A stretch of 63,841 nucleotides of DNA, the filler included, from Klebsormidium nitens (lineage: Eukaryota > Plantae > Klebsormidiophyceae): the NCBI GenBank assembly GCA_000708835.1. It is 5 parts of 5 records of this genome, joined end to end, with 100 filler letters (N's around TTAATTAATTAA, not from the genome) between each part and the next. Parts side by side here need not be neighbours in the genome. Positions count along the whole stretch, not along the records: positions 18,607 to 50,229 come from DF237755.1; 4 more parts are not named here. The stretch is one strand, 5' to 3'. Positions 1 to 63,841 of this stretch are shown here, piece after piece. Made by a program: the position numbers and the translations under genes. Positions within the stretch are counted from its first letter, which is position 1. Every line of letters starts with the position of its first letter. Below the pieces are notes generated by a model. The model worked only from the letters and a program-made list of their open reading frames with translations. It searched no databases and had not been told where the DNA came from.

Positions 1-3000
1 TTTTCTTCATTTCCTTGAAGAGGACGGACAAACTTCTTTGAGAAGCTTTTACGAGGAAGATAGCTCAGAACATCCTCACTTGCCCGATGCCATACTTTAC
101 CGTTTTTGTCGCGCAAAATTGCTTTCCGGTTTGTTTCCGTTCCAACTCAACCGTCGAAGTGATAAGGACCTTCTCAATGAAGGTTGATTCCTCGCACATC
201 ACCTGGACGCTTCATAATGTCGTAATCACTGGGGGCAAGCTTGTAGAACCGGGAACCGTTGAAGCATTCCATCGTAGAAAGTTTTCTTTTGCATTTGCTT
301 GGGCCTGCTCCATCAAGACTTTTGATTGTTCTTGGACGTTCCGAGTAGCTTCTAGACGAGGCACCTGTACAAGCGAGTCCACTGTGGGCTGGTCGACAGC
401 AGCTGAAAGTACGGAAGGAAAAATGTGGTCGATCAGAAGTACTGGCTGACGGCCATATAAACAAATCTACGCGCTGGTTTTGATCGAGTCCTGGAAGGTG
501 ACGTTGTACTTAAAGGCAACCTTCTGGAACTTCGCCCAGTTTAAAGGATGCTCGTTACAAGACGCTTTTAAAGTACACTTTAGAATCTGCATGAAGCGTT
601 GAACTCTGTACCCTGATCAGTAGCGACTTCAAAAGGCAGCCCTGCCGATCAAAAATCTTATCCTCAAAAGCACGGGCAACTGTAGCTGCTTTCTTGTCCA
701 CTAAAACTTTGTCGGACGCAAACTTTGTCACCGAGTCCAAACACACAAAGACGAAGCGCTTCTTTTGATTTTGAATTCCAAACGGATCACACATATCGAC
801 GTGACCACGGAAGTACGGATCAGTAGAGGGAGGTGGATTAAGATTCCGGTCTTCACTGGCTGCCCTACTCGCCTTCTCTTTGATGCACGTGTCACAAGTC
901 CGAGTGAAGCACGAAGTGACGTCAGCCAATTGAAAGAAGAAGAAACGCCGAGCGACAAAAGTTTGAAACTTACCTTGATCCTTTGGATATTGTGCGCCTT
1001 TCTCGTGTTACTCCTTTAAAATGGGTAGAAATTCGTGTTCCCAAAGCACTCGACGAGGACGACTGAAGAAAGAGTCGGCGTTCTTGTGTTCTTACCTTCG
1101 ATGATGGAATAGTGCTTGGCTTTCCGTTTGAACCCTTGACGATCCAATTTATTTTTGAGTCTGGGCGGAAAGGTAGAAGAGCGTTTGTACTAATCGATCT
1201 CGTGAAGCTACTTATGATATGCTTGACGAAGTTCTAGCTTTTGCTCCTTAGTATAGATGTACTTTTTCATGGGCTTTCTTGACTTTGACGACTTAGACGA
1301 CCTTCATTCCGACTTAGTTGGAATTATCCGCAAAGCTCACTGTCCATGTCGATGTTCGCCTGACTGTTGTCCTGGTTATTCGAGTTGTCGTTGTATCTTT
1401 CCATATGTTGTGACTCAGTCGGGAGAAGAAGTACGGGATGAGGACGACTTCATATGCTCGTCATCAAGAGGGGCAGAGAGGTCCACAAATGAGTGAAATT
1501 CGAACGCCGCCCGCCTAGACTGCTTCCAGATGTGGACGTTTCTGTAAGTGTTCTGCGACTGCTTTTGACAAAGCATCTGCATTCAAATGACTCTGCCTTC
1601 ACGATGTTCTACCCGGAAATTGAACTCAGCTTGAAGAAGGTACGACCAACGAGCTAGCTTTCCACTACGCTTCCTGGATTCAGGGTTTTTAGCCAGGTCA
1701 GCGCCCGGTGATCGGTGCGCAAGACAAATTATAGACGACCTCGCAGGTAAACGGAGAAGCGACGAAGACCAAAAATGACAACCAGTTATTCACCTTGAGT
1801 TGCAGAAGGACGCTGCTCTTGTCTCGTTAGAGTTCTAGAAGCATATTCAATCACTTGCTCACGCTTGATACTGGTTTCTCATACCGAGGATGGCTGAAAT
1901 CGCATTCTGCTGGTAGTCCGTGTCCAAGACGTAAGATTCGGATCGTAGCAGCCAGCACAAGAAAGGAGCACAAAGCATTCTTGAAGAACTCGAACGCCTC
2001 CTTGTAATCATTAGACCGGACGAAAGGTTCGGTTTTAGAAAGCATCTTAGACATAGGACGCGCAATGTGTGCAAATTTTGGAATGAAGACTCGATAGTGC
2101 TGAAAAAGATTGAGGACTTGCTGTAAATCGTGCAAACTCGAAGGAGCAACTTTTCAATCGCCTCTACTTTCTCCGGATCCATTGTAATTTGACCGTTTGA
2201 AATGACGTGTCCCGGAAACTTGACGGAATCAATACCAAAGAAGCATTTCTTGGGTGCCAGTTTAAGTCCGGCCCAGATGATACGAGTGAGGACACGATTC
2301 AGATAACGAACAAGATCAGAAACAAAATCTTGTCGATCAGAAACAAAATCCTGTCAATGTGTTGATGAAGATTAGTACGGAAGTGCTTAAGATTCCAATG
2401 AGCAGCATTATCCTGTTGAACACCCTTCAGAAGTGCACGGATGATACCAGAATTCGTATCACGATTTATCTCACGGTTGTGTTCACGCGCCGCTTTACGT
2501 TTTAGCTTTTCCTCACGGAAAGAGGATGAAGTACGGGCTTAATAGGCTCGCATTTGCAAGGAGGCTTGTTTGCATCACGTTTTTGGGCTTTGGAACCGGA
2601 GCCACCGGGAGCTTCGGCATCACGCCTCGATTCCGGCTCACGCCTCCTTTTCCCTACAAAGATTTCTTGATCCGAATCCGTAACTAAACTCTCATACCTA
2701 TACGACTCAGACAAAGCATTACATCCATCCCCACTGCCAGCAAACAACTCTACAGGGGGACAAGTCATTGTCAGGAGCAACGGAATAAGCCTCGTAAGTC
2801 TCAAGAAAGTAAGAAGGACTAGGTGCTGCAGCTGCACCGAGGAAGTTCTGAGCATGTGGCCCTTGCATCTTGCCAAGCTCGGACCCTCATCCCGATGCCT
2901 GCACCAATAGTTGCAGCACGAGAAGTACGGATACTTGGGAGCCTCTTGGGCGTCTCTAACCACATAGTCAGGCGAGTTGCACGCGCAAGACAACGGATCT

Positions 3001-4160
3001 CAAACCACCTTGTTAGGAGCATCATTCCCAAGAGCACTGTTTTGAACGGCAGGAGCAGGCACAAGACCTGACGCAGACGGCGGACGCTGAAGCATATGGA
3101 GCTTAGGCGGTCTTACACCTCTCTTCTGCATGGAAAGCAATCCAGCCTGCTTGCGAAGATTACGAATTTCAGCCCCCGGTTCCTTTTGTTTGCCAGGTAA
3201 AGCAGCATAGATATCCTCAGCACGACGAGCAACTTCAATTTCTAGAACCAATGTCTTAGGATCAGTATAGGAAAGACACTTTCTCGAAGACCCATTTTAA
3301 GATTCCGAATGAAGTCCTCTTTTTGCTTTTCCGGACGTAAGCTTGACTGCTAACACAAATACCGCTGCATCGCAGTAGCATATTCACCGACAGTAGCTTC
3401 ATCTTGCGTGTGATTCAGGTTCTCAAAGAACAACTTGTCCTGATTCTTCTCCCCGTGCTCGAGAAGGAAAGCAGCTTTGAACTCAGCCAAAAGCCCAACT
3501 TTGATTCTCTGGATAAGTCTCGGCCCAAGCACGTGCCTTGCCAATACAACGCAGAGGTGCAAGAGGAGTCATTTTCTACTCATAAAGATTGTATAGGACA
3601 CGGACTTGCTCCAAGTCATTCAACTAGGAACTAGCAGGCCCTTTCCAGTCCCATTAATAATCGGCAAGTATTGCAGATTCGGAGATCCAGAACTCTGAGA
3701 CGAAAAGACACGGACGGGTGCAGGTGCAACATAAACAACCGGAACAGAAGGTGACGGTGCCTGGTTCGGGGCAGCAACTCCAAGACCGGCAAAGCCTGAC
3801 CGCTGACTCAAATCCGGTTGCAGTTGAGAATGGAAAAGACGAGACGAACGGACTTTGACTTGCAAGGCCTTGAAACTGAGCTTTAGCAGGCGAAAAAAGA
3901 CCTGTAGACTGTGTCCATAGCTAGAGCCGACGACAAAGATGCGGACGGACTTGTTTGCAATGCTGGCATCTCAAATCTTGCTGACGGAACATACACACTT
4001 GAAGGCATTGTAGCAACCGGCTCGAAATTGCTCTTAGAAACGGATTCAAACTGAGGCATTTGCGGACGAGATGGATTTGTAGCAACCACAACCGAGAAAA
4101 GAGGACTGGAAGTTGGCGCTGCTGGCGGTATAGCAACATTTGAAGCAGAAGTAATCAAAC
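1..4160 (-). mobile_element. Degenerate Ty3/Gypsy LTR retrotransposon internal region (gag-RT-RNase H-integrase order), many stops and frameshifts
   Basis: Minus-strand translations: integrase CxxC then HVDMCDPF...VCLDSVTKF (555-929); RNase H FVLRTDHRALTWLK and NADA (~1570-1750); RT C-terminus LKLAPKKCFFG..VKFPGHVIS..MDPEKVEAI and FIPKFAHIARPM (~1950-2280); gag-like FFENLNHTQDEATVGEYA (~3350-3560). RT-RH-INT order indicates Gypsy. Confidence 0.85.
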
Positions 4161-4961
4161 CTAAAATCTGATCGTGCTATCAGGATCGTGCATCAGTTCT
4201 GAGCGCCAGCTTTCCTCAAATTGTAGCGGTTGTCGAGCTGTTTGCCGCTCCAGAACAGCGATCAGACGTTCTTGAAGGTCATTTCTGACAAGGAAGACTT
4301 TTCGACGGGACGAGACGAGAAAACCGGATCTCCCCTTTCCAAAATCTCACGAAAGGGACTGCTCAAGACGAAGTTTCTCTTGTAAAACATTATGCAGCTC
4401 ACGTTCCTGTATCTCCAACTCCAACTCTTTCCGTTGCAATTCGTCAATCCTCTTATGTGCAATAGCCTCTCTTTCCGACATTTCAACTCACTTTTAACCT
4501 GAGGAAGCATTTGCTCCTCGGTCCTCATCTTGCTTTGAGTGTTGATCAGACGCTAATGCTGACGCTGAGCTAAAATAGCACTTCAAATTTGATACTTGAT
4601 GTGATCACAGAAGCTACATGGATCCACTTCAAGGGCTCGCACCAGCTCAAGAGCAGTAGGACATTTCTTCATTAACAACTGATAAGTACAGCACTTTGGC
4701 ATTACACAGCCACAATAAGAAGTAGCGGCAGCGAGACGATAGCACATCAACCACCTGACGAAGACATAGTGTATGATTCCTTTGTCATCAGACTTCAACT
4801 TAAAATGCAAATGACCAGCTCAACAAACACCAACGGCCCAAAACAGTGGTGGAAGCGTCACCGTACCACATGTACAATGCACCTCCGGACAAGCTGTAGG
4901 TTGGCACCCGCTAAGGAACCATTGAAAACCTAGAGCTCATCCAACCATAATACTATAACAA

Positions 4962-5395
4962 TGTAACGATCTGCGCTTCTACCAATCTCCTTTCAGATCG
5001 CTAGAGTTAATTATCAAAAGCGAAACCCCTGTTTCTAGGTACAATCTACCTCGTAGCGAACGTACATTTAAGCTAGGCTTCGGGCTTGAAGGCTTGAATG
5101 CGACTTCAATCGAGTCTATAAGTCGTTGCTTTATCGACGGTACATTTGAGCTCTTCTCGCAATGCTGCAGGGCGCTGCATGCCTCTAGGATGGAGCGACT
5201 AACATTGCTGGCTCTTGAATTGGAGCACAGCTATATGGTTGGACGAAAGTTGCTCATTCAACACGCTGGCTTCTAGTCAGAAGCGAGTTTCGCAATTCTC
5301 CTCAAGTGTCGAGCTCCCGTTTACATTCCAAGCTTTTGCGAATACTGTGTTGCTTGTAAAGCATCGCAGGCTCGGGGCTTTACCAGCACGTTACA
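4962..5395. mobile_element. Solo LTR (Gypsy-type termini)
   Basis: Begins TGTAACG (4962) and ends CGTTACA (5395), a perfect 7-bp terminal inverted repeat. Flanks AACAA / AACAG are a 4/5-matching 5-bp target-site duplication. Confidence 0.65.
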
Positions 5396-5619
5396 AACAG
5401 GGTAATAGTGTAACAGCGTAAGCGTAAGAGGAATTTGAGCGCGTAGCTCAAATCACAAACTAACCGTCCACACGAGCATGCAAACACATAAGCCAGCTCC
5501 CAGACTCACCTCTTACGAGCCTGAAAGAATATCAACAAATTAACCAGACTCCAACCAAAATCCGTATCAGAACCCTTACAGCATAAGGATCATCTATCTT
5601 GTAACGATGCCCAAGGACA

Positions 5620-6100
5620 CTCCCCCAACATCATGCAGCTCAAGGCCCAGCATACCACCAGACTACCCCACATATATTTCAACCATAACAAATTCACAGC
5701 TCAATGCTCCAAAGCATGACGACGCATGTGAGGCAACAGATTCAAGAGTCAATGCCCCTTTTTCCAGACACTAAGCAGGTTAACCAGGTTCTTGACATTT
5801 TTTAAGCAAAACAGCCCTAATGAAGATTCCTCTCGAAGTACATCTAAGCAAAGCAAATTACCCTTTGTGGTCAATGAAGATTGGCATAAACATCCTTAGG
5901 CTTTGACAAAGTAGGAATCATATCAGAAGAGATGAGAAGGCTACACACATAAGCCTGCATACCAAGCATTTTAGGGGAGGTGCCGCTCTCGTCCGTTTCT
6001 CCCCACAACATCCACTCACTGGCAACACCACATATACAGCTTCCAAGTAAGAGGTCCAGCAACATTGCCCACGAATAAGTTACGGAAGAAGTACAAGCTC
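5620..6100 (-). mobile_element. Possible highly decayed chromovirus 3' end (chromodomain-like remnant plus polypurine tract)
   Basis: Minus strand reads YMWVVWWYAGP (weak chromodomain resemblance), then GGGGGAG-TG at 5626-5618, as expected for a PPT/LTR junction. Heavily degenerate. Confidence 0.3.
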
Positions 6101-7085
6101 GCCATATTGCCCAGAAGTTTAGTTCAAACTAGCAAGGTCACCCCACAAGCTGTTAGGATGCGCGGCTCTCACAGGGAACATCTTAGCTGGTATGAGGACG
6201 AAATCTAAGCGGGGTCATATCTTGTCGACGGAACCAGAAGACTCCCCTCCCAGAAATTGTCTACTCATGACTGCGACGGCGTATGTACAGTGCAACTCAC
6301 AAATAACACTAACAGCAGACTACCACATGATGTGGAACGCTAAGGGGCAGATGTGCGCGGCGCGGAATGTATTACATGGTGGCTGTGGATGATGCGAACA
6401 CGAAGAAGATGGTGGCTGAAAATAGGCGCCTTACTTAAGGAAAAGCTCCTATGCTAATGTCTCAAAAGTCAAAGTTCTATCTCTTTTGTGTCCCGGGACT
6501 AAATGGCCACTGTTCCCAGAGAATTGGTAATTGACGCTACCTAAGTATAAGTCGCTAAAGTTTGCTTCTCTTCCGTCCGCTTCTAAATAAGTCTCTGTTC
6601 CGGCACGCCGGAAGTGCATGGCACGCTGGAGGTCACATGAAGAAACGATTTCTGACGACCAAACGACCATTACAAGCTCGCCACACCGAGCTGAAGCTCT
6701 ACCGTACAGGCTCTCCGACGAAATCCTGTGCACATTCCGGCCCTAAAACGCAAGCCGGAAGTAAGTACTGAAGGCTAATAAACAGGCCGGAATGTCAAAA
6801 AGCAGGGAACTCCCCCTAGCGGCACTTTGGGTTGAGTCGCGCGCGGCCGCCCGAAACTCTGGTAGACAATTTCCGCAGGTAGTCACTTTTTTTAAGGGAA
6901 CAGCTGTTAGCTACCCCCTCCAATTATTGGTGTTCCGCTATCATAATCTCGTGCTCAGCAAAGCGCTAAAAGAAAGAAAAAGCCAGACAAACCAATGACT
7001 AGAGATGTTTTGAATATACGGACCATGACGACGCCACACGACCCGTACTCCAATCAAGCGCGCTGCCAACTAGATTAAACCTGCA

Positions 7086-7478
7086 TGTTGAGATTTGGGC
7101 ATCTAGTGTGCGCGATCCCTTAAGTGACGTCGACAGCAGTTCGATGAAAACTGGTACTTAGCGATTGGCGGATAAATGCGCGCAAGTTATAGCGTTTCAC
7201 TCGAACGACATATTGAAGTAAAGCCGTAATGAGTAGGTTCGATATAATAGCCATAGATATTCAGATTTGCGCGAAAGTTTTAGACCTGCCTATCCGCGGT
7301 CAACTAAGTGTATTAGGCTATCAATATGGACCTTGATCAAAAGTGTGACTTTACTTGAGTGAGTCAAGCATAGCACACGGACTACATATCTTAGCGCCGC
7401 TAAACTCCGAACACTCGATATGTATCGTGTGAACTTAATCATTCAATCATTCATTCCCAACGACGCCGTGTTCCAACA
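7086..7478 (+). mobile_element. 5' LTR of copia element (family C)
   Basis: TGTTGAGA...TTCCAACA termini, followed directly by a primer-binding site. Homologous to the LTR starting at 13597 (e.g. TAAATGCGCGCAAGTTATAGCG vs TAAATGCGCGCGGGTTACAGCG). Confidence 0.75.
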
Positions 7479-7491
7479 GGATATGGGCCCA
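7479..7491 (+). promoter_or_regulatory. Primer-binding site, half-tRNA-iMet type
   Basis: GGATATGGGCCCA directly after the LTR CA end; one mismatch to the GGTTATGGGCCCA PBS of copia/Osser-type elements. Confidence 0.7.
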
Positions 7492-10400
7492 TGGCGCACG
7501 GCGGCGCACCATCGCGCCTAGAGAGTGAGGGCGCAAGCATTTTGTAGTAAGCCTCCGGGATGTGAAAATTGAATCAATGCGCCAAGCTCGGCCAATGGTT
7601 CTCTTTTGACAAGAAAGGCTTTATCGTGGATCCTCTTTGAGTTAAACAACAATAAAGCCCATAAGACGGCTTCAAATAGCAGAGAGAGCCCAAAAGAAAT
7701 TTCCATTTTTGCTTCTGAGAAAGAGAGAAAGGGAACGCAATCCCTAAATTGCCGACGGATACAAATACCCGTCGATAAGTTGGATGTAGAAACGTATAGA
7801 ACCTGGTGTTCGAAGATTAAGTTTCTTCTAGTTACCAAGGATCTATGGGATGGGGTCGAAGATCTCGTAGCGCATTCAGCTCAATCAAAGAAAGCGTTGT
7901 CCATCATCGTATTATTGGGTTAAATGTCGAGGTCCACCATTTTGGGATCGATTGAGGTTTGCATAACCGCAAAGGAGGCTTGGCATCTCTTTGAAAAGAC
8001 GTTCAAGAGCAACACCAATGCAAGAAAGATGTAGCTCGGGCAAGACCAGCATTCTTTCAAGACGAAGTCGGTGAGGCCCGTGACCATGCATGTGGATCGG
8101 GGGATGTGGAAAAGTATAGAACCTGGTGTTCGAAGATTAAGTTTCTTCTAATTACCAAGGATCTATGGGATGGAGTTGAAGATCCCGTAGCGCATTCAAC
8201 TCAATCAAAGAAAGCGTTGTCCATCATCGTATCATCGGGTTAAATGTCGAGGTCCACCATTTTAGGATCGATTGAGGTTTGCATAACCGCAAAGGAGGCT
8301 TGGCATCTCTTTGAAAAGACGTTCAAGAGCAACACCAATGCAAGAAAGATGTAGCTCGGGCAAGACCAGCATTCTTTCAAGATGAAGTCGGTGAGGCCCG
8401 TGACCATGCATGTGGATCGGGCAAAGGAATTGTATGGGGACCTGGTCGCCACCAGTTTTATGGTGAAACGGGACGAGTTGGCATGGAGCGTGCTTGCGGG
8501 ATTGCCCGAGACGTTCAGTTCCCTAAGAACAATACTAGAAACTTCTGAGAGCGCAATAAACTTGGTGGATGCAATTCTGCCGAAGCTCTTGCTGCTGAGC
8601 AAGGGATTGCGGATTAGCCTAAAGGAAAGGGCGGCGGTTGGTTGGACTCCGCCATGGCCTATGTGACCAAGCGGAAAGGGAGCAATGAGAAGTCCACGGC
8701 AAGGAGGAGAGCCGAGGCAAGGGGCCTCAGTGCTATATTTGCAAAGAGTTTGATCACATTGCCCGGAAGTGCAGCAAGCCGGATAGGCGGGAGCTCAACT
8801 TGTACCAAAAGAATCAAGGGAAAGCTTCCAAGGGAGTGGCCTTTAGCGTGGTTGAGGGGGTAGCTGACGACGAGTGGCTCGTCGATTTGGGTGGCTTCCA
8901 TCACCTAATCGAGGACAAAAGCCTACTTGGAACCCTCGAGATGTTTGGCGGGAGTGGTCGAGAGAATTCACGTTCGGGGAGAAGCGAACCTTGTGGGCAC
9001 TGAGGAGCGGCTCGCTTGAGTTGCGGTGCGCAACACCGACCGGAGAGTGTCTGGTCACTGTGCAGAACGTGATGAGCGTCTCGGGCTTGCGGCAACCTGA
9101 TCTCGGTGAGCAAGGCAACCGAGGTCACATCAGTGTTGTTCCAGGAGAACGGCAACTTTCGGCTTGAGGTTGACGGAAGAGTAGTTCTTGTAGCTCGGAA
9201 AGTGAAGGGAATCTATGTGGTCGACTGGGCGGCAAACGCACAATCTCCAAAAGTGGTTCGAAAGGGGCCACTCTTGGAAATGGAGCAAAAGGCCGCCGCG
9301 CCTGGGAGAACGCATGTTTTCTCTTGAGAAAGCCGGAAGCGGCCGAGCTGTGGAACAGAGGGATGGGGCACGGGGTATGAGAACTTGGCGAAGATGGCGC
9401 GAGACAACCTCGTCGAGGGTGTCGGCGTGAAATCGGGGGCGTTCAAGGCGCTCAAAACCTCGTGTGTGAATTGTGCAATATGGAGAAGCAAACACGGCTC
9501 TTCTTTCCAAAGTTAGAGTCAGTGAGCATGGAGTCTCTCGAGCTAGTCCACATGGACGTCGCGGGCCAATGCCGGTACCCGCGGTCGGGGGGAGCCGGTA
9601 CTTCGCTATGTTTCTGAATGACTTCAACAAGCTCTTGGTTGTAGTCAGCAAGCTCTCGGTTGTAGTCCCCATGAAGCAGAAGAGCGAGGTGTTCAAGGCG
9701 AAGAAGCACGTGATTGACCGACCATCTTCCCCAATTGCAAAGGGGAAGAAGCTCAGGCCAACGCGTACGGATCGGGGGAAGGAGTACGTAAGCAGGGGCC
9801 TCAAAGACGTGTTCGGGGGCAAGGGGACGGTGCACGAGAAGACCGCCCCCTACACGGCCAGCAGAACGGAGTGGCTGGGCGGCTCATTCGGCAACCGGAG
9901 GAGAAGGTCCGGGCGATGCTTAGGATTCGGGGCTGCCCAAAAAAATGTGGGCGGAGGCCGTTGTGACGGCCAACTATACTCGGAACCGGATCCTAAAGAG
10001 CGCGCACGGGAAGACCCCTTGGGAGGCGTTCTATGGCAAGAAGTCCAGCGTGGGGCCCCTGCGGGTATTTAGGGCACGGAGCTACAAGCACGTCCCCAAG
10101 CAGAGGAGACGGAAGTTGGAACCAGTGAGCGAGCATTGTGTGTTCGTGGGGTATGAGGCGGACTTCAAAGCGTACCGGGTGCTCCGAGAGAAGGACGAAA
10201 GGATCATGATTTCCCGGAATGTCATTTTTGACGAAGCCGCGGAGGACAACGGGGTGTAGAATAGGCAACTGAGAAGCCTGTAGTGGAGTCGAAGAGTTGG
10301 GAAGATATCCCGTGAGAGTGCGACAGAAGCCCGCGGAGTGGTATTGGGCAAATGTGGGAGCAACAACGGAAGCCGTGGGAGCCGAAGAGTCGGTTCACGG

Positions 10401-10700
10401 AGTGGAGGAGACGTCCTCGGAGCTTCGACCCCACGAACGGATTTTCAGATGTGGCCGGCGAGCGCAACACCGCGCCCGCGCCCGCAAACGCGCACATGCC
10501 CGTGTCAGACCGCGGCCCCGTCGCACGCCCCATTTCCAAGACCGACCAAAGTGGGCAGGTTTTGGAAATGGTGCGTAAAAGCATAGCAGATCCGGAAGAG
10601 ATTGTTGAAGACAATTGGATGCCAACAACGGCCGCTTAGAGGTACCCTGCGCGAGAGAAACGCGCTTCGGGGGAGTGGTACCACGCCAAATTGGCGGCGG
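7491..10700 (+). mobile_element. Degenerate Ty1/copia gag-protease-integrase
   Basis: Gag YRTWCSKIKFLLVTKDLWDGV; zinc knuckle CYICKEFDHIARKC (8731-8772); protease WLVDLGGFHH (~8875); integrase LELVHMDVAGPMPV..GGSRYF, RTDRGKEY, WAEAVVTANYTRNR..KTPWEAFYG..FVGYE. Frameshifted and stop-interrupted; RT not present here. Confidence 0.93.
7784..8423 (+). repeat. ~320-bp tandem duplication inside copia gag
   Basis: ACCTGGTGTTCGAAGATTAAG at 7801 and 8121; both copies run near-identically through CATGCATGTGGATCGG. Confidence 0.9.
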
Positions 10701-10739
10701 ATGCAAAAGCAAATCATTCCCTTATGCTTGTCACAAGCT

Positions 10740-11283
10740 AGAATCTAACCACCTTACACATAGGCGCTTTCACAAAGAAGCGCCTTTCTCTCTTTAAGCT
10801 TCTCCTAGAATGAATATCATCACATGAAATTATAGTCCAAAATTAGTACATTCCCGTAGCTAGGTGTACTCTAGCCTAGGTCGGGGTTTACTTCCACCAC
10901 CCTCTAGTCGGTTCAACTATATGGACTCCTTTCCATCAACTAGGTATTCACTCTACAACTTACAATACGGCCTATTGTTTCAGTCGGACTTGTGACCGGG
11001 GCACTGTACTACTAGTGCTCGGTATCACCTTGGTAGTACCGTACTACTAGTGGTCGGGGTGATTAATTGCTCGAGTCGACTAACATCTAACGATCCACAG
11101 TCCGAATCAACACGCAATCCGACGGTCGATACTCAACGACACAAACCTCTGATGCTACGGTCGATATTACGCGACTTAAACCACAATCCTACGGTCGATA
11201 TTACAAGACAAAACTCACGATCCTCCGGCTCATATTGAACCTAAGTCAACAATTTGGCCGTCAAACAACTCCGTTTTTTAACA
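10740..11283 (-). mobile_element. LTR family A, minus orientation (3' LTR of a nested copia)
   Basis: Minus strand GGGAG-TGTTAAAAAACGG at 11288-11271 (PPT plus LTR start). The region is the reverse complement of 13876-14401. Confidence 0.7.
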
Positions 11284-11299
11284 CTCCCACGCGTACAAG

Positions 11300-12402
11300 A
11301 TTGTCCCGCTCACACCTAGCCTCTTCCACCCGCTCTCTCCTTTTGGACCTTAGCGTGATCCCCCCCTTCTCGGTCGGCGTCTTCCAGAAGTTCTCGAGTG
11401 TTGCTCGCGCTTATTCAGATAACGTTTGCCGCCGGGCGACACCACCCGCTCCGTGTCCTTCAAAGCTATCTCCGCCCATGCTCCCACGGCTTTTACGGTA
11501 ATTGCGGCTCCCATGTCGTCCCACCGCGGCTCTCACGTCTTCCGTTGCGCCGTGCTCTTCCGTCTCCGTCGGGGTCTCCTTGTCTACCAGGCGGACCTCT
11601 TCCTCCTCGTCGTCCGTGTCAAGGTCCATCTCAATGTTAGAGAAAGAATTGAAGTATCCCCTACGGGATTCGAACACTTGACCGGCTTCACCTCCTCTCG
11701 CTTCTTTACCACTACTAATTTGCGGCTTCCTTGCCGCCTTTCCAATCCGACACTCCATCTCGGCCGGCCCCTTGAGTGCCAAGAACGCTGTCGCCTTCTC
11801 CACCGTCACAATCTTTCACAACTCGTCGTGTGTGAGTTGCTTGCACGGTTCGACGTTGCACACCCCAAGACGACTTTCCCGATCCAAGATGACTTTCCCG
11901 ATCCCCATCGTCGTCGAGGCTTTTTCTCCAAGCTCCTCTATCCTTTCCGTAATCGCTAGCCTCTCGTAGCTTGCGAATTAGCTCTCCTCCGCCATGATGT
12001 GTTGGATGCTCCCCGCCTTGACGAGCCATACACCCGCCGGCGCCCGCGCTTCTTTGCGCCACGCCGTAAACGCCACACCGGCAGATTCCTTCCGGTCCGG
12101 CCGGTCCTCACCACTGCTCCTCTTTGCGTTGCTCGTCTTCGGAAAATTCTCATGGTGTTTCCCCCATGTTTTCATCGCCGTGTCCGTTTCCGCAAACAAC
12201 TTCACATATGCATCCTTTGTGTGCATAATCTTCAAGGACCTGACTTGGTCTTACGCTTTCCGGCCTTTCCACGGATTCGGGACTCTCTGTTGTCACATTT
12301 TTTTGTACACTAGAAGAGCCTTGAACTTCTTCTTCCATGTCGACCAATTATTCCGTCCCAAGACGCGCCGTGCGTTTATCCAACCCCGCCATTTCCTTTA
12401 CG
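11300..12402 (-). mobile_element. Degenerate copia gag/protease fragment, inverted relative to the host copia
   Basis: Minus-strand WLVKAGSIQHIMAEES*FASYERL..ERIEELGEKSL resembles the copia protease W-x-x-DSGA-x-x-H region; it lies next to the family A LTR. Confidence 0.55.
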
Positions 12403-12407
12403 GTAAT

Positions 12408-13094
12408 TGTTGAAACTCATGGTAGGGAGTCGTAGTGTAGTTGAGATGCTCGNNNNNNNNNNNNNNNNNNNNNNNNNNNNNNNNNNNNNNNNNNNNNNNN
12501 NNNNNNNNNNNNNNNNNNNNNNNNNNNNNNNNNNNNNNNNNNNNNNNNNNNNNNNNNNNNNNNNNNNNNNNNNNNNNNNNNNNNNNNNNNNNNNNNNNNN
12601 NNNNNNNNNNNNNNNNNNNNNNNNNNNNNNNNNNNNNNNNNNNNNNNNNNNNNNNNNNNNNNNNNNNNNNNNNNNNNNNNNNNNNNNNNNNNNNNNNNNN
12701 NNNNNNNNNNNNNNNNNNNNNNNNNNNNNNNNNNNNNNNNNNNNNNNNNNNNNNNNNNNNNNNNNNNNNNNNNNNNNNNNNNNNNNNNNNNNNNNNNNNN
12801 NNNNNNNNNNNNNNNNNNNNNNNNNNNNNNNNNNNNNNNNNNNNNNNNNNNNNNNNNNNNNNNNNNNNNNNNNNNNNNNNNNNNNNNNNNNNAGTCACAC
12901 TCAATCTTAGCCTTCGATCTCATCATCTACGGCTAACACTGACGGCCGCTCTCAACCGCCTAACCTCCAAACCGCCTAACGGTTTAACCGTCCAACCGCC
13001 GTACACGCACGTCGGCGTTCACTAGTCCAAACCCTAACTCGGGCCGAACCCTAATCTCAGTAATTCGGCTGACTATAATCACCGAATCTTAACA
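12408..13094 (-). mobile_element. Solo LTR family B spanning an assembly gap, with intact TSD
   Basis: Plus strand TGTTGAAA (12408)...TCTTAACA (13094), flanked by GTAAT at 12403-12407 and 13095-13099. Ends match the family B LTR at 14402 and 17759-18256 in reverse complement. Confidence 0.85.
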
Positions 13095-13129
13095 GTAATC
13101 GTTCCCTAACCGCTCCCAACTTCTACTCA

Positions 13130-13596
13130 AGTGTGTTGTGACGCGCATTACGCGGGAGACGTGGACTTGAGGCGGTCCACAACGGAGTACGTCTTCCTAA
13201 TTTACGGGGGGGCGGTCGGCTGGTTGAGCAAGGCTGCAGCCAACGGTGGCGAACTCGACGGAGGAAGCTGAGTACCTAAGCATAGTGCAAGCAGTGAAAA
13301 AGGCGCTGTGCCATCGCAAGCTCGGGGGAGGTCTTGGGTTGGACCTCAGAACGGTCCAGATCTACTGCGACAACCAAAAGGCAATTCGCCGCCTGAAGCA
13401 TCCGATCGCTTCACAGCGGTCGAAGCACATTAACTTTATTCACCACGTTGCACGAGAGCGCGCAAGAAGGTCGTGTTCACGTATTACGAAACGGAGGACA
13501 TAAAGGACGACATCATGACCAAGGCGCGGGAACCCAAGAAGTTCAAGAATTGCAAGAGCAAGATTGGGATCGCATACTCATTAGTGTGTAGGGGAG
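13130..13596 (+). mobile_element. Copia RNase H fragment plus polypurine tract
   Basis: CDAHYAGDVDLRRSTTEYVF...STEEAEY...IYCDNQKAI...RSKHI...DIMTK, followed by AGGGGAG at 13590-13596. Confidence 0.9.
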
Positions 13597-13830
13597 TGCT
13601 GAGATACGAGCATTTTAGAATCGAATCTCTGGGTGGTTCTAGAGTTTTGGATCATGCGTCGATGGTAGTTCGACGGTAACGAGTAGTGACGGTAAACGCT
13701 TAAATGCGCGCGGGTTACAGCGTTACATCCGAATGACTAGGCGATAATCGTCGATATTGTGTAGGTTTGATAGAAGCCGTCGATGTACGGTATAGAGTGA
13801 AATTTTCGGACCGTCACCTCACTAGGTGAC
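13597..13830 (+). mobile_element. 3' LTR (family C-like), truncated
   Basis: TGCTGAGA start right after the PPT; alignable by eye with the LTR at 7086 but clearly diverged. Confidence 0.65.
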
Positions 13831-13875
13831 GGTCTACTGAGCTCACTGGGTAGTAGTAGAGTGTAGACCTAGAGA

Positions 13876-14401
13876 CATTGAGAAACGAAGTTAATTGACG
13901 GGCCATATTGTTGAGTTAGGCTCGATAGATTTGAGCCGTAGGATCGTGACTTTTTGTCGTGTCATCTCGACAGTAGGTTTGTGGTTTTGTCCTGTAATAT
14001 CGACCGTCAAATTAGAAGTTTGTGTCATTGAGCATCGACCGTCGGATTGCGTGTTTACTTGGAATGTGGATCGTTAGATGTGAGTCGACTCGAGTAGTAT
14101 AGTACCCCAACCACTAATAATACGGTACTACCGACCACTAGTAGTATAGTGATCCGGTCACAAGTCCGAGTGGAATATAGGCCGTATTGTGAATAGTAGA
14201 GTGACCGGTTGATGGAAAGGAGTTCATATAGTTGAACCGACTAGTGGGTGGTGGAAGTAGAACCGACCTAGGCTAGAGTACATCTAGCTACGGGATTTAA
14301 GAGATTTTGGACTTTTGTCATATGGTGATAATCATTCTAAGAGATGCATGAAGGGAGAAAGGCGCTTCTTTGTGAAGACGCTTATGTGTGAGGGTGGTTA
14401 G
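13876..14401 (+). mobile_element. LTR family A copy, plus orientation
   Basis: Reverse complement of ~10745-11283 (shared GGCCGTATTGT, GTTGAACCGACTAG, GGCGCTTCTTTGTGAA blocks); interrupted at 14402 by a family B LTR. Confidence 0.75.
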
Positions 14402-14671
14402 TGTTAAGATTCGGTATTATAGTCAGGCGAATTACTGTGATTAGGGTTCGGCCCGACTTAGGGTTTGGACTAGTGAACGCCGACGTGCGTGTACGGCGGT
14501 TGAACGGTTAAACCGTTAGGCGGTTTGGAGGTTAGGCGGTTGAGAGCGGCCGTCAGTGTTAGCCGTAGATGAGGATATCGAAGGCTAAGATTGAGTGTGA
14601 CTGTGAGCTAGGCTAGTGAGCCTAGTAGTGTGTGACTTAGGCTAGTAAGCCTGGTAGGCTAGTGAGCCTAG
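14402..14671 (+). mobile_element. LTR family B copy, runs into gap
   Basis: Starts TGTTAAGATTCGG; near-identical to the reverse complement of 12893-13094. Confidence 0.85.
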
Positions 14672-15073
14672 NNNNNNNNNNNNNNNNNNNNNNNNNNNNN
14701 NNNNNNNNNNNNNNNTTAATTAATTAANNNNNNNNNNNNNNNNNNNNNNNNNNNNNNNNNNNNNNNNNNNNTACACTCACCGCTCACTTTCGTACTCATG
14801 GCGGCTCAGTTAATTGGGACCGAGTCGGTTACTGTGACATGGGTCGGTCCAATGTGACCGTGTGCACTTGCCGCTCACCTTTGACCCGTTGGAGGCTCGG
14901 TTTCTGTGACCGAGTCGAATTTAACTGTGATTCGTGCTTGTTTACTTTGACGGATTATACCTGATTCACACCGTCGATGAAAGAAGGGGATCAATCTCAT
15001 GTATTGTACACCGTCGATTTCACAATCCCTGTTTTCTAGGTATATTTCGGATTCGTCCGCAGAGAAATTGGTC

Positions 15074-15147
15074 GTACTTTTTGGTCTATTGGCAAAAGCG
15101 CTCGTCTTCAAATCGCGAGCTCCTGGGTTCGATTCCCAGATGCGTCA
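15074..15147 (+). pseudogene. tRNA-derived sequence (SINE-like head or tRNA pseudogene)
   Basis: A-box-like TGGTCTATTGG (15082-15092), CTCGT/GCGAG stem, T-arm CTGG-GTTCGATT-CCCAG with B-box GGTTCGATTCC (15126-15136). The acceptor stem does not pair. Confidence 0.5.
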
Positions 15148-15479
15148 GTTCTCTTTCATTGCAACCTTGGCTGGGTACTCACCGTCCCTCGACGGTCCCG
15201 AGCGCGCGGTACCAAGATTCGTGCGGGGCAAATTTCCACTGATAGTGACCACTGGAGCCTAGCTAGCCTCGAGTCCGATCGATGTTAAAATTTGGACTCG
15301 CCTACCTCGCAGTAGGATCCATCCTAAGGTGAAATCCTACGTAACGCTGATCGGAATCGCCAGTCGAGGGTGTAATACTAACCGTATATATAAAGCGTTA
15401 CGGTCGGTCTAGGTTGGTAGCCTGGAGTATGTCACTTAATCGGCCTAAATCCAAGAGTAAGTTGCTCGGGCATCACAGA

Positions 15480-16128
15480 TCTGCGGGCGCACGGGCGTGC
15501 TTAATTTCCCCGATGCCGGGGAGAAATTATCAAGGGAGCGGAAGCCGCTTGACATGGCAAAGTTCCGCTTTAACGAGCTCATCGATAGTTCCTCTATTTG
15601 AGCGTGTGCACGTGGCCAAACAATGCTCAGCCCGTGGAAGCTTTTGGCGCGCTACACAAGCGCGCAAACGCAGGCACAATGGGCGGCGGCGCTTGAGATT
15701 GTGCGCTATTTTGTGGGAACTGCAAAGGACGGATTTAACTTTTTCGGAAAGTGCTTGGTCATTGAGGCCGTTTGCGAAGCGTACTTTGCGGAGAATGTTG
15801 ACACGAAGAGTTCCACGACCACGTACGTCTTGCCGATGTATGGGAAGTCGATTATTTGGTCGAGCCGTCTTCAATCGACGGTGGCGGCATCAACAATGGA
15901 GGCGGAGCATTACGGTTGGTGAAGCATCCCAATCGCTTTGCAACTGTGAAAGCACATCGACGTAATTCGTCAGTTTGCGCCGAGAGGGTGGCCAGGAAGG
16001 AGGTCGATTTGCGTATTGCCTAGCGTCACATGAAGGCGGACATTTTGACTAAGGCGCTGGCATCGGGGAAATTCTCGAAGTGCAACAGCAATATATTAAT
16101 TGCGAAGGATACTTGATGCGCGGGGGAG
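15480..16128 (+). mobile_element. Copia RT C-terminus/RNase H fragment plus PPT
   Basis: LARYTSA..QWAAALEIVRYFVGT...CEAYFAENVDTKSSTTTYV..WSSRLQSTVAASTMEAE...ADILTKAL, then GGGGGAG at 16122-16128. Confidence 0.9.
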
Positions 16129-16290
16129 TGCTGAAGTTCGGGCGTTACTTGAGTGAGTACGCCCTAAAATCCTAGGCCATTCTTAGCGTTGATTTAGAAT
16201 CGGTTGGCCGAATATCGACCGTGAAATGGCAAATTATTTGACGCTTTTGACGCGATATTGACCGTCTATACTTGAGTCGAGTCGAATGAT
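16129..16290 (+). mobile_element. Truncated 3' LTR (TGCTGAAG start)
   Basis: TG directly after the PPT; interrupted at 16291 by a family B LTR. Confidence 0.55.
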
Positions 16291-16545
16291 TGTTGAATTC
16301 GGTGATTATGGTCAGCCAAATTACTATGTGATACGTTTTGCGCGGATTTTGAACTAGTGAACGCCGACGTGCATGTACGGCGGTTAGACAATTAAACCGT
16401 TAGGCGGTTTAGAGGTTACGCAGATGAGAGCGACCGTCAATGTAAGCCGAAGATGAGTATATCGAAGGCTAAGATTGAGTGTGACTGTGAGCAAGGCTAG
16501 TGAGCCTAGTAGTGTGTGACTTAGGCTGGTGAGCCTAGTAGCTCA
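16291..16545 (+). mobile_element. Truncated LTR family B copy
   Basis: TGTTGAATTCGGTGATTAT start; shares ACTAGTGAACGCCGACGTGC, TTAAACCGTTAGGCGG and GCTAGTGAGCCTAG blocks with the other B copies. Confidence 0.8.
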
Positions 16546-16970
16546 ATACCTCTACGAATTGTGCGAGGCGCCACGTGCATGGCACATGCACTAGGAGGAG
16601 GAGCTCGGGAATTTTGAGTTCGTGGCGTCAATGGGGCACGCGGCGCTCTTCACGGAAATAGTAGCCAGGGAGCGGGGGTCTACCGGTGGTGTGGGTGGAC
16701 GACATTGTAGTGGCGGCTCGGGGAGCGGACCCCATTGACAAAGTGAAGGCGCATTTGGGAGAGAAGTTCGACGTGCGCGTTCGGGGAAGCGGAATACTTC
16801 CTCGGCATGGAGCTGACGCGCAATAGGGAGGGGCGCACCCTGAAGCAAATGCAAACGAAGCTGATGGGAAAGCTAGTCGAATGGTATGGACTAGGGAGCG
16901 CTCGAGCGCGTTTGGAACGCACAAGCAGCCCGTACGACATGTGAAGAAGCCAGACAACTTTCCTGTCAAG
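16545..16970 (+). mobile_element. Copia reverse-transcriptase fragment
   Basis: YELCEAPRAWH..EELGNFEFVAS..AALF...VWVDDIVVA (LYGLKQAPRAW and YVDD-like motifs). Confidence 0.85.
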
Positions 16971-17758
16971 AGTAATCAAGGCAACAGGATTTGTGAGAGC
17001 TACCGCACTGCTATCATGGTTCAAAGAGTCTATGCTTTCATACTAAGAAGAAGCGATGTATTAGCTTTACATTTTTCAAGTATTTGCAACATACCGTACA
17101 TTAAAATATGACCTGCTCCTTCCGTTTGTCCCACGAATTGCCCTACCCATGCAGACGTCTTTTTAGAACATTAAGTTGCCACACAACTACACGACTCTGT
17201 CAAACTTTTTGAATCTGTCCTCCTCATCGTTTTAATGTACCTAGTAGATGTAGCCACGGCATTGCATACTGACGCCCAACCCTGCTCAAGGCGTTTGACG
17301 CAGCTTAGCCCATTATAATTAGTAAAGGTTGGAGCAACAGCTCCACTTTGGTTCGTCATCGAAAAGACCACCACACATTCGGGTGAAATAGTAGATCGAC
17401 ATCAGCACACTGTGGTACGTTCGTGGTGTGCCCGCGAATCAGCAAGTTTTCACTCTTGCAGTATGCATCAAACCTGCGGTAACTAGAACATCGGGACCAT
17501 AAAAATGATGCTCAAGATCCAATGTATCGCAAGCACCTCGTAGCCAATTCGTCAAGTCAAAATCGGGCTGTGCAAGGACAGCCGCAAGGTCTGACATTAC
17601 TGAGATGCAAACCTTAAGGAGGAGCACAGCATATATGCAGCACAGCAAAAAGAGAAAGAGAAACAGATCGAGACACAGCAGAATAGAAGTCATTGGACTC
17701 AGAACAATTTAGCGATTCCCTTCTAACTGTTTCACGTGGACCCTCCGTTTAATGGAGC

Positions 17759-18256
17759 TCTTAGAATTCGGTTAGAATGGTCCGCCGAATTATTGTGTTC
17801 TAGGGTTCGCCCCAAGTTAGGGTTTGAACGAGTGAGCGCCGACGTGCGTGTCCGGCGGTTGGATGGTTAAACCGTTAGGCGGTTTGCGATTAGGCGGTTG
17901 AGAGCGGCCGTCAATATTAGCCGTAGATGAGGATATCGAAGGCTAAGATTGAGTGTAGCTGTGAGCTAGGCTAGTGAGCCTAGTAGTGTGTGACTTAGGC
18001 TAGTAAGCCTAGTAGGCTAGTGAGCCTAGTGGAACGGGAGAGACCCGTGAGACAATAGTGGTGAGAAACGCTCTTGTGATACATCATTCTAAGAAGTTCG
18101 TAGAGACAAGGAAGTCGCTTGTGAAACGCTTCGTGTGATCCTCTTAGGATGCATGGCTGCCATCAATGAATGATGAGCATCGGTGCCAGGCAACACGAAA
18201 AGACCCGATGACGAGCATCTCAACTACACTACGAGTCCCTACCATGAGTTGCAACA
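17759..18256 (+). mobile_element. Near-complete 5' LTR family B
   Basis: Homologous to the other B copies; ends ...GAGTTGCAACA, directly followed by a PBS and a gag start. Confidence 0.85.
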
Positions 18257-18506
18257 TGTTATGGGCCCAGAACGCTTGGTTGTGAAGAGGGCGCACATGT
18301 TCAATTTTGGCTGTCTGTAGGGCCAGACTTTGACTGCTTGCGCCGGTGAGCCTGTGAGGGAAAGGAGCGGAGAATTTGGCTTCTTTGTGTTCAAGGGAGA
18401 GTGTAGTTGAGATGGCGGGAGATAAGGGGTATATTCCGCAACTGTGTGGTGAGAACTGATTGGCGTGGAAAGCCAAGTTCCGTGGGCTTTGTTAGAGTAT
18501 TTGCGC
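18257..18506 (+). mobile_element. Half-tRNA-type PBS plus start of copia gag (cut by gap)
   Basis: TGTTATGGGCCCAG at 18257-18270; ATG at 18412 gives MAGDKGYIPQLCGEN*LAWKAKFR, a copia gag N-terminal motif with an in-frame stop. Confidence 0.8.
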
Positions 18507-19849
18507 NNNNNNNNNNNNNNNNNNNNNNNNNNNNNNNNNNNNNNNNNNNNTTAATTAATTAANNNNNNNNNNNNNNNNNNNNNNNNNNNNNNNNNNNNNN
18601 NNNNNNTCATGTACTGCTCTAGATGTGAACATGTACGTGCGCATTTGTGTGCACTGCCGGCACATGTATGATATCTTTGATATTGCCAATTCCAACATGG
18701 GCGGATGGACTTGATCATGTCGGAGGTGACTGTTTGGACGACAAGATCAGCTCAAGGAGTATGTTTCCTAACAATACCATTATGGGTAAGCCGCGCGGTA
18801 CGGAAAATGACATGGACGGCAATGCTAGTCACAAATTCAGATCGATCAAGAATTCTCCGTGTACACATGCAAAGCCATGCATCTGGTTACCAAAGCACCT
18901 AGGATGTCAAGACGCGGGTGCACCATAGTGCTTCAAGCTCAACTCAAAATGAACGAAAGACGAGTACGTCATACCGTGAACCTACTTGGATGTGCCGTTC
19001 TGTACACATGGCTCTGACACTACCTCTCGTTGAAACTCTCCATTTGTACACTTGCAGCCAGCCTCACAGGGGTAAAATAACACCACGTACTTGAAATATC
19101 ATCTGCATCGAGGATCCAAGATGGGCCCCAATAAGGTGTATTGACAATTTAGATCAACCGCATACACTTCCGATATAAGGAGTTTCGTACCTTTGTTAAT
19201 TCGAGGGACCGGTGGGGACTGTGCTTGACGTGGATTTGGTTTTGGCAAGAGAACTTGTCAAAGGAACGTACGACAGAGGAGGTCAAGGAAGGAGCGAGGG
19301 ATCGATAACGGGGAAGAAAGACCCATGAAGAACAAAGTCCAGGATATGAAGGGACACCTTAGCATTCGCTTCGACTGACTTGCACGTGTTAGCGCTCAGG
19401 GAGGACATAGAATCATTCATCATTCTTTCGACTTCGTGTCAAAAATCAGTTGCGGAGACGGGAGGGGAAAACGCATCCAAGCATTCCGCTAGGATCGCAA
19501 TTATCTGAGGAGCCAAGAAACGGAACGGAGAGGAGACGTGAGAAGAACGAGGCACACAAACCTTCTTTGGGGCCCATCCAGATTGGGCTGAGGCGTCAAA
19601 CGGCTGTACTATCTGTCAGGTGGCATTATGTTGACCATCCAGAGTAAGGGCTCAAAAATCTGGAGAAGGTAAGCAGCGCTAATCGAAGAAGGAAGCGCGA
19701 AAGGAGGACAACACTTAAATAACACCTCTCAACGTTGGATTGTGTGGGTGACCCAATTTTACCTCTTGCCTAAAGACCCGTAAAGACTTCTGGGGTACAA
19801 CAGCAAATCATATACACCAAAATCGCGAAAAGATACACGGAAAGGGAGT

Positions 19850-20660
19850 CTTGTACTTGGATGTTGGGCAGGGGCGGGATTCGGCGCACTTCTTCCTGTA
19901 GAAGACTTCCGGGGCACAAGAGCTCTCAAGAATGCGAAAAAGGAAGGCGATAATGAAGCATGAAACACAACGATTTGAAGCGACTCCCAACAAGAGAGAC
20001 AGAAAAGAGAGCGACTCCACCTAGATGTTGGGCTGGGGCGTAACCCGGATTCACTTCTTGCCTCGGCACATGTGAGACTTCTAGCATACGACATTTTTAA
20101 AAGGCAAAAAAAGGAAGGGGGCAGCTTAAGAAACGTCGAAAAAGGATACGAGCAAGACGAACCGAGCGTCACTCACCACCTGGGGCGTGACCCGGATGTA
20201 CTTCTTGCCTCGGGACATGTAAAAGTTCTAGGACGCATCGAATTCAAAATGTAAGAAAAGGAAGGGAGCTCCTTAAAACACCTCGAAAACGAAACGAGCG
20301 TCTCTCACTTGATGTTCGGCTGGGGCGTGACCCGAATGTACTTGCTGGAGGACAATAACGTATAAATGTTGGGGCAAAACAGCAAATCGGAACTACAAAT
20401 TGAAGGGACACGCAGCTCAGAAGAAGACGTTCTGGATACAGAATAAGAAGACTGAAAATGCTTCCCGCACCTAGATATTCGGCTGCGGCGTGACCCGGAC
20501 GTACGTCTTACCTCGGGACCTGTAAACTTCTGGACGCAACAACTTCAAAATGAAAATGCAGAAGGAAGAAGGGGCAGCTCAACACCTTGGAACATGATAC
20601 AAAAAAGACGAAACGAGCGTTTCTCACCTAGATGTTCGGCTGCGGCGTGACCCGGATGTA
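19850..20660 (-). repeat. Six ~155-bp tandem units, each carrying a decayed copy of the peroxiredoxin stop-codon region
   Basis: Plus-strand motif CACCTAGATGTTCGGCTGCGGCGTGACCCGGATGTACTTCTTGCC (real exon end, 20625) recurs at ~20468, 20306, 20174, 20018 and 19855. Confidence 0.85.
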
Positions 20661-23600
20661 CTTCTTGCCGGAGGGCACGTCAAAGGTGTCGTAGCCCTTG
20701 GGGAACTTCTCCTTGGCGGCCTCGTCGCTGATGGACGGCACGATGATCACCTTCTCGCCGTGGTGCCAGTTGACGGGGGTCGCCACGCTGTGCTTGGCCG
20801 TCAGCTGGAGCGAGTCCAGCACGCGTAGCACCTGAAGCGGGTTAACAGTAACTGTGAATCACGTTAAGACCAGGTCTGTCAAATGTTGATCGTAAGCTGG
20901 AAAGGGGTCGCACCGCTGTGCTTGGCCGTCAGCTGGAGCGTGCCAGCACGCGCAGTACCTGAAGAAGGGGGGTTAAGATAGTTTCGAATCAGGTTAGGGT
21001 CCGTTTGTTGCTTGACCGTCAGCAGAAAAGAGGCCAGGAAATCAGGTTACTGCTGGTGACAGAGGTGTGCTTGGCCATCAGCTGCAGCGAGTCCACCACG
21101 CGCAGCACGTGGAGAGGCGAGTAAAAGTCTCATTTGAGGTAGGGTTATGTTACGGCTTAAGGTTGCATTCAGATGAAAGAGCACAATAAAAAGCCGGGCT
21201 GTGCTTAAAAGGCAGCTGAGATGAATCCAGCACGTGCAGCAATTGGCGAAATAAGGTTGGTTTAGGTGAAGGTCGAGAATCCACATGAAGCGGAAGTCAA
21301 ACGTGAGCATTCTACAAGAAGCCCTAATAATATTAATAGTAATGACAACATAAGGGAGCGATCAGCGCATATATGAAGACTACCACCTTGTAGACTCAGG
21401 GTGAAAAGCACGGTAGTCCTGTCAGTACTGGGATAATTTTCTAGTAAGGCCAGATTTTACGTCAGAAGCCTTTTGACAACGATTTCTGATTTCCTGAGTA
21501 GAGTCAATGACAAGCATGTTCCTAGAGGCTACAGGATCGCAACACTTCGACTGAAGACTTTTGAGTCTTGATAAATCTTTTCGCGCTGGGGTCACTGGTG
21601 CAATCCAAGGCCAGTCACCCGTAATCGACGGAGAACCTTAACTTAGAGTTAGTAAGTCAAACAAATTGACTTTGCAGGTCACGCAATCAGATGATGCTGG
21701 CTTAGGGCGCCACGATTGCCATGCAGACTTATTTAGGGTCAACAATCTCTTTGAGAAGTCTACCGTTGTCGACAAAAGCACCGTACCTCCTCAAAGTTGC
21801 GACCTGTAGTTGCGGGGTACAGGATGGACAGCTTGAGCTTCTTGTCCGGCCCAATGATCCACACGGCACGTGCATTGGCTGGGAGGCCCTTGCTGCAAAA
21901 GAACCACGTGGCTCGGTTTCAAGTCGCTCCGTTCACCCTCCTCAAGTACTCAAGAAACCGGGATTCTAGCGAACCAAGAAGCTTCCGGGCCGGACTGGTT
22001 GGTCTCGTTGGACACTGCTTGGCGTCTCAAGTGAACAAACCAGTCAAACGAGACTTTGACTAAACGAATAATCCTAAGGACGAAGTCTTCTCAATCTTTG
22101 GAGAAAGCGAGTAGAGACTTGGCAAAATATCCTTACAAGGCACGACCTCAACGAATCTGCAATTAGTCAGCGAGGGCGATCAAGTTCAGCACATATAGAA
22201 GCTTGATGAGATTGTAGCGTTCCAGTACTTCAGAAAAGTCAGATCTCCCATCAGGCAAAGCACAGCTGAACATTGTTCGAATGCATAAGAAGCACGTATG
22301 GAAAGCTTAAGAAACATTGTAGGACTACAATGACTTGCCCTTTCAGATGTCTCGTCATTCACAAGCAGAGCTGATACATCGTTCCGTGGCTAAATGGCCC
22401 AAATGCCCAAGGAATGACCACAAGACTTGCGTGCAAGCTCCGAAAACAAGGTCCACGTTGTCTATTCGAAAATGCAACTTCAAGCAGTCTGGACCACAAA
22501 ACAAAGCCGAGCATTCCGGGGAGAAACGCCGGGAGACTTACGCATCCTTCTCGTCAGGGTCTAGGCTCCCCAGCTTGACGGCGAGCTCCTTCTCCGGGTC
22601 CGCAATGATGGGGTACCCAACCTTGACACCCGGAGTGTAGGTCTCAATGTCGGGAATCCAACCCTTGTGGGACTCGACGTCGTTGTGGCTAATGGCGGCC
22701 AACTTCACACCGCGCTTCTCAAACTCTGGATAGAAAGCGAATGCAGAGAGATGAACGGGGAGTTTTCAGGACTTTTGAGTAGAATTGACCAGCATCTGTG
22801 GAGTTCCTGCTCAGAAAAGAATACCGGAGACCCCTTTTTCTTGGTCAGGAATAAAATTCTTCTTGCTCCTCAGGCGATATATCAAGACAAGGTTGGATCA
22901 AATTCAAAGTTTGGAGGTTTACTATCTTCAAGCCACAGATTCCAACTCGCCAGTGTTGATCTGCTATAATGCGACACATCAGCAGGAGCTTTTACCAAAG
23001 TACTAAATAATTAACAACGCTGCTGTGGAATCATGTGCTGAGCCAATGGACGCTTTGCATACTGTAGCAATTCTGAGCACAGACAAAAAGTCACATACAA
23101 CTGTATTGACTTCTTCAAAATGAAATTCACAAAAGAACTGCAATAAACGAGGGGAGGGTGTCGCCATTTTCTTGTGGCTCTCAGAGGCTGGTATGCAAGT
23201 TTGCTCACCTGGCAAGTACTTGGCAACAGCCCCAAGCTCCGTGGTGCAAACTGCAGACGACAGCAGGTTTAGCAACTTTTAAAAGATAGTCTGGTAGAGA
23301 ACCTGATTGCAGAAGGTTGTCTTGGTTACAATGATCAAAGTCATGAAGCAAATTCAGTTTGGTTAAGCTTAGCTTTTGTTTCTTTAAACTTGAGCATATA
23401 AATGTGACGAGACCCTCTGATTCTGAATAAGAGTGGAAAGCCTGTCAATATTCTCACTGCAACAAACATCCTGCTGTTTTCCCCCATCACCCTTTTGTGT
23501 CATCCTTCTCTAGCTTCGTCCCGCAGGCTCCAGCAAGATATGCTTAAAGTACTAGGATTTTCCTCGCCATCCAAGATATGGATACAAAGATGCTGTATGA

Positions 23601-24537
23601 ACAAATGGCTCGTCTCCTCCGCTACGAAAAGAGATACGTAACAGAACCGATCAGAAAAAGCAACGCCGCAGGCTTCACAACATAAGTACGATGGAAGAGT
23701 CATGCTACTCTAGATGCATTATGTCCAGGGACTATGGGGCACTCATGTGTGAGGCATGGCCAGTTGGCTCTGACTTTTGAGTTGTGGTGACAGTGCTGAA
23801 TTGATAGGTTCTTGAAGTGATTGCGATGATAGCTGACCTGGGGTGAAGTCGGCAGGGTGTGAAAACTGCACATCAGAGGGTTCATACATCATTACAGGAG
23901 CGTCCAGATGAAACACAAGAAGAAAGATACAAAACGCAAGGGATTTAGAGTCTCATATACGTACCAAAATACGAACCAATGCATGTCAGACACGCCACCA
24001 TGTTTTTTTGCCATCAGAATTGAAAGCGTCCAAGGAAGTTCTGGGTCATCGGACCCCGGCACTTAGTTGACAAGCCCTGCTCCACTTAAGCTCAGCAGGG
24101 GGAAGAATGCAGCACATGAACACGATAAAGCCAATAGAAAATGGAGCATGGCCGCTGAGCATTTTGCTCCAGATTGGAGTGGGGTTTCTTCTACTCAGTA
24201 TGTGCAGCTGTCTCCTGGCTGTTTCTATCACCACTGTGTGAAAAAAACACTCTCGCTCTGGGTTTATTCTACTCATTATTCAGCTGAAACGGTATCTTCC
24301 AAAAGAAGCTGCTATTTTTAGGTGTTCTAAGAAGTGCATGAATTTCAAATCCACATGAAACCACCTTCAGTGCAATTGCAACTCAATTTGGTCCTGCAAA
24401 CTCAACTGGTGACCAGAAAAAAATGCACAACTTACCAAGATTGCCCATGACCCGTCAATGAACTCATGCCAATGGATTTGTCCTTGAGACGAGTCAGCAG
24501 TGAAATCAGGGAACGTGTCTCCCAGCTTGAGACCCAT
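20628..24537 (-). CDS. PER1: 1-Cys peroxiredoxin (PRDX6/PER1 family), 6 exons, 221 aa
   Basis: Exons 24537-24436, 23865-23838, 23250-23209, 22725-22542, 21892-21787 and 20831-20628 sum to 666 nt in frame with GT-AG introns. [74 protein letters not shown]; PVCTTE is the 1-Cys active site. Confidence 0.96.
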
Positions 24538-25616
24538 ATTCCTTGATCTCAGAGAACGTCGACAGAAGGTTTCTCTTCAAAGGAGGGCGCCTTCGGTTAA
24601 ACTTAAAGTTGCAATTGCAGAATCTGAAAAGTACCTACCGAGCTTCTGGAAAACGACGCAGAGCGAGCATACACTGATACAGGCCAGGGCCATACCGCAC
24701 TGCGGCCTCTATGCGCAACGGGTTAAAAGCTTATGTTTAAACCGTGACCCATTCTTAAAGCCTTCCTCCGTTTGCGTTAACCCAATTGACCTGAGGGCTC
24801 CTCCGTAGCTATCGCATGAGCGGTCAAACACAATAGGTTACCTGCTAACCGTCAAGGCCTTGAACCTATCCTAGATTCATGTACCTGACGGCTAGATCTC
24901 AACCGTCCGAGAGCTTGTTGACATCATCATCCACGGTCCTTCTTGGCCTAGTACTGTTCTATTGAAACCGTGGGATAAAGATTCTCAGAACTTGTAGAAA
25001 ACGGACGGCTTGCGTGAAGGCATAGCGTCAACGAGCGTGATTCGTCAGCTCGGCCGGCCAACGTGCATTGCGTGGGTTCTGATTTCTGCGAAGCCCTTGA
25101 TCAGTCTATTAGTATTACTCTGACCATGCGACGCAACGACACCCGAGTACCTTGCTACAAGGAAACTCTGCAGGACTTGTCGACACATTCCATGAAGGCT
25201 CGTTGAAACTTTGTTGCCAGCAGTGAGCACCCTGGAAACCGTTTGCAGATCCTCTGGCGGCAGAGTTTCACCCGCGCCTAAGCTTCCCACCGTGCCACGT
25301 GCAGCCCACCAATTGGTTCGGACTCGGAAGCGTCACAAAAAGCTCGTGCTTAGCAAAAGCGTAGGGCGGTATGGGCCCTAAGAAACGCACTGATTTGATT
25401 AAAGAACAGAGGGTTGCAGTCCTGTGCCAGCCCGTTGACGATCTGTTGACCTTGCAGATTAGCTAAAAAGACGTCGATTCTGAATGAAAGCCAGCAGAGG
25501 ATGTTCCTCAAAGCCACTGGTCAAGCTCCAATCTGCGACGGCGCCAGCTTGTGTGACCAATTGTGCTTTCGGTTGGGTTTCTACGCAATGAGGTGTAAAA
25601 GCTGCAAGGAGGAAGC

Positions 25617-28600
25617 ATGCATTGCCTTGCAAGACAAGCGGTAGGGACACCATCGATCAGAGCCACTCTTGCGTTGCAAACGGTCCAAGCTCGAAAGCCA
25701 TGCGCTTTCGACGGGGCGCACAAACTAAACGAGAAACCCTTCTTGCAGCCCGAGTGGAGACCCAGACCTCACTTGACCCTTTGTTTCCGGAAGCAAAAAC
25801 ATGGAAGGGTTGAACGCAGATCAAAGCTGCAATGGACAGGCAGCATCCGGTTTAGTCAATTTGCAGAGGGTACACACAATGCAGGCACTCAGGAGCCTTC
25901 ATCAGCTGCAGACCTTGTCAGCGAGCTCCTCAAGCTGAGTCAGCAAATCAAAGTTTGCCTCTGGTGTCCCCTGTGCGGCTCAGCCTCCCGCATTGCTGCG
26001 CAGATCCTTGCCTGGGAAAAGGATCTCACGCCGTCCGTCGAGAACCCCACCAGGGCAGAAGTAGGTGGACGAACAACAGCAGAGGGACATCCAACAGCTG
26101 AAAGGCGTTCAAAAGAGAATGGCCACTCAACAGGCAGTGGGAGTCCCAGACTGGAAAAGCGTCAGAACTTCTGGGGCCGTCCATTAGTTGCGATTGCCCT
26201 GGCATTGACTCTTGCGTTGCACCTCTCAACCTGCTCGCCATCACACGCCCACTCCCCAGTCCAGGAAGCCCCCTGTCTGGTTGCACCCTCTCCTAAGAGA
26301 ACACCAGCCGCCTCCTCAGCCACAAAATTAGACACCGCTGATGTCATTTGTCCGGAAGCTGAGGTCAACCACTTGAAGTCTGATGACAAAGCTGGGGGAC
26401 TTGGGTGGGGTGTGTTTGAATCTGCGGTGCGTCAGCAAGCATCAGGGGGAGTTGCGGCACCAGCCGGCGCAGAGGATAGCTCTGTGTTGCCAGAGGACTG
26501 CCCTCAAACTGTGGATTCGGGGCATTCGTACCACACAAGCGCACCGCAACACGCTTCTTCCAGCGCAAGTTCTGCGTTGAACCAAGCTGCAAGCTCGCCC
26601 AGAAACCCTTCAGATCCTCCAAACCCTGCGGGATGGGCGAGTCTCAGCGCTCTCTCGCACACCCCCCATGTTCCGCAGCTGAAACTGCCCCCCTGGTTGA
26701 CAGAGGCGCGCTTGCAGCAGTTTTTCGCGGAGACGGGGGAAGCATGGGGTAGAATGAATCTCACAATCAGCAGGAGCACAATCCATGCAATCGCCAGGGG
26801 GTGGTGGTTTGGCCTACCCCAGAACATTGAGATCTCTGAGCAGGTGAGGATTTCGTTTCCAGAGACATTGCTTTGAAGAGAGTCCCAGCAGAACACCTGT
26901 GTGACTGTGTCCAAGTTGTAGAGCACGGTGGTTGCTTGAAAATCTTCAGTGTCCATTCTTTCCTTCTTTCAGGTAAAGATCGAACCAAGGTACTTCACGA
27001 GCAACCGAGGTTCTTGTTTGAATCACGCTTGCCTTGAGGAGATATTTTGATACGCCGCAAACAACGCAATCCGGATCTGACGCATCGATGTGACGCCAAA
27101 CACCACCAGGCCAGTCGTTCACAGCAAAGCAATGTTTCTCGAATGCAAGCGATGTGATTAGGCTAATATTTCCCCTCTTCCAAATAGTTGTCGCAGGTCA
27201 TTATGTGAGGCCGTCGAGCGGGCGGACTCGATCTGTCTGAAGGACTGAGCATTTTTTGCTTTGGAAAAGCAGAAAGGGAAGAGAGGGCCTGAGCAGCAGT
27301 GCGCAATGTTCAGGGTGCGCACTTTCGTCTTCGGAGGACCTGAAGCTGACTGACTGGGGTTCGCCAACATTTTTAACGGCACGAGAAACGGGTTTAGCTA
27401 ATAAAGCGCTTCTTCTTTCCAAACACAGGCGTACGAGGTTGGCACGGGCGAGAGCCTTGGCAGCGTTGCGGGTTTCCTAGGCGTCCCCCTAGAGGACCTC
27501 AAGGCGACTAACCCGGGGGTTAGCAACCCGCTCCGCCCGGGTCAAAGCCTGCACATTCCGGCGAACCGGCAGCTTGGATTGGGAGAGAACCGGAAGTGGC
27601 GGAAACGGAAACGGAAACCCGGAAAAGGGCTGCTGGCGCTCAGTCACAGCGTGCCGCAGCCGGTGCGGGTGGCGCTGGTGTTCCTAACCGAGAAATGGGA
27701 CCGGGTAAGTATAAACCGGACTGGATAGATGCGCATGTTAAGCAAAGCACAGAGTATCTTTGAACGCGCTGAGACAAATTATACACCTCCATAGTATGTG
27801 CTTCTCTCCCAGAAGAGGACGTAAGCGGTTCCTGCTTTGCTGAGTTGTCTTGATCCCCAATATACAGAGAAGCTCTATTGTAATCAGATGCAACACCTGA
27901 TGATGTAGTCGCCTCCTTTGCTCAGTTGGTACCCGGAATTGAACTGCTTTCCGCGACTTCGATTAGTATCCGCTGATCTCGCGCTGTGTTCCCCAAGCCT
28001 AGCTCACTACTTTTCAGTTGGACCCTTCGCAAATTACATCATCTTGTAAGCACCAGTCTGTGAGGAGCTTCGAAGCGGGTCCGAAGAGCTAATATTCGAC
28101 AGAAGAACGGTGCAATTCTGTTAGCGAAAGAACGAGCTGATCAGAACAAGCGCTCCTGCAGTTGGCGTACCAGTGCCAGCTGGCGCTCGAGTGGCACCCG
28201 GCGAGCCACGTCATCATCTGCGTGGCAGGCATGGTTGCGATCGTGTTGGGCGGTGCGGTGTTCTACCGGCTGAGTACACAAATGGGATGGACTGAGGCCG
28301 TCTTCAAGGCGTGGATGTATGTTTACAATTCGCCTGGTGAGCTCCATGCCAAGCTGCCTCATACTTCAAATGATTCGCGCTTGCTCTCTTCTAAGTTCCG
28401 TCTACATCAACGATCGAGGGCTTTCAATCTGGTTTAGGGCGCTCGTCGTGAACACAGTCTCCGACGAAGCGGATCCGTTACACAAGCAGAGCCATTAGGA
28501 AGATATCGAGCACAACAGCAGAATAACCAGGAGCATAAGGACCCAAATCAGAGGGCCTTCCGTGACGGGATCAGAGGGCCTTTCCTGACTGAAGGGATGG

Positions 28601-31600
28601 AAGGAAAACGCGGACTGCAGTTTGCAGTCCCGAACCCCCACGCCGCGTGATACTCTGTGCGCGAGCAAACGTGGTCTGGTAACGTCACCGTCGGCGAGGT
28701 TTCACATGCCGTGCTCCGGACATGTTGGCTTGACTTTCGCCGTCGGCTGCAAAACGTCGGACCGCCGTTAACTCAAACTCGACGTTCCCGGTCGCGCGCC
28801 ACTTGAAAGTTGAGTATCAAGCGGTGTGGGGGTCTGGGAAGACTGCGATTCTCAATGCATGTTCTCCTTCCATCACCTCTGACTGTCCCTGGCACTTTCT
28901 CCTCCCAACTTATCCCCTTAGCCATTCTCGATTCTTGGGAATGCATTCTACATCACCGTTCTGAGTGACTTCTGCAATTTCTGCCGTACTCAAGTAACTC
29001 GTCTCAATCTTCCTCTTTGTGCAGGCGCTGACTTGCACCACGTGAAAGGCAGCGCCCGCCTGTTCGGCAGCATGCTGTTCATGGTCGTGCAGCACATCCG
29101 TCCGCTCCTTCTCTGGCGACACGCTCTCTTAAGTCTGTATGTTTTGAACACTTTCCGGAACACAATCTGACAGATTTGAGATCACTTCATCGTCGCAGGC
29201 GCTGATCTGCACCACGTGAAAGGGAGCGCCCGCCTGTTCGGCAGCATGCTTTTCATGGTCGGCCTGCTCGCGTCCGCCTTCTTCATCTCCGTCTTCACCG
29301 AGAGCATGCTCAACCAGGTGGACGTGCTTCGGAGCGGGAAAAGCCGGGTCGTGGAAAGCGGGCACGTGCTGGTAAGTATCTAACGCCCGGCTTGACCCTC
29401 CGTTACGCCTGGATGATGCGCCTGGTAGAAAGGTTCAATTCTTCGACGAGAATGCTCAACGAGACCATGCTCAACCGGATCCACGTGCGGCGGAGCTGGA
29501 AAAGCCAAGTAGTGGAAACCGGGCTCGTGCTGGTGAGTCCGATTGCCTGGATGATGCGCCCGGTAGTACGGTTATACGGTTAGCTCAGAACTTCACTATC
29601 GGAACAGCTTGGTGAATGAGAGCATGCTCAAAGGTGGACGACTTGCGTAGCGGCAAGAGCCGGGCCGTGGGCACGTGCTGGTGAGCTCACAGACCGGCAC
29701 AAGCGCCTGGAAAATCGAGCGGTACTGCGAGTGACACAGAGAATGATCCCCGCAAAGGGTGTGTGGTTGTGCTTCGCAGCTGCAAGAGGAAGGATCCGGG
29801 CATGTGTTGGTGTATCGAAGTGCCCGGTCGTAACAGCCGGCAAAATCAGCCGGTGATGCCTTCTTGTGTGCTGAGGCTGAAACTACTGAAGCGGATTGTA
29901 CTCTCAGGGCCCTATTCATTCCGCTCGAATACTCAGCTAGAACAACGCGCCGCTCCGCGTTTCATCTTCGCGCAATGCCGTAGCCCACGCAACCATTTAT
30001 ACATTTCATCATGGACGAAATTTTGCAGTCCGATAGAAGCTGTACCCATTCCGTTTAGGTTCTCGGCTGGAAGAACGCGACCGTTCCGCTGCTCCGCGAG
30101 CTGGCCGCCGCCGGAACGCCACCATCAGATCGATCAGCATTGAATTTGAAGCTGCGACTTGCAATCAGCTCTTGATTCAAACGCCCGTTAATTCGTTCCG
30201 TTCAGGTTCTTGGCTGGAACAACGCAACCGTTCCGCTCATCCGCGAGCTCGCCGCCGCCGGAAACAATCACGGCCCGGCGTCCCAGAGCAAGATCGGCGG
30301 ACACCGGACTGTGGTCGTGCTGGCGGAAAAGGAAAAGGACGAGATGGAAGCGGAGATCGCGCGCGCTATCTCGAAAGAGGAGCTGAAGCGCACGCGCGTG
30401 GTGTGCCGTGTTGGGGACCCGAGCGATCGGTATGCGCAGGTGAGGTCATAGCCCCTTTCGCTGACGTCACCTCTTGGCGTCACCTTGAAAGCTGTCCTTC
30501 TTAGACAAGTCCGATCTGGACCGATCGCCCATGAGATCGCTGCATAAGAATCATCACACAGTTCGAGTTCGGTTTTGAACGGCGATTAAAGTCGTGTCGA
30601 AAAACAAAGCTTGACGTTTGAAGCCGCCGTAGAAGGAGTAGAGTGGGAGCCGAGCAATTGGTCCAGACGGCGCTCCACACGGGGACGTGTGTTATGCCGG
30701 TCAAGGAAGCGACCATGCGCTAGTCTTCTCACGGGTACATTTCGTTGAATAGTGACGGAGTAGTGCTTCAAAAACTAAATCGAACCCGCAACGAAGACAC
30801 TCGAACCGCAGTTGATCGTCTAAAACGGGAGCGCAGGCGGGGTGTTGACTAGAGAGAGGTTGCACTTTTGCCGCAATCATGGGCTTACTCTTGAATGCAA
30901 GCGGTCGAACTTGCAGGAAGTTACCACTTGCGTGAAATGGTCGTCATTGGAAGCCGCGTTCCGTTCACGAAGACCACTGCTCCAATTTACGCTTTTGGTC
31001 CATCCGTATGAAAATGGTTAGTGTGCTGGCTCAAAATGCGCGTTTCGTGCGCGCACACTTGTGGTTGGCGGCTGAGCGCGCGCGTTCCGTTGTGGTGCTG
31101 CCGGAAAGGCGAGGAAGCAATCGTTGAATCGAGGCGCATTCAAAAAAACCTTGTTCCTGCGCGCCTACAGTTGTGGGTGGCGGCTGAGCGCGCGCGTTCC
31201 GTCGTGGTGCTGGCGGAAGACGACGAGGAACCGGAAATGGCGGACACCAAGGCGCTGCGCGTCGTGCTCGCGACCAAGGGAAGCGTCGCCAAGCAAATGC
31301 GCGCGCGCTCGCGCCAAAAGCTGGCCGAGAGCCTGGTAACAGATTTCAAGCTTGTACCTCATCGATGAATCGAGCTGACGTTAAAACAAATTATTCAAAC
31401 GAGGACGTCATGAGAAAATATTGGGGGCCGCTTTGCCGGACAGGCATGCGAGCGGTCGCCCCGATGCAGGCGGAGGCAGGTTAAAAACCTAGGTCACGAG
31501 TATAAAGTCCGGCTCGAAAGAAATATTAGGGTCATCTCAGGTTACTCAGACATGCGAATCCCTCCAAAGATCGAGTCCCTCAAAGCAACAAATTTTCAGC

Positions 31601-34600
31601 ATAGCATCCGTGTTACCAAACATTACTTGGACCGGAGGAAAAAGGCCGTAATGACGAGCACTTCTCGCTGGACTAGCGGGCAAAGAGCTTGCATGTGACC
31701 GATCAACGGCCAAACTCTTTTTGGAAAAGAAGGATATCAGATCTGCAGGAAAAACGTGCAGCCCCTCGGAATTGGATTGGCAATATTTATCTAGTTGAGT
31801 ATAATCAAGTTCGGAGTGTGAGAAGAGGTCCCGGTTGTCGTACAGAAGCTTCCGCTTGCAGTTTGGCGCTTCTTAATTGTCTAGAGGACGTTCGTCGGAA
31901 CCTGTGCCGGGATGACATGATATTAGGAGTGCATTTTCTTCTGCGAAGCAGGTTGTTTCACGGCTTGCGAGGTCAGAGGACTGCCAAGCTGGAAGTCCAG
32001 GCAACGTTCTTGGAACACCAAAATGGTAGCTGGAAGTCCAGGCAACGTTCTTGGAACACCAAAATGATCAGACTGGATATTAATTGAATGACAGACCCAC
32101 TGAAGTTGATCTGACGTCATGAAAACCATATTACCAGCAGTCGGAGGCGCGCCTGGCGAGCCCGAGCGGCCGCGACGCCAAGAGCGCGCGCCACATCGAC
32201 AGCCGCGCGACCGTGGAACTAGAGGAGGGAGTCGAGCCGACGCTGCCCATGGTGGTGCAGGCGCAGACCGCGCGCGGGCACCACCTGGTGAAGCTCGCGG
32301 GGGGGGACCAGGTAAGCCAAACTTTGTTAGTTATACCCCCCCATTCCAAGGACGTTGTAATTGAAAGGAAGCCCGGTGCTGCTACTTTCTTAGAGACGCA
32401 AAGGCATGCGGGCGCGACCTTAAAGCTTGCGGGGGAGGCCAGAAGGTGAGGATACCTGCGAGGTTCGTCCCGCACTTTCGAAGGATTTGGCCCTCCATCT
32501 GTAATCTGTGTAAAGGAACTAGAGAGGAGCGTCGCGAGCGGAGTCCTGCCCTTATTGGGGCAGGCGCAGACCTCGTCAAGCTCGCGGGGAGTTACCAGAT
32601 GTGCGAGGGGCCTTGTTTTGACAGTCCTTAGTGTAAGTGTTTGGGGCATCCTTGCCAGTGGCATGGCTCAGAAACATGGCAGAGAGCGGCCATAGTGCAT
32701 GAAACGCTAGGGCTTCTTCCGAAAGTTTAATGTTTCTCTCGACCTTTTGAACAGGACCTCTAGCCTGCGAGTCGTCAGCCCCTGATATCGAGCACCTCAA
32801 TGGATCGAGGTTCGCATTCCAAATCTGCACCCACTATAGCCCCTATCTAACCCAATCCGTCCCAGTTCCTTCCCCTTATTGTCCACTGCATTGAGCTGAG
32901 TGACTATATTGGCTTGTAATCTGGACTGCGCCATCAGTAATGAGTTTCGTTGCCACGTGTCAGGTCACGACGGTGGACACGCGCAAGCTGGTGGGGCGGC
33001 ATCTGGTGCAGTGCGCGGTGCAGATGCGCGGGCTGGCCGCGGTCATGCGCAGGCTGCAGAGCTTCGACGACGAGGAGTTTTACATCAAGTGAGTCTCAAC
33101 GGAAGCGAAACTTATATCGCATCAAGTGAGTTCCAAAGAGGGGGAAGCTTACATCAAAGTGAGTGTCAAAAAGGAGGAAAAGAGGAGTAATCTCCTCTTT
33201 GCATGCGCTGCAAGTACTGCGAATGCGCATTTGTGCAAGAAAGTGGATGGAGGAATCTGCCAGTCCTTGGGTTCTAATTTGTTTGAGACATGCCGCGTGT
33301 TTGCCCAGGGTAAAGATAGATCCCAAAGACGGCGTATTAGGAAAGCACGTTCAGATGTAGACCAGCTCAGAAAGCAGTTTCGATACAGCGTTACATCACT
33401 CAACGGGCGAGGAGCTATCTGCTCTTCTGGTTCTCGAAATAGATACTCTTCTCTTCCGTTGAAAGACTTGTGTAATTGCCATTCATCCTTTCTCCGGCGG
33501 GCGTCAAAAACGCTCCTCTTACAACCTGCTCGGTCTTTTGAGAGCCCATCATGAGGACATTCCCGGGCCACGTTTGCCGACGTCAGCGCCGCGTCATCGC
33601 AGGCAGTGGCCGAGCCTGACGGGGCGCACGTTCGAAGAGGTCTGCCGGTCGTTCGTGGGCGCGGTCCCGGTGGGCGTCGTGGACGGGGACAAGCAGCTGG
33701 TGAGAGATCCCCCTGGCTTCAAAGCAGATTTCCAATTTGAAGTATCTGAAGATTGAAAACATTGAGCAACTCTGTGGTCTTTGTTTCAAAGAGGTCTGCC
33801 AGTAAACTGTGGTGCGGTCCCGTGGAAGTCGTCTGCAGCTGGTGAGGGCGTCCCTCCTCTTGAAAATACTTCTTCACTTTTAGAAAAGTACCTTTAGGAG
33901 TAACATCGTCGACTGGTTTGAGATTTTGTTTCCTCGGATGCATTTCAAGCAATTTTAAGACAGGAAGAACTTCCTGTTATCTCTTTAAAACCTGAGCCCA
34001 GGAGGGGACGCACGGACGAGTACCTAAAGCGTATCGATCCTCAAAGTGGTCGATCGGTGCCGGTAAAGAACGCGGCAACTCTGCCCAGCATCCGCTGTGA
34101 GGATGTGACTCGATTCTTCGGCGATCGGAGTGTTTTGAATGTAAGACCTAGCAAGAGTTAAGGACTACGTAGTCCATGAAAAGCTCTCTGATTCAAGGCA
34201 TATCCCCGGCAACAAATGAGCAACCAATGTCTCCAAAACTTTTTACATCTCGGCAAACTCCCAAAACCTCCTTCGCAGCTCCTGTTGCCGCCTTTCGACC
34301 GCGTGATGCGCAAGTCGGACTACGTCGTCGTGGTTGCGGACGGCAAGGACGGGTACCGTCCGTTGTCCGCCCCAATCCGGCGGATCAACACCGCGCTACC
34401 CAAGTGGACGGAACCACCAAACGTGCCCGGGAAGTACCTCATCGTGGGCTGGGGGCCCACCCTGGTAAGCGACCGGCTACTGCCTCTGCGCTTTCGTTTA
34501 TTGTTTTGCCACACCTTATATGATTCTCGACACTGCATAATACGGGTTCCTGGATCCTGTTCTTCAGTTAAGAAATTTTTGAAAGCCCTTTAGGGCGCTT

Positions 34601-37600
34601 CTACTCTCCTCGCAAGTCGTCACAACGCTACGAGCACGGACAACTCCACCGCGGAGAAGAATGCTTACGTCAGATATGATGACTTGCGTGCTAAGAGAGG
34701 GAAATCTATGAGGCATATAAAAGGGAGGTCAGACCTTGCCCATTTTTGCATCTTTGCAAGCTTGGGAAGGCACTACCAAACAAACAACAGTGCACGAATA
34801 GAGCAGAACAGCCGTAGCTCGCAGCTTAACCGCAATTGACAAAATCATGGCGGATTGACTAACCTGGTAGATCTCGGCAGCAACTTGAACGTGCTGATTA
34901 CAGCTGCGTATCAAAACGCTGCAAAACAATCCTTCTCGCAAACTCTTTGCAGACGCCACGCAGAGAAGCTTAGTCATTCAATCACAGCTGACTGACTGAT
35001 GTACAATCGGGGTTATCTTTCAGGTCGACATGATAACCGAGATGGATAACCTGGTGAACCCGGGGAGCGACCTGTTGATTGCCGCTGCGCTTCCGGAGGC
35101 CGAGATGCAGCGCCGGCTCTACGCTGGGGGGATCATGACGTCACCGTGCGTGCGGAAAGGCTGCTTCGCGTGCAAAGGTGAGCTGAGGGCCGGTCCGCTT
35201 CATGATTGACATTATCTTGAAAATCAAATATGTTAAGAGGCTTCTTGCTGAGTCCGTTACCCGCAATTTGAGACGCAGGCAATCTGTGAAGGAACCTGCT
35301 CTCTTATTGCTGCCGGAGGTGGAAGCGGAGAAGTCCGTTTAGTTTATGCAGACTCGCTCGATTCTCATTGTGTATGAGAGTCGCGTCTGAAACGTTCACT
35401 CGATCTTTCGTCGTTTGACCTTGCACTCAACTGCTTGGAGCGCTTTAGCGAGGACGGAGTCAGCGGGCCTTCTCTCGCCACCAGAAGGTTGAAGCAAAGC
35501 GATTTTTGATCGTCAGACTGAAGTTCGTTTCGTCTTTTCGACGCTAATCCTATGCGCTACCTTGTCTTAAAACACATGTTTAACCTTAGACTTCAGTCTT
35601 AAATGGATCAGCACACAGTAAAGGTTTCGAGGCGACCCTAAATCTGCAGAAACATTCAAAGTGTCGTCTCACATGGGAAAGATGGGAAGCAACTTGGGAA
35701 GACAATAACAGGTGAATGATTACTTTTCAGTTCGGAAATAAGCCAGACGAAGGATGCGGACACGTGTCCTGCAGGCAACGATCACGGCAGCCCCGTGGCG
35801 TGCCTGTCGCAGCTATCGGTGCACCTTCACACCACCCTACCGCCCGGCCAGGAGGAGAGTGTGAATAGCCCCGCCGATGCAGAGAGTTCGAGCGGAGATC
35901 TAGAGTCCTTGGGCCCACTCGCGAGCTCGACCCAATTTGAAGCCGTCATTTTGCTGGCCGCAAAATATGCGCCGGACGGTACTTTAGACGCGTACGGAAG
36001 GTGAGGGGCGACCAGGGTTCGTGTTCGTATCACTTTCAGGTCGCCTTTGTTGGACCTTAATACCAGGTTGACAGATTCCGTTCAAAGCGTCTCGTTTTAC
36101 GGGTGGAGAAATGTGCGCTGGACGGCACTTTTGGACGCGTAAGGAAGGTGAGGGGCGACCAGGAACCGTGTTTCTATTGCTGTCAGGTCGCCTTTCGTGT
36201 GACCCCTTGTCACGAATGACGCAGTTCGAGACCCGTCATTCTGCTGGCGGCCTGATATGCGCCGGACGGCACTTTTGACGCGTACGGAAGATGAGGGGCG
36301 CTCTTCCCAGGTCGCTTTGTATCTTCAGGGATTGCGGTAGATTGTTCGTATAAACGTGTGAAGCCGTCATTTGGGTGGCTGCAAAACGTCCGCGGAATAA
36401 GTTGGGAGCGGTGCGCTGCGAAAGGGTTGTCATTCTGTTGGATATAAGGTGGGGGAAGAGAAAAGGAAAGGGGCACCAATATGCAACTCATTGCCTTGAG
36501 AGCAGTGTCCTACGTCTGCTCTCTTATGCAGCAAGCGACCTGGCCATTTAGGTTGCCACCACGAATGGCCAGGAACAAGTTCCTGAACTCCTTCCCGGAA
36601 AAGTTGAGAGCTTTGAAGCCGTCTAAAAACCTGATCTTCAATCCCTAAACCTTGAACTGGGATATGATGACCAACACCAGAAGGTAGTTTGGGTCTAGAG
36701 GTTTCGGTTTTTATTCTACAATGTTCTGGTGACTGTGGACTCTGGGTTTCCCACTTTAGTGTACCGGTACAAACGTTTGTACCGTTTGAGTTCGGATGTG
36801 CTTTCGGTCCTTACACCACCCGATTATATAAATAACCTAACAAATGATCCCTGTTCTTGCAGTGACTCCTCGTGCCTGGCGACGATCCTGCTGCTGCAGG
36901 AGAAGGCGGAGCTGGACGCGGAGAGGGATCCCCCGGTCGAGGACACGCACATCGTCGCCGAGATCGTGGATCGCGCCACCAAGAAACTGGTTAAGGTGCG
37001 GTGAAGACCCTTGCGTCTTTATACTTTCTTAATGCTGGTTGGCTTAACCCGACCTGGTAGAGAATCCCTTGTCGAGGAGCCACACGTCGTCGCATATATT
37101 CTTGGATCATGCCACCAGAAAACTGGTCAAGGTGAGGAGTCAAGATTTCCGTCACCGTTTGACGAAACGCTTTTCTCGAATCCGGGGTCCCCAATTCCTG
37201 ACTCACGTTTTTCTTGATACGTGTCAGCTCGTTTATCGACCGATGCCATGTCTTTGTTGTCATTGTCAAAACGAGCCTACTTTATTCCTCCGTTATGCTG
37301 AACACCCCCCCGCTTGCCACGTGTCAGGTCGTCAACCGTGACGTGGACTCCGTGGTGGGCACGGAGATGATGGCACGTGTCCTCGCGATGGCCAGCGAGG
37401 ACCAGGCCGTGATCGCGCTCTGGCGGGACCTGCTGAGCGCCGACGGGAAGGACGTCTACCTCAAACCCGCACGAAGGTTAGCATAACCCATGATTCTATC
37501 TTTTTTAATCAACTTTTCGCTTCTTTACACTTCTTTACATAGTTTGCCCAAGGTCAGCTTTACACAAACTTTGGTTGTTCAAGAAATAATCTAACATAAC

Positions 37601-39400
37601 ACGAGGTGGAACATTTTTGCTCTCTGACGCGACCTGCTGACCGCTGACGGTAAGAACGTCCACCTTAAACCCGCAAGAAGGTTAGCTCAACCTTTTTAAG
37701 CGGAATAATGTTTTCCAACTTTTCCAAGCGAACCTAGGGCCAGAGTCAGTATGACTCAAGCTTTGGTTTTCTTCCGATTGGGAGGGGTAAAGTTCGTTTG
37801 CGCTTTGGCGCGACCTGATTAGGAGAAAGTCTACCCCAGATCAGCACGAAGGTTAGCTCAACCTTAAAACGCTACTCTCCACGCCTTCCCTTGTGTCTTT
37901 CCGTCAAGCTTTTCCGATCCTCTGGTGAGACTAAACCCTCTGGAACCCTTGTCTTGCCTGACGATTTCCTTCTACCTAATTTTGGTAGAAGCAACATGAC
38001 AGCTTTTGAATACTCGACGTCTAGAGATAGGGAGTCGTCAACGGCTGATGCAGGTTAGATCAGGTGGCCATCTTCTTTGGAGACCTTTCTGGTCACAATT
38101 CGTAAACGATTTAAGCTCTGTAAATGGTTCCGCAAGCAACTTGCTGCTAGTTAAGCTGCTGAAACTCTTCGACTAACCCCCAACTAGTTGCACGGAAAGC
38201 CGAGACTCTTCGACTAACCATCAACTAATGAGGGTGGTGTTGTCTCTTTCCAGCAGCCGTTTCCCTGCTCAACGAGTCTCCTGTGACCAAGTATGTTGAC
38301 GAGAAACTAAGCTGCAACCCCCTTTTGGTATCTGCGGCTAACCCTCGTTGTTACCTGTTAACCAGGTACGTTGGGGAGGGCGAGGCCATCTCATTCTGGG
38401 AGCTCGCGGAGCGCGCGCGCTTACTGGGGGAGGTCGCACTCGGATGGCGGACCGCAGCTGACGACATCGAGATCAATCCGCCCAACAAGGTATGCTCCTT
38501 TCCGTTTGCGTCTCTGCTTTTCCGGTGCGTTTCCAAAGACTCCCTCCTGTGCCTAGCTTCTGAAATCGCCCAACTGATAAGGTGCGCTCCTTCTGCGGCC
38601 CTGCGACTTTAAAGGGCCTGATAAGGTGAGCTGATTTTCGATCTCATCCCGGTTCAACTGTTCGGCCGGACATTCTTCTCAAGATCCTCAGTGAACCTTT
38701 CGTAATCAGCCCGCCCACCAAGGTGGGCTCCTTTTCGTTTGCGTCTTTCCGTGTAATCTGCTGAATTTGGATAGTGCACCAAGACTCCCTCGAGCGAAAC
38801 CTTCCGACATGAACCCGCCGAATAAGGAGGGCTCCTTCTGCTCCACGTCGCTCCATTCCGTTCCCTCCTGGAAGATCCTTTTGTGCCTTCCTTTCGAGTC
38901 GTCCGCCCAAGGAGAGCGATCGAAAACAGTCGACCAACTAGGGGGGCTCGCCTTTTCTCCGAAGTGGTTTTTGTGAATCATTCTTCTCACGGAGCCGCTT
39001 TGAGGTCTGTTTCCCTTCAGCTCATATCGATGGTTACGGGCAGTTCAAACCTGCGTTTGCGGCCAGAGAGCCCTAGCTCTTGCAACTTTCATATTTACTC
39101 AATGGAAAGGCTTCGAGTCGCACTATAACAGTGGGCAGCTTTAGCTTGATTCTTTGTGCTTCTCCTTAATGGCTTTGCAATTTCCTCTGTTTTTCTCGCC
39201 TCTCTTCACTTGCGCACTTCAGGCCATGTGTAAAATCAGCTCTTCAGCTTTCATTTCGAATCGAGGTCGATACGACTCTCGCTTCAGACAAATCTCGCTT
39301 GCCGAGTCACCTGATTGACCTGATTTCCCTTTTCCCGCAGGCTCTTTGTCGCCAGTATGATAAGGAAGACGCGATCGTGGTCATTTCAGACTGCCTTTGA
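25617..39400 (+). CDS. CASTOR/POLLUX/DMI1-family cation channel (2 TM + pore + RCK domains) with long N-terminal extension and an in-frame LysM domain; 16 exons, ~1224 aa
   Basis: Exons 25617-26843, 27429-27704, 28162-28336, 29199-29371, 30206-30439, 31171-31335, 32141-32311, 32964-33088, 33603-33699, 34279-34464, 35024-35177, 35775-36000, 36863-36995, 37328-37476, 38366-38489, 39341-39400 sum to 3675 nt with matching phases and no stop. Family motifs: RLAY, LRSGKSRVVESGHVLVLGW, VVVLAEKEKDEME, KALRVVL, LVKLAGG, EEFYIKQWPSL, DSSCLATILLL, IVAEIVD, INPPNK. Exon 1 is the least certain part. Confidence 0.88.
27432..27560 (+). other. LysM domain within exon 2 of the channel gene
   Basis: YEVGTGESLGSVAGFLGVPLEDLKATNPGVSNPLRPGQSLHIP fits the LysM consensus Y-x-V-x-x-G-D/E-S-L-x-x-I/V-A...L-x-x-x-N-P...L-x-P-G-Q-x-L-x-I-P. 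Confidence 0.9.
29025..38840 (+). repeat. Intronic partial exon duplicates ('echoes') throughout the channel gene
   Basis: Copies near 29025, 29445, 29612, 30059, 31059, 32405, 32510, 33105, 33140, 33785, 36100, 36210, 37060, 37620, 37800, 38560, 38700 and 38805, each overlapping a splice junction of the adjacent exon. Confidence 0.85.
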
Positions 39401-41897
39401 GACAACCATCTGCAAGATTGAACATCCAGGGCCAACTGCAGGGCCAAGTGCTGAACAGTCAACGAATATTGAGGATCAAATATCTGGGATACGCGCCTTT
39501 ATAGCTCTTTGCGAGCAACCTGCCAATTTTAGATAGAGAGTGAAGCTTAAAAGTGAGTCCAACTTAGTTGACGCTATACGAACTTCATCAAACTTTCAAA
39601 TTTCCCTCTCCCTCTAAAGCCCGGCGGGATGCTTGAAAAGCGATGTAGTCGTTTTATAGTATAGTAGACCCGCAAGTAAGCACGCACTCGGACCTTCTAG
39701 AAACCAGCAAAGTTGCTCAAAGGTGCTGAATTATAGTTCTTTTGACCAACTTGAGGACCATAGTTCGAAACTACCTAGGTTGCTCAGTGACCACTATATA
39801 GTTCGATCACACAATCGCGAGAGAAATTGCCAGCTGTACTAGAGCTAGCTTTGTTTTGCGCTCATTTGAATCAAGGCTGCCATGCAAACGACGGTATAGA
39901 ACATTGCCGCTTATGCACAGTACAAAGATCGTCCCGGCATCCTTCTCCGAGTTGAGATGCAAATTATAATGCTACGCGTACCGTGTATAACCTGACTTTC
40001 TAGCGGAAAGACTGCCAGCATTTATGGAATATTGGTACTCGCTAGTACGTACAGGCTAAGTGGACGACCGTAGCGGAGTAGAGGCGGGGGGCAGCCGATC
40101 ATTATGGTACGTACAGTATACTGAGCAACAACAATCAAACATGGCGGCTGGCATGCAGTGCCATGCAGTATACACTCATGATCGATCATGAAGGGTCCCG
40201 GGGCCGCATTGCCTGATCATCAAGCTTAGTAACTGCATAGCCTAGTCAAACTCGTTCCAAACCGAAGATGGTTTTAATTTACGGATCCTCGACGACCGAT
40301 CGCATGATCATTTTGCCACGCAACCAGGTCATAGATTGTATATATGCAGTACTCAGAAATGTGGATTTCACAAAAAACTTTTGCCTGTCGCACTTCGAGT
40401 GCAATGGAATGTAAGTTGGCGGCTGGTGACCTGAACGTACGAAAAAGACGTATTTAAGTCAAGGAAGTCGTTTTCGACATGCAAGTGAGTCGAACATGTG
40501 ATTTCTAATCTTAAAACAACCAGGCTAAGACCCCGACTTACTTTCAAGGGATGCCCACTAGTTAAGGAGTTCACAGATATGCAAGTACTGCCATCGGTGG
40601 ACGCTTCAACAACCAAACTTTTGCTAATCAGGGCCTCTAAGGACGAGATTGAAGCTCGTCTACAGAGACGGAATAGCCTTATGGCCTTGCAAATGAGGCA
40701 CTAAGTTCATTATGCCTGGTAATGTAACCAAGCCCGGGTGAACAGCTCGCGAGAGGAATCCGACGTACGTCGACAATCAATGGATCCACACCCGTACTAA
40801 ACAAAAGACGTGGTTTCTACGTTCAGGCTCACATATGATTCAATGACCAAAAGACCGATCGTTTTGCTCGTACATCGATCTTACTCGAGTCCATCGCCCG
40901 GCGCCTCTTGAGCGTCCCTATCGAACACCACACGGGGACAGATTGCTTGCACAGATTGTTTGTCTACAATGACTACGAGACAGGACTTAGCTCTTTCCAA
41001 TACGAGGTTCAGTGAGGTTGCCTCCTCATGCACACGGCTGACTAGCTGTCTGAAATGTCGTCATACGAGCTAACACGCCTTCTATAAAGATAGACTAGTT
41101 GCTCACTCACGGAGTCTCACTAAACTTCTGAGGAAGTCCTTCGAGCGATTCCCAAACCAATACTGACCAGACAATGCAGTTTCAAGTTTTTGGAAGTCGA
41201 GGTCCAGTGACGTCGCCTTCTCGTACGGCTGACTGCCGTCGATCTTTGCATGATGAATAAACACGTCTGATCGCTCTGCCCTCAACAAAGTACTCACATA
41301 CGCAGGTTTTTGACGAAACCTCGCCGCTTTCAAAGTACTCTCCCTCAACAAAACCCTAGCCGTCGAAACTTCATCAAACCTAAGAACGCGAGACTTCTAC
41401 AGAGCCGCAAGATCTAACTCTGCCCCTTATATCCCAAGCCTTTCCCTTCGGGCCCGCGTCGGCAAACCCTCCAAACGCCCCCACCTAACCCGGAAAAACC
41501 TAGTACCCATCCGTAAGTTACAGCCCCTTAACCCCGCCGCAAGCTGGCAAGCACAGCCAAGCAGCCCCGCCTCGGAGAGCCCCTCTGGGCGGTCGAAACG
41601 CCTCAGCTTAAACTCCCCTAACCCGCAAAACCGTACGACGGGTAACTGCCTCTTAGCCCGCCGGGACATAGCAATCAATCCGCCTCGGAAGAGCCCCTCT
41701 GGGCGGTTGAAACGCCTCCCCTCAAAACCCTAAGCCCTGAAACCTGACGAAGGATTACTGCCCAACCTTAAACCGTACGACGGGTTACTGCCCCTTAACC
41801 CTTCGCGCCTGGGCATACGGCCCCGCCTCGAGGAGCCCCTCCGGGCGGTTCAAACGAACCGACCTCAAACCCTAAACTCTCGTAGCGTGAAATAGGA

Positions 41898-44800
41898 TCA
41901 TTCCCCTTTAACCCTCCTCGCCTTGGCACCCGGCCCTGCCTCGGAGAGTCCCTCCGGGCGGTCAAGAATCGACGCGTTAACGTAACGGTGCACGGCCATC
42001 GCGTAGTCGAAGACGGGAAGGTCGGTCGCGTCGGAGCCGAACGGATCGGAGAGCGCGCACGACAGCTCGCGCAGGCCCAGCAGCGAAACGGTCGTCAGCA
42101 GCATGCCAATAATGGAGTAGTAGTAGCTGCAAAAAGGAGGGCACTTTAACCTCAGGTTTGTTTTTTTGGTTAACTTTTTCCCTATCTGTAGCCAGTCTGG
42201 GTTTGATTCCGTGAGGGAGACGGTGGTTAGCAACATGCCGATGATGGAGTAGTAGTAGCTGCGAAAAAGATGACACTCCAATCTCAGGTTTGTGTTTTGC
42301 TTTTCTTTCGTGCCTTTTTAATCGTTGAGTTTGCCGGTCTACAAGGCGCCGACGGTTCGTCCATGATTCTATATTGATGGAGTATTAGTAGTGCAAGAGG
42401 TTTGAACCTAAAGTTCGGGTTGAACCTTCTCGTTTCCTTCTTTGGGTCTGGTCCACAGATTTCATTTTGAAACCCGACCTACGGGGTGACATTCATCAGT
42501 GGTTATGTTTACTGGCGAGCGGATAAAGGTTTTGTATACGCGCGCCCTTTCAAGATTCAACCCCGTTGCTTTCCGCCCTCTCAATTTCTGCTGCTGTTCC
42601 ATCAAAGAGTCAGCAACACTTCTAGACAAGACGACGACGAAAAGATGTACAGGAGTTAATCAGCTGTCCGAAGCGGCAGGCGGGATAGTTGCCTGCTTTT
42701 GCCAATAACAAAGTTGGGTTTCGGGAATCAAGGACTCCACCGCTGTCTTAATTCCTGTACATGCAGTAAGGGTAGGCCAGCAGATGAAGATAACCGACGC
42801 GAACCGCATTCAGGAGATGGGAAATAACACCTTGATACTTGAAAAAATAAGATGGCTGGCTACTAATCGCCAATAACAAATTTCTGAAGTCCAGTTACTG
42901 TTATCATACCTGTACATGCAGTAAGTGTATGCCAGCAGAAGCAGGTACCCGACGAGGACTGCGTTGAGCAAGTGGAAGAAGGCAAACGGCACGGGCATCG
43001 CCATGTAATCGTAGATGATCCCAATATTGGCCACCAGCTGCGAGAAAATAAATAAAGAGGGCGTCGGAATCCAAAATCCTGCCCGGCTGAAGCTTGTTGA
43101 TCATCCATTTGGTTCCGGGTAATTGGCCGGTGAGCGAATGATTGGAAGAGATCTCTCGTCTTGTGGCGCACTCTTGTTATGCTACTTTCGTGCACCTGAA
43201 TGAGGAACTTTCATCCAACGATTCACACTCTTTTCGGCAATATGCTTCAAAGCGATCGAGCCCTGCCAGCAATCCACTGGTCGAGGAAGCAGAGGAAGGT
43301 GTGGCCGCTAACCAGGTTCAATAACCAGATTTCGGTCTGGTTCTTTGACCAAAAAGCGCGTTTTAGCCATGTTAAAACCAGGTTAGTGCTCGAGTCCAGT
43401 CATTGGACAGTTAACCAGCTTCGAACCAGCCCGTAAACGACTATGATTATTCACCGAAAAACCCTGTCAAGGACGAACGCCCCGACGCCCTCTTTGGAAA
43501 AAAGTGAGGGTTAGGATGGACGCTGATGTTCTACAGTACGATTGCTCACCTAAAACCGGCTTGTTCTGTCACACGGTTTGATTAGTGAGACGGCGAATTA
43601 TGAATGAACTGCGAATCAAGTCACTGACGACCTCGGATCAACGAAAGTGACTGCTACTATCTTGTCAACATCGTTGCATCGTTGGAGACTGGGGGATTGC
43701 TCGGAGCAGCACAGAAGAAGCCGAAAGAGAGATCTGCGCCACATGCTGTCGCTTTCCGTATGGGCTTTTGTTTTGGTAAAAGTAAGGTTCTGACGGGCTT
43801 TAAATCCAGGACACAGGAACGTCAGAAGTCTCAGAAAGAACATGTTGGCAACAGCAAGTGAGGCTCGGCAGGGATCGTGCTGGGACCACAAAAAAGTTTA
43901 CTGATGCTATGTCATGGGCGTGTCCCTTTTAAATAACCAGTCAGCCAACAGGAAGAGGGAAAGCACACGGAGTGTGGAGATGCTTACGTCATTGGTGTAC
44001 TCCACGAAGCGGTCGAGCTCGACGTTGCTGATGTCATCGTTGACGAAGTGCGCGTGCAGGCGGTGGCACATCCACACCGAGAGCTCCTTGAACGCCTTGC
44101 CGTCTACAAAGCCGGGTTAAGACATGAGGTTAAATTCGGAAAACGGGCTAAGAAACGGGTTGAGGGGCAAGTCATCATTGACGAACTGCGCGGCACATCC
44201 ACACTGCGAGCTCCTTGAACGCCTTGCCGTCTGCAAAGCTGGGTTAAGAAATAAGTATAGAACGGGTTATAAAACGGGCTAAGGAACCAATCGAGGAACG
44301 GGTTATCGTTTACAGAATGTGCGTGCAGCTCTTGAGACATTCACACTGCGAGCTCCTTGAATGCCTTGCCGTCTGCAAAAAGGGTCAAGGCACGGGTTAA
44401 GAAACGGGTCATGGCGAGGTCACCAAACGGACGGCGAGAAACTGGGTTACAACTAGTTGGGTTCCTCAAATCCATCAAAGATTTGTCGAGGGCTAGCTTC
44501 ACCTGTTGGGTAATTTGGGGGCGGAAATGGTGCTACCCAGAAGTCAAGTACTCAAGCTGGGCGCGCTTCTACGTGTGGCAGTCATGAAAGGTCACGATAA
44601 CCATTCCACAAGCAACTATTATGGAGCGGAATCTGATTTTACATCCGACGTTTCGATAGCAATCCCAAGTCTGTTAACTGGTAACACGATCGAGAAAATG
44701 TCTTGGCAATCCGCGTTCGAAGCAATGAACAACGCTTTGAGAGAGGACGGAAGCGAACGGTGCAAACCAGGAAGGGAACCGGAACAGAACGGAACGCGGA

Positions 44801-47800
44801 TTGCAAAGACGGGACAGCCAAAACGGACCCTGGAACAGAGGAAGTGAAAGGCCCAAAAAATGAAAGCGGAGGGCGGAGTTGAAGGGAAGACGGATGGCGG
44901 AAAGAAAAATGGATGGGGAGAACGGGAGGGGGAAGGTCGGACAGTGGAGATTTGGGAGCCAATGCGGGAAACGAAAGGAGGGGCACGAAACGAGAGAGCA
45001 GGACAAAACCCTGAGAAGCGAAAGAGCGGACAGAACGGAACGGGGAGAGGAGAAAGCGATGCAGAAGCGGTGAATGCAAGAAACGCAACGGGGAAGAGGG
45101 AAGTGGACAAACCGAAAGGTGGACAGCAATAAAGCGGAAAGTCGAAGTGGAAGGCGGAAGGCGTAAAGCGGAAGTGGAAAGAGAAAAACGGAAAGGGGAC
45201 AGCGGGACGAAACGGAAAAAGCGAGGAGAAAGCGAGGAGAAAGGAGTATTTTTGAAAAGCAAAAGCTTAAAGAACAATGTGCGGAAGGCGATGCTCAAAA
45301 GTTCTGGGGCGAACTAGGGGTGGAGACTCACTGGGTACCTTCCTCAGGATTGCGACTTCGGTCGGAGTCAGAAGGCCAGTGTCCTCGACCCGTTTCCATG
45401 CCCACTCTCCCGCGCCGTTGGCTTTGTAGAAGGGAAGGTTAGCGTAACCCAGATCTGCATTGCATGGACCGTGCAAGTGGGTTAGCATAAACCGGAGCTC
45501 GCAGCATCTCGTTTGCGCAGAGCTGTTAGCACGACTTCCGAACTGTCAATGGTAGGCTATGGAGAAGAAAGTCCGCCCGGCAGGTTATTATAGCCCAACA
45601 CATCTACTGCCAGTGTTCACTGGACTGGGAATGAAGGAATCGTTCCGCCCCCTTTGTGAGCGGAAGGTACAAACGCCCTAGAGTCGCATGTGATCGAGAA
45701 ATCAGAATGAACGCAAAAACATGCCACGTCACTCACACTCGATTGACACCGCATAGCGCGCAAGGAGCATCCTGGTTTCCCGAGCGCCGGGGAAGCAGTC
45801 GTCAGCAAACGCCATCCGGAAGAGTGGCGTCAGACGGTTGTTAATGCGGCCCTGCAATGAATGAGTTGAGAAGAGGTGAATTGGCGTCTCTTCGTGACCG
45901 TCTTCTAAAATCAAAGAGGGTTTTGAGCTTGTGGTTTCTGCTTCGAACACTCTTGCGACCAAAACCCTGAAATCTTGGAACTCTGAGATCCTGAAATCCT
46001 CAAACCCGAAAAAGCACAAACCCGAAAGAGCGAAGCACTGTAGATCCCAAGTACCCCAAGTGAAAGGGGCCTCCTAGTGTTAACCCTAAAACTTGTAGCA
46101 ACTTTAGATACAAAAACAGGCTCAGCGAAATCTGTCGTCAGAAACGTCCTTTACTTTTGTCATCTTGGCTTATCAGTAACCACCTATCCGGCGGATATCA
46201 AGCTACTGAGGTGCGTTCCCGCCCTATTCTGCTCCTTTTCAAAAAGGCGAGCCACATTTTGCAAGGGATACGCAACCTTTCTTGTGATGATAATCGGCAC
46301 ATTCTACAATCGAGAGCAACCGAGAGCTCTGTTAACATTTGAGCCCCAGTCCCACACTTATCAAAGCGCAGCCACAAACATATTGTGGGCTCTTGGGGGT
46401 TACAACATCTGTTTGTAAGGCGAATATGCAAGCAAGGTACATGGACCCTAGGAACTGAAATAAGGGGGTCCAAACTCAAAACTTACAGCCAAACACCCTT
46501 GGAACTTTGGGAACCCTAAAATCTTCAAACCCTAAGAGAAAGTAATTGCTTACATCCACTCTGGCAGTTGCGAGGTACTGCTCGAAGAAGCGGCTGTAGG
46601 CTTGGCTCGTGTGGAAAACCATGAAGAAGACAATCATGGTTCCGGGGATAACTGCAAGGGAAAACTTGGGGTTAACCAACTATGATCGCAGTTCTAGTTT
46701 AGTCCCGCTTGACTTGGATGGGTGATATTTTGGTACGGGTGACATCTGCTTCCCTAGAAGGTTCAGTGATTGTCAGTGCACTGGGAGGAAACTCGCAACC
46801 GAGCTCACTGAATTGATGCCACATTGAGTTAGCTCTCAGAAGTGCGTCAAGGTTTGACCACAGCAGAGTGAGAAGTCACTATGGAAGGGCAAAGGGAAAG
46901 GGTCTGGGTTCCCGAGGAAGGAAAAGCCAAAGCTGCAAAGAGTGTAGTTTGTGAATTATGTAGACAGCTGAAATCTTAATTGTCTCAAGAGCAAAGTATG
47001 AGCTGACCACTTTTTTGGACCTCAGAAATTCCTCAACAATCGCACATACATTCAAAGCAGAGCAGAACTTTTCCAGTCCCTTGAGAACACCCAAACAAAA
47101 GTAAAAGTATGGTTTTGCGTGAGACATATAGCATCAGTAAGTGAATGTTGGGGGAAGCTTTGAAATGGGGTGAGAACCCTCACCAAATTCCAGATTTCCT
47201 CTTTCTGTAATGCTCCGGACATGACAAAAGGCGCTACGGGTAATCTTGGAAAGGCAAAACCGCTGAAAGGGGCTGCTAAGTAAACCTATGAATGTAAGAT
47301 GGAAGCAAGGCAGTTTCTCCCGCAGTTACAAGCCCAGCACCTGGACATTACCTATTGTCTTTTATCGGTCCTGCCCAGAACCTCATAGAACAATGTATAT
47401 GGTTACGATGGGCAAACGAACCCACACTTTTCGCCATATTTCTGAAATTTACCTCCCTGTCGCCCGTTGTTTGACCTCAATCTGCTAGCTAACTACACAT
47501 CCAATAACCTAACCCATGAGGCTATCTCCTTGTCAAGAGGCCACTGACTCCTTAAAAAGCATCAGCGTCCAATTCGACTGTAAACCCAGTCTCTCCCACT
47601 GGATTTCAAGTCAATTGGACTCTAGGAAAGCCAAAAACAATCATTCAAGCTGATCAATCTGACCCAATCTTAAATGGCTCAACAGAATTGTGAGTACATT
47701 CTGTGGTGGTAGCGAATTGTGCATACATTCTGTGGTGGTGGCTCTATGAAGGGCTCTACTCTTTTTCAACAAGAGCCCACAACATATCTGCACTTAGTCA

Positions 47801-48491
47801 GCTCCACACTTTGCACATTATGAGCTGAACATCCCTGCACAATCTTAGTTAAAAGAGTTTTACAAGAAGGCAGCAGAGATTAATCGGACCAGAAAAGGCC
47901 ACATACCAACTGGCACTGGCACATACATGGGCGTTAATGGTCACTCACCTTCCTTTAGGCCTCAAGTTAAAAGGAAGCTCAAACCAAACCCGCCTCAAGA
48001 ATTGAGCAGCTTACTGAGTAGTTACTACAACTACTCTGAAAAGAAAGCTCACCAATCGTTGTGGGCGACAGGAATGGCCACGACTGCTGGGAGCCGTTGC
48101 TGCTGCTAACCAGCACCGGGTTATGCGAAACCTGGTAGTACATGAGGCAGAGGAACACGTGCACCAACATGATGAGGTAGAAATCCGGGCGCATCAGAAC
48201 CATCTCGAGCGCCGTGCCCCCCATTTTGATAAGCGCAATGAACGGCGACTGCGGGTCGTAGATTATCGTCTTGGGGGGCACCTTCCCAGCCTTCCGCAGC
48301 TCTGCCAGGGGATCCCCCTCTTCCAAAGCGGGGGGGGGTGCAGGAGCAGGGATGATGGGCCCCAATTCTGCCCCCTCTTTGTGGATTGCCATGTTTTCAA
48401 GGCCCTTGAAGACTTTGTCGTAGCCGTCTGCGGCTTGCGAGGGGACGTCTACGGTCACGTCATCCTTGGGAGTGGGGTCAGGCGCCATCAT
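41898..48491 (-). CDS. Bestrophin-family (RFP-TM) anion channel, multi-exon
   Basis: Exons read MMAPDPTPK..YYQ (48491-48132), VIPGTMIVFFMVFHTSQAYSRFFEQY (~46655-46555), GRINNRLTPLFRMAF (~45850-45735), GLLTPTEVAILRKVP (~45455-45333), NGKAFKELSVW (~44105-43987), LVANIGIIYDYMAMPVPFAFFHLL (~43039-42910), and SYYYSIIGML..LRELSCALSDPFGSDATDLP (42126-41898). DPFGxDxxDLP is the bestrophin signature. At least one small exon between 48132 and 46655 is unresolved. Confidence 0.85.
44860..45270. repeat. Low-complexity GA-rich tract in a bestrophin intron
   Basis: Plus strand is almost entirely A/G with interspersed C (GGAA/AACGG-type words); the open frames here are compositional. Confidence 0.8.
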
Positions 48492-48871
48492 TTACAAGAG
48501 CAGCTCAGAAAGATTTTTCCTGCTGCAGAAGAAACCTGGAGCTTACTCGGCTAAGGAAGGCGCTCTTTGACAGCAGCGATGCAATGCGTAGACTGTGCAC
48601 AATGCGCTCCTGTTGCCGGGACCGCGAGTCGCGACCTGCACGAAGAGGAAGAAGCAGACAAAGGCGGCAAGTCCGGTAACCGGTTGCTGTGACTAGAGTC
48701 ATCATGGAATTAAAGGGGGTAGTAATGATGGCTCCTACTACTGGTACTAGCGCTCATCTCCCCAACTGTCAAATACCGTAGGCACACACACTAGGTACAT
48801 GTATGGTAGGTACCTAGGTACCTACTAGAAGTTGGTGCAGAGCAAAGCAGATGCCAGTAGCTATTACCGTA

Positions 48872-49065
48872 CCAATTGTCCGGTTGGGCAACAATTAAAT
48901 ATTCTTTGACTTGCCCAAAAATCTGAAATGAAAATAAATTCCAATCAAAGATTTGCAGGCCATGTTGCCCCATTAGAAAACGAATAAATGGATAAATGAA
49001 GCTGCCCAAAATACATAAGATATGAGTTTAATATCGGGCAAAAATCTGCCCAACCGGACAATTGG
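48872..49065. mobile_element. MITE with 19-bp perfect TIR
   Basis: CCAATTGTCCGGTTGGGCA (48872-48890) and its reverse complement (49047-49065); both ends are flanked by TACCGTA (48865-48871 and 49066-49072). Confidence 0.8.
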
Positions 49066-49368
49066 TACCGTACCTGCAAGACCTAGCTAACATAGTACCA
49101 TAAGTACCTGGTGACAGTCTGTCAATTGTACTGGCAACTGACTCGTGTGACCGAAGTATTATGGGCGTGTACGGTGTAACTAACATTCAAACTACCCGGG
49201 CAAACAAACCCTAAACCAAACTAATATAGGTACATGCTCCGCACCCGAACCCACCCTAACCGCCTTACCTACGGCACCCTATGTCCCGGGGATGGCAGCG
49301 CAAATGATGCAGCATTTTGGCTTATAGATATAAGTTGCTGTAATTTTGTTTCATGTTGAAATAATTTT

Positions 49369-49465
49369 GTATCGAGTTGCTGGAGTTTGTAATCGAGTTG
49401 CTGGAGTTTGTAATCGAGTTGTTGGAGTTTGTAATCGAGTTGAAGTACTTCGTAATCGAGTTGTT
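49369..49465. repeat. 21-bp minisatellite, ~4.5 copies
   Basis: Unit GTAATCGAGTTGCTGGAGTTT, repeated with a few substitutions. Confidence 0.9.
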
Positions 49466-49710
49466 GAATCGACTCGCGGGTGACGGAGCACCACCTAAAT
49501 TCGCGGAGTAAGTCGATGACATACTTCTGTGCCGTCCGATCAGAGACAGCAATGATCGGACGGTTGATGAGTGCATGATAAGTTATCGATAACTTCCATT
49601 TCCATGTTCATGCAGTAAAAAGTATAATGTTTGTATATCCATAAAATAAAAGGCTTATTAGAGTGGTACACCAGAATATCTCAGCCCGGATCAGTGCTTA
49701 CGGTTGTACG

Positions 49711-50199
49711 CAGTGTTTCCCCTAATTATTTTGATTGCTGGCCGCCGGGCCGGCCGGGGCCTGAGTTTGCCGGCCCGTTGGGCCGGGCCGAGGTCGCCAT
49801 TGCCGGCCCAAGTCCCGGCAAAATATATGGAATTTCCGGGCGCGCACCCCATATATTCGACTTTTACATTACCTTCATAAGTCTCTAGATTATCTACGTG
49901 TAAAATTAAATTGACCAATTCCTACCTGTCCTACCGAGGGGTTCATTGGGGGATCTTCTGGCCAGAAGTCCCCGGGGGAGGGTTTTTTTCGACAAAAACC
50001 TTAGTATCTCCTGAAATCCTGATCGTTTTGCACACTGAATACGATGACAGGGCCAGCTATGAACTTTCATTGCCGGCCCAAGAGGCCGGCCCGTGACCGG
50101 CAATGCCGGCCGGATGGGCCGGAGGCCGGCCCCCATTGCCGGCCCGGTTTGACCATTGCCGGCCATTTACCAGAGAGTGGGCCGGCAGGGGAAACACTA
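49711..50199. mobile_element. Non-autonomous hAT-like DNA transposon
   Basis: TIRs CAGTGTTTCCCC (49711-49722) and GGGGAAACACTA (50188-50199), with dense subterminal GGCCGG clusters at both ends. No matching 8-bp TSD seen. Confidence 0.6.
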
Positions 50200-51755
50200 C
50201 TGTTAGGGTACTGTTGGGTGTACTGCACTNNNNNNNNNNNNNNNNNNNNNNNNNNNNNNNNNNNNNNNNNNNNTTAATTAATTAANNNNNNNNNNNNNNN
50301 NNNNNNNNNNNNNNNNNNNNNNNNNNNNNTAATTTGAATTCAAAACTCCGAGTTGTGACCGTCGCCGTCCTGCGATGGGTCAAACATCAAGGAGAGGTCA
50401 CCGGTGCCCTGGTGGAGCTTCCTGCCCTGGCTGAAGGCTGAGGGCGCTTCTCGATTACAGTACTAGCATCGGGGTAAGATTCATGTTGAACCTGCATTCA
50501 CGGCATTCATCGCACGGCTTGGACGAATGAGAGTAAGATAAGCAAGGAGGACAGAGCATCCTACAGGAGCCCCAAAAGTGCAGTCGCCAATCTGGTGAGG
50601 TGAGAATGACCTTTAGACTCTTTCTGTGTCAAATTGGATTGTCTTTTGTAGTGAGTGTCTGAGTTTGCCCCGGGCCGATGTCACAGAAGGAGACATTCTG
50701 AAGGGATGATATGAGCTGAGCAGAGTGTGGTCTGCTTCAGTGGCAAAAATTAGTGGTAGAAGGCGCAGGCAGATATTGTGCCCTTCCTTTGCGAGCCTGC
50801 ATGCGTTGTGCCAGCCTCAGGTGCATTGGCTAGCAAGCTTGATTCTTCAGGCTGTGCTGTCTATCACCTAAGTTGGGGGTGGATCTGGAGTAGGATTGCC
50901 TGATGCTAAAGGACAGAACAGCGGGCACTGGAGCCCTGTGCAATCATTGATGCACAGTCTGGCGGGGCTGAAGCCCCTTGAGTTTTCTTGAGAGGATATA
51001 GCGACTGAGTGCGCCAAAACTAGAGCACTTGTTGGACTCCTCATCAAACACGGCTTTTGCATGCTTTGGCTGCAGTTGTCCAGGCGCAATAAAGCTTGTT
51101 TACGCAAAGTGGCCGCTAGAACATTTAGCAGCTCGAGCTGCAATCTGTTGAAACCTTTTCATGGTTGGTCATCGCACAAGTTCTGCTCTTTTCACAGACA
51201 TCACTTGCGATCGACTCTCCTTGACCTGCAAATGTTCCTCCCCATCGAGCAAAGGACTTAAGCAATCAGTCTGCAGAATCTTCTTGCTGTGGAAGCAATT
51301 GTTATTTTGTAGCGGCAATACTTGTCAAAGATCACTTTTGATCCTGTCAGCTGTCCCTAGGGGAGGTGCCTAAGCTTTGCTGGAACACAAGGTAGTAGAT
51401 GTGTCGCAGGCTGGCGGATTTGCAAATGTCATGCGCTAACTGATCTGGTGTTGTCGCATCCTGACTGGTCTGGCTTGGCATTGCAGCCACTCAAGATGGT
51501 CAAAAGGGTTACTCATTTGTGGGCTGGGCTTGTATTATGAGGGTGTCGGTCCTAGCTGCAAGCTTCCTGGCCCCTTGGGTCCTGCTCCCTTGGGCCCTGC
51601 TCCTTTGGCTCCTGCTTCCTGGCCCCTTGATCCTGCTCCGTAATTGTTGCTGTTGGGTTGCTGCTTAGGACATGAGAAGGAGCTTGTGTGCATATCAAGG
51701 AAGTTGAACTTTGGAAAGAAGAGAAAGAACTCAGAGGCCTTGTCAAACTCCAGGC

Positions 51756-54262
51756 ATGGAGGAACAGGAGTATGCTATCGAACAAGGGGAGGAGGAGGAG
51801 GAGGAGGAGCAGACGCTGCTTCATGGACCTTGTCCCCTTGAGCAACTGGAAGTGAGTGTATCGACTGAACCTTGCAAGCTTTTGAACCAATTGCTTGATG
51901 CTGAACCTGTGCGATAGCATCACATCTTTGTTCGAGAGGCTCAAATGCTTGTTTGAGATGGCACTGAACATCTCTTCCTTGATGCAGCAACTTGGGATAG
52001 CATCTGCAGACATCAAGAAATTACGAGAGGGAGGAATACATTCCGTTGAAGGTGTTTCATACTCCACACGGAGCCAGTTGCAGAAGATCAGGGGCATAAG
52101 CGAAGCAAAAGTAGAAAAGATTCTGGAAGCTGGTAAGTATTCGAGGCCTTGAGTTGCTGAAAGCTTGGTTGCTGACATTATCATTACAAAAGCTTTTCTA
52201 TGCCTTCAAGAGAAGACAGCATACTGCATGTCCCATAACCAGTCGGCGTGAGGCCATGGAAAGAGTCAATGGGCAGTCAATCCAACTTCTGGATGAAAGC
52301 TGAGGTGCTCATATCCTGCTGATGTCTTCCCAGCTGGAAAGCTTGTGCCCCTTTCCTTTACGAGTGCAACCACAATCAACGAGCAAAGGAGCGAACTGAT
52401 CCAGATCACAACAGGATCAAAAGACCTTGATAGGGTCTTGGGAGGTATGGCTCCTCTTTCTTGTTTTTGAATGGTGCTTGCATGAAACAGTGACGGTTGT
52501 GAAACTTGAAAAGTGCAGTTCCTTGATGGCATTCTATTTCGTTTGCATCTTATCATCCTTTTTATAGAATTCTTGGATGCCCTCCCTAACATTGCACAGG
52601 AGAAGGGGCACATGAAACCTGGTAATGTGTGGGACATCGTTTCGAATATAGCCCACTTTTTGAGGAGACGAGGATGCTGATGCTATGTTTTACTGGGGTT
52701 GTCTGCAGGAGGCTTCGAGTCTGGATCAATCACAGAACTTTATGGCGAATTTCGCACCGGCAAAACTCAATTGCTGCACACTATATGTGTAACTTGCCAG
52801 GCAAGCCCTCGTAACCATTTTGGCCGAAAGTATTGCAACGGCCAAGAAGAGTGGAAAGCAAGTAGTGTGTGACAAATTGTATCCTTGCAAGATGTGATGC
52901 AGGATTGACCGAACAAGCATCTTCTGATGTGTCTTGTGGCAAGATGGAAGCATCATCTACAATATGGGATATGGTTGTTTCGTTTCAGTTGCCACTGGAC
53001 CAGGGGGGAGGCGAAGGCAAAGCTCTCTACATTGATACAGAAGGAACCTTTCGGCCCCAGAGACTGTTGCAGATAGCAGAACGGTGAGATCCAGATCTGC
53101 TGTCTGGTTGCCGGGAAGCACGAGTCGGCCATGGTGATCTGTTACCGTGCCCTTTTGATGCTTTTAAGGCGTCCCTTGCATGTTTAGCGGGCCTTGATGA
53201 GTCCCTTCGTAATGTCCCTTGAATATGCCTGCAGGTATGGGCTGAACGGAGCCGACGTCCTTGACAATGTTGCATATGCACGCGCATACAACACGGACCA
53301 TCAAATGAAGCTGCTCTATGAAGCAGCTTCTATGATGTCTGAGAGCAGGTAAGGTCTCCCTGAATGTGGCACTGCTTGAATAGGTGATCCCTTAGCACGT
53401 GTCTTGAGATGCTCAATTCGGACACGAGGCTTTGAAAGCTCCAAGTGTTGGACGTGGCAGGCTTTGAGAATCTTTGACGCCTTTTGCTGATGTCAATCTC
53501 GGGTGCAGGTTCGCTGTTTTGGTGGTCGACAGTGCCACGGCCCTATATCGAACGGAGTTCTTTGGACGGGGCGAGCTATCCGCCCGACAGATGCACTTGG
53601 GCCGCTTCCTGCGAGCATTGCAGAAGCTTGCGGATGAGGTGAGAAAGGTCACTGTTGGGAGCTTTGAAAAGTCACCGCACTTGAGGTCTACCAGACCTGA
53701 TAGAGAAGCGCCAGCCTTTCTGCTCGAATCAACCTGAAGGGAAGGACCGAATGGTGTCGATTTCGTGACCATCTCTTCGACTTTAACGGATCCTCTGGAC
53801 GCTTTGATCGTAAGCCTCGCACCCAGGCCTTGAGCAGCTCCAGAGCTATGTCAGGAAGCGAAACGCACCTAAACTACATCCAATCTTGGCCCTGCAGTTT
53901 GGCATAGCGGTGGTTATGTCCAACCAGGTAGTGGCCCAGGTGGATGGGGGAAACATGTTCGCGGGACCACAAGTCAAGGCGATCGGGGGCAACATCATAG
54001 CACATGCCTCGACCACAAGGTGAGGACTTCAGCACGTCTTGAACGCAGTCAATGGTAGTCGCAGCTTGTTGGCAGCATCATGGAAGACGTCACCTTGGAG
54101 CTGGTTATCAAAAGATCAACCTGCCCCTATTACTGCAGGTTAGCTTTGAGAAAGGGAAGAGGCGATGAGCGTGTTGCTAAGGTCGTCTGTTCCCCATCCA
54201 TGCCGGAAGCGGACGGAAGATTCATCATTACCAACGATGGGGTTTCAGATGCGAAGGACTAG
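51756..54262 (+). CDS. RAD51: RAD51 recombinase (divergent), 9 exons
   Basis: [28 protein letters not shown], Walker [44 protein letters not shown], Walker [35 protein letters not shown]; stop TAG at 54260-54262. Confidence 0.95.
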
Positions 54263-56215
54263 AAATTGCACTACCTGCAGTTTCAAAACGATGTCCGCCG
54301 TTGTGGATCATGGACGCTTTGATGAAGCTTGCTAGGACATTATATCGATGAAGGACCTCGAGGTGCTTAAAGATTTTGTGCGTCGGTTACTTCCAATCTG
54401 ATTGTCACGACAATCTGAATTCTTGTCATTTCCGAGGATAAGTACGTCTAAGTAGAGTTCTTACCCGTGCTTAAGCATTTGAAGAGCCCAGAGATTGCCA
54501 ATCTGGGTACAACATAGTGAGGCACGTCCGCCGGACCAGAGGAGGAATAATGAATTGTCAATCTCCTCGCAGTCAGAGTGTGAATCAGAGTGCAGGGATG
54601 GGACATGATACATGCCATTTTTGGTGACTGTGTCTCCGAGGATGACTAACTTCTTGAGTTCAAGTTGATATAAGCACTCGGTAACTATTATGGATCACGT
54701 GCGTTATCATGCGCATTCAGGTGAATCTTTGGACTCAATCTTGAACTCCGGCACCTGGATGATCATCGTCGCCGATGTTAGTGCCTTCCGACTACTGCTC
54801 TATTCACATCCGTAGCTTGAAGCTACGCAGTCAACGTGGCAATGCGAAACATGTCGACTATGTGCTTTAACCTTCTACGTGCTACTAGCAACAAAGGTTT
54901 CAAAACGAATATAAATTTGCCTCCTTGAAGTTGTATAGCTTGCTCGCAGAAGTATCTGGGGTTCAATGTGGCCGGGCATGCAGAGTGTAAGATCCAGAAT
55001 TGACATCAGTCATGACATGACTTTCACTTAAATCTTGAGCCTCGACTATACAAAACTAGCTTTCGACATCGGACATCCGACCGGCATGGTTTACCGCTTC
55101 CGACATTAGGCAGCAATGAATGATACTCATGCCCACGCGCGACCGCCCGGGCAGATCGCGTGCATGGCGGCACCCTAGGCTGGGATCGACTTATCGGCCT
55201 GGCACCTCTCATAGCACAAGCTTGCAGACTGAGACCCTCCGCGGCAATTGCACTTGCCGCACTGAACCTGAAAAAATTGGGCTCATGCACGGTGCATATA
55301 TATGCTGCACTGCCGTACGCGGTATTGCCCAATTGTAGCCGCACTACGCATGACGGTAAATGCAAGGCACTGGTAATTACATGCGCCGGCCGGCTAGCTG
55401 TAGTCTGCAAAATGTGCACGATCGAAGGGCCGGGCAGCATTCTTGTACGTGACCGTGACAGGGAAGTCGTACTATACCCCGAATGATACATAGACCATGT
55501 CCAATGCACATACCGTGCGCTGTTCCGCGGCCGTATATATTGGAGATGTATATGGACGGCCGCGCTGTACTAGTGCCAATGTGTGCTAGTCTGCAAGCAC
55601 CGCGCGAGGCCCATAAGCTTGAAACTCGAGGCTGATACCTTGCATGCGATTGACGAGCAGATCGCGCGATCGGTGTAGGTACGTGCCACGAGCGACCGGT
55701 GGCCTCGCCGTTCCCATGTCCAATGGCACACAATGTGTCCCTCGGGCTCGAGCCTGGGAAGTACATGGAACGAGAGGCCGCTTTAGTCCAGACCCTAGTT
55801 GCGACTTCGCAATGGCATGGCGGGCTGCGCTATAGCTCCTGTGCATAACATGCCGACAACAAGAAGCTCATTTTCACAGTGAAGCGCTCATGGAAGTCGT
55901 CATGCACTTCAACAGATATTAGGGACATCAAGCCAGGGGTGCTGGCTGCTAGGCCTCACAAGAAATTCTTATTCCTTGAGTAGAAAGATAACCAGCCGTC
56001 AACCTAATGAACAGGGGCATGTTGGTCAAACTTGCACCTCACCTACGCACTTCGATCTCCCTATTTCTAAACTCTACAGCGACGACTCAGTTCCTGCTCG
56101 AAGCGAAGCACCTACTCTAAACTGTAGCCCTTTGCATCAACCAACTCCCAACGCTCGGGTAGAATACATAAGCTATTCGAGGTGCTACACTAAGCAACGC
56201 TTGCTTACCGACAGG

Positions 56216-59200
56216 CTAGAGGATCTTTCTCTTTCGAAGGTAGAAGAAGAGGACGAAGAACAGTGCGAATCCCCCGAAAACAATGCCGCCAGCCGTTATC
56301 CAAAAGGCATGCTGCAAACAAAACGGACGACAGGCTCAGCTTATGCGTCAGTCAAGCGGAGATATACGGGGCAATAACTGGCATCAACGCATGGCGCACG
56401 TACTAACGCTTGAGACGTAACGAGGCAGGAGCGATTGCACACAGATTCCATTACGAGGAGTGCTGAAGCCAACGGTAGCTTGCAGCTGCGCCGGGCGCAT
56501 GGCCGGCGGCGCAAGCCGGGTGCCGGTTCACCTTTTGCGTTTCCAGGTAGGACGTCAGGTTCATGCCGAAGATGCCGGCCACCATGGCGCCCACCGCGCA
56601 CGCGAACGTGCCGATGGCCAGCAGCAGCTCCAGCCGGTTCACCTCCAGCCGCCGTGAACTGCCGCCCGGATCAAGCCACGGACACCACGATCAGACGGCA
56701 AGCCCGACAAGGAATCCGAACCGTAAAAGCGTACTGAAAAAACGGGGCGCCAGCTCAAGGAGCAGTCGCGATGACGGCACGCGACTGACAACCCAGGACG
56801 ATGGAGTCGACTGGAAACACCGCACCGTTTTAACTGCCATGAAGCAGCGGATGCGCACACGCGTGATGCTGTGCGGCGATGTGGGGCGGCGCACCTGAGG
56901 TTGACCGCGATGGAGTCCTCCATCTCCTTGGCGGAGTCGAGCAGCTTCTCGGCCTGGCCGTGGCAGCTGTCGCAGCGCTGCAGGTAGTACTCCAGCAGCG
57001 TCTCCACCTCCTCCTCCTCCTCCTCCGCCTCCGCCTCGTCGAACGCGGGGTCGCACTCCAGCACGCCGGCCGCGCGGTGGCTGCGGCACAGCCGCCCCAT
57101 GGCCGTCATGCGCCGGATGCGGTCGCTGTCCTCCAGCAGCTCCAGCAGCATCTGCCGCAGCGCGCCCGCCTTGCTGCCCAGCTCCACCTGACAGCCAGCC
57201 GCGAGCAGCAGCTCAGCCACAGAACGCACGATGGAGCAGGAACGCATAGCAGGGAAGGAATGCCCTCAATGTCCGCAAAGCAAGACAGGCCCCTAGAGAA
57301 TCTTGAGCGTCATGAAAACTCTGCGGACATGCCAGTCCCCCGCTTTGGGCACTGGCTGACTATCCATATTAGCAAGGTTCTGGCTGCCGATTCTCGCTAT
57401 CACGGACTCGTTCGCTAAAGAAGGCTGCAAACGAGCCGTTCGCATGCCGGTCAGGCGATAGCCTTGACGACCGAGCGACGATTGTCAGCGAGGCTGCGAG
57501 CCCTGCCCGTCGGTCCTGGGCGGCGTGCGGTGTGCCTCACCAGGGCCTGCTTGGCGAGGCGCAGCTCCTCGAGCGCGTCTGCGGTGAGCTTGTTGGGCAG
57601 CAGCTCCAGGAGCATGGCCACGCGCGGCTCCACCTCCATCAGCGCGGCCTCCAGCCGCGTCGTGCGGCTGATGAGCGCCGCCTCCACCACCTCCAGCTGC
57701 ATACGGGATCAGAAAATCAGCTGTTTTAAGCGACCAACACAGAGTGGGAAAGAGCCCTTTACTTCGAAAACGTCAGCAAAGAGGATCCCGAATTCCTCAC
57801 ATACAAATCAATCAGAAACACTGATTGAAATCTCGGACAGTCCGACCTGTCAAAACGAAGCTTCTGATTTCTTCCGCAACTGCATGTGGCAGCGCCTGGC
57901 TGGCATGAATCGTTCGAAGCCTGTCGCTCGGAGGTGTGGAGGGTCTGAGGAGCCTGGCTTACTCCCCCCCCGCCAGAATGCGTTACACTGCTGATGATAT
58001 GCATGAAAGCTACTCAGTGAGTTGAAGAGCAAGGCACATAAGCTGGCCGCACAAAACCAGCAAATCTGACCGTCATGACGTCGTCACGAAGGAACGCCAA
58101 ATCACCTCGAAGGGGATGGGCAACCCGCCCTGCGAATGGGAGGCGGCCAGCCGCGCCGTGAACACCTCCAAGAAAGCCGCGGCTCCAACACTGGACACAA
58201 GAAAACCAGAGGTTCGGAGGTCGGCCCCTGGAAGTGACCCCGCGGAAGGCCCCATTGATTCCCAATAAGGTGTGAGCACAAGATCTGTAAGGGAGAATAT
58301 CCCACTGAACGGCATTCCCAGGGAGGCCACCCAGTGCCCCCCAGTGTGTGCAGCACGAGTGGCGCGGGCGCGCACCTGGTGTGGTCAAAGACAAGGCAGT
58401 GCTCCGGAGTAGCAATGGCCCGCAGGCTGCCCAGGTTCAACAAGATGGCCTGGTTGCGGACCTGCAACAGAAAAGCAGCGGCGCTCACACGGACGGAAAA
58501 GCGGCCAGCGAGAGGTCCGCACAGAGGCCCTGGTACGCAGCGCAATGAAGACAGGTGGAGGATGGAAAACCCGCTTACGACAACAACAATGACTGCAGCC
58601 TACACCGAACTCAAAAGAAGTGAGTGATGAGACTCCGCACTCAGAACCATCCAAGACGCCACAACAGTAGAGGGGTGCGTGCTGGGCAACTGAGTCTCAG
58701 CGAATCGCTGGCTTACCAGTATGGCAGGCAAGGAGTTGGTCACCCACAACAAGGGATCTATTCGTCGCACATCCCGCGGACGCAACCCTGGCCACAAAAC
58801 AAAGGCGCAGTGAGAGAACTGCTCTGCCAAAAGGTGACTGCAAAAGTACACTCCTTTAAGTTCCTGACGAAACATGTCTGCACTTTCAAAGCTAGCCCAT
58901 GCGAAGAGGAGAACTGATTCCTTGCAGCCTGCATACCTGTGCTTCTGAGAAGCTGCCGCCTGCTTATGTCGCGTGTCTTCAATTTCCCAGCGCTGTTAAT
59001 CTCCAAAACCTGGATGCACAACCAGAGCGGGGCCTGAGTGAAGCTCATAAGTGACCGGAGTAGAGCACTTACTCCCCCACCATCCTGCCACTGAAAGAGA
59101 CATCCATATTTAAAAGAATGCAAGCTGACGAGGCCACCACCAGATTGCAGCAGCAGCTTGTATATCGACCCCACAAACACCAGCTGAACCGACAGGGTTG

Positions 59201-59796
59201 TGGCGGCGCCGCAATCAGCCGAGTGGGGAACATGTTCGTCAGCCGCAAGGGCATTCGAGCACAACTAAAGCGCCAGAACCAACAGGACGATGCACCTGGT
59301 ATCCAAGCTCTTTCGCCGAAGAGGTCCCCTCCAAGAAATCACTGTGCTGACCGTTGCCTCTTCCATTCTCGCTCAAAGTGCTTTCGTCTTCACTCTCTCC
59401 AAGATAGCTTGTGGAGGTCAGATTGCAGTCGTCCTTGACAAATTGAGCAATCCGTTCCCTCGCCGCCGGAGTGAGCTCGTCCAGGTCTTGAACAGACCGC
59501 GGCCGTGACCGCACGCGCGTCACTTCCAACGCCTCCGAATCCTCATCATCATCGTCGGAAGCTAGGGCCCCTAGGCTGCCGGAGAATGCCCGCGGCTGTG
59601 ACCTTCGCAGTCCAATGGGCACCTCACGAGCGCATCCAACATCCGAGTGCTTTTTCCGTACCCATGGCAAATTAGGACGAAGTTTGCATTGCAAACGGAA
59701 TGCAAGGGCTGGCCTTGCACTTTGACATGGAGCCCAATCTTGTCGGATGAAAGGTGTCAGAGTCGTACCCCGACATAGTGTACAGCAGCTCGTCAT
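56216..59796 (-). CDS. MRS2-11: CorA/MRS2 magnesium transporter, plastid-type MRS2-11/MGT10 group
   Basis: Transit-peptide-like N-terminus; SRRQLLRS, LRPRDVRRIDP, AILLNLGSLRAIA, LEELRLAKQALVELGSKAGALRQMLLELLED, YLQRCDSCHGQAEKLLDSAKEMEDSIAVNLSSRRLEV, GIFGMN signature, and last exon HAFWITAGGIV..YLRKRKIL* (stop at 56218-56216). Confidence 0.93.
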
Positions 59797-60263
59797 GATG
59801 AGACTCGTTGCAGTTGCCGTCACTTCCTAATCACTGATGCAACCTCGAAAAGGTGGACGGGTTCTGGTCAGCAGCGGCATGGCCCTGCTGAAGCCCAATG
59901 GAAAACAGAACCCTCAGCAAGTCACGGGTTGCCACCCATTGACCGGCCCATTGCTCAGCAATCTGTTTCAAGATGTAGTAGTCCCGTGTGGCCGGCAGCT
60001 GCGCCATGCAGCTGCTGGACTGGGGCAGCTCTGCCAACAGGCTGCAGCTTGGTCTGGACAGACGCCGCTGCGCCACTGAGCTCGCTCCATGCACCGAGGC
60101 AAGAGGCGTGACGGTGCATTGAAACTCCGAGTCCAACAAGCAGCCGAACTTTTCTTGGAAAAACGGATGCGGACATCGTTAAACTGGGCACTTTTGAACA
60201 TCACCGGGAGCCTTCCCAACACTGAAAACCTATAATTAAGAATGTATGCCCGAGCCGTTGGCG

Positions 60264-61240
60264 TTAACCCTTTAACAGCGGCTGTTGCCTTTTGTTGCCT
60301 TTGGTAACACCACCGCTAGAAACGTGTGCTAGAGCCCTCAAAAAAAGCCGGATAACCGTGGATCTTGAAGATAGTGTGTCAAAGACCCAAAATAAAAATA
60401 TAAAAAAAAAGATTCGAAAATATTTCGGGGGGTTCGGGCCCCATAGTAACCGGGACCCCCACTACGCCTTGTTGCCCTAAGCAACATGACTCGGCTGATA
60501 ACAACCGGGCAACAGCGAGGCGCGATCAAGCCGGAGGTCCAGGGGTTTACTGCCAAGGGTCCCGGCCCCCCCCCGGTGCATGGTGGAGGTTGGGTGTCGC
60601 TGGTGACGTCATGCTTTAGGTTGTTGCCATGTGGCAGTCATCGCAACACAGGGCAACAATCTGGACTACATCTCAACCGTTGTGCATGGCAGGTGACCAG
60701 ATGGCAAAAGAGCAAAAACGGGGCCCTCGCGGCCACTCTACGGGCAGTCGAGGGGGAGCCTGCAGGTGCAGGCCTCCGTTATCTTGCTGCCTTTTTACCA
60801 GGCAAAATGGTCAAAAGGGCAACAATAGAAATGGGGCCTGAAAGGCAACAGACTGGCTGCAGACTCGATTACTTAGCAACCCAGGGAAGCAACAGAGAGG
60901 CCCCGTTTCTGCAGAGCTTGCAAGTGAGGCGAAAGCGGCGCGGCGCGCCAGCCGCCCGGCTGGTGATTTGGCTAAAATAGACTAATATTTAGCAACACAT
61001 ATGTTTTTGGGGCCGGCAACGCCTGGCTCAGCCTGGTTACCACTACTGGCAACAGGGTTGAAAGGAAAGCAACACTGGCAATATTAGGCTACGAAAACCC
61101 CGTATGGGGTCCTATAAGCGAGAAAGGCAACATACATAGCATATTAGTCGGACCCAATACCTATGTAGTGGTATGTTGCTCTTATATTGAGGTGTTGCTT
61201 CCCCACAGCGACTGGCAGGGGCAACAGCAGCAACAGGGCA
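60264..61240. mobile_element. Putative DNA-transposon end (TTAA-CCC terminus) with arrays of GCAAC motifs
   Basis: TTAA at 60264-60267 followed by CCCTTTAACAGCGG; more than 15 copies of (G/A)GCAAC/GTTGC in both orientations over ~1 kb. The other end is not visible before the gap. Confidence 0.45.
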
Positions 61241-61684
61241 ATGGGGCCTTGCAAAGCTTGGCAAAGGTAGACCTGTTGAGTGCATTCAACACTCTAACTG
61301 AGAGGCCTCGTAGAAGCAAGTTACCGTAGGCCCGCAGGCATCCCAGGCAGCCGTGGTTGGAAGCTCCGGACCTCGGAGTCCGAATGCTTCAAACCGTGAT
61401 CGACCGGCGCGCCGGACCGTCAAATTTTATGACAGACGCCGTCCGATCGCGTCTTTTTTCCAGTAAAAGGCGCAGAGGCGCAGCACTACATTGACCATCC
61501 CGTTGTCAAAAAGCGCACTTTAACTAGGTACATTTCGGGGTCCCGAACTTTCCGCTGGCTGGGGCTGGCACCGTCCGATGAGTGNNNNNNNNNNNNNNNN
61601 NNNNNNNNNNNNNNNNNNNNNNNNNNNNTTAATTAATTAANNNNNNNNNNNNNNNNNNNNNNNNNNNNNNNNNNNNNNNNNNNN

Positions 61685-63134
61685 CCTTCCCCATGTGGCA
61701 CATAAACGCGCTCTTGATCATGGTTGCCTCTGTATCGCATGCAATCCACGATCTTCCATCCCAAATCCAAAAACATCCGGCATCATACACGATTCGCCTG
61801 TCATGCTGGAACAATCTGGTGAATATCGAAGCGGCCCCATAATCGCTCCGACACACCATGCTCTTCATGAATGCCTTTGGCAATCGTGCTTCGAGATTGC
61901 TTTCATAAGTAACCCTTTGGTCTCGAATTCCGAACTCGTCCACCGACGCTTGCTCAAGAGCAGCGGAGATGCTCAACTCTCCCAAAACTTTGAGGTTATC
62001 GTGCTGACAAGCGGTGCCAAAACAATTGTAGTATACATTGCGGAAGTCTCCTGCACAGCCTTGGATCACCGTGAAGTTGTTTGATCCGTTGTGCTCCCTT
62101 CCAAGATAGCAAATTCTTGGGCCGTTCACCCGGAATTGGAAGCATCGGTTGCCCTCTGGAAGTATTGTCAAGCCTCCAAAGCGCGCGGTGCCATCTTCCT
62201 TTGTCTTTGTTTGGAGCAAAATCTGTACTTCTTTGACTGCTGTTGATCTTTCGTGGGAGTCGCCGACTCTTGAAGTTCCTGGTAGAGAGTTGGTGTCTTT
62301 GAGCTCCACCAAAGACCCGTCAGTTGAGATCTCTTTGCTTTCAGTGCCACTCGCCTCCGCACGCTGGCTGGTATTGTTGTTTACCAACTCAGTCAACCAT
62401 GGAGGCATTTCTTTGCACGCTTCATAGCTTGGCGGACCGTTGAGCCACTCGTACGTCTTAAGGTTACCTTGACCATCAATGTAGCTTGACGGCTGGGCAT
62501 ACATGAGCCCTCCAATTCCACGACCATCCACCGCAAACTTTTCGCCATCGATCTTTATAGTCGAGAAGTCTCGTTTGCATTTGAGGCCTGGCGAATTTGC
62601 CCTAAAGTAAAACCCGCCCGATCCGCTTTTAGCTTTTAGTGTCTCCGGTTCTCCATGAATAGCGACCAGACGATCCCAAAGTTCCATTCCCGGAGTCTTT
62701 GTGTCATCGCCAGTGACATCAATATCAATTGCCATGATGCCGCTAGCCTCCGTCAATATCGCAATTCCATTTGCGTTTTGAACTTCGCCCATAACGCGAT
62801 CGAAGGCGGTCTTCCACGACTCTGGAGTCGTGATTTGCCGCCACTTTGGATGATGAGCAGCTTTTTTAGCTCTTGCCGGTCTGACTATCCTCCCCTCATC
62901 ATCCTTTTTATCCTTCCCGTAATCCCAATACATGCGCACCGGTATAGCAAACAGGCCAACCGCACTGAGTTCTTTGATCTCGTTCCTGATGGCTTTGGGC
63001 TCTACGGCCCTAGACGATCTGGTGTCCTGGAGCCCTGGGGCGCTAGCTCCAACGGTTGCGAGTGTGGCCCGGGCCATGGTGACTGTACTCCAGTGAGGAA
63101 AAAAAAATGGGACGATTGAAACGCGCTCCTTCGA
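61685..63134 (-). CDS. Virus-like Prim-Pol (AEP) primase fused to a D5-type helicase N-terminus; intronless, 3' end lost in gap
   Basis: NGIAILT..IMAIDID (DxD), SGSGGFYF, VDGRGIGGLMYAQPS, YEW, MPPWL (Prim-Pol); CYLGREH..NNF...CF..AC (Zn-like); SDYGAASIF...YDAGCFWIWDGRSW (D5_N-like). Open for more than 480 codons. Start Met is uncertain (MARAT at ~63078 or upstream). Confidence 0.85.
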
Positions 63135-63183
63135 CGTCTGCGTTCTTGTACCACTTTTTTTCGAAGCTTCATTGTAGGGCGTC

Positions 63184-63519
63184 ATGGTCCAAAGCACAAG
63201 TCCTTTGATTGACACCGAGACTTATCCGTGTCATTGCCGCGTTTGTGAAACGAGTCGCGCTTACCAAAAAAAACACCATGTGGAACACGCGCAGACCGTT
63301 CGAAGATACTATGGCCGAAACCGGGAGAACATCCTCATGCAAAAAGCGTACAAACGCTTGCTTACTGGGACTACAAGAAAGCTCCACAAAGCCACAATTC
63401 AGCGCTTGATAGACGCCGGGTATGATGTGTCCCGGACGGCCGTCCCCTTGGACACGGGAGGCGAGTCCAAAGCCCCCACCGTGTCTTTGAGTGCGTTCAC
63501 AAGCATCGAAGTCTCCTGA
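63184..63519 (+). CDS. Small hypothetical protein in the virus-like element
   Basis: 111-aa intronless ORF with CHCRVC and YYGRNRENILMQKAY, lying between the primase and recombinase genes. No assignable function. Confidence 0.45.
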   Translation: MVQSTSPLIDTETYPCHCRVCETSRAYQKKHHVEHAQTVRRYYGRNRENILMQKAYKRLLTGTTRKLHKATIQRLIDAGYDVSRTAVPLDTGGESKAPTVSLSAFTSIEVS

Positions 63520-63565
63520 AAGAGGGGTAAGTGGCAAGGTGGTCGAAGGGTCTGAGCGTCTCAGA

Positions 63566-63841
63566 CTAGAATTGGATGCGAGATCCATCCGGTCTGTATT
63601 TCAGTTCATAGTGGCGCATCGCGATTGGTGCCGTATGCAACATTGACCTGGCAAGCTGGTCTCGTTCAGAGAGGCTAGGGGCATCTTTCATAGCATTGCT
63701 GACTGTGATTTTTCTTAAAAGGCACGAACCCAAATTCGAATCAGGATAAATGGCAGCCAAGAACTTCGTCAAGTATCCTGATCCCATCGGAGCATCTGGT
63801 GTCCTCATTCGGCTGAGCAGGTACTTTCGCGGGAAGATAGC
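63566..63841 (-). CDS. Tyrosine recombinase C-terminal part (5' end beyond window), resembling PLV/virophage integrases
   Basis: Frame is open to the window edge: ..KYLLSRMRTPDAPMGSGYLTKFLAAIYPDSNLGSCLLRKITVS..RDQLARSMLHTAPIAMRHY. LLRK, LA..M-x-H and the terminal Y match the catalytic R, H and Y spacing. Confidence 0.72.
   Translation of the reverse strand, partial: AIFPRKYLLSRMRTPDAPMGSGYLTKFLAAIYPDSNLGSCLLRKITVSNAMKDAPSLSERDQLARSMLHTAPIAMRHYELKYRPDGSRIQF

Follow-up and report, generated by a model that had tools for sequence, protein, structure and literature searches.

A LysM domain joined in frame to a CASTOR/POLLUX/DMI1-PEC-type channel of Klebsormidium nitens, predicted to lie on the gating-ring side

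In plants, CASTOR/POLLUX/DMI1 and PEC channels produce nuclear and plastid calcium signals, and to our knowledge the control of these channels beyond calcium binding by the RCK ring is largely unknown. In the stretch of Klebsormidium nitens DNA analysed here (63,841 nucleotides, hereafter the window), an exon with the features of a LysM domain lies just upstream of exons for a channel pore of this kind. The locus raises the question of whether the LysM and the channel form one protein and, if so, on which side of the membrane the LysM lies and what it might do there.

Both were found to belong to one expressed gene on the plus strand (25617–39400), with 16 exons and a frame of 1239 residues. 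RNA contigs from four runs of four studies (X1, X5, X8 and X10) match it with 0 mismatches and are spliced from 26843 to 27429 and from 27704 to 28162, the two junctions that a preliminary description of this DNA had singled out for an RNA check. The contigs from X1, X5 and X8 are single ones of ~2.5 kb, and X10 gave shorter overlapping contigs. Their chain begins at 25199, 25355, 25409 or 25486 and runs to 26843, through 27429–27704, 28162–28336, 29199–29371 and 30206–30439, and from 31171 onward; every joint is GT..AG, and the frame is unbroken across the joints. The joints of exons 1–5, running into exon 6, are backed by the RNA contigs, and exons 7–16 were modelled from conservation and splice rules. 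The gene model is as follows.

25199–25616, plus strand: 5' UTR (minimum extent, the X10 RNA contig beginning at 25199), with four upstream ATGs
25617–26843, plus strand: exon 1, 409 residues, lineage-specific N-terminal extension (RNA contigs)
27429–27704, plus strand: exon 2, residues 410–501, with LysM, polybasic linker and start of the pre-M1 helix (RNA contigs, Pfam, model)
28162–28336, plus strand: exon 3, with pre-M1 segment, M1 (28210–28266), and pore helix and filter start (28288–28336) (RNA joints)
29199–29371, plus strand: exon 4, with filter end (..G ADLHH), inner helix M2 (29237–29293) and RCK link (RNA joints)
30206–30439, plus strand: exon 5, RCK1 start (RNA joints; PDB matches)
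31171–31335, plus strand: exon 6, RCK1 (RNA contigs continue into the exon; PDB matches)
32138–32311, 32964–33088, 33603–33741 and 34279–34464, plus strand: exons 7–10, with the Castor_Poll_mid region (tblastx, splice sites, phases)
35024–35177, 35775–36000 and 36863–36995, plus strand: exons 11–13, of the RCK2/C-terminus block formed by exons 11–16 (tblastx against L004, splice sites, phases)
37328–37476, 38366–38489 and 39341–39400, plus strand: exons 14–16, of the same block (tblastx against L004, splice sites, phases)

The upstream ATGs are at 25371, 25484, 25501 and 25588, an in-frame stop is present at 25596–25598, and the stop codon of the channel frame is at 39398–39400. Exon 2 has the structure first described for it: an acceptor reading ...acacag/GCG at 27429, a donor reading CGG/gtaagt after 27704, 276 nt with no stop, and phase 0 at both ends. 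The view that this exon is part of the channel reading frame was borne out by the contigs, which join exon 1, LysM, M1, M2 and RCK in this order. Exon 3 ends in phase 1 at 28336 and splits a Gly codon, one base of which lies before the intron and the rest of which comes from 29199. In the modelled part, exons 7–10 have GT/AG sites, continuous phase and tblastx identities of 75–98% to the relatives' contigs L001 and L003; exons 14 and 15 are 95–100% identical to L004, and the RNA word shares of 0.20–0.23 over exons 11–16 are consistent with the exon fraction. The RNA contigs are Logan assemblies, from which rare variants are dropped, so that occasional skipping of exon 2 would escape them and may occur. 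Such skipping would not be the clean event once suggested, because the pre-M1 segment begins in exon 2 and channel sequence would be removed with it.

To identify the channel, we compared the soluble-domain exons with solved structures. In the PDB search, DMI1 and CASTOR were the best matches for five of these exons and the sole matches for two of the five, in collinear order. Exon 5 matched DMI1 (7vm8) at E 1.4e-5 and also CASTOR (6o7c), exon 6 had DMI1 and CASTOR as its sole matches, exon 14 matched DMI1 at E 3.9e-5, and exons 7–10 also match both proteins. Aligned with DMI1, exons 5, 6, 8 and 14 cover its positions 10–70, 79–112, 144–181 and 430–476, with an identity to DMI1 and CASTOR of ~40% in the aligned soluble stretches; the solved structures cover the soluble domain only, and as no other relatives have solved structures, likeness to these two cannot tell the clades apart. 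In the ESM Atlas, exon 5 resembles RCK-type domains, Slo-like. As the preliminary description had anticipated, PF06241 (Castor_Poll_mid) was detected: exon 8 (21.9 bits, profile 2–34) and exon 9 (18.1 bits, profile 36–62) cover successive parts of the profile; an intron divides the domain, which leaves each exon singly under the cut-off of 26.7 bits, and the two parts are adjacent in the protein. M1 (residues 518–536, hydropathy 2.55) and M2 (573–591, hydropathy 2.09) flank a filter stretch reading YNSPGADLHH, which is identical in relatives, and exons 3 and 4 are 81–84% and 91% identical to them, respectively. By its sequence, the protein is an RCK-gated cation channel subunit of the CASTOR/POLLUX/DMI1-PEC superfamily (IPR010420).

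The LysM was described from the outset as a full domain, and this holds: PF01476 matches exon residues 2–44 over profile positions 1–43 of 43 (27.4 bits, E 3e-6; gathering cut-off 20.9 bits) and scores 27.9 bits on the relative protein P0151. An AlphaFold model has a pLDDT of ~80–85 over exon residues 1–44 and the order beta-alpha-alpha-beta (strand 2–3, helices 10–17 and 21–27, strand 40–41). With Foldseek, it superposes on solved LysM domains, including those of MltD, fern and Volvox chitinases, CBM50, CEBiP and CERK1, at an rmsd of 0.9–1.4 A over 43–46 residues (probability 1.00, TM by target up to 0.86). The LysM consensus G-E-S-L, N-P and P-G-Q, whose positions border the binding groove of LysM domains elsewhere, is retained; the domain is shorter by two residues than most, the difference falling in the helix 2–strand 2 loop. 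Against three relatives (dS 0.55–1.2), dN/dS is 0.075–0.096 for the LysM core and higher, 0.18–0.21, for the linker. On these ratios, the LysM exon is kept under purifying selection. Binding of a GlcNAc polymer (peptidoglycan, chitin) is a candidate function. The Foldseek matches also include the LysM-like folds of trypanosome mitoribosomal proteins, which are intracellular LysM domains without known glycan ligand.

The part of the protein that surrounds the LysM contains several further features.

26181–26237, plus strand: anchor helix TM0, residues 189–207 (Kyte-Doolittle 1.76), the sole conserved hydrophobic helix before M1
26649–26843, plus strand: conserved block adjoining the LysM (..LKLPPWL..ARLQQF..GEAWG.MNLTI..RGWWFGLP..), 61–71% identical to relatives
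27432–27560, plus strand: LysM domain core (Pfam PF01476, predicted fold, Foldseek, dN/dS)
27591–27629, plus strand: polybasic stretch RKWRKRKRKPGKG (alignments of four species; modelled as disordered)
27657–27704, plus strand: predicted start of the pre-M1 amphipathic helix (..PVRVALVFLTEKWDR; model helix 77–91, low confidence)

Exon 1, for which no Pfam family was matched, begins with a basic region poor in acidic residues (15 K+R and 4 D+E among the first 70 residues, no acidic residue before position 32), followed by a long stretch rich in Ser, Thr, Ala and Pro. The relatives' contigs L001, L002 and L003 retain this start region and several of the blocks of exon 1. The hydropathy of TM0 is 1.6–2.0 in the relatives' proteins P0151, P0001 and P0152, and a conserved Cys-containing block follows it to about 26303 (tblastx identity 67–72% over 26175–26303). 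In the block adjoining the LysM, AlphaFold confidence is low; folding the loop and LysM of a relative (321 residues, 6 sequences) gave confidence for the LysM alone and none for the preceding block. In the polybasic stretch, RKWRKRKRK and GKG are invariant in all four species, and the P of RKWRKRKRKPGKG is M in L002. The pre-M1 helix carries on into exon 3 as LAYQCQLALEW.

Only three hydrophobic helices are conserved in the four species: TM0, M1 and M2. A weak fourth stretch (113–131, score 1.32) is present in the Klebsormidium nitens sequence only. A hydrophobic stretch between LysM and M1 (477–495, hydropathy 1.38) was considered as a membrane helix and rejected, as it has no peak in relatives, where E, N, R and T occur. 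In channels with a two-helix pore, the pre-M1 segment and the gating ring after M2 share one side of the membrane. Because no conserved membrane helix separates LysM from M1, the LysM should face the side of the RCK ring.

Along the encoded subunit, a basic N-terminus and the anchor helix are followed by a loop of ~310 residues ending in the LysM, the near-invariant polybasic stretch and the predicted pre-M1 helix, and then by M1, pore, M2 and the tandem-RCK soluble domain. The LysM would thereby sit beside the RCK ring, on the gating-ring side, and a tetramer like that of CASTOR would present four LysM domains per channel. On that side it would most probably tether the channel to a polymer, or polymer fragment, that contains GlcNAc, or let the channel sense such a ligand, and so hold the channel in place or bias its gating, by analogy with the wall-binding domain of the bacterial MotB stator. 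We consider it somewhat probable (about 0.55) that the protein is an RCK-channel subunit with a gating-ring-side LysM for docking or sensing, with the plastid envelope intermembrane space as the favoured compartment. The compartment itself is a tentative choice, held at less than even odds and barely ahead of the nuclear envelope or ER: the odd number of helices (three) and the transit-peptide-like start, judged by composition only, fit a plastid location.

In MotB and OmpA-like stators, wall binding anchors an ion-conducting complex and is coupled to channel opening, which provides a working analogy for a glycan-anchored channel as a membrane complex with a wall-binding domain; the stators differ in their unrelated folds, an OmpA-like domain in a MotA/MotB assembly, with the wall-binding domain in the periplasm, opposite the cytoplasmic parts. 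In glaucophytes, plastid peptidoglycan lies in the intermembrane space, and its presence there is inferred for those charophyte, moss and lycophyte lineages in which the genes for its synthesis survive. DipM, a LysM protein, sits with the peptidoglycan layer between the two envelope membranes of a glaucophyte plastid and has homologues in charophytes, moss and Selaginella (PMC4015805). DipM/NlpD-type plastid proteins thus offer a precedent of a nucleus-encoded LysM in the favoured compartment, although DipM has several LysM repeats with a LytM/M23 hydrolase domain and no channel. The RCK domains of PEC1 lie in the intermembrane space, its membrane helices are probably odd in number, and its N-terminus is on the opposite side (PMC8644588). 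The present protein shares with PEC1 and PEC2, which are POLLUX-like channels of the plastid envelope, the same superfamily and has three conserved helices and a transit-peptide-like composition, whereas no LysM has been reported for PEC1/2 (PMC8644588). It could equally belong to a third clade that occurs only in non-vascular streptophytes (Völkner et al., PMC8644588, with a data set of 157 Chloroplastida homologues).

Compared with CASTOR/POLLUX/DMI1 (6o7c, 6o6j, 7vm8), the protein has a similar two-helix pore and tandem-RCK region with Castor_Poll_mid, and should form a tetrameric gating ring (PMC6697748); it differs in its 500-residue N-terminal extension with LysM, its NSPGADLHH filter and its three conserved helices. 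The ADS/AGNHA filter, with an essential Asp, is highly conserved in CASTOR/POLLUX/DMI1 (Kim et al., PMC6697748); an A-D pair is present in NSPGADLHH, and alignment of the two motifs is uncertain across a two-residue difference in length. In view of this filter and of three rather than four conserved helices, the protein is doubtful as a strict orthologue of the symbiosis channels.

The main alternative for the compartment, which we regard as possible and hold in some doubt, is a channel of the nuclear envelope or ER whose LysM faces the cytosol or nucleoplasm and whose polybasic stretch acts in nuclear localisation or inner-membrane sorting. The LysM partner would then be non-canonical (a protein, an O-GlcNAc-type mark or a small cytosolic GlcNAc molecule), or the domain might stabilise the loop. 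The collinear match of ~40% identity to DMI1 and CASTOR is in line with such a channel, as are the cytosolic and nucleosolic orientation of CASTOR/POLLUX soluble domains (PMC6697748), the lack of a signal peptide and the existence of LysM folds in intracellular proteins such as those of the mitoribosome. The invariant RKWRKRKRK points the same way, because the polybasic stretch resembles a nuclear localisation or inner-nuclear-membrane sorting signal or a lipid patch and favours a cytosolic or nucleoplasmic face; in the lipid case the likeness is to a cytosolic juxtamembrane lipid-binding patch. DMI1-type N-termini were once mistaken for plastid signals (PMC8644588). Against a nuclear channel, four helices are predicted for CASTOR (PMC6697748) and three are conserved here, so that the basic N-terminus of 188 residues must enter the lumen without a signal peptide; moreover, the filter is not the ADS/AGNHA of the nuclear channels, and no cytosolic or nucleoplasmic glycan ligand for LysM is known.

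If the preliminary description's proposal is read as perception from outside the cell, the LysM would perceive external chitin, Nod/Myc-type factors or peptidoglycan and gate the channel directly, and one protein would unite both ends of the common symbiosis pathway. The fusion is real, LysM domains of the same fold bind GlcNAc oligomers in solved complexes, and the superfamily includes the symbiosis channels. LysM receptors (NFR1/NFR5, LYK3/NFP, CERK1, CEBiP) share the fold, with CEBiP and CERK-type ectodomains among the structural matches, but they are extracellular, with a signal peptide, three packed disulfide-bridged LysMs and usually a kinase. Here a single LysM is predicted on the RCK side rather than at the cell surface, with no membrane helix before M1 to place it elsewhere; the encoded protein lacks a signal peptide, a kinase and any CxC-linked triplet, the LysM exon has no Cys and no Cys pairs lie in or around the domain. 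Added to the divergent filter, the three conserved helices and the lack of any known precedent for an extracellular RCK ring, this makes the proposal very improbable, and the link to the symbiosis pathway was not upheld. Slightly less improbable is that the LysM is a conserved folded spacer that has lost ligand binding and aids folding, assembly or trafficking of the channel. Its single copy, the two missing residues and the lack of any similar LysM-plus-linker outside a narrow lineage would suit such a relic, in contrast to the dN/dS of ~0.08–0.10 in the core, below the linker's 0.18–0.21, and the retained groove consensus G-[DE]-[ST]-L, N-P and P-G-Q. An origin of the LysM exon from a separate upstream gene, or from chimeric contigs, was also considered: the X1 contig is indeed chimeric at its 5' end, where 31 unrelated letters encode the start of ubiquitin (MQIFVKTL), and no deposited Klebsormidium nitens protein with the LysM exon occurs among the 1.84 billion representative proteins. 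Since four independent assemblies show exon 2 spliced at both ends, to exon 1 and to the M1 exon, this was ruled out, and an artefact has next to no probability given the frame open over 1239 residues and the same order in three relatives.

Within the favoured explanation of docking or sensing on the gating-ring side, it is unlikely, though less so than the readings just discussed, that a GlcNAc molecule (a muropeptide, peptidoglycan strand or chitin-type oligomer) on the four LysMs gates the pore directly. If it did, the protein would be the first carbohydrate-gated ion channel of the superfamily, and plastid wall state or an intracellular GlcNAc signal would be coupled to cation or calcium fluxes without receptor kinases. 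A module of carbohydrate-binding type that forms part of the subunit, is predicted to lie beside the gating ring and is strongly conserved in an algal group offers a testable handle on these channels. A LysM facing plastid peptidoglycan would tie ion transport at the envelope to the bacterial wall of which algal plastids keep a relic; one facing the cytosol or nucleoplasm would suggest a new intracellular role of LysM.

We also analyzed the distribution of the fusion. Algal relatives share the architecture, with the LysM-then-pore-exon layout on contigs L001/L004, L002 and L003, as the preliminary description had thought worth looking for. A search of 1.84 billion representative proteins yielded one similar protein, an ORF call from a relative; Foldseek against AlphaFold DB clusters returned generic LysM proteins only, two metagenome scans, one querying pore exon 4 and the other the LysM exon, detected no relative, and a protein search with exon 5 (candidates of 0.55–1.75 times the query length) found its own exon and two relatives only. 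Thus, a similar LysM-plus-linker was found within a narrow lineage only. Literature searches agreed with the earlier statement that no LysM-channel fusion is described: a fusion of LysM with a CASTOR-family channel is described nowhere in the literature searched, and we found no deposited one. It may be missing from public annotation, because the libraries searched held no Klebsormidium nitens protein with exon 2.

Exon shuffling had been proposed for the origin of the LysM exon from its symmetric phase. The symmetry is real, but L001 and L003 have no intron between exon 1 and LysM, and the two form one uninterrupted ORF there. A recent foreign origin of the exon was rejected on its GC3 of 0.76, which is similar to that of the channel exons; GC3 of exon 1 is 0.55.

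An expressed and conserved LysM–channel fusion exists in this gene. Fourteen RNA runs contain 36–45% of the sampled words of 25600–31500, which is about the exon fraction, and RNA contigs from four runs, each of a different study, were placed on 24900–30800. In three of these runs (X1, X5 and X8), single contigs of 2489, 2512 and 2494 nt, with 0 mismatches, start at 25409, 25355 and 25486, respectively, run to 26843 and continue through 27429–27704, 28162–28336, 29199–29371 and 30206–30439 into letters located at 31171. Identical joints were found in the fourth run (X10) on four overlapping shorter contigs, with a 5' start at 25199. Each of the four joints is GT..AG and the reading frame is open across the joined exons. 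The LysM exon is thus spliced at both ends, its acceptor joining exon 1 (26843>27429) and its donor the exon encoding the pore helix M1 (27704>28162), and it is physically part of the channel ORF, as the preliminary description had proposed from the genomic sequence; neither constant skipping nor a separate upstream transcript was found, and an artefact is essentially excluded. The main transcript form includes the LysM exon, and occasional skipping is possible, since Logan contigs drop rare variants.

25199–25616: 5' untranslated region of 418 nt or more, containing upstream ATGs at 25371, 25484, 25501 and 25588
27429–27704, plus strand: LysM exon, 5' flank ...acacag, 3' flank gtaagt
about 24367–24537, minus strand: peroxiredoxin (AhpC-TSA), identified by visual inspection of its N-terminal peptide rather than with Pfam
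L002:1392–1697 and L003:6799–7302: peroxiredoxin on contigs from related algae

Three criteria delimited the downstream exons: conservation in tblastx against related contigs, the presence of GT/AG sites, and continuity of phase. The resulting gene has 16 exons (1–6 read-verified, 7–16 modelled) and a 3720-nt coding sequence for 1239 residues, with the stop at 39398–39400; RNA word shares over 31100–39900 are 0.20–0.23 in four runs, as expected from the exon fraction. The start codon at 25617 is conserved and lies downstream of the four upstream ATGs, and such a long 5' untranslated region could permit translational control. A tandem NAGNAG acceptor (..ccagcag/TCG, 32135–32143) opens exon 7, where use of 32138 or 32141 would add or drop one Gln. 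A low-depth RNA contig (28752–28967, 216 nt, depth 3.8, X1 only) lies inside intron 3 and could be unspliced pre-mRNA or an independent small transcript.

The LysM domain in this exon is genuine. The 276 nt, flanked by the splice signals first noted, encode 92 residues without a stop, of which residues 2–44 match the whole Pfam LysM profile (PF01476) at 27.4 bits (curated cut-off, 20.9 bits). We aligned the domain with three orthologues and 16 LysM domains from protein-library matches, which revealed that the invariant and near-invariant positions (Y.V..GE/D-S-L...A...GV....L...NP......PGQ.L..P) are kept and that the loop preceding the last strand is two residues shorter. An AlphaFold2 run on this alignment gave strand-helix-helix-strand for residues 1–44 (pLDDT about 80–85), disorder over the 30 residues after the core and a low-confidence helix at residues 77–91. 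The top Foldseek PDB matches were LysM structures only (rmsd 0.9–1.4 A over 43–46 residues, probability 1.00), including MltD, chitinase LysM of fern, horsetail and Volvox, CtCBM50 with GlcNAc3, NlpC/P60 LysM, and CEBiP and CERK-type ectodomains.

We then used the LysM exon as query against 1.84 billion representative proteins, a search that finds sequences resembling this LysM-plus-linker; remoter channels in which the LysM has diverged would rank under the matches listed. Among the matches listed there was none at near-identity and one similar protein, P0001 (74% identity across all 92 residues), the remainder being bacterial-type multi-LysM proteins. P0001 and a second relative, P0151, are ORF calls on JGI metagenome contigs of 65 kb (L001/L004) and 68 kb (L003), and a third, P0152, is located on an 8-kb Logan contig (L002). 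The same architecture recurs on all three contigs: an exon-1-like region, the LysM exon and then the M1 exon 0.4–1.3 kb downstream. Downstream channel exons on L001, L003 and L004 share 75–100% identity (59–74% for exons 12–13, on L004). A word-indexed protein search using a relative's ORF found no protein from K. nitens, and deposited annotations seem to lack the fusion and perhaps the entire 5' half of the gene. Synteny with the peroxiredoxin gene, upstream on the opposite strand, is kept in relatives, and L004 carries an IFT46 gene (flagellar transport) downstream of its channel gene.

Nei-Gojobori dN/dS of the LysM core was 0.075 against L002 (dS 0.55), 0.096 against L001 (dS 1.13) and 0.095 against L003 (dS 1.21), with 0.18–0.21 for the linker. 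GC3 of the LysM exon (0.76) is inside the channel-exon range of 0.68–0.95 (exon 1, 0.55). The LysM is an old, selected part of the channel gene within this lineage, not a recent insertion.

The phase 0/0 symmetry that had suggested exon shuffling is real, but the shuffling itself finds less support. Intron 1 (26844–27428) is present here and in L002 and absent in L001:10001–11374 and L003:10001–11554, where exon 1 and LysM form a single uninterrupted ORF; it was gained or lost within this algal group. The LysM exon also encodes a polybasic linker and the first part of the pre-M1 helix, continued in exon 3 (..EKWDR/LAYQCQ..), and is thus not a clean module. The clean skipping once envisaged would remove this channel sequence too. 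The junction with exon 3 may recreate the R-[IL]-A-Y segment of the channel family, as first proposed; the available family structures do not include the membrane portion.

Exon 5 matches DMI1 (7vm8, E 1.4e-5) and CASTOR (6o7c) in a PDB search, and DMI1 and CASTOR are the best matches of exons 6, 8 and 14 (for 6 and 14, the only ones); DMI1 positions aligned to these four exons are collinear (10–70, 79–112, 144–181 and 430–476). Pfam Castor_Poll_mid, expected in the spliced gene, was matched by exon 8 (21.9 bits, profile 2–34) and exon 9 (18.1 bits, profile 36–62), the domain being split by the intervening intron. Hydropathy places M1 at residues 518–536 and M2 at 573–591. CASTOR/POLLUX/DMI1 channels are predicted to have four helices, of which the last two form the pore, and have tandem RCK domains in a tetrameric ring facing cytosol and nucleosol; their filter, ADS/AGNHA, is highly conserved, with an essential Asp (Kim et al., PMC6697748). 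The algal filter stretch is YNSPGADLHH, identical in relatives. The family has three clades in streptophytes: PEC, CASTOR/POLLUX and, sister to the latter, one confined to non-vascular streptophytes plus one Selaginella sequence (Völkner et al., PMC8644588).

Across four species, the only conserved hydrophobic helix ahead of M1 is 189–207 (score 1.6–2.0). Weak peaks at 113–131 and 477–495 occur in the window sequence only and are polar in relatives, so that a membrane helix at 477–495 was rejected and no conserved one separates LysM (410–455) from M1. In such pore domains, the pre-M1 segment and the post-M2 domain lie on one side of the membrane. By this anatomy, the LysM, the pre-M1 helix and the polybasic RKWRKRKRKPGKG (conserved across four species except for one position, where L002 has M in place of P) should sit beside the RCK ring, and the three-helix count would place the N-terminus across the membrane. 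The protein start is basic and acid-poor (15 K+R vs 4 D+E in 70 residues), with no signal-peptide core.

On the predicted gating-ring side, the LysM probably docks the channel to a GlcNAc-containing partner or senses one. We tentatively place LysM and RCK in the plastid intermembrane space (probability about 0.35–0.4), where the canonical LysM ligand would be present. The RCK domains of PEC1, a plastid-envelope protein, lie in this space, and an odd helix number was inferred for PEC1 (Völkner et al., PMC8644588), as for the algal channel with its three conserved helices; the protein start is also transit-peptide-like in composition. A precedent is the LysM protein DipM: in a glaucophyte it lies in the intermembrane space of the plastid, at the peptidoglycan layer, and it has homologues in charophytes, in moss and in Selaginella, all from lineages keeping peptidoglycan synthesis genes (Miyagishima et al., PMC4015805). 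The nuclear envelope, on its cytosolic or nucleoplasmic face, is almost as likely a site, where the LysM ligand would be non-canonical; family precedent speaks for it, as does the polybasic stretch, which resembles a nuclear-localisation or inner-membrane sorting signal.

That the LysM is a structural relic without a ligand is improbable given the very low dN/dS of its core. Surface perception of Nod/Myc-type signals by a symbiosis channel, joining two ends of that pathway in one protein as originally suggested, is unlikely: the LysM is predicted on the gating-ring side, it stands alone with neither signal peptide nor kinase, and the filter differs from that of CASTOR/POLLUX/DMI1. In keeping with the earlier impression of novelty, PMC6697748, PMC8644588 and PMC4015805 make no mention of a LysM on a channel and literature searches found none.

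Diverged tandem copies (61–94% identity) of exon-intron junction segments were also observed inside introns, adjoining real exons.

29021–29087, 29456–29538, 30049–30116, 31049–31106, 35943–36300, 37415–37863, 38467–38850: junction-segment copies at channel introns
19995–20669, 20789–21251, 41526–41962, 42082–42298, 44033–44379: short-range tandem repeats elsewhere in the window

Copies of the acceptor side are found upstream of the exon and those of the donor side downstream, mostly spaced 110–300 nt (often 142–147), and many retain AG or GT; RNA contigs use only the copy joined to the full exon. Given the repeats elsewhere and copies at other junctions in L004 (1–16000), the process seems to recur across the genome, with longer introns and decoy splice sites as possible consequences. 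A GC-rich cluster of GCCGGCC-type palindromic units occupies 49748–50165, near the end of its piece.
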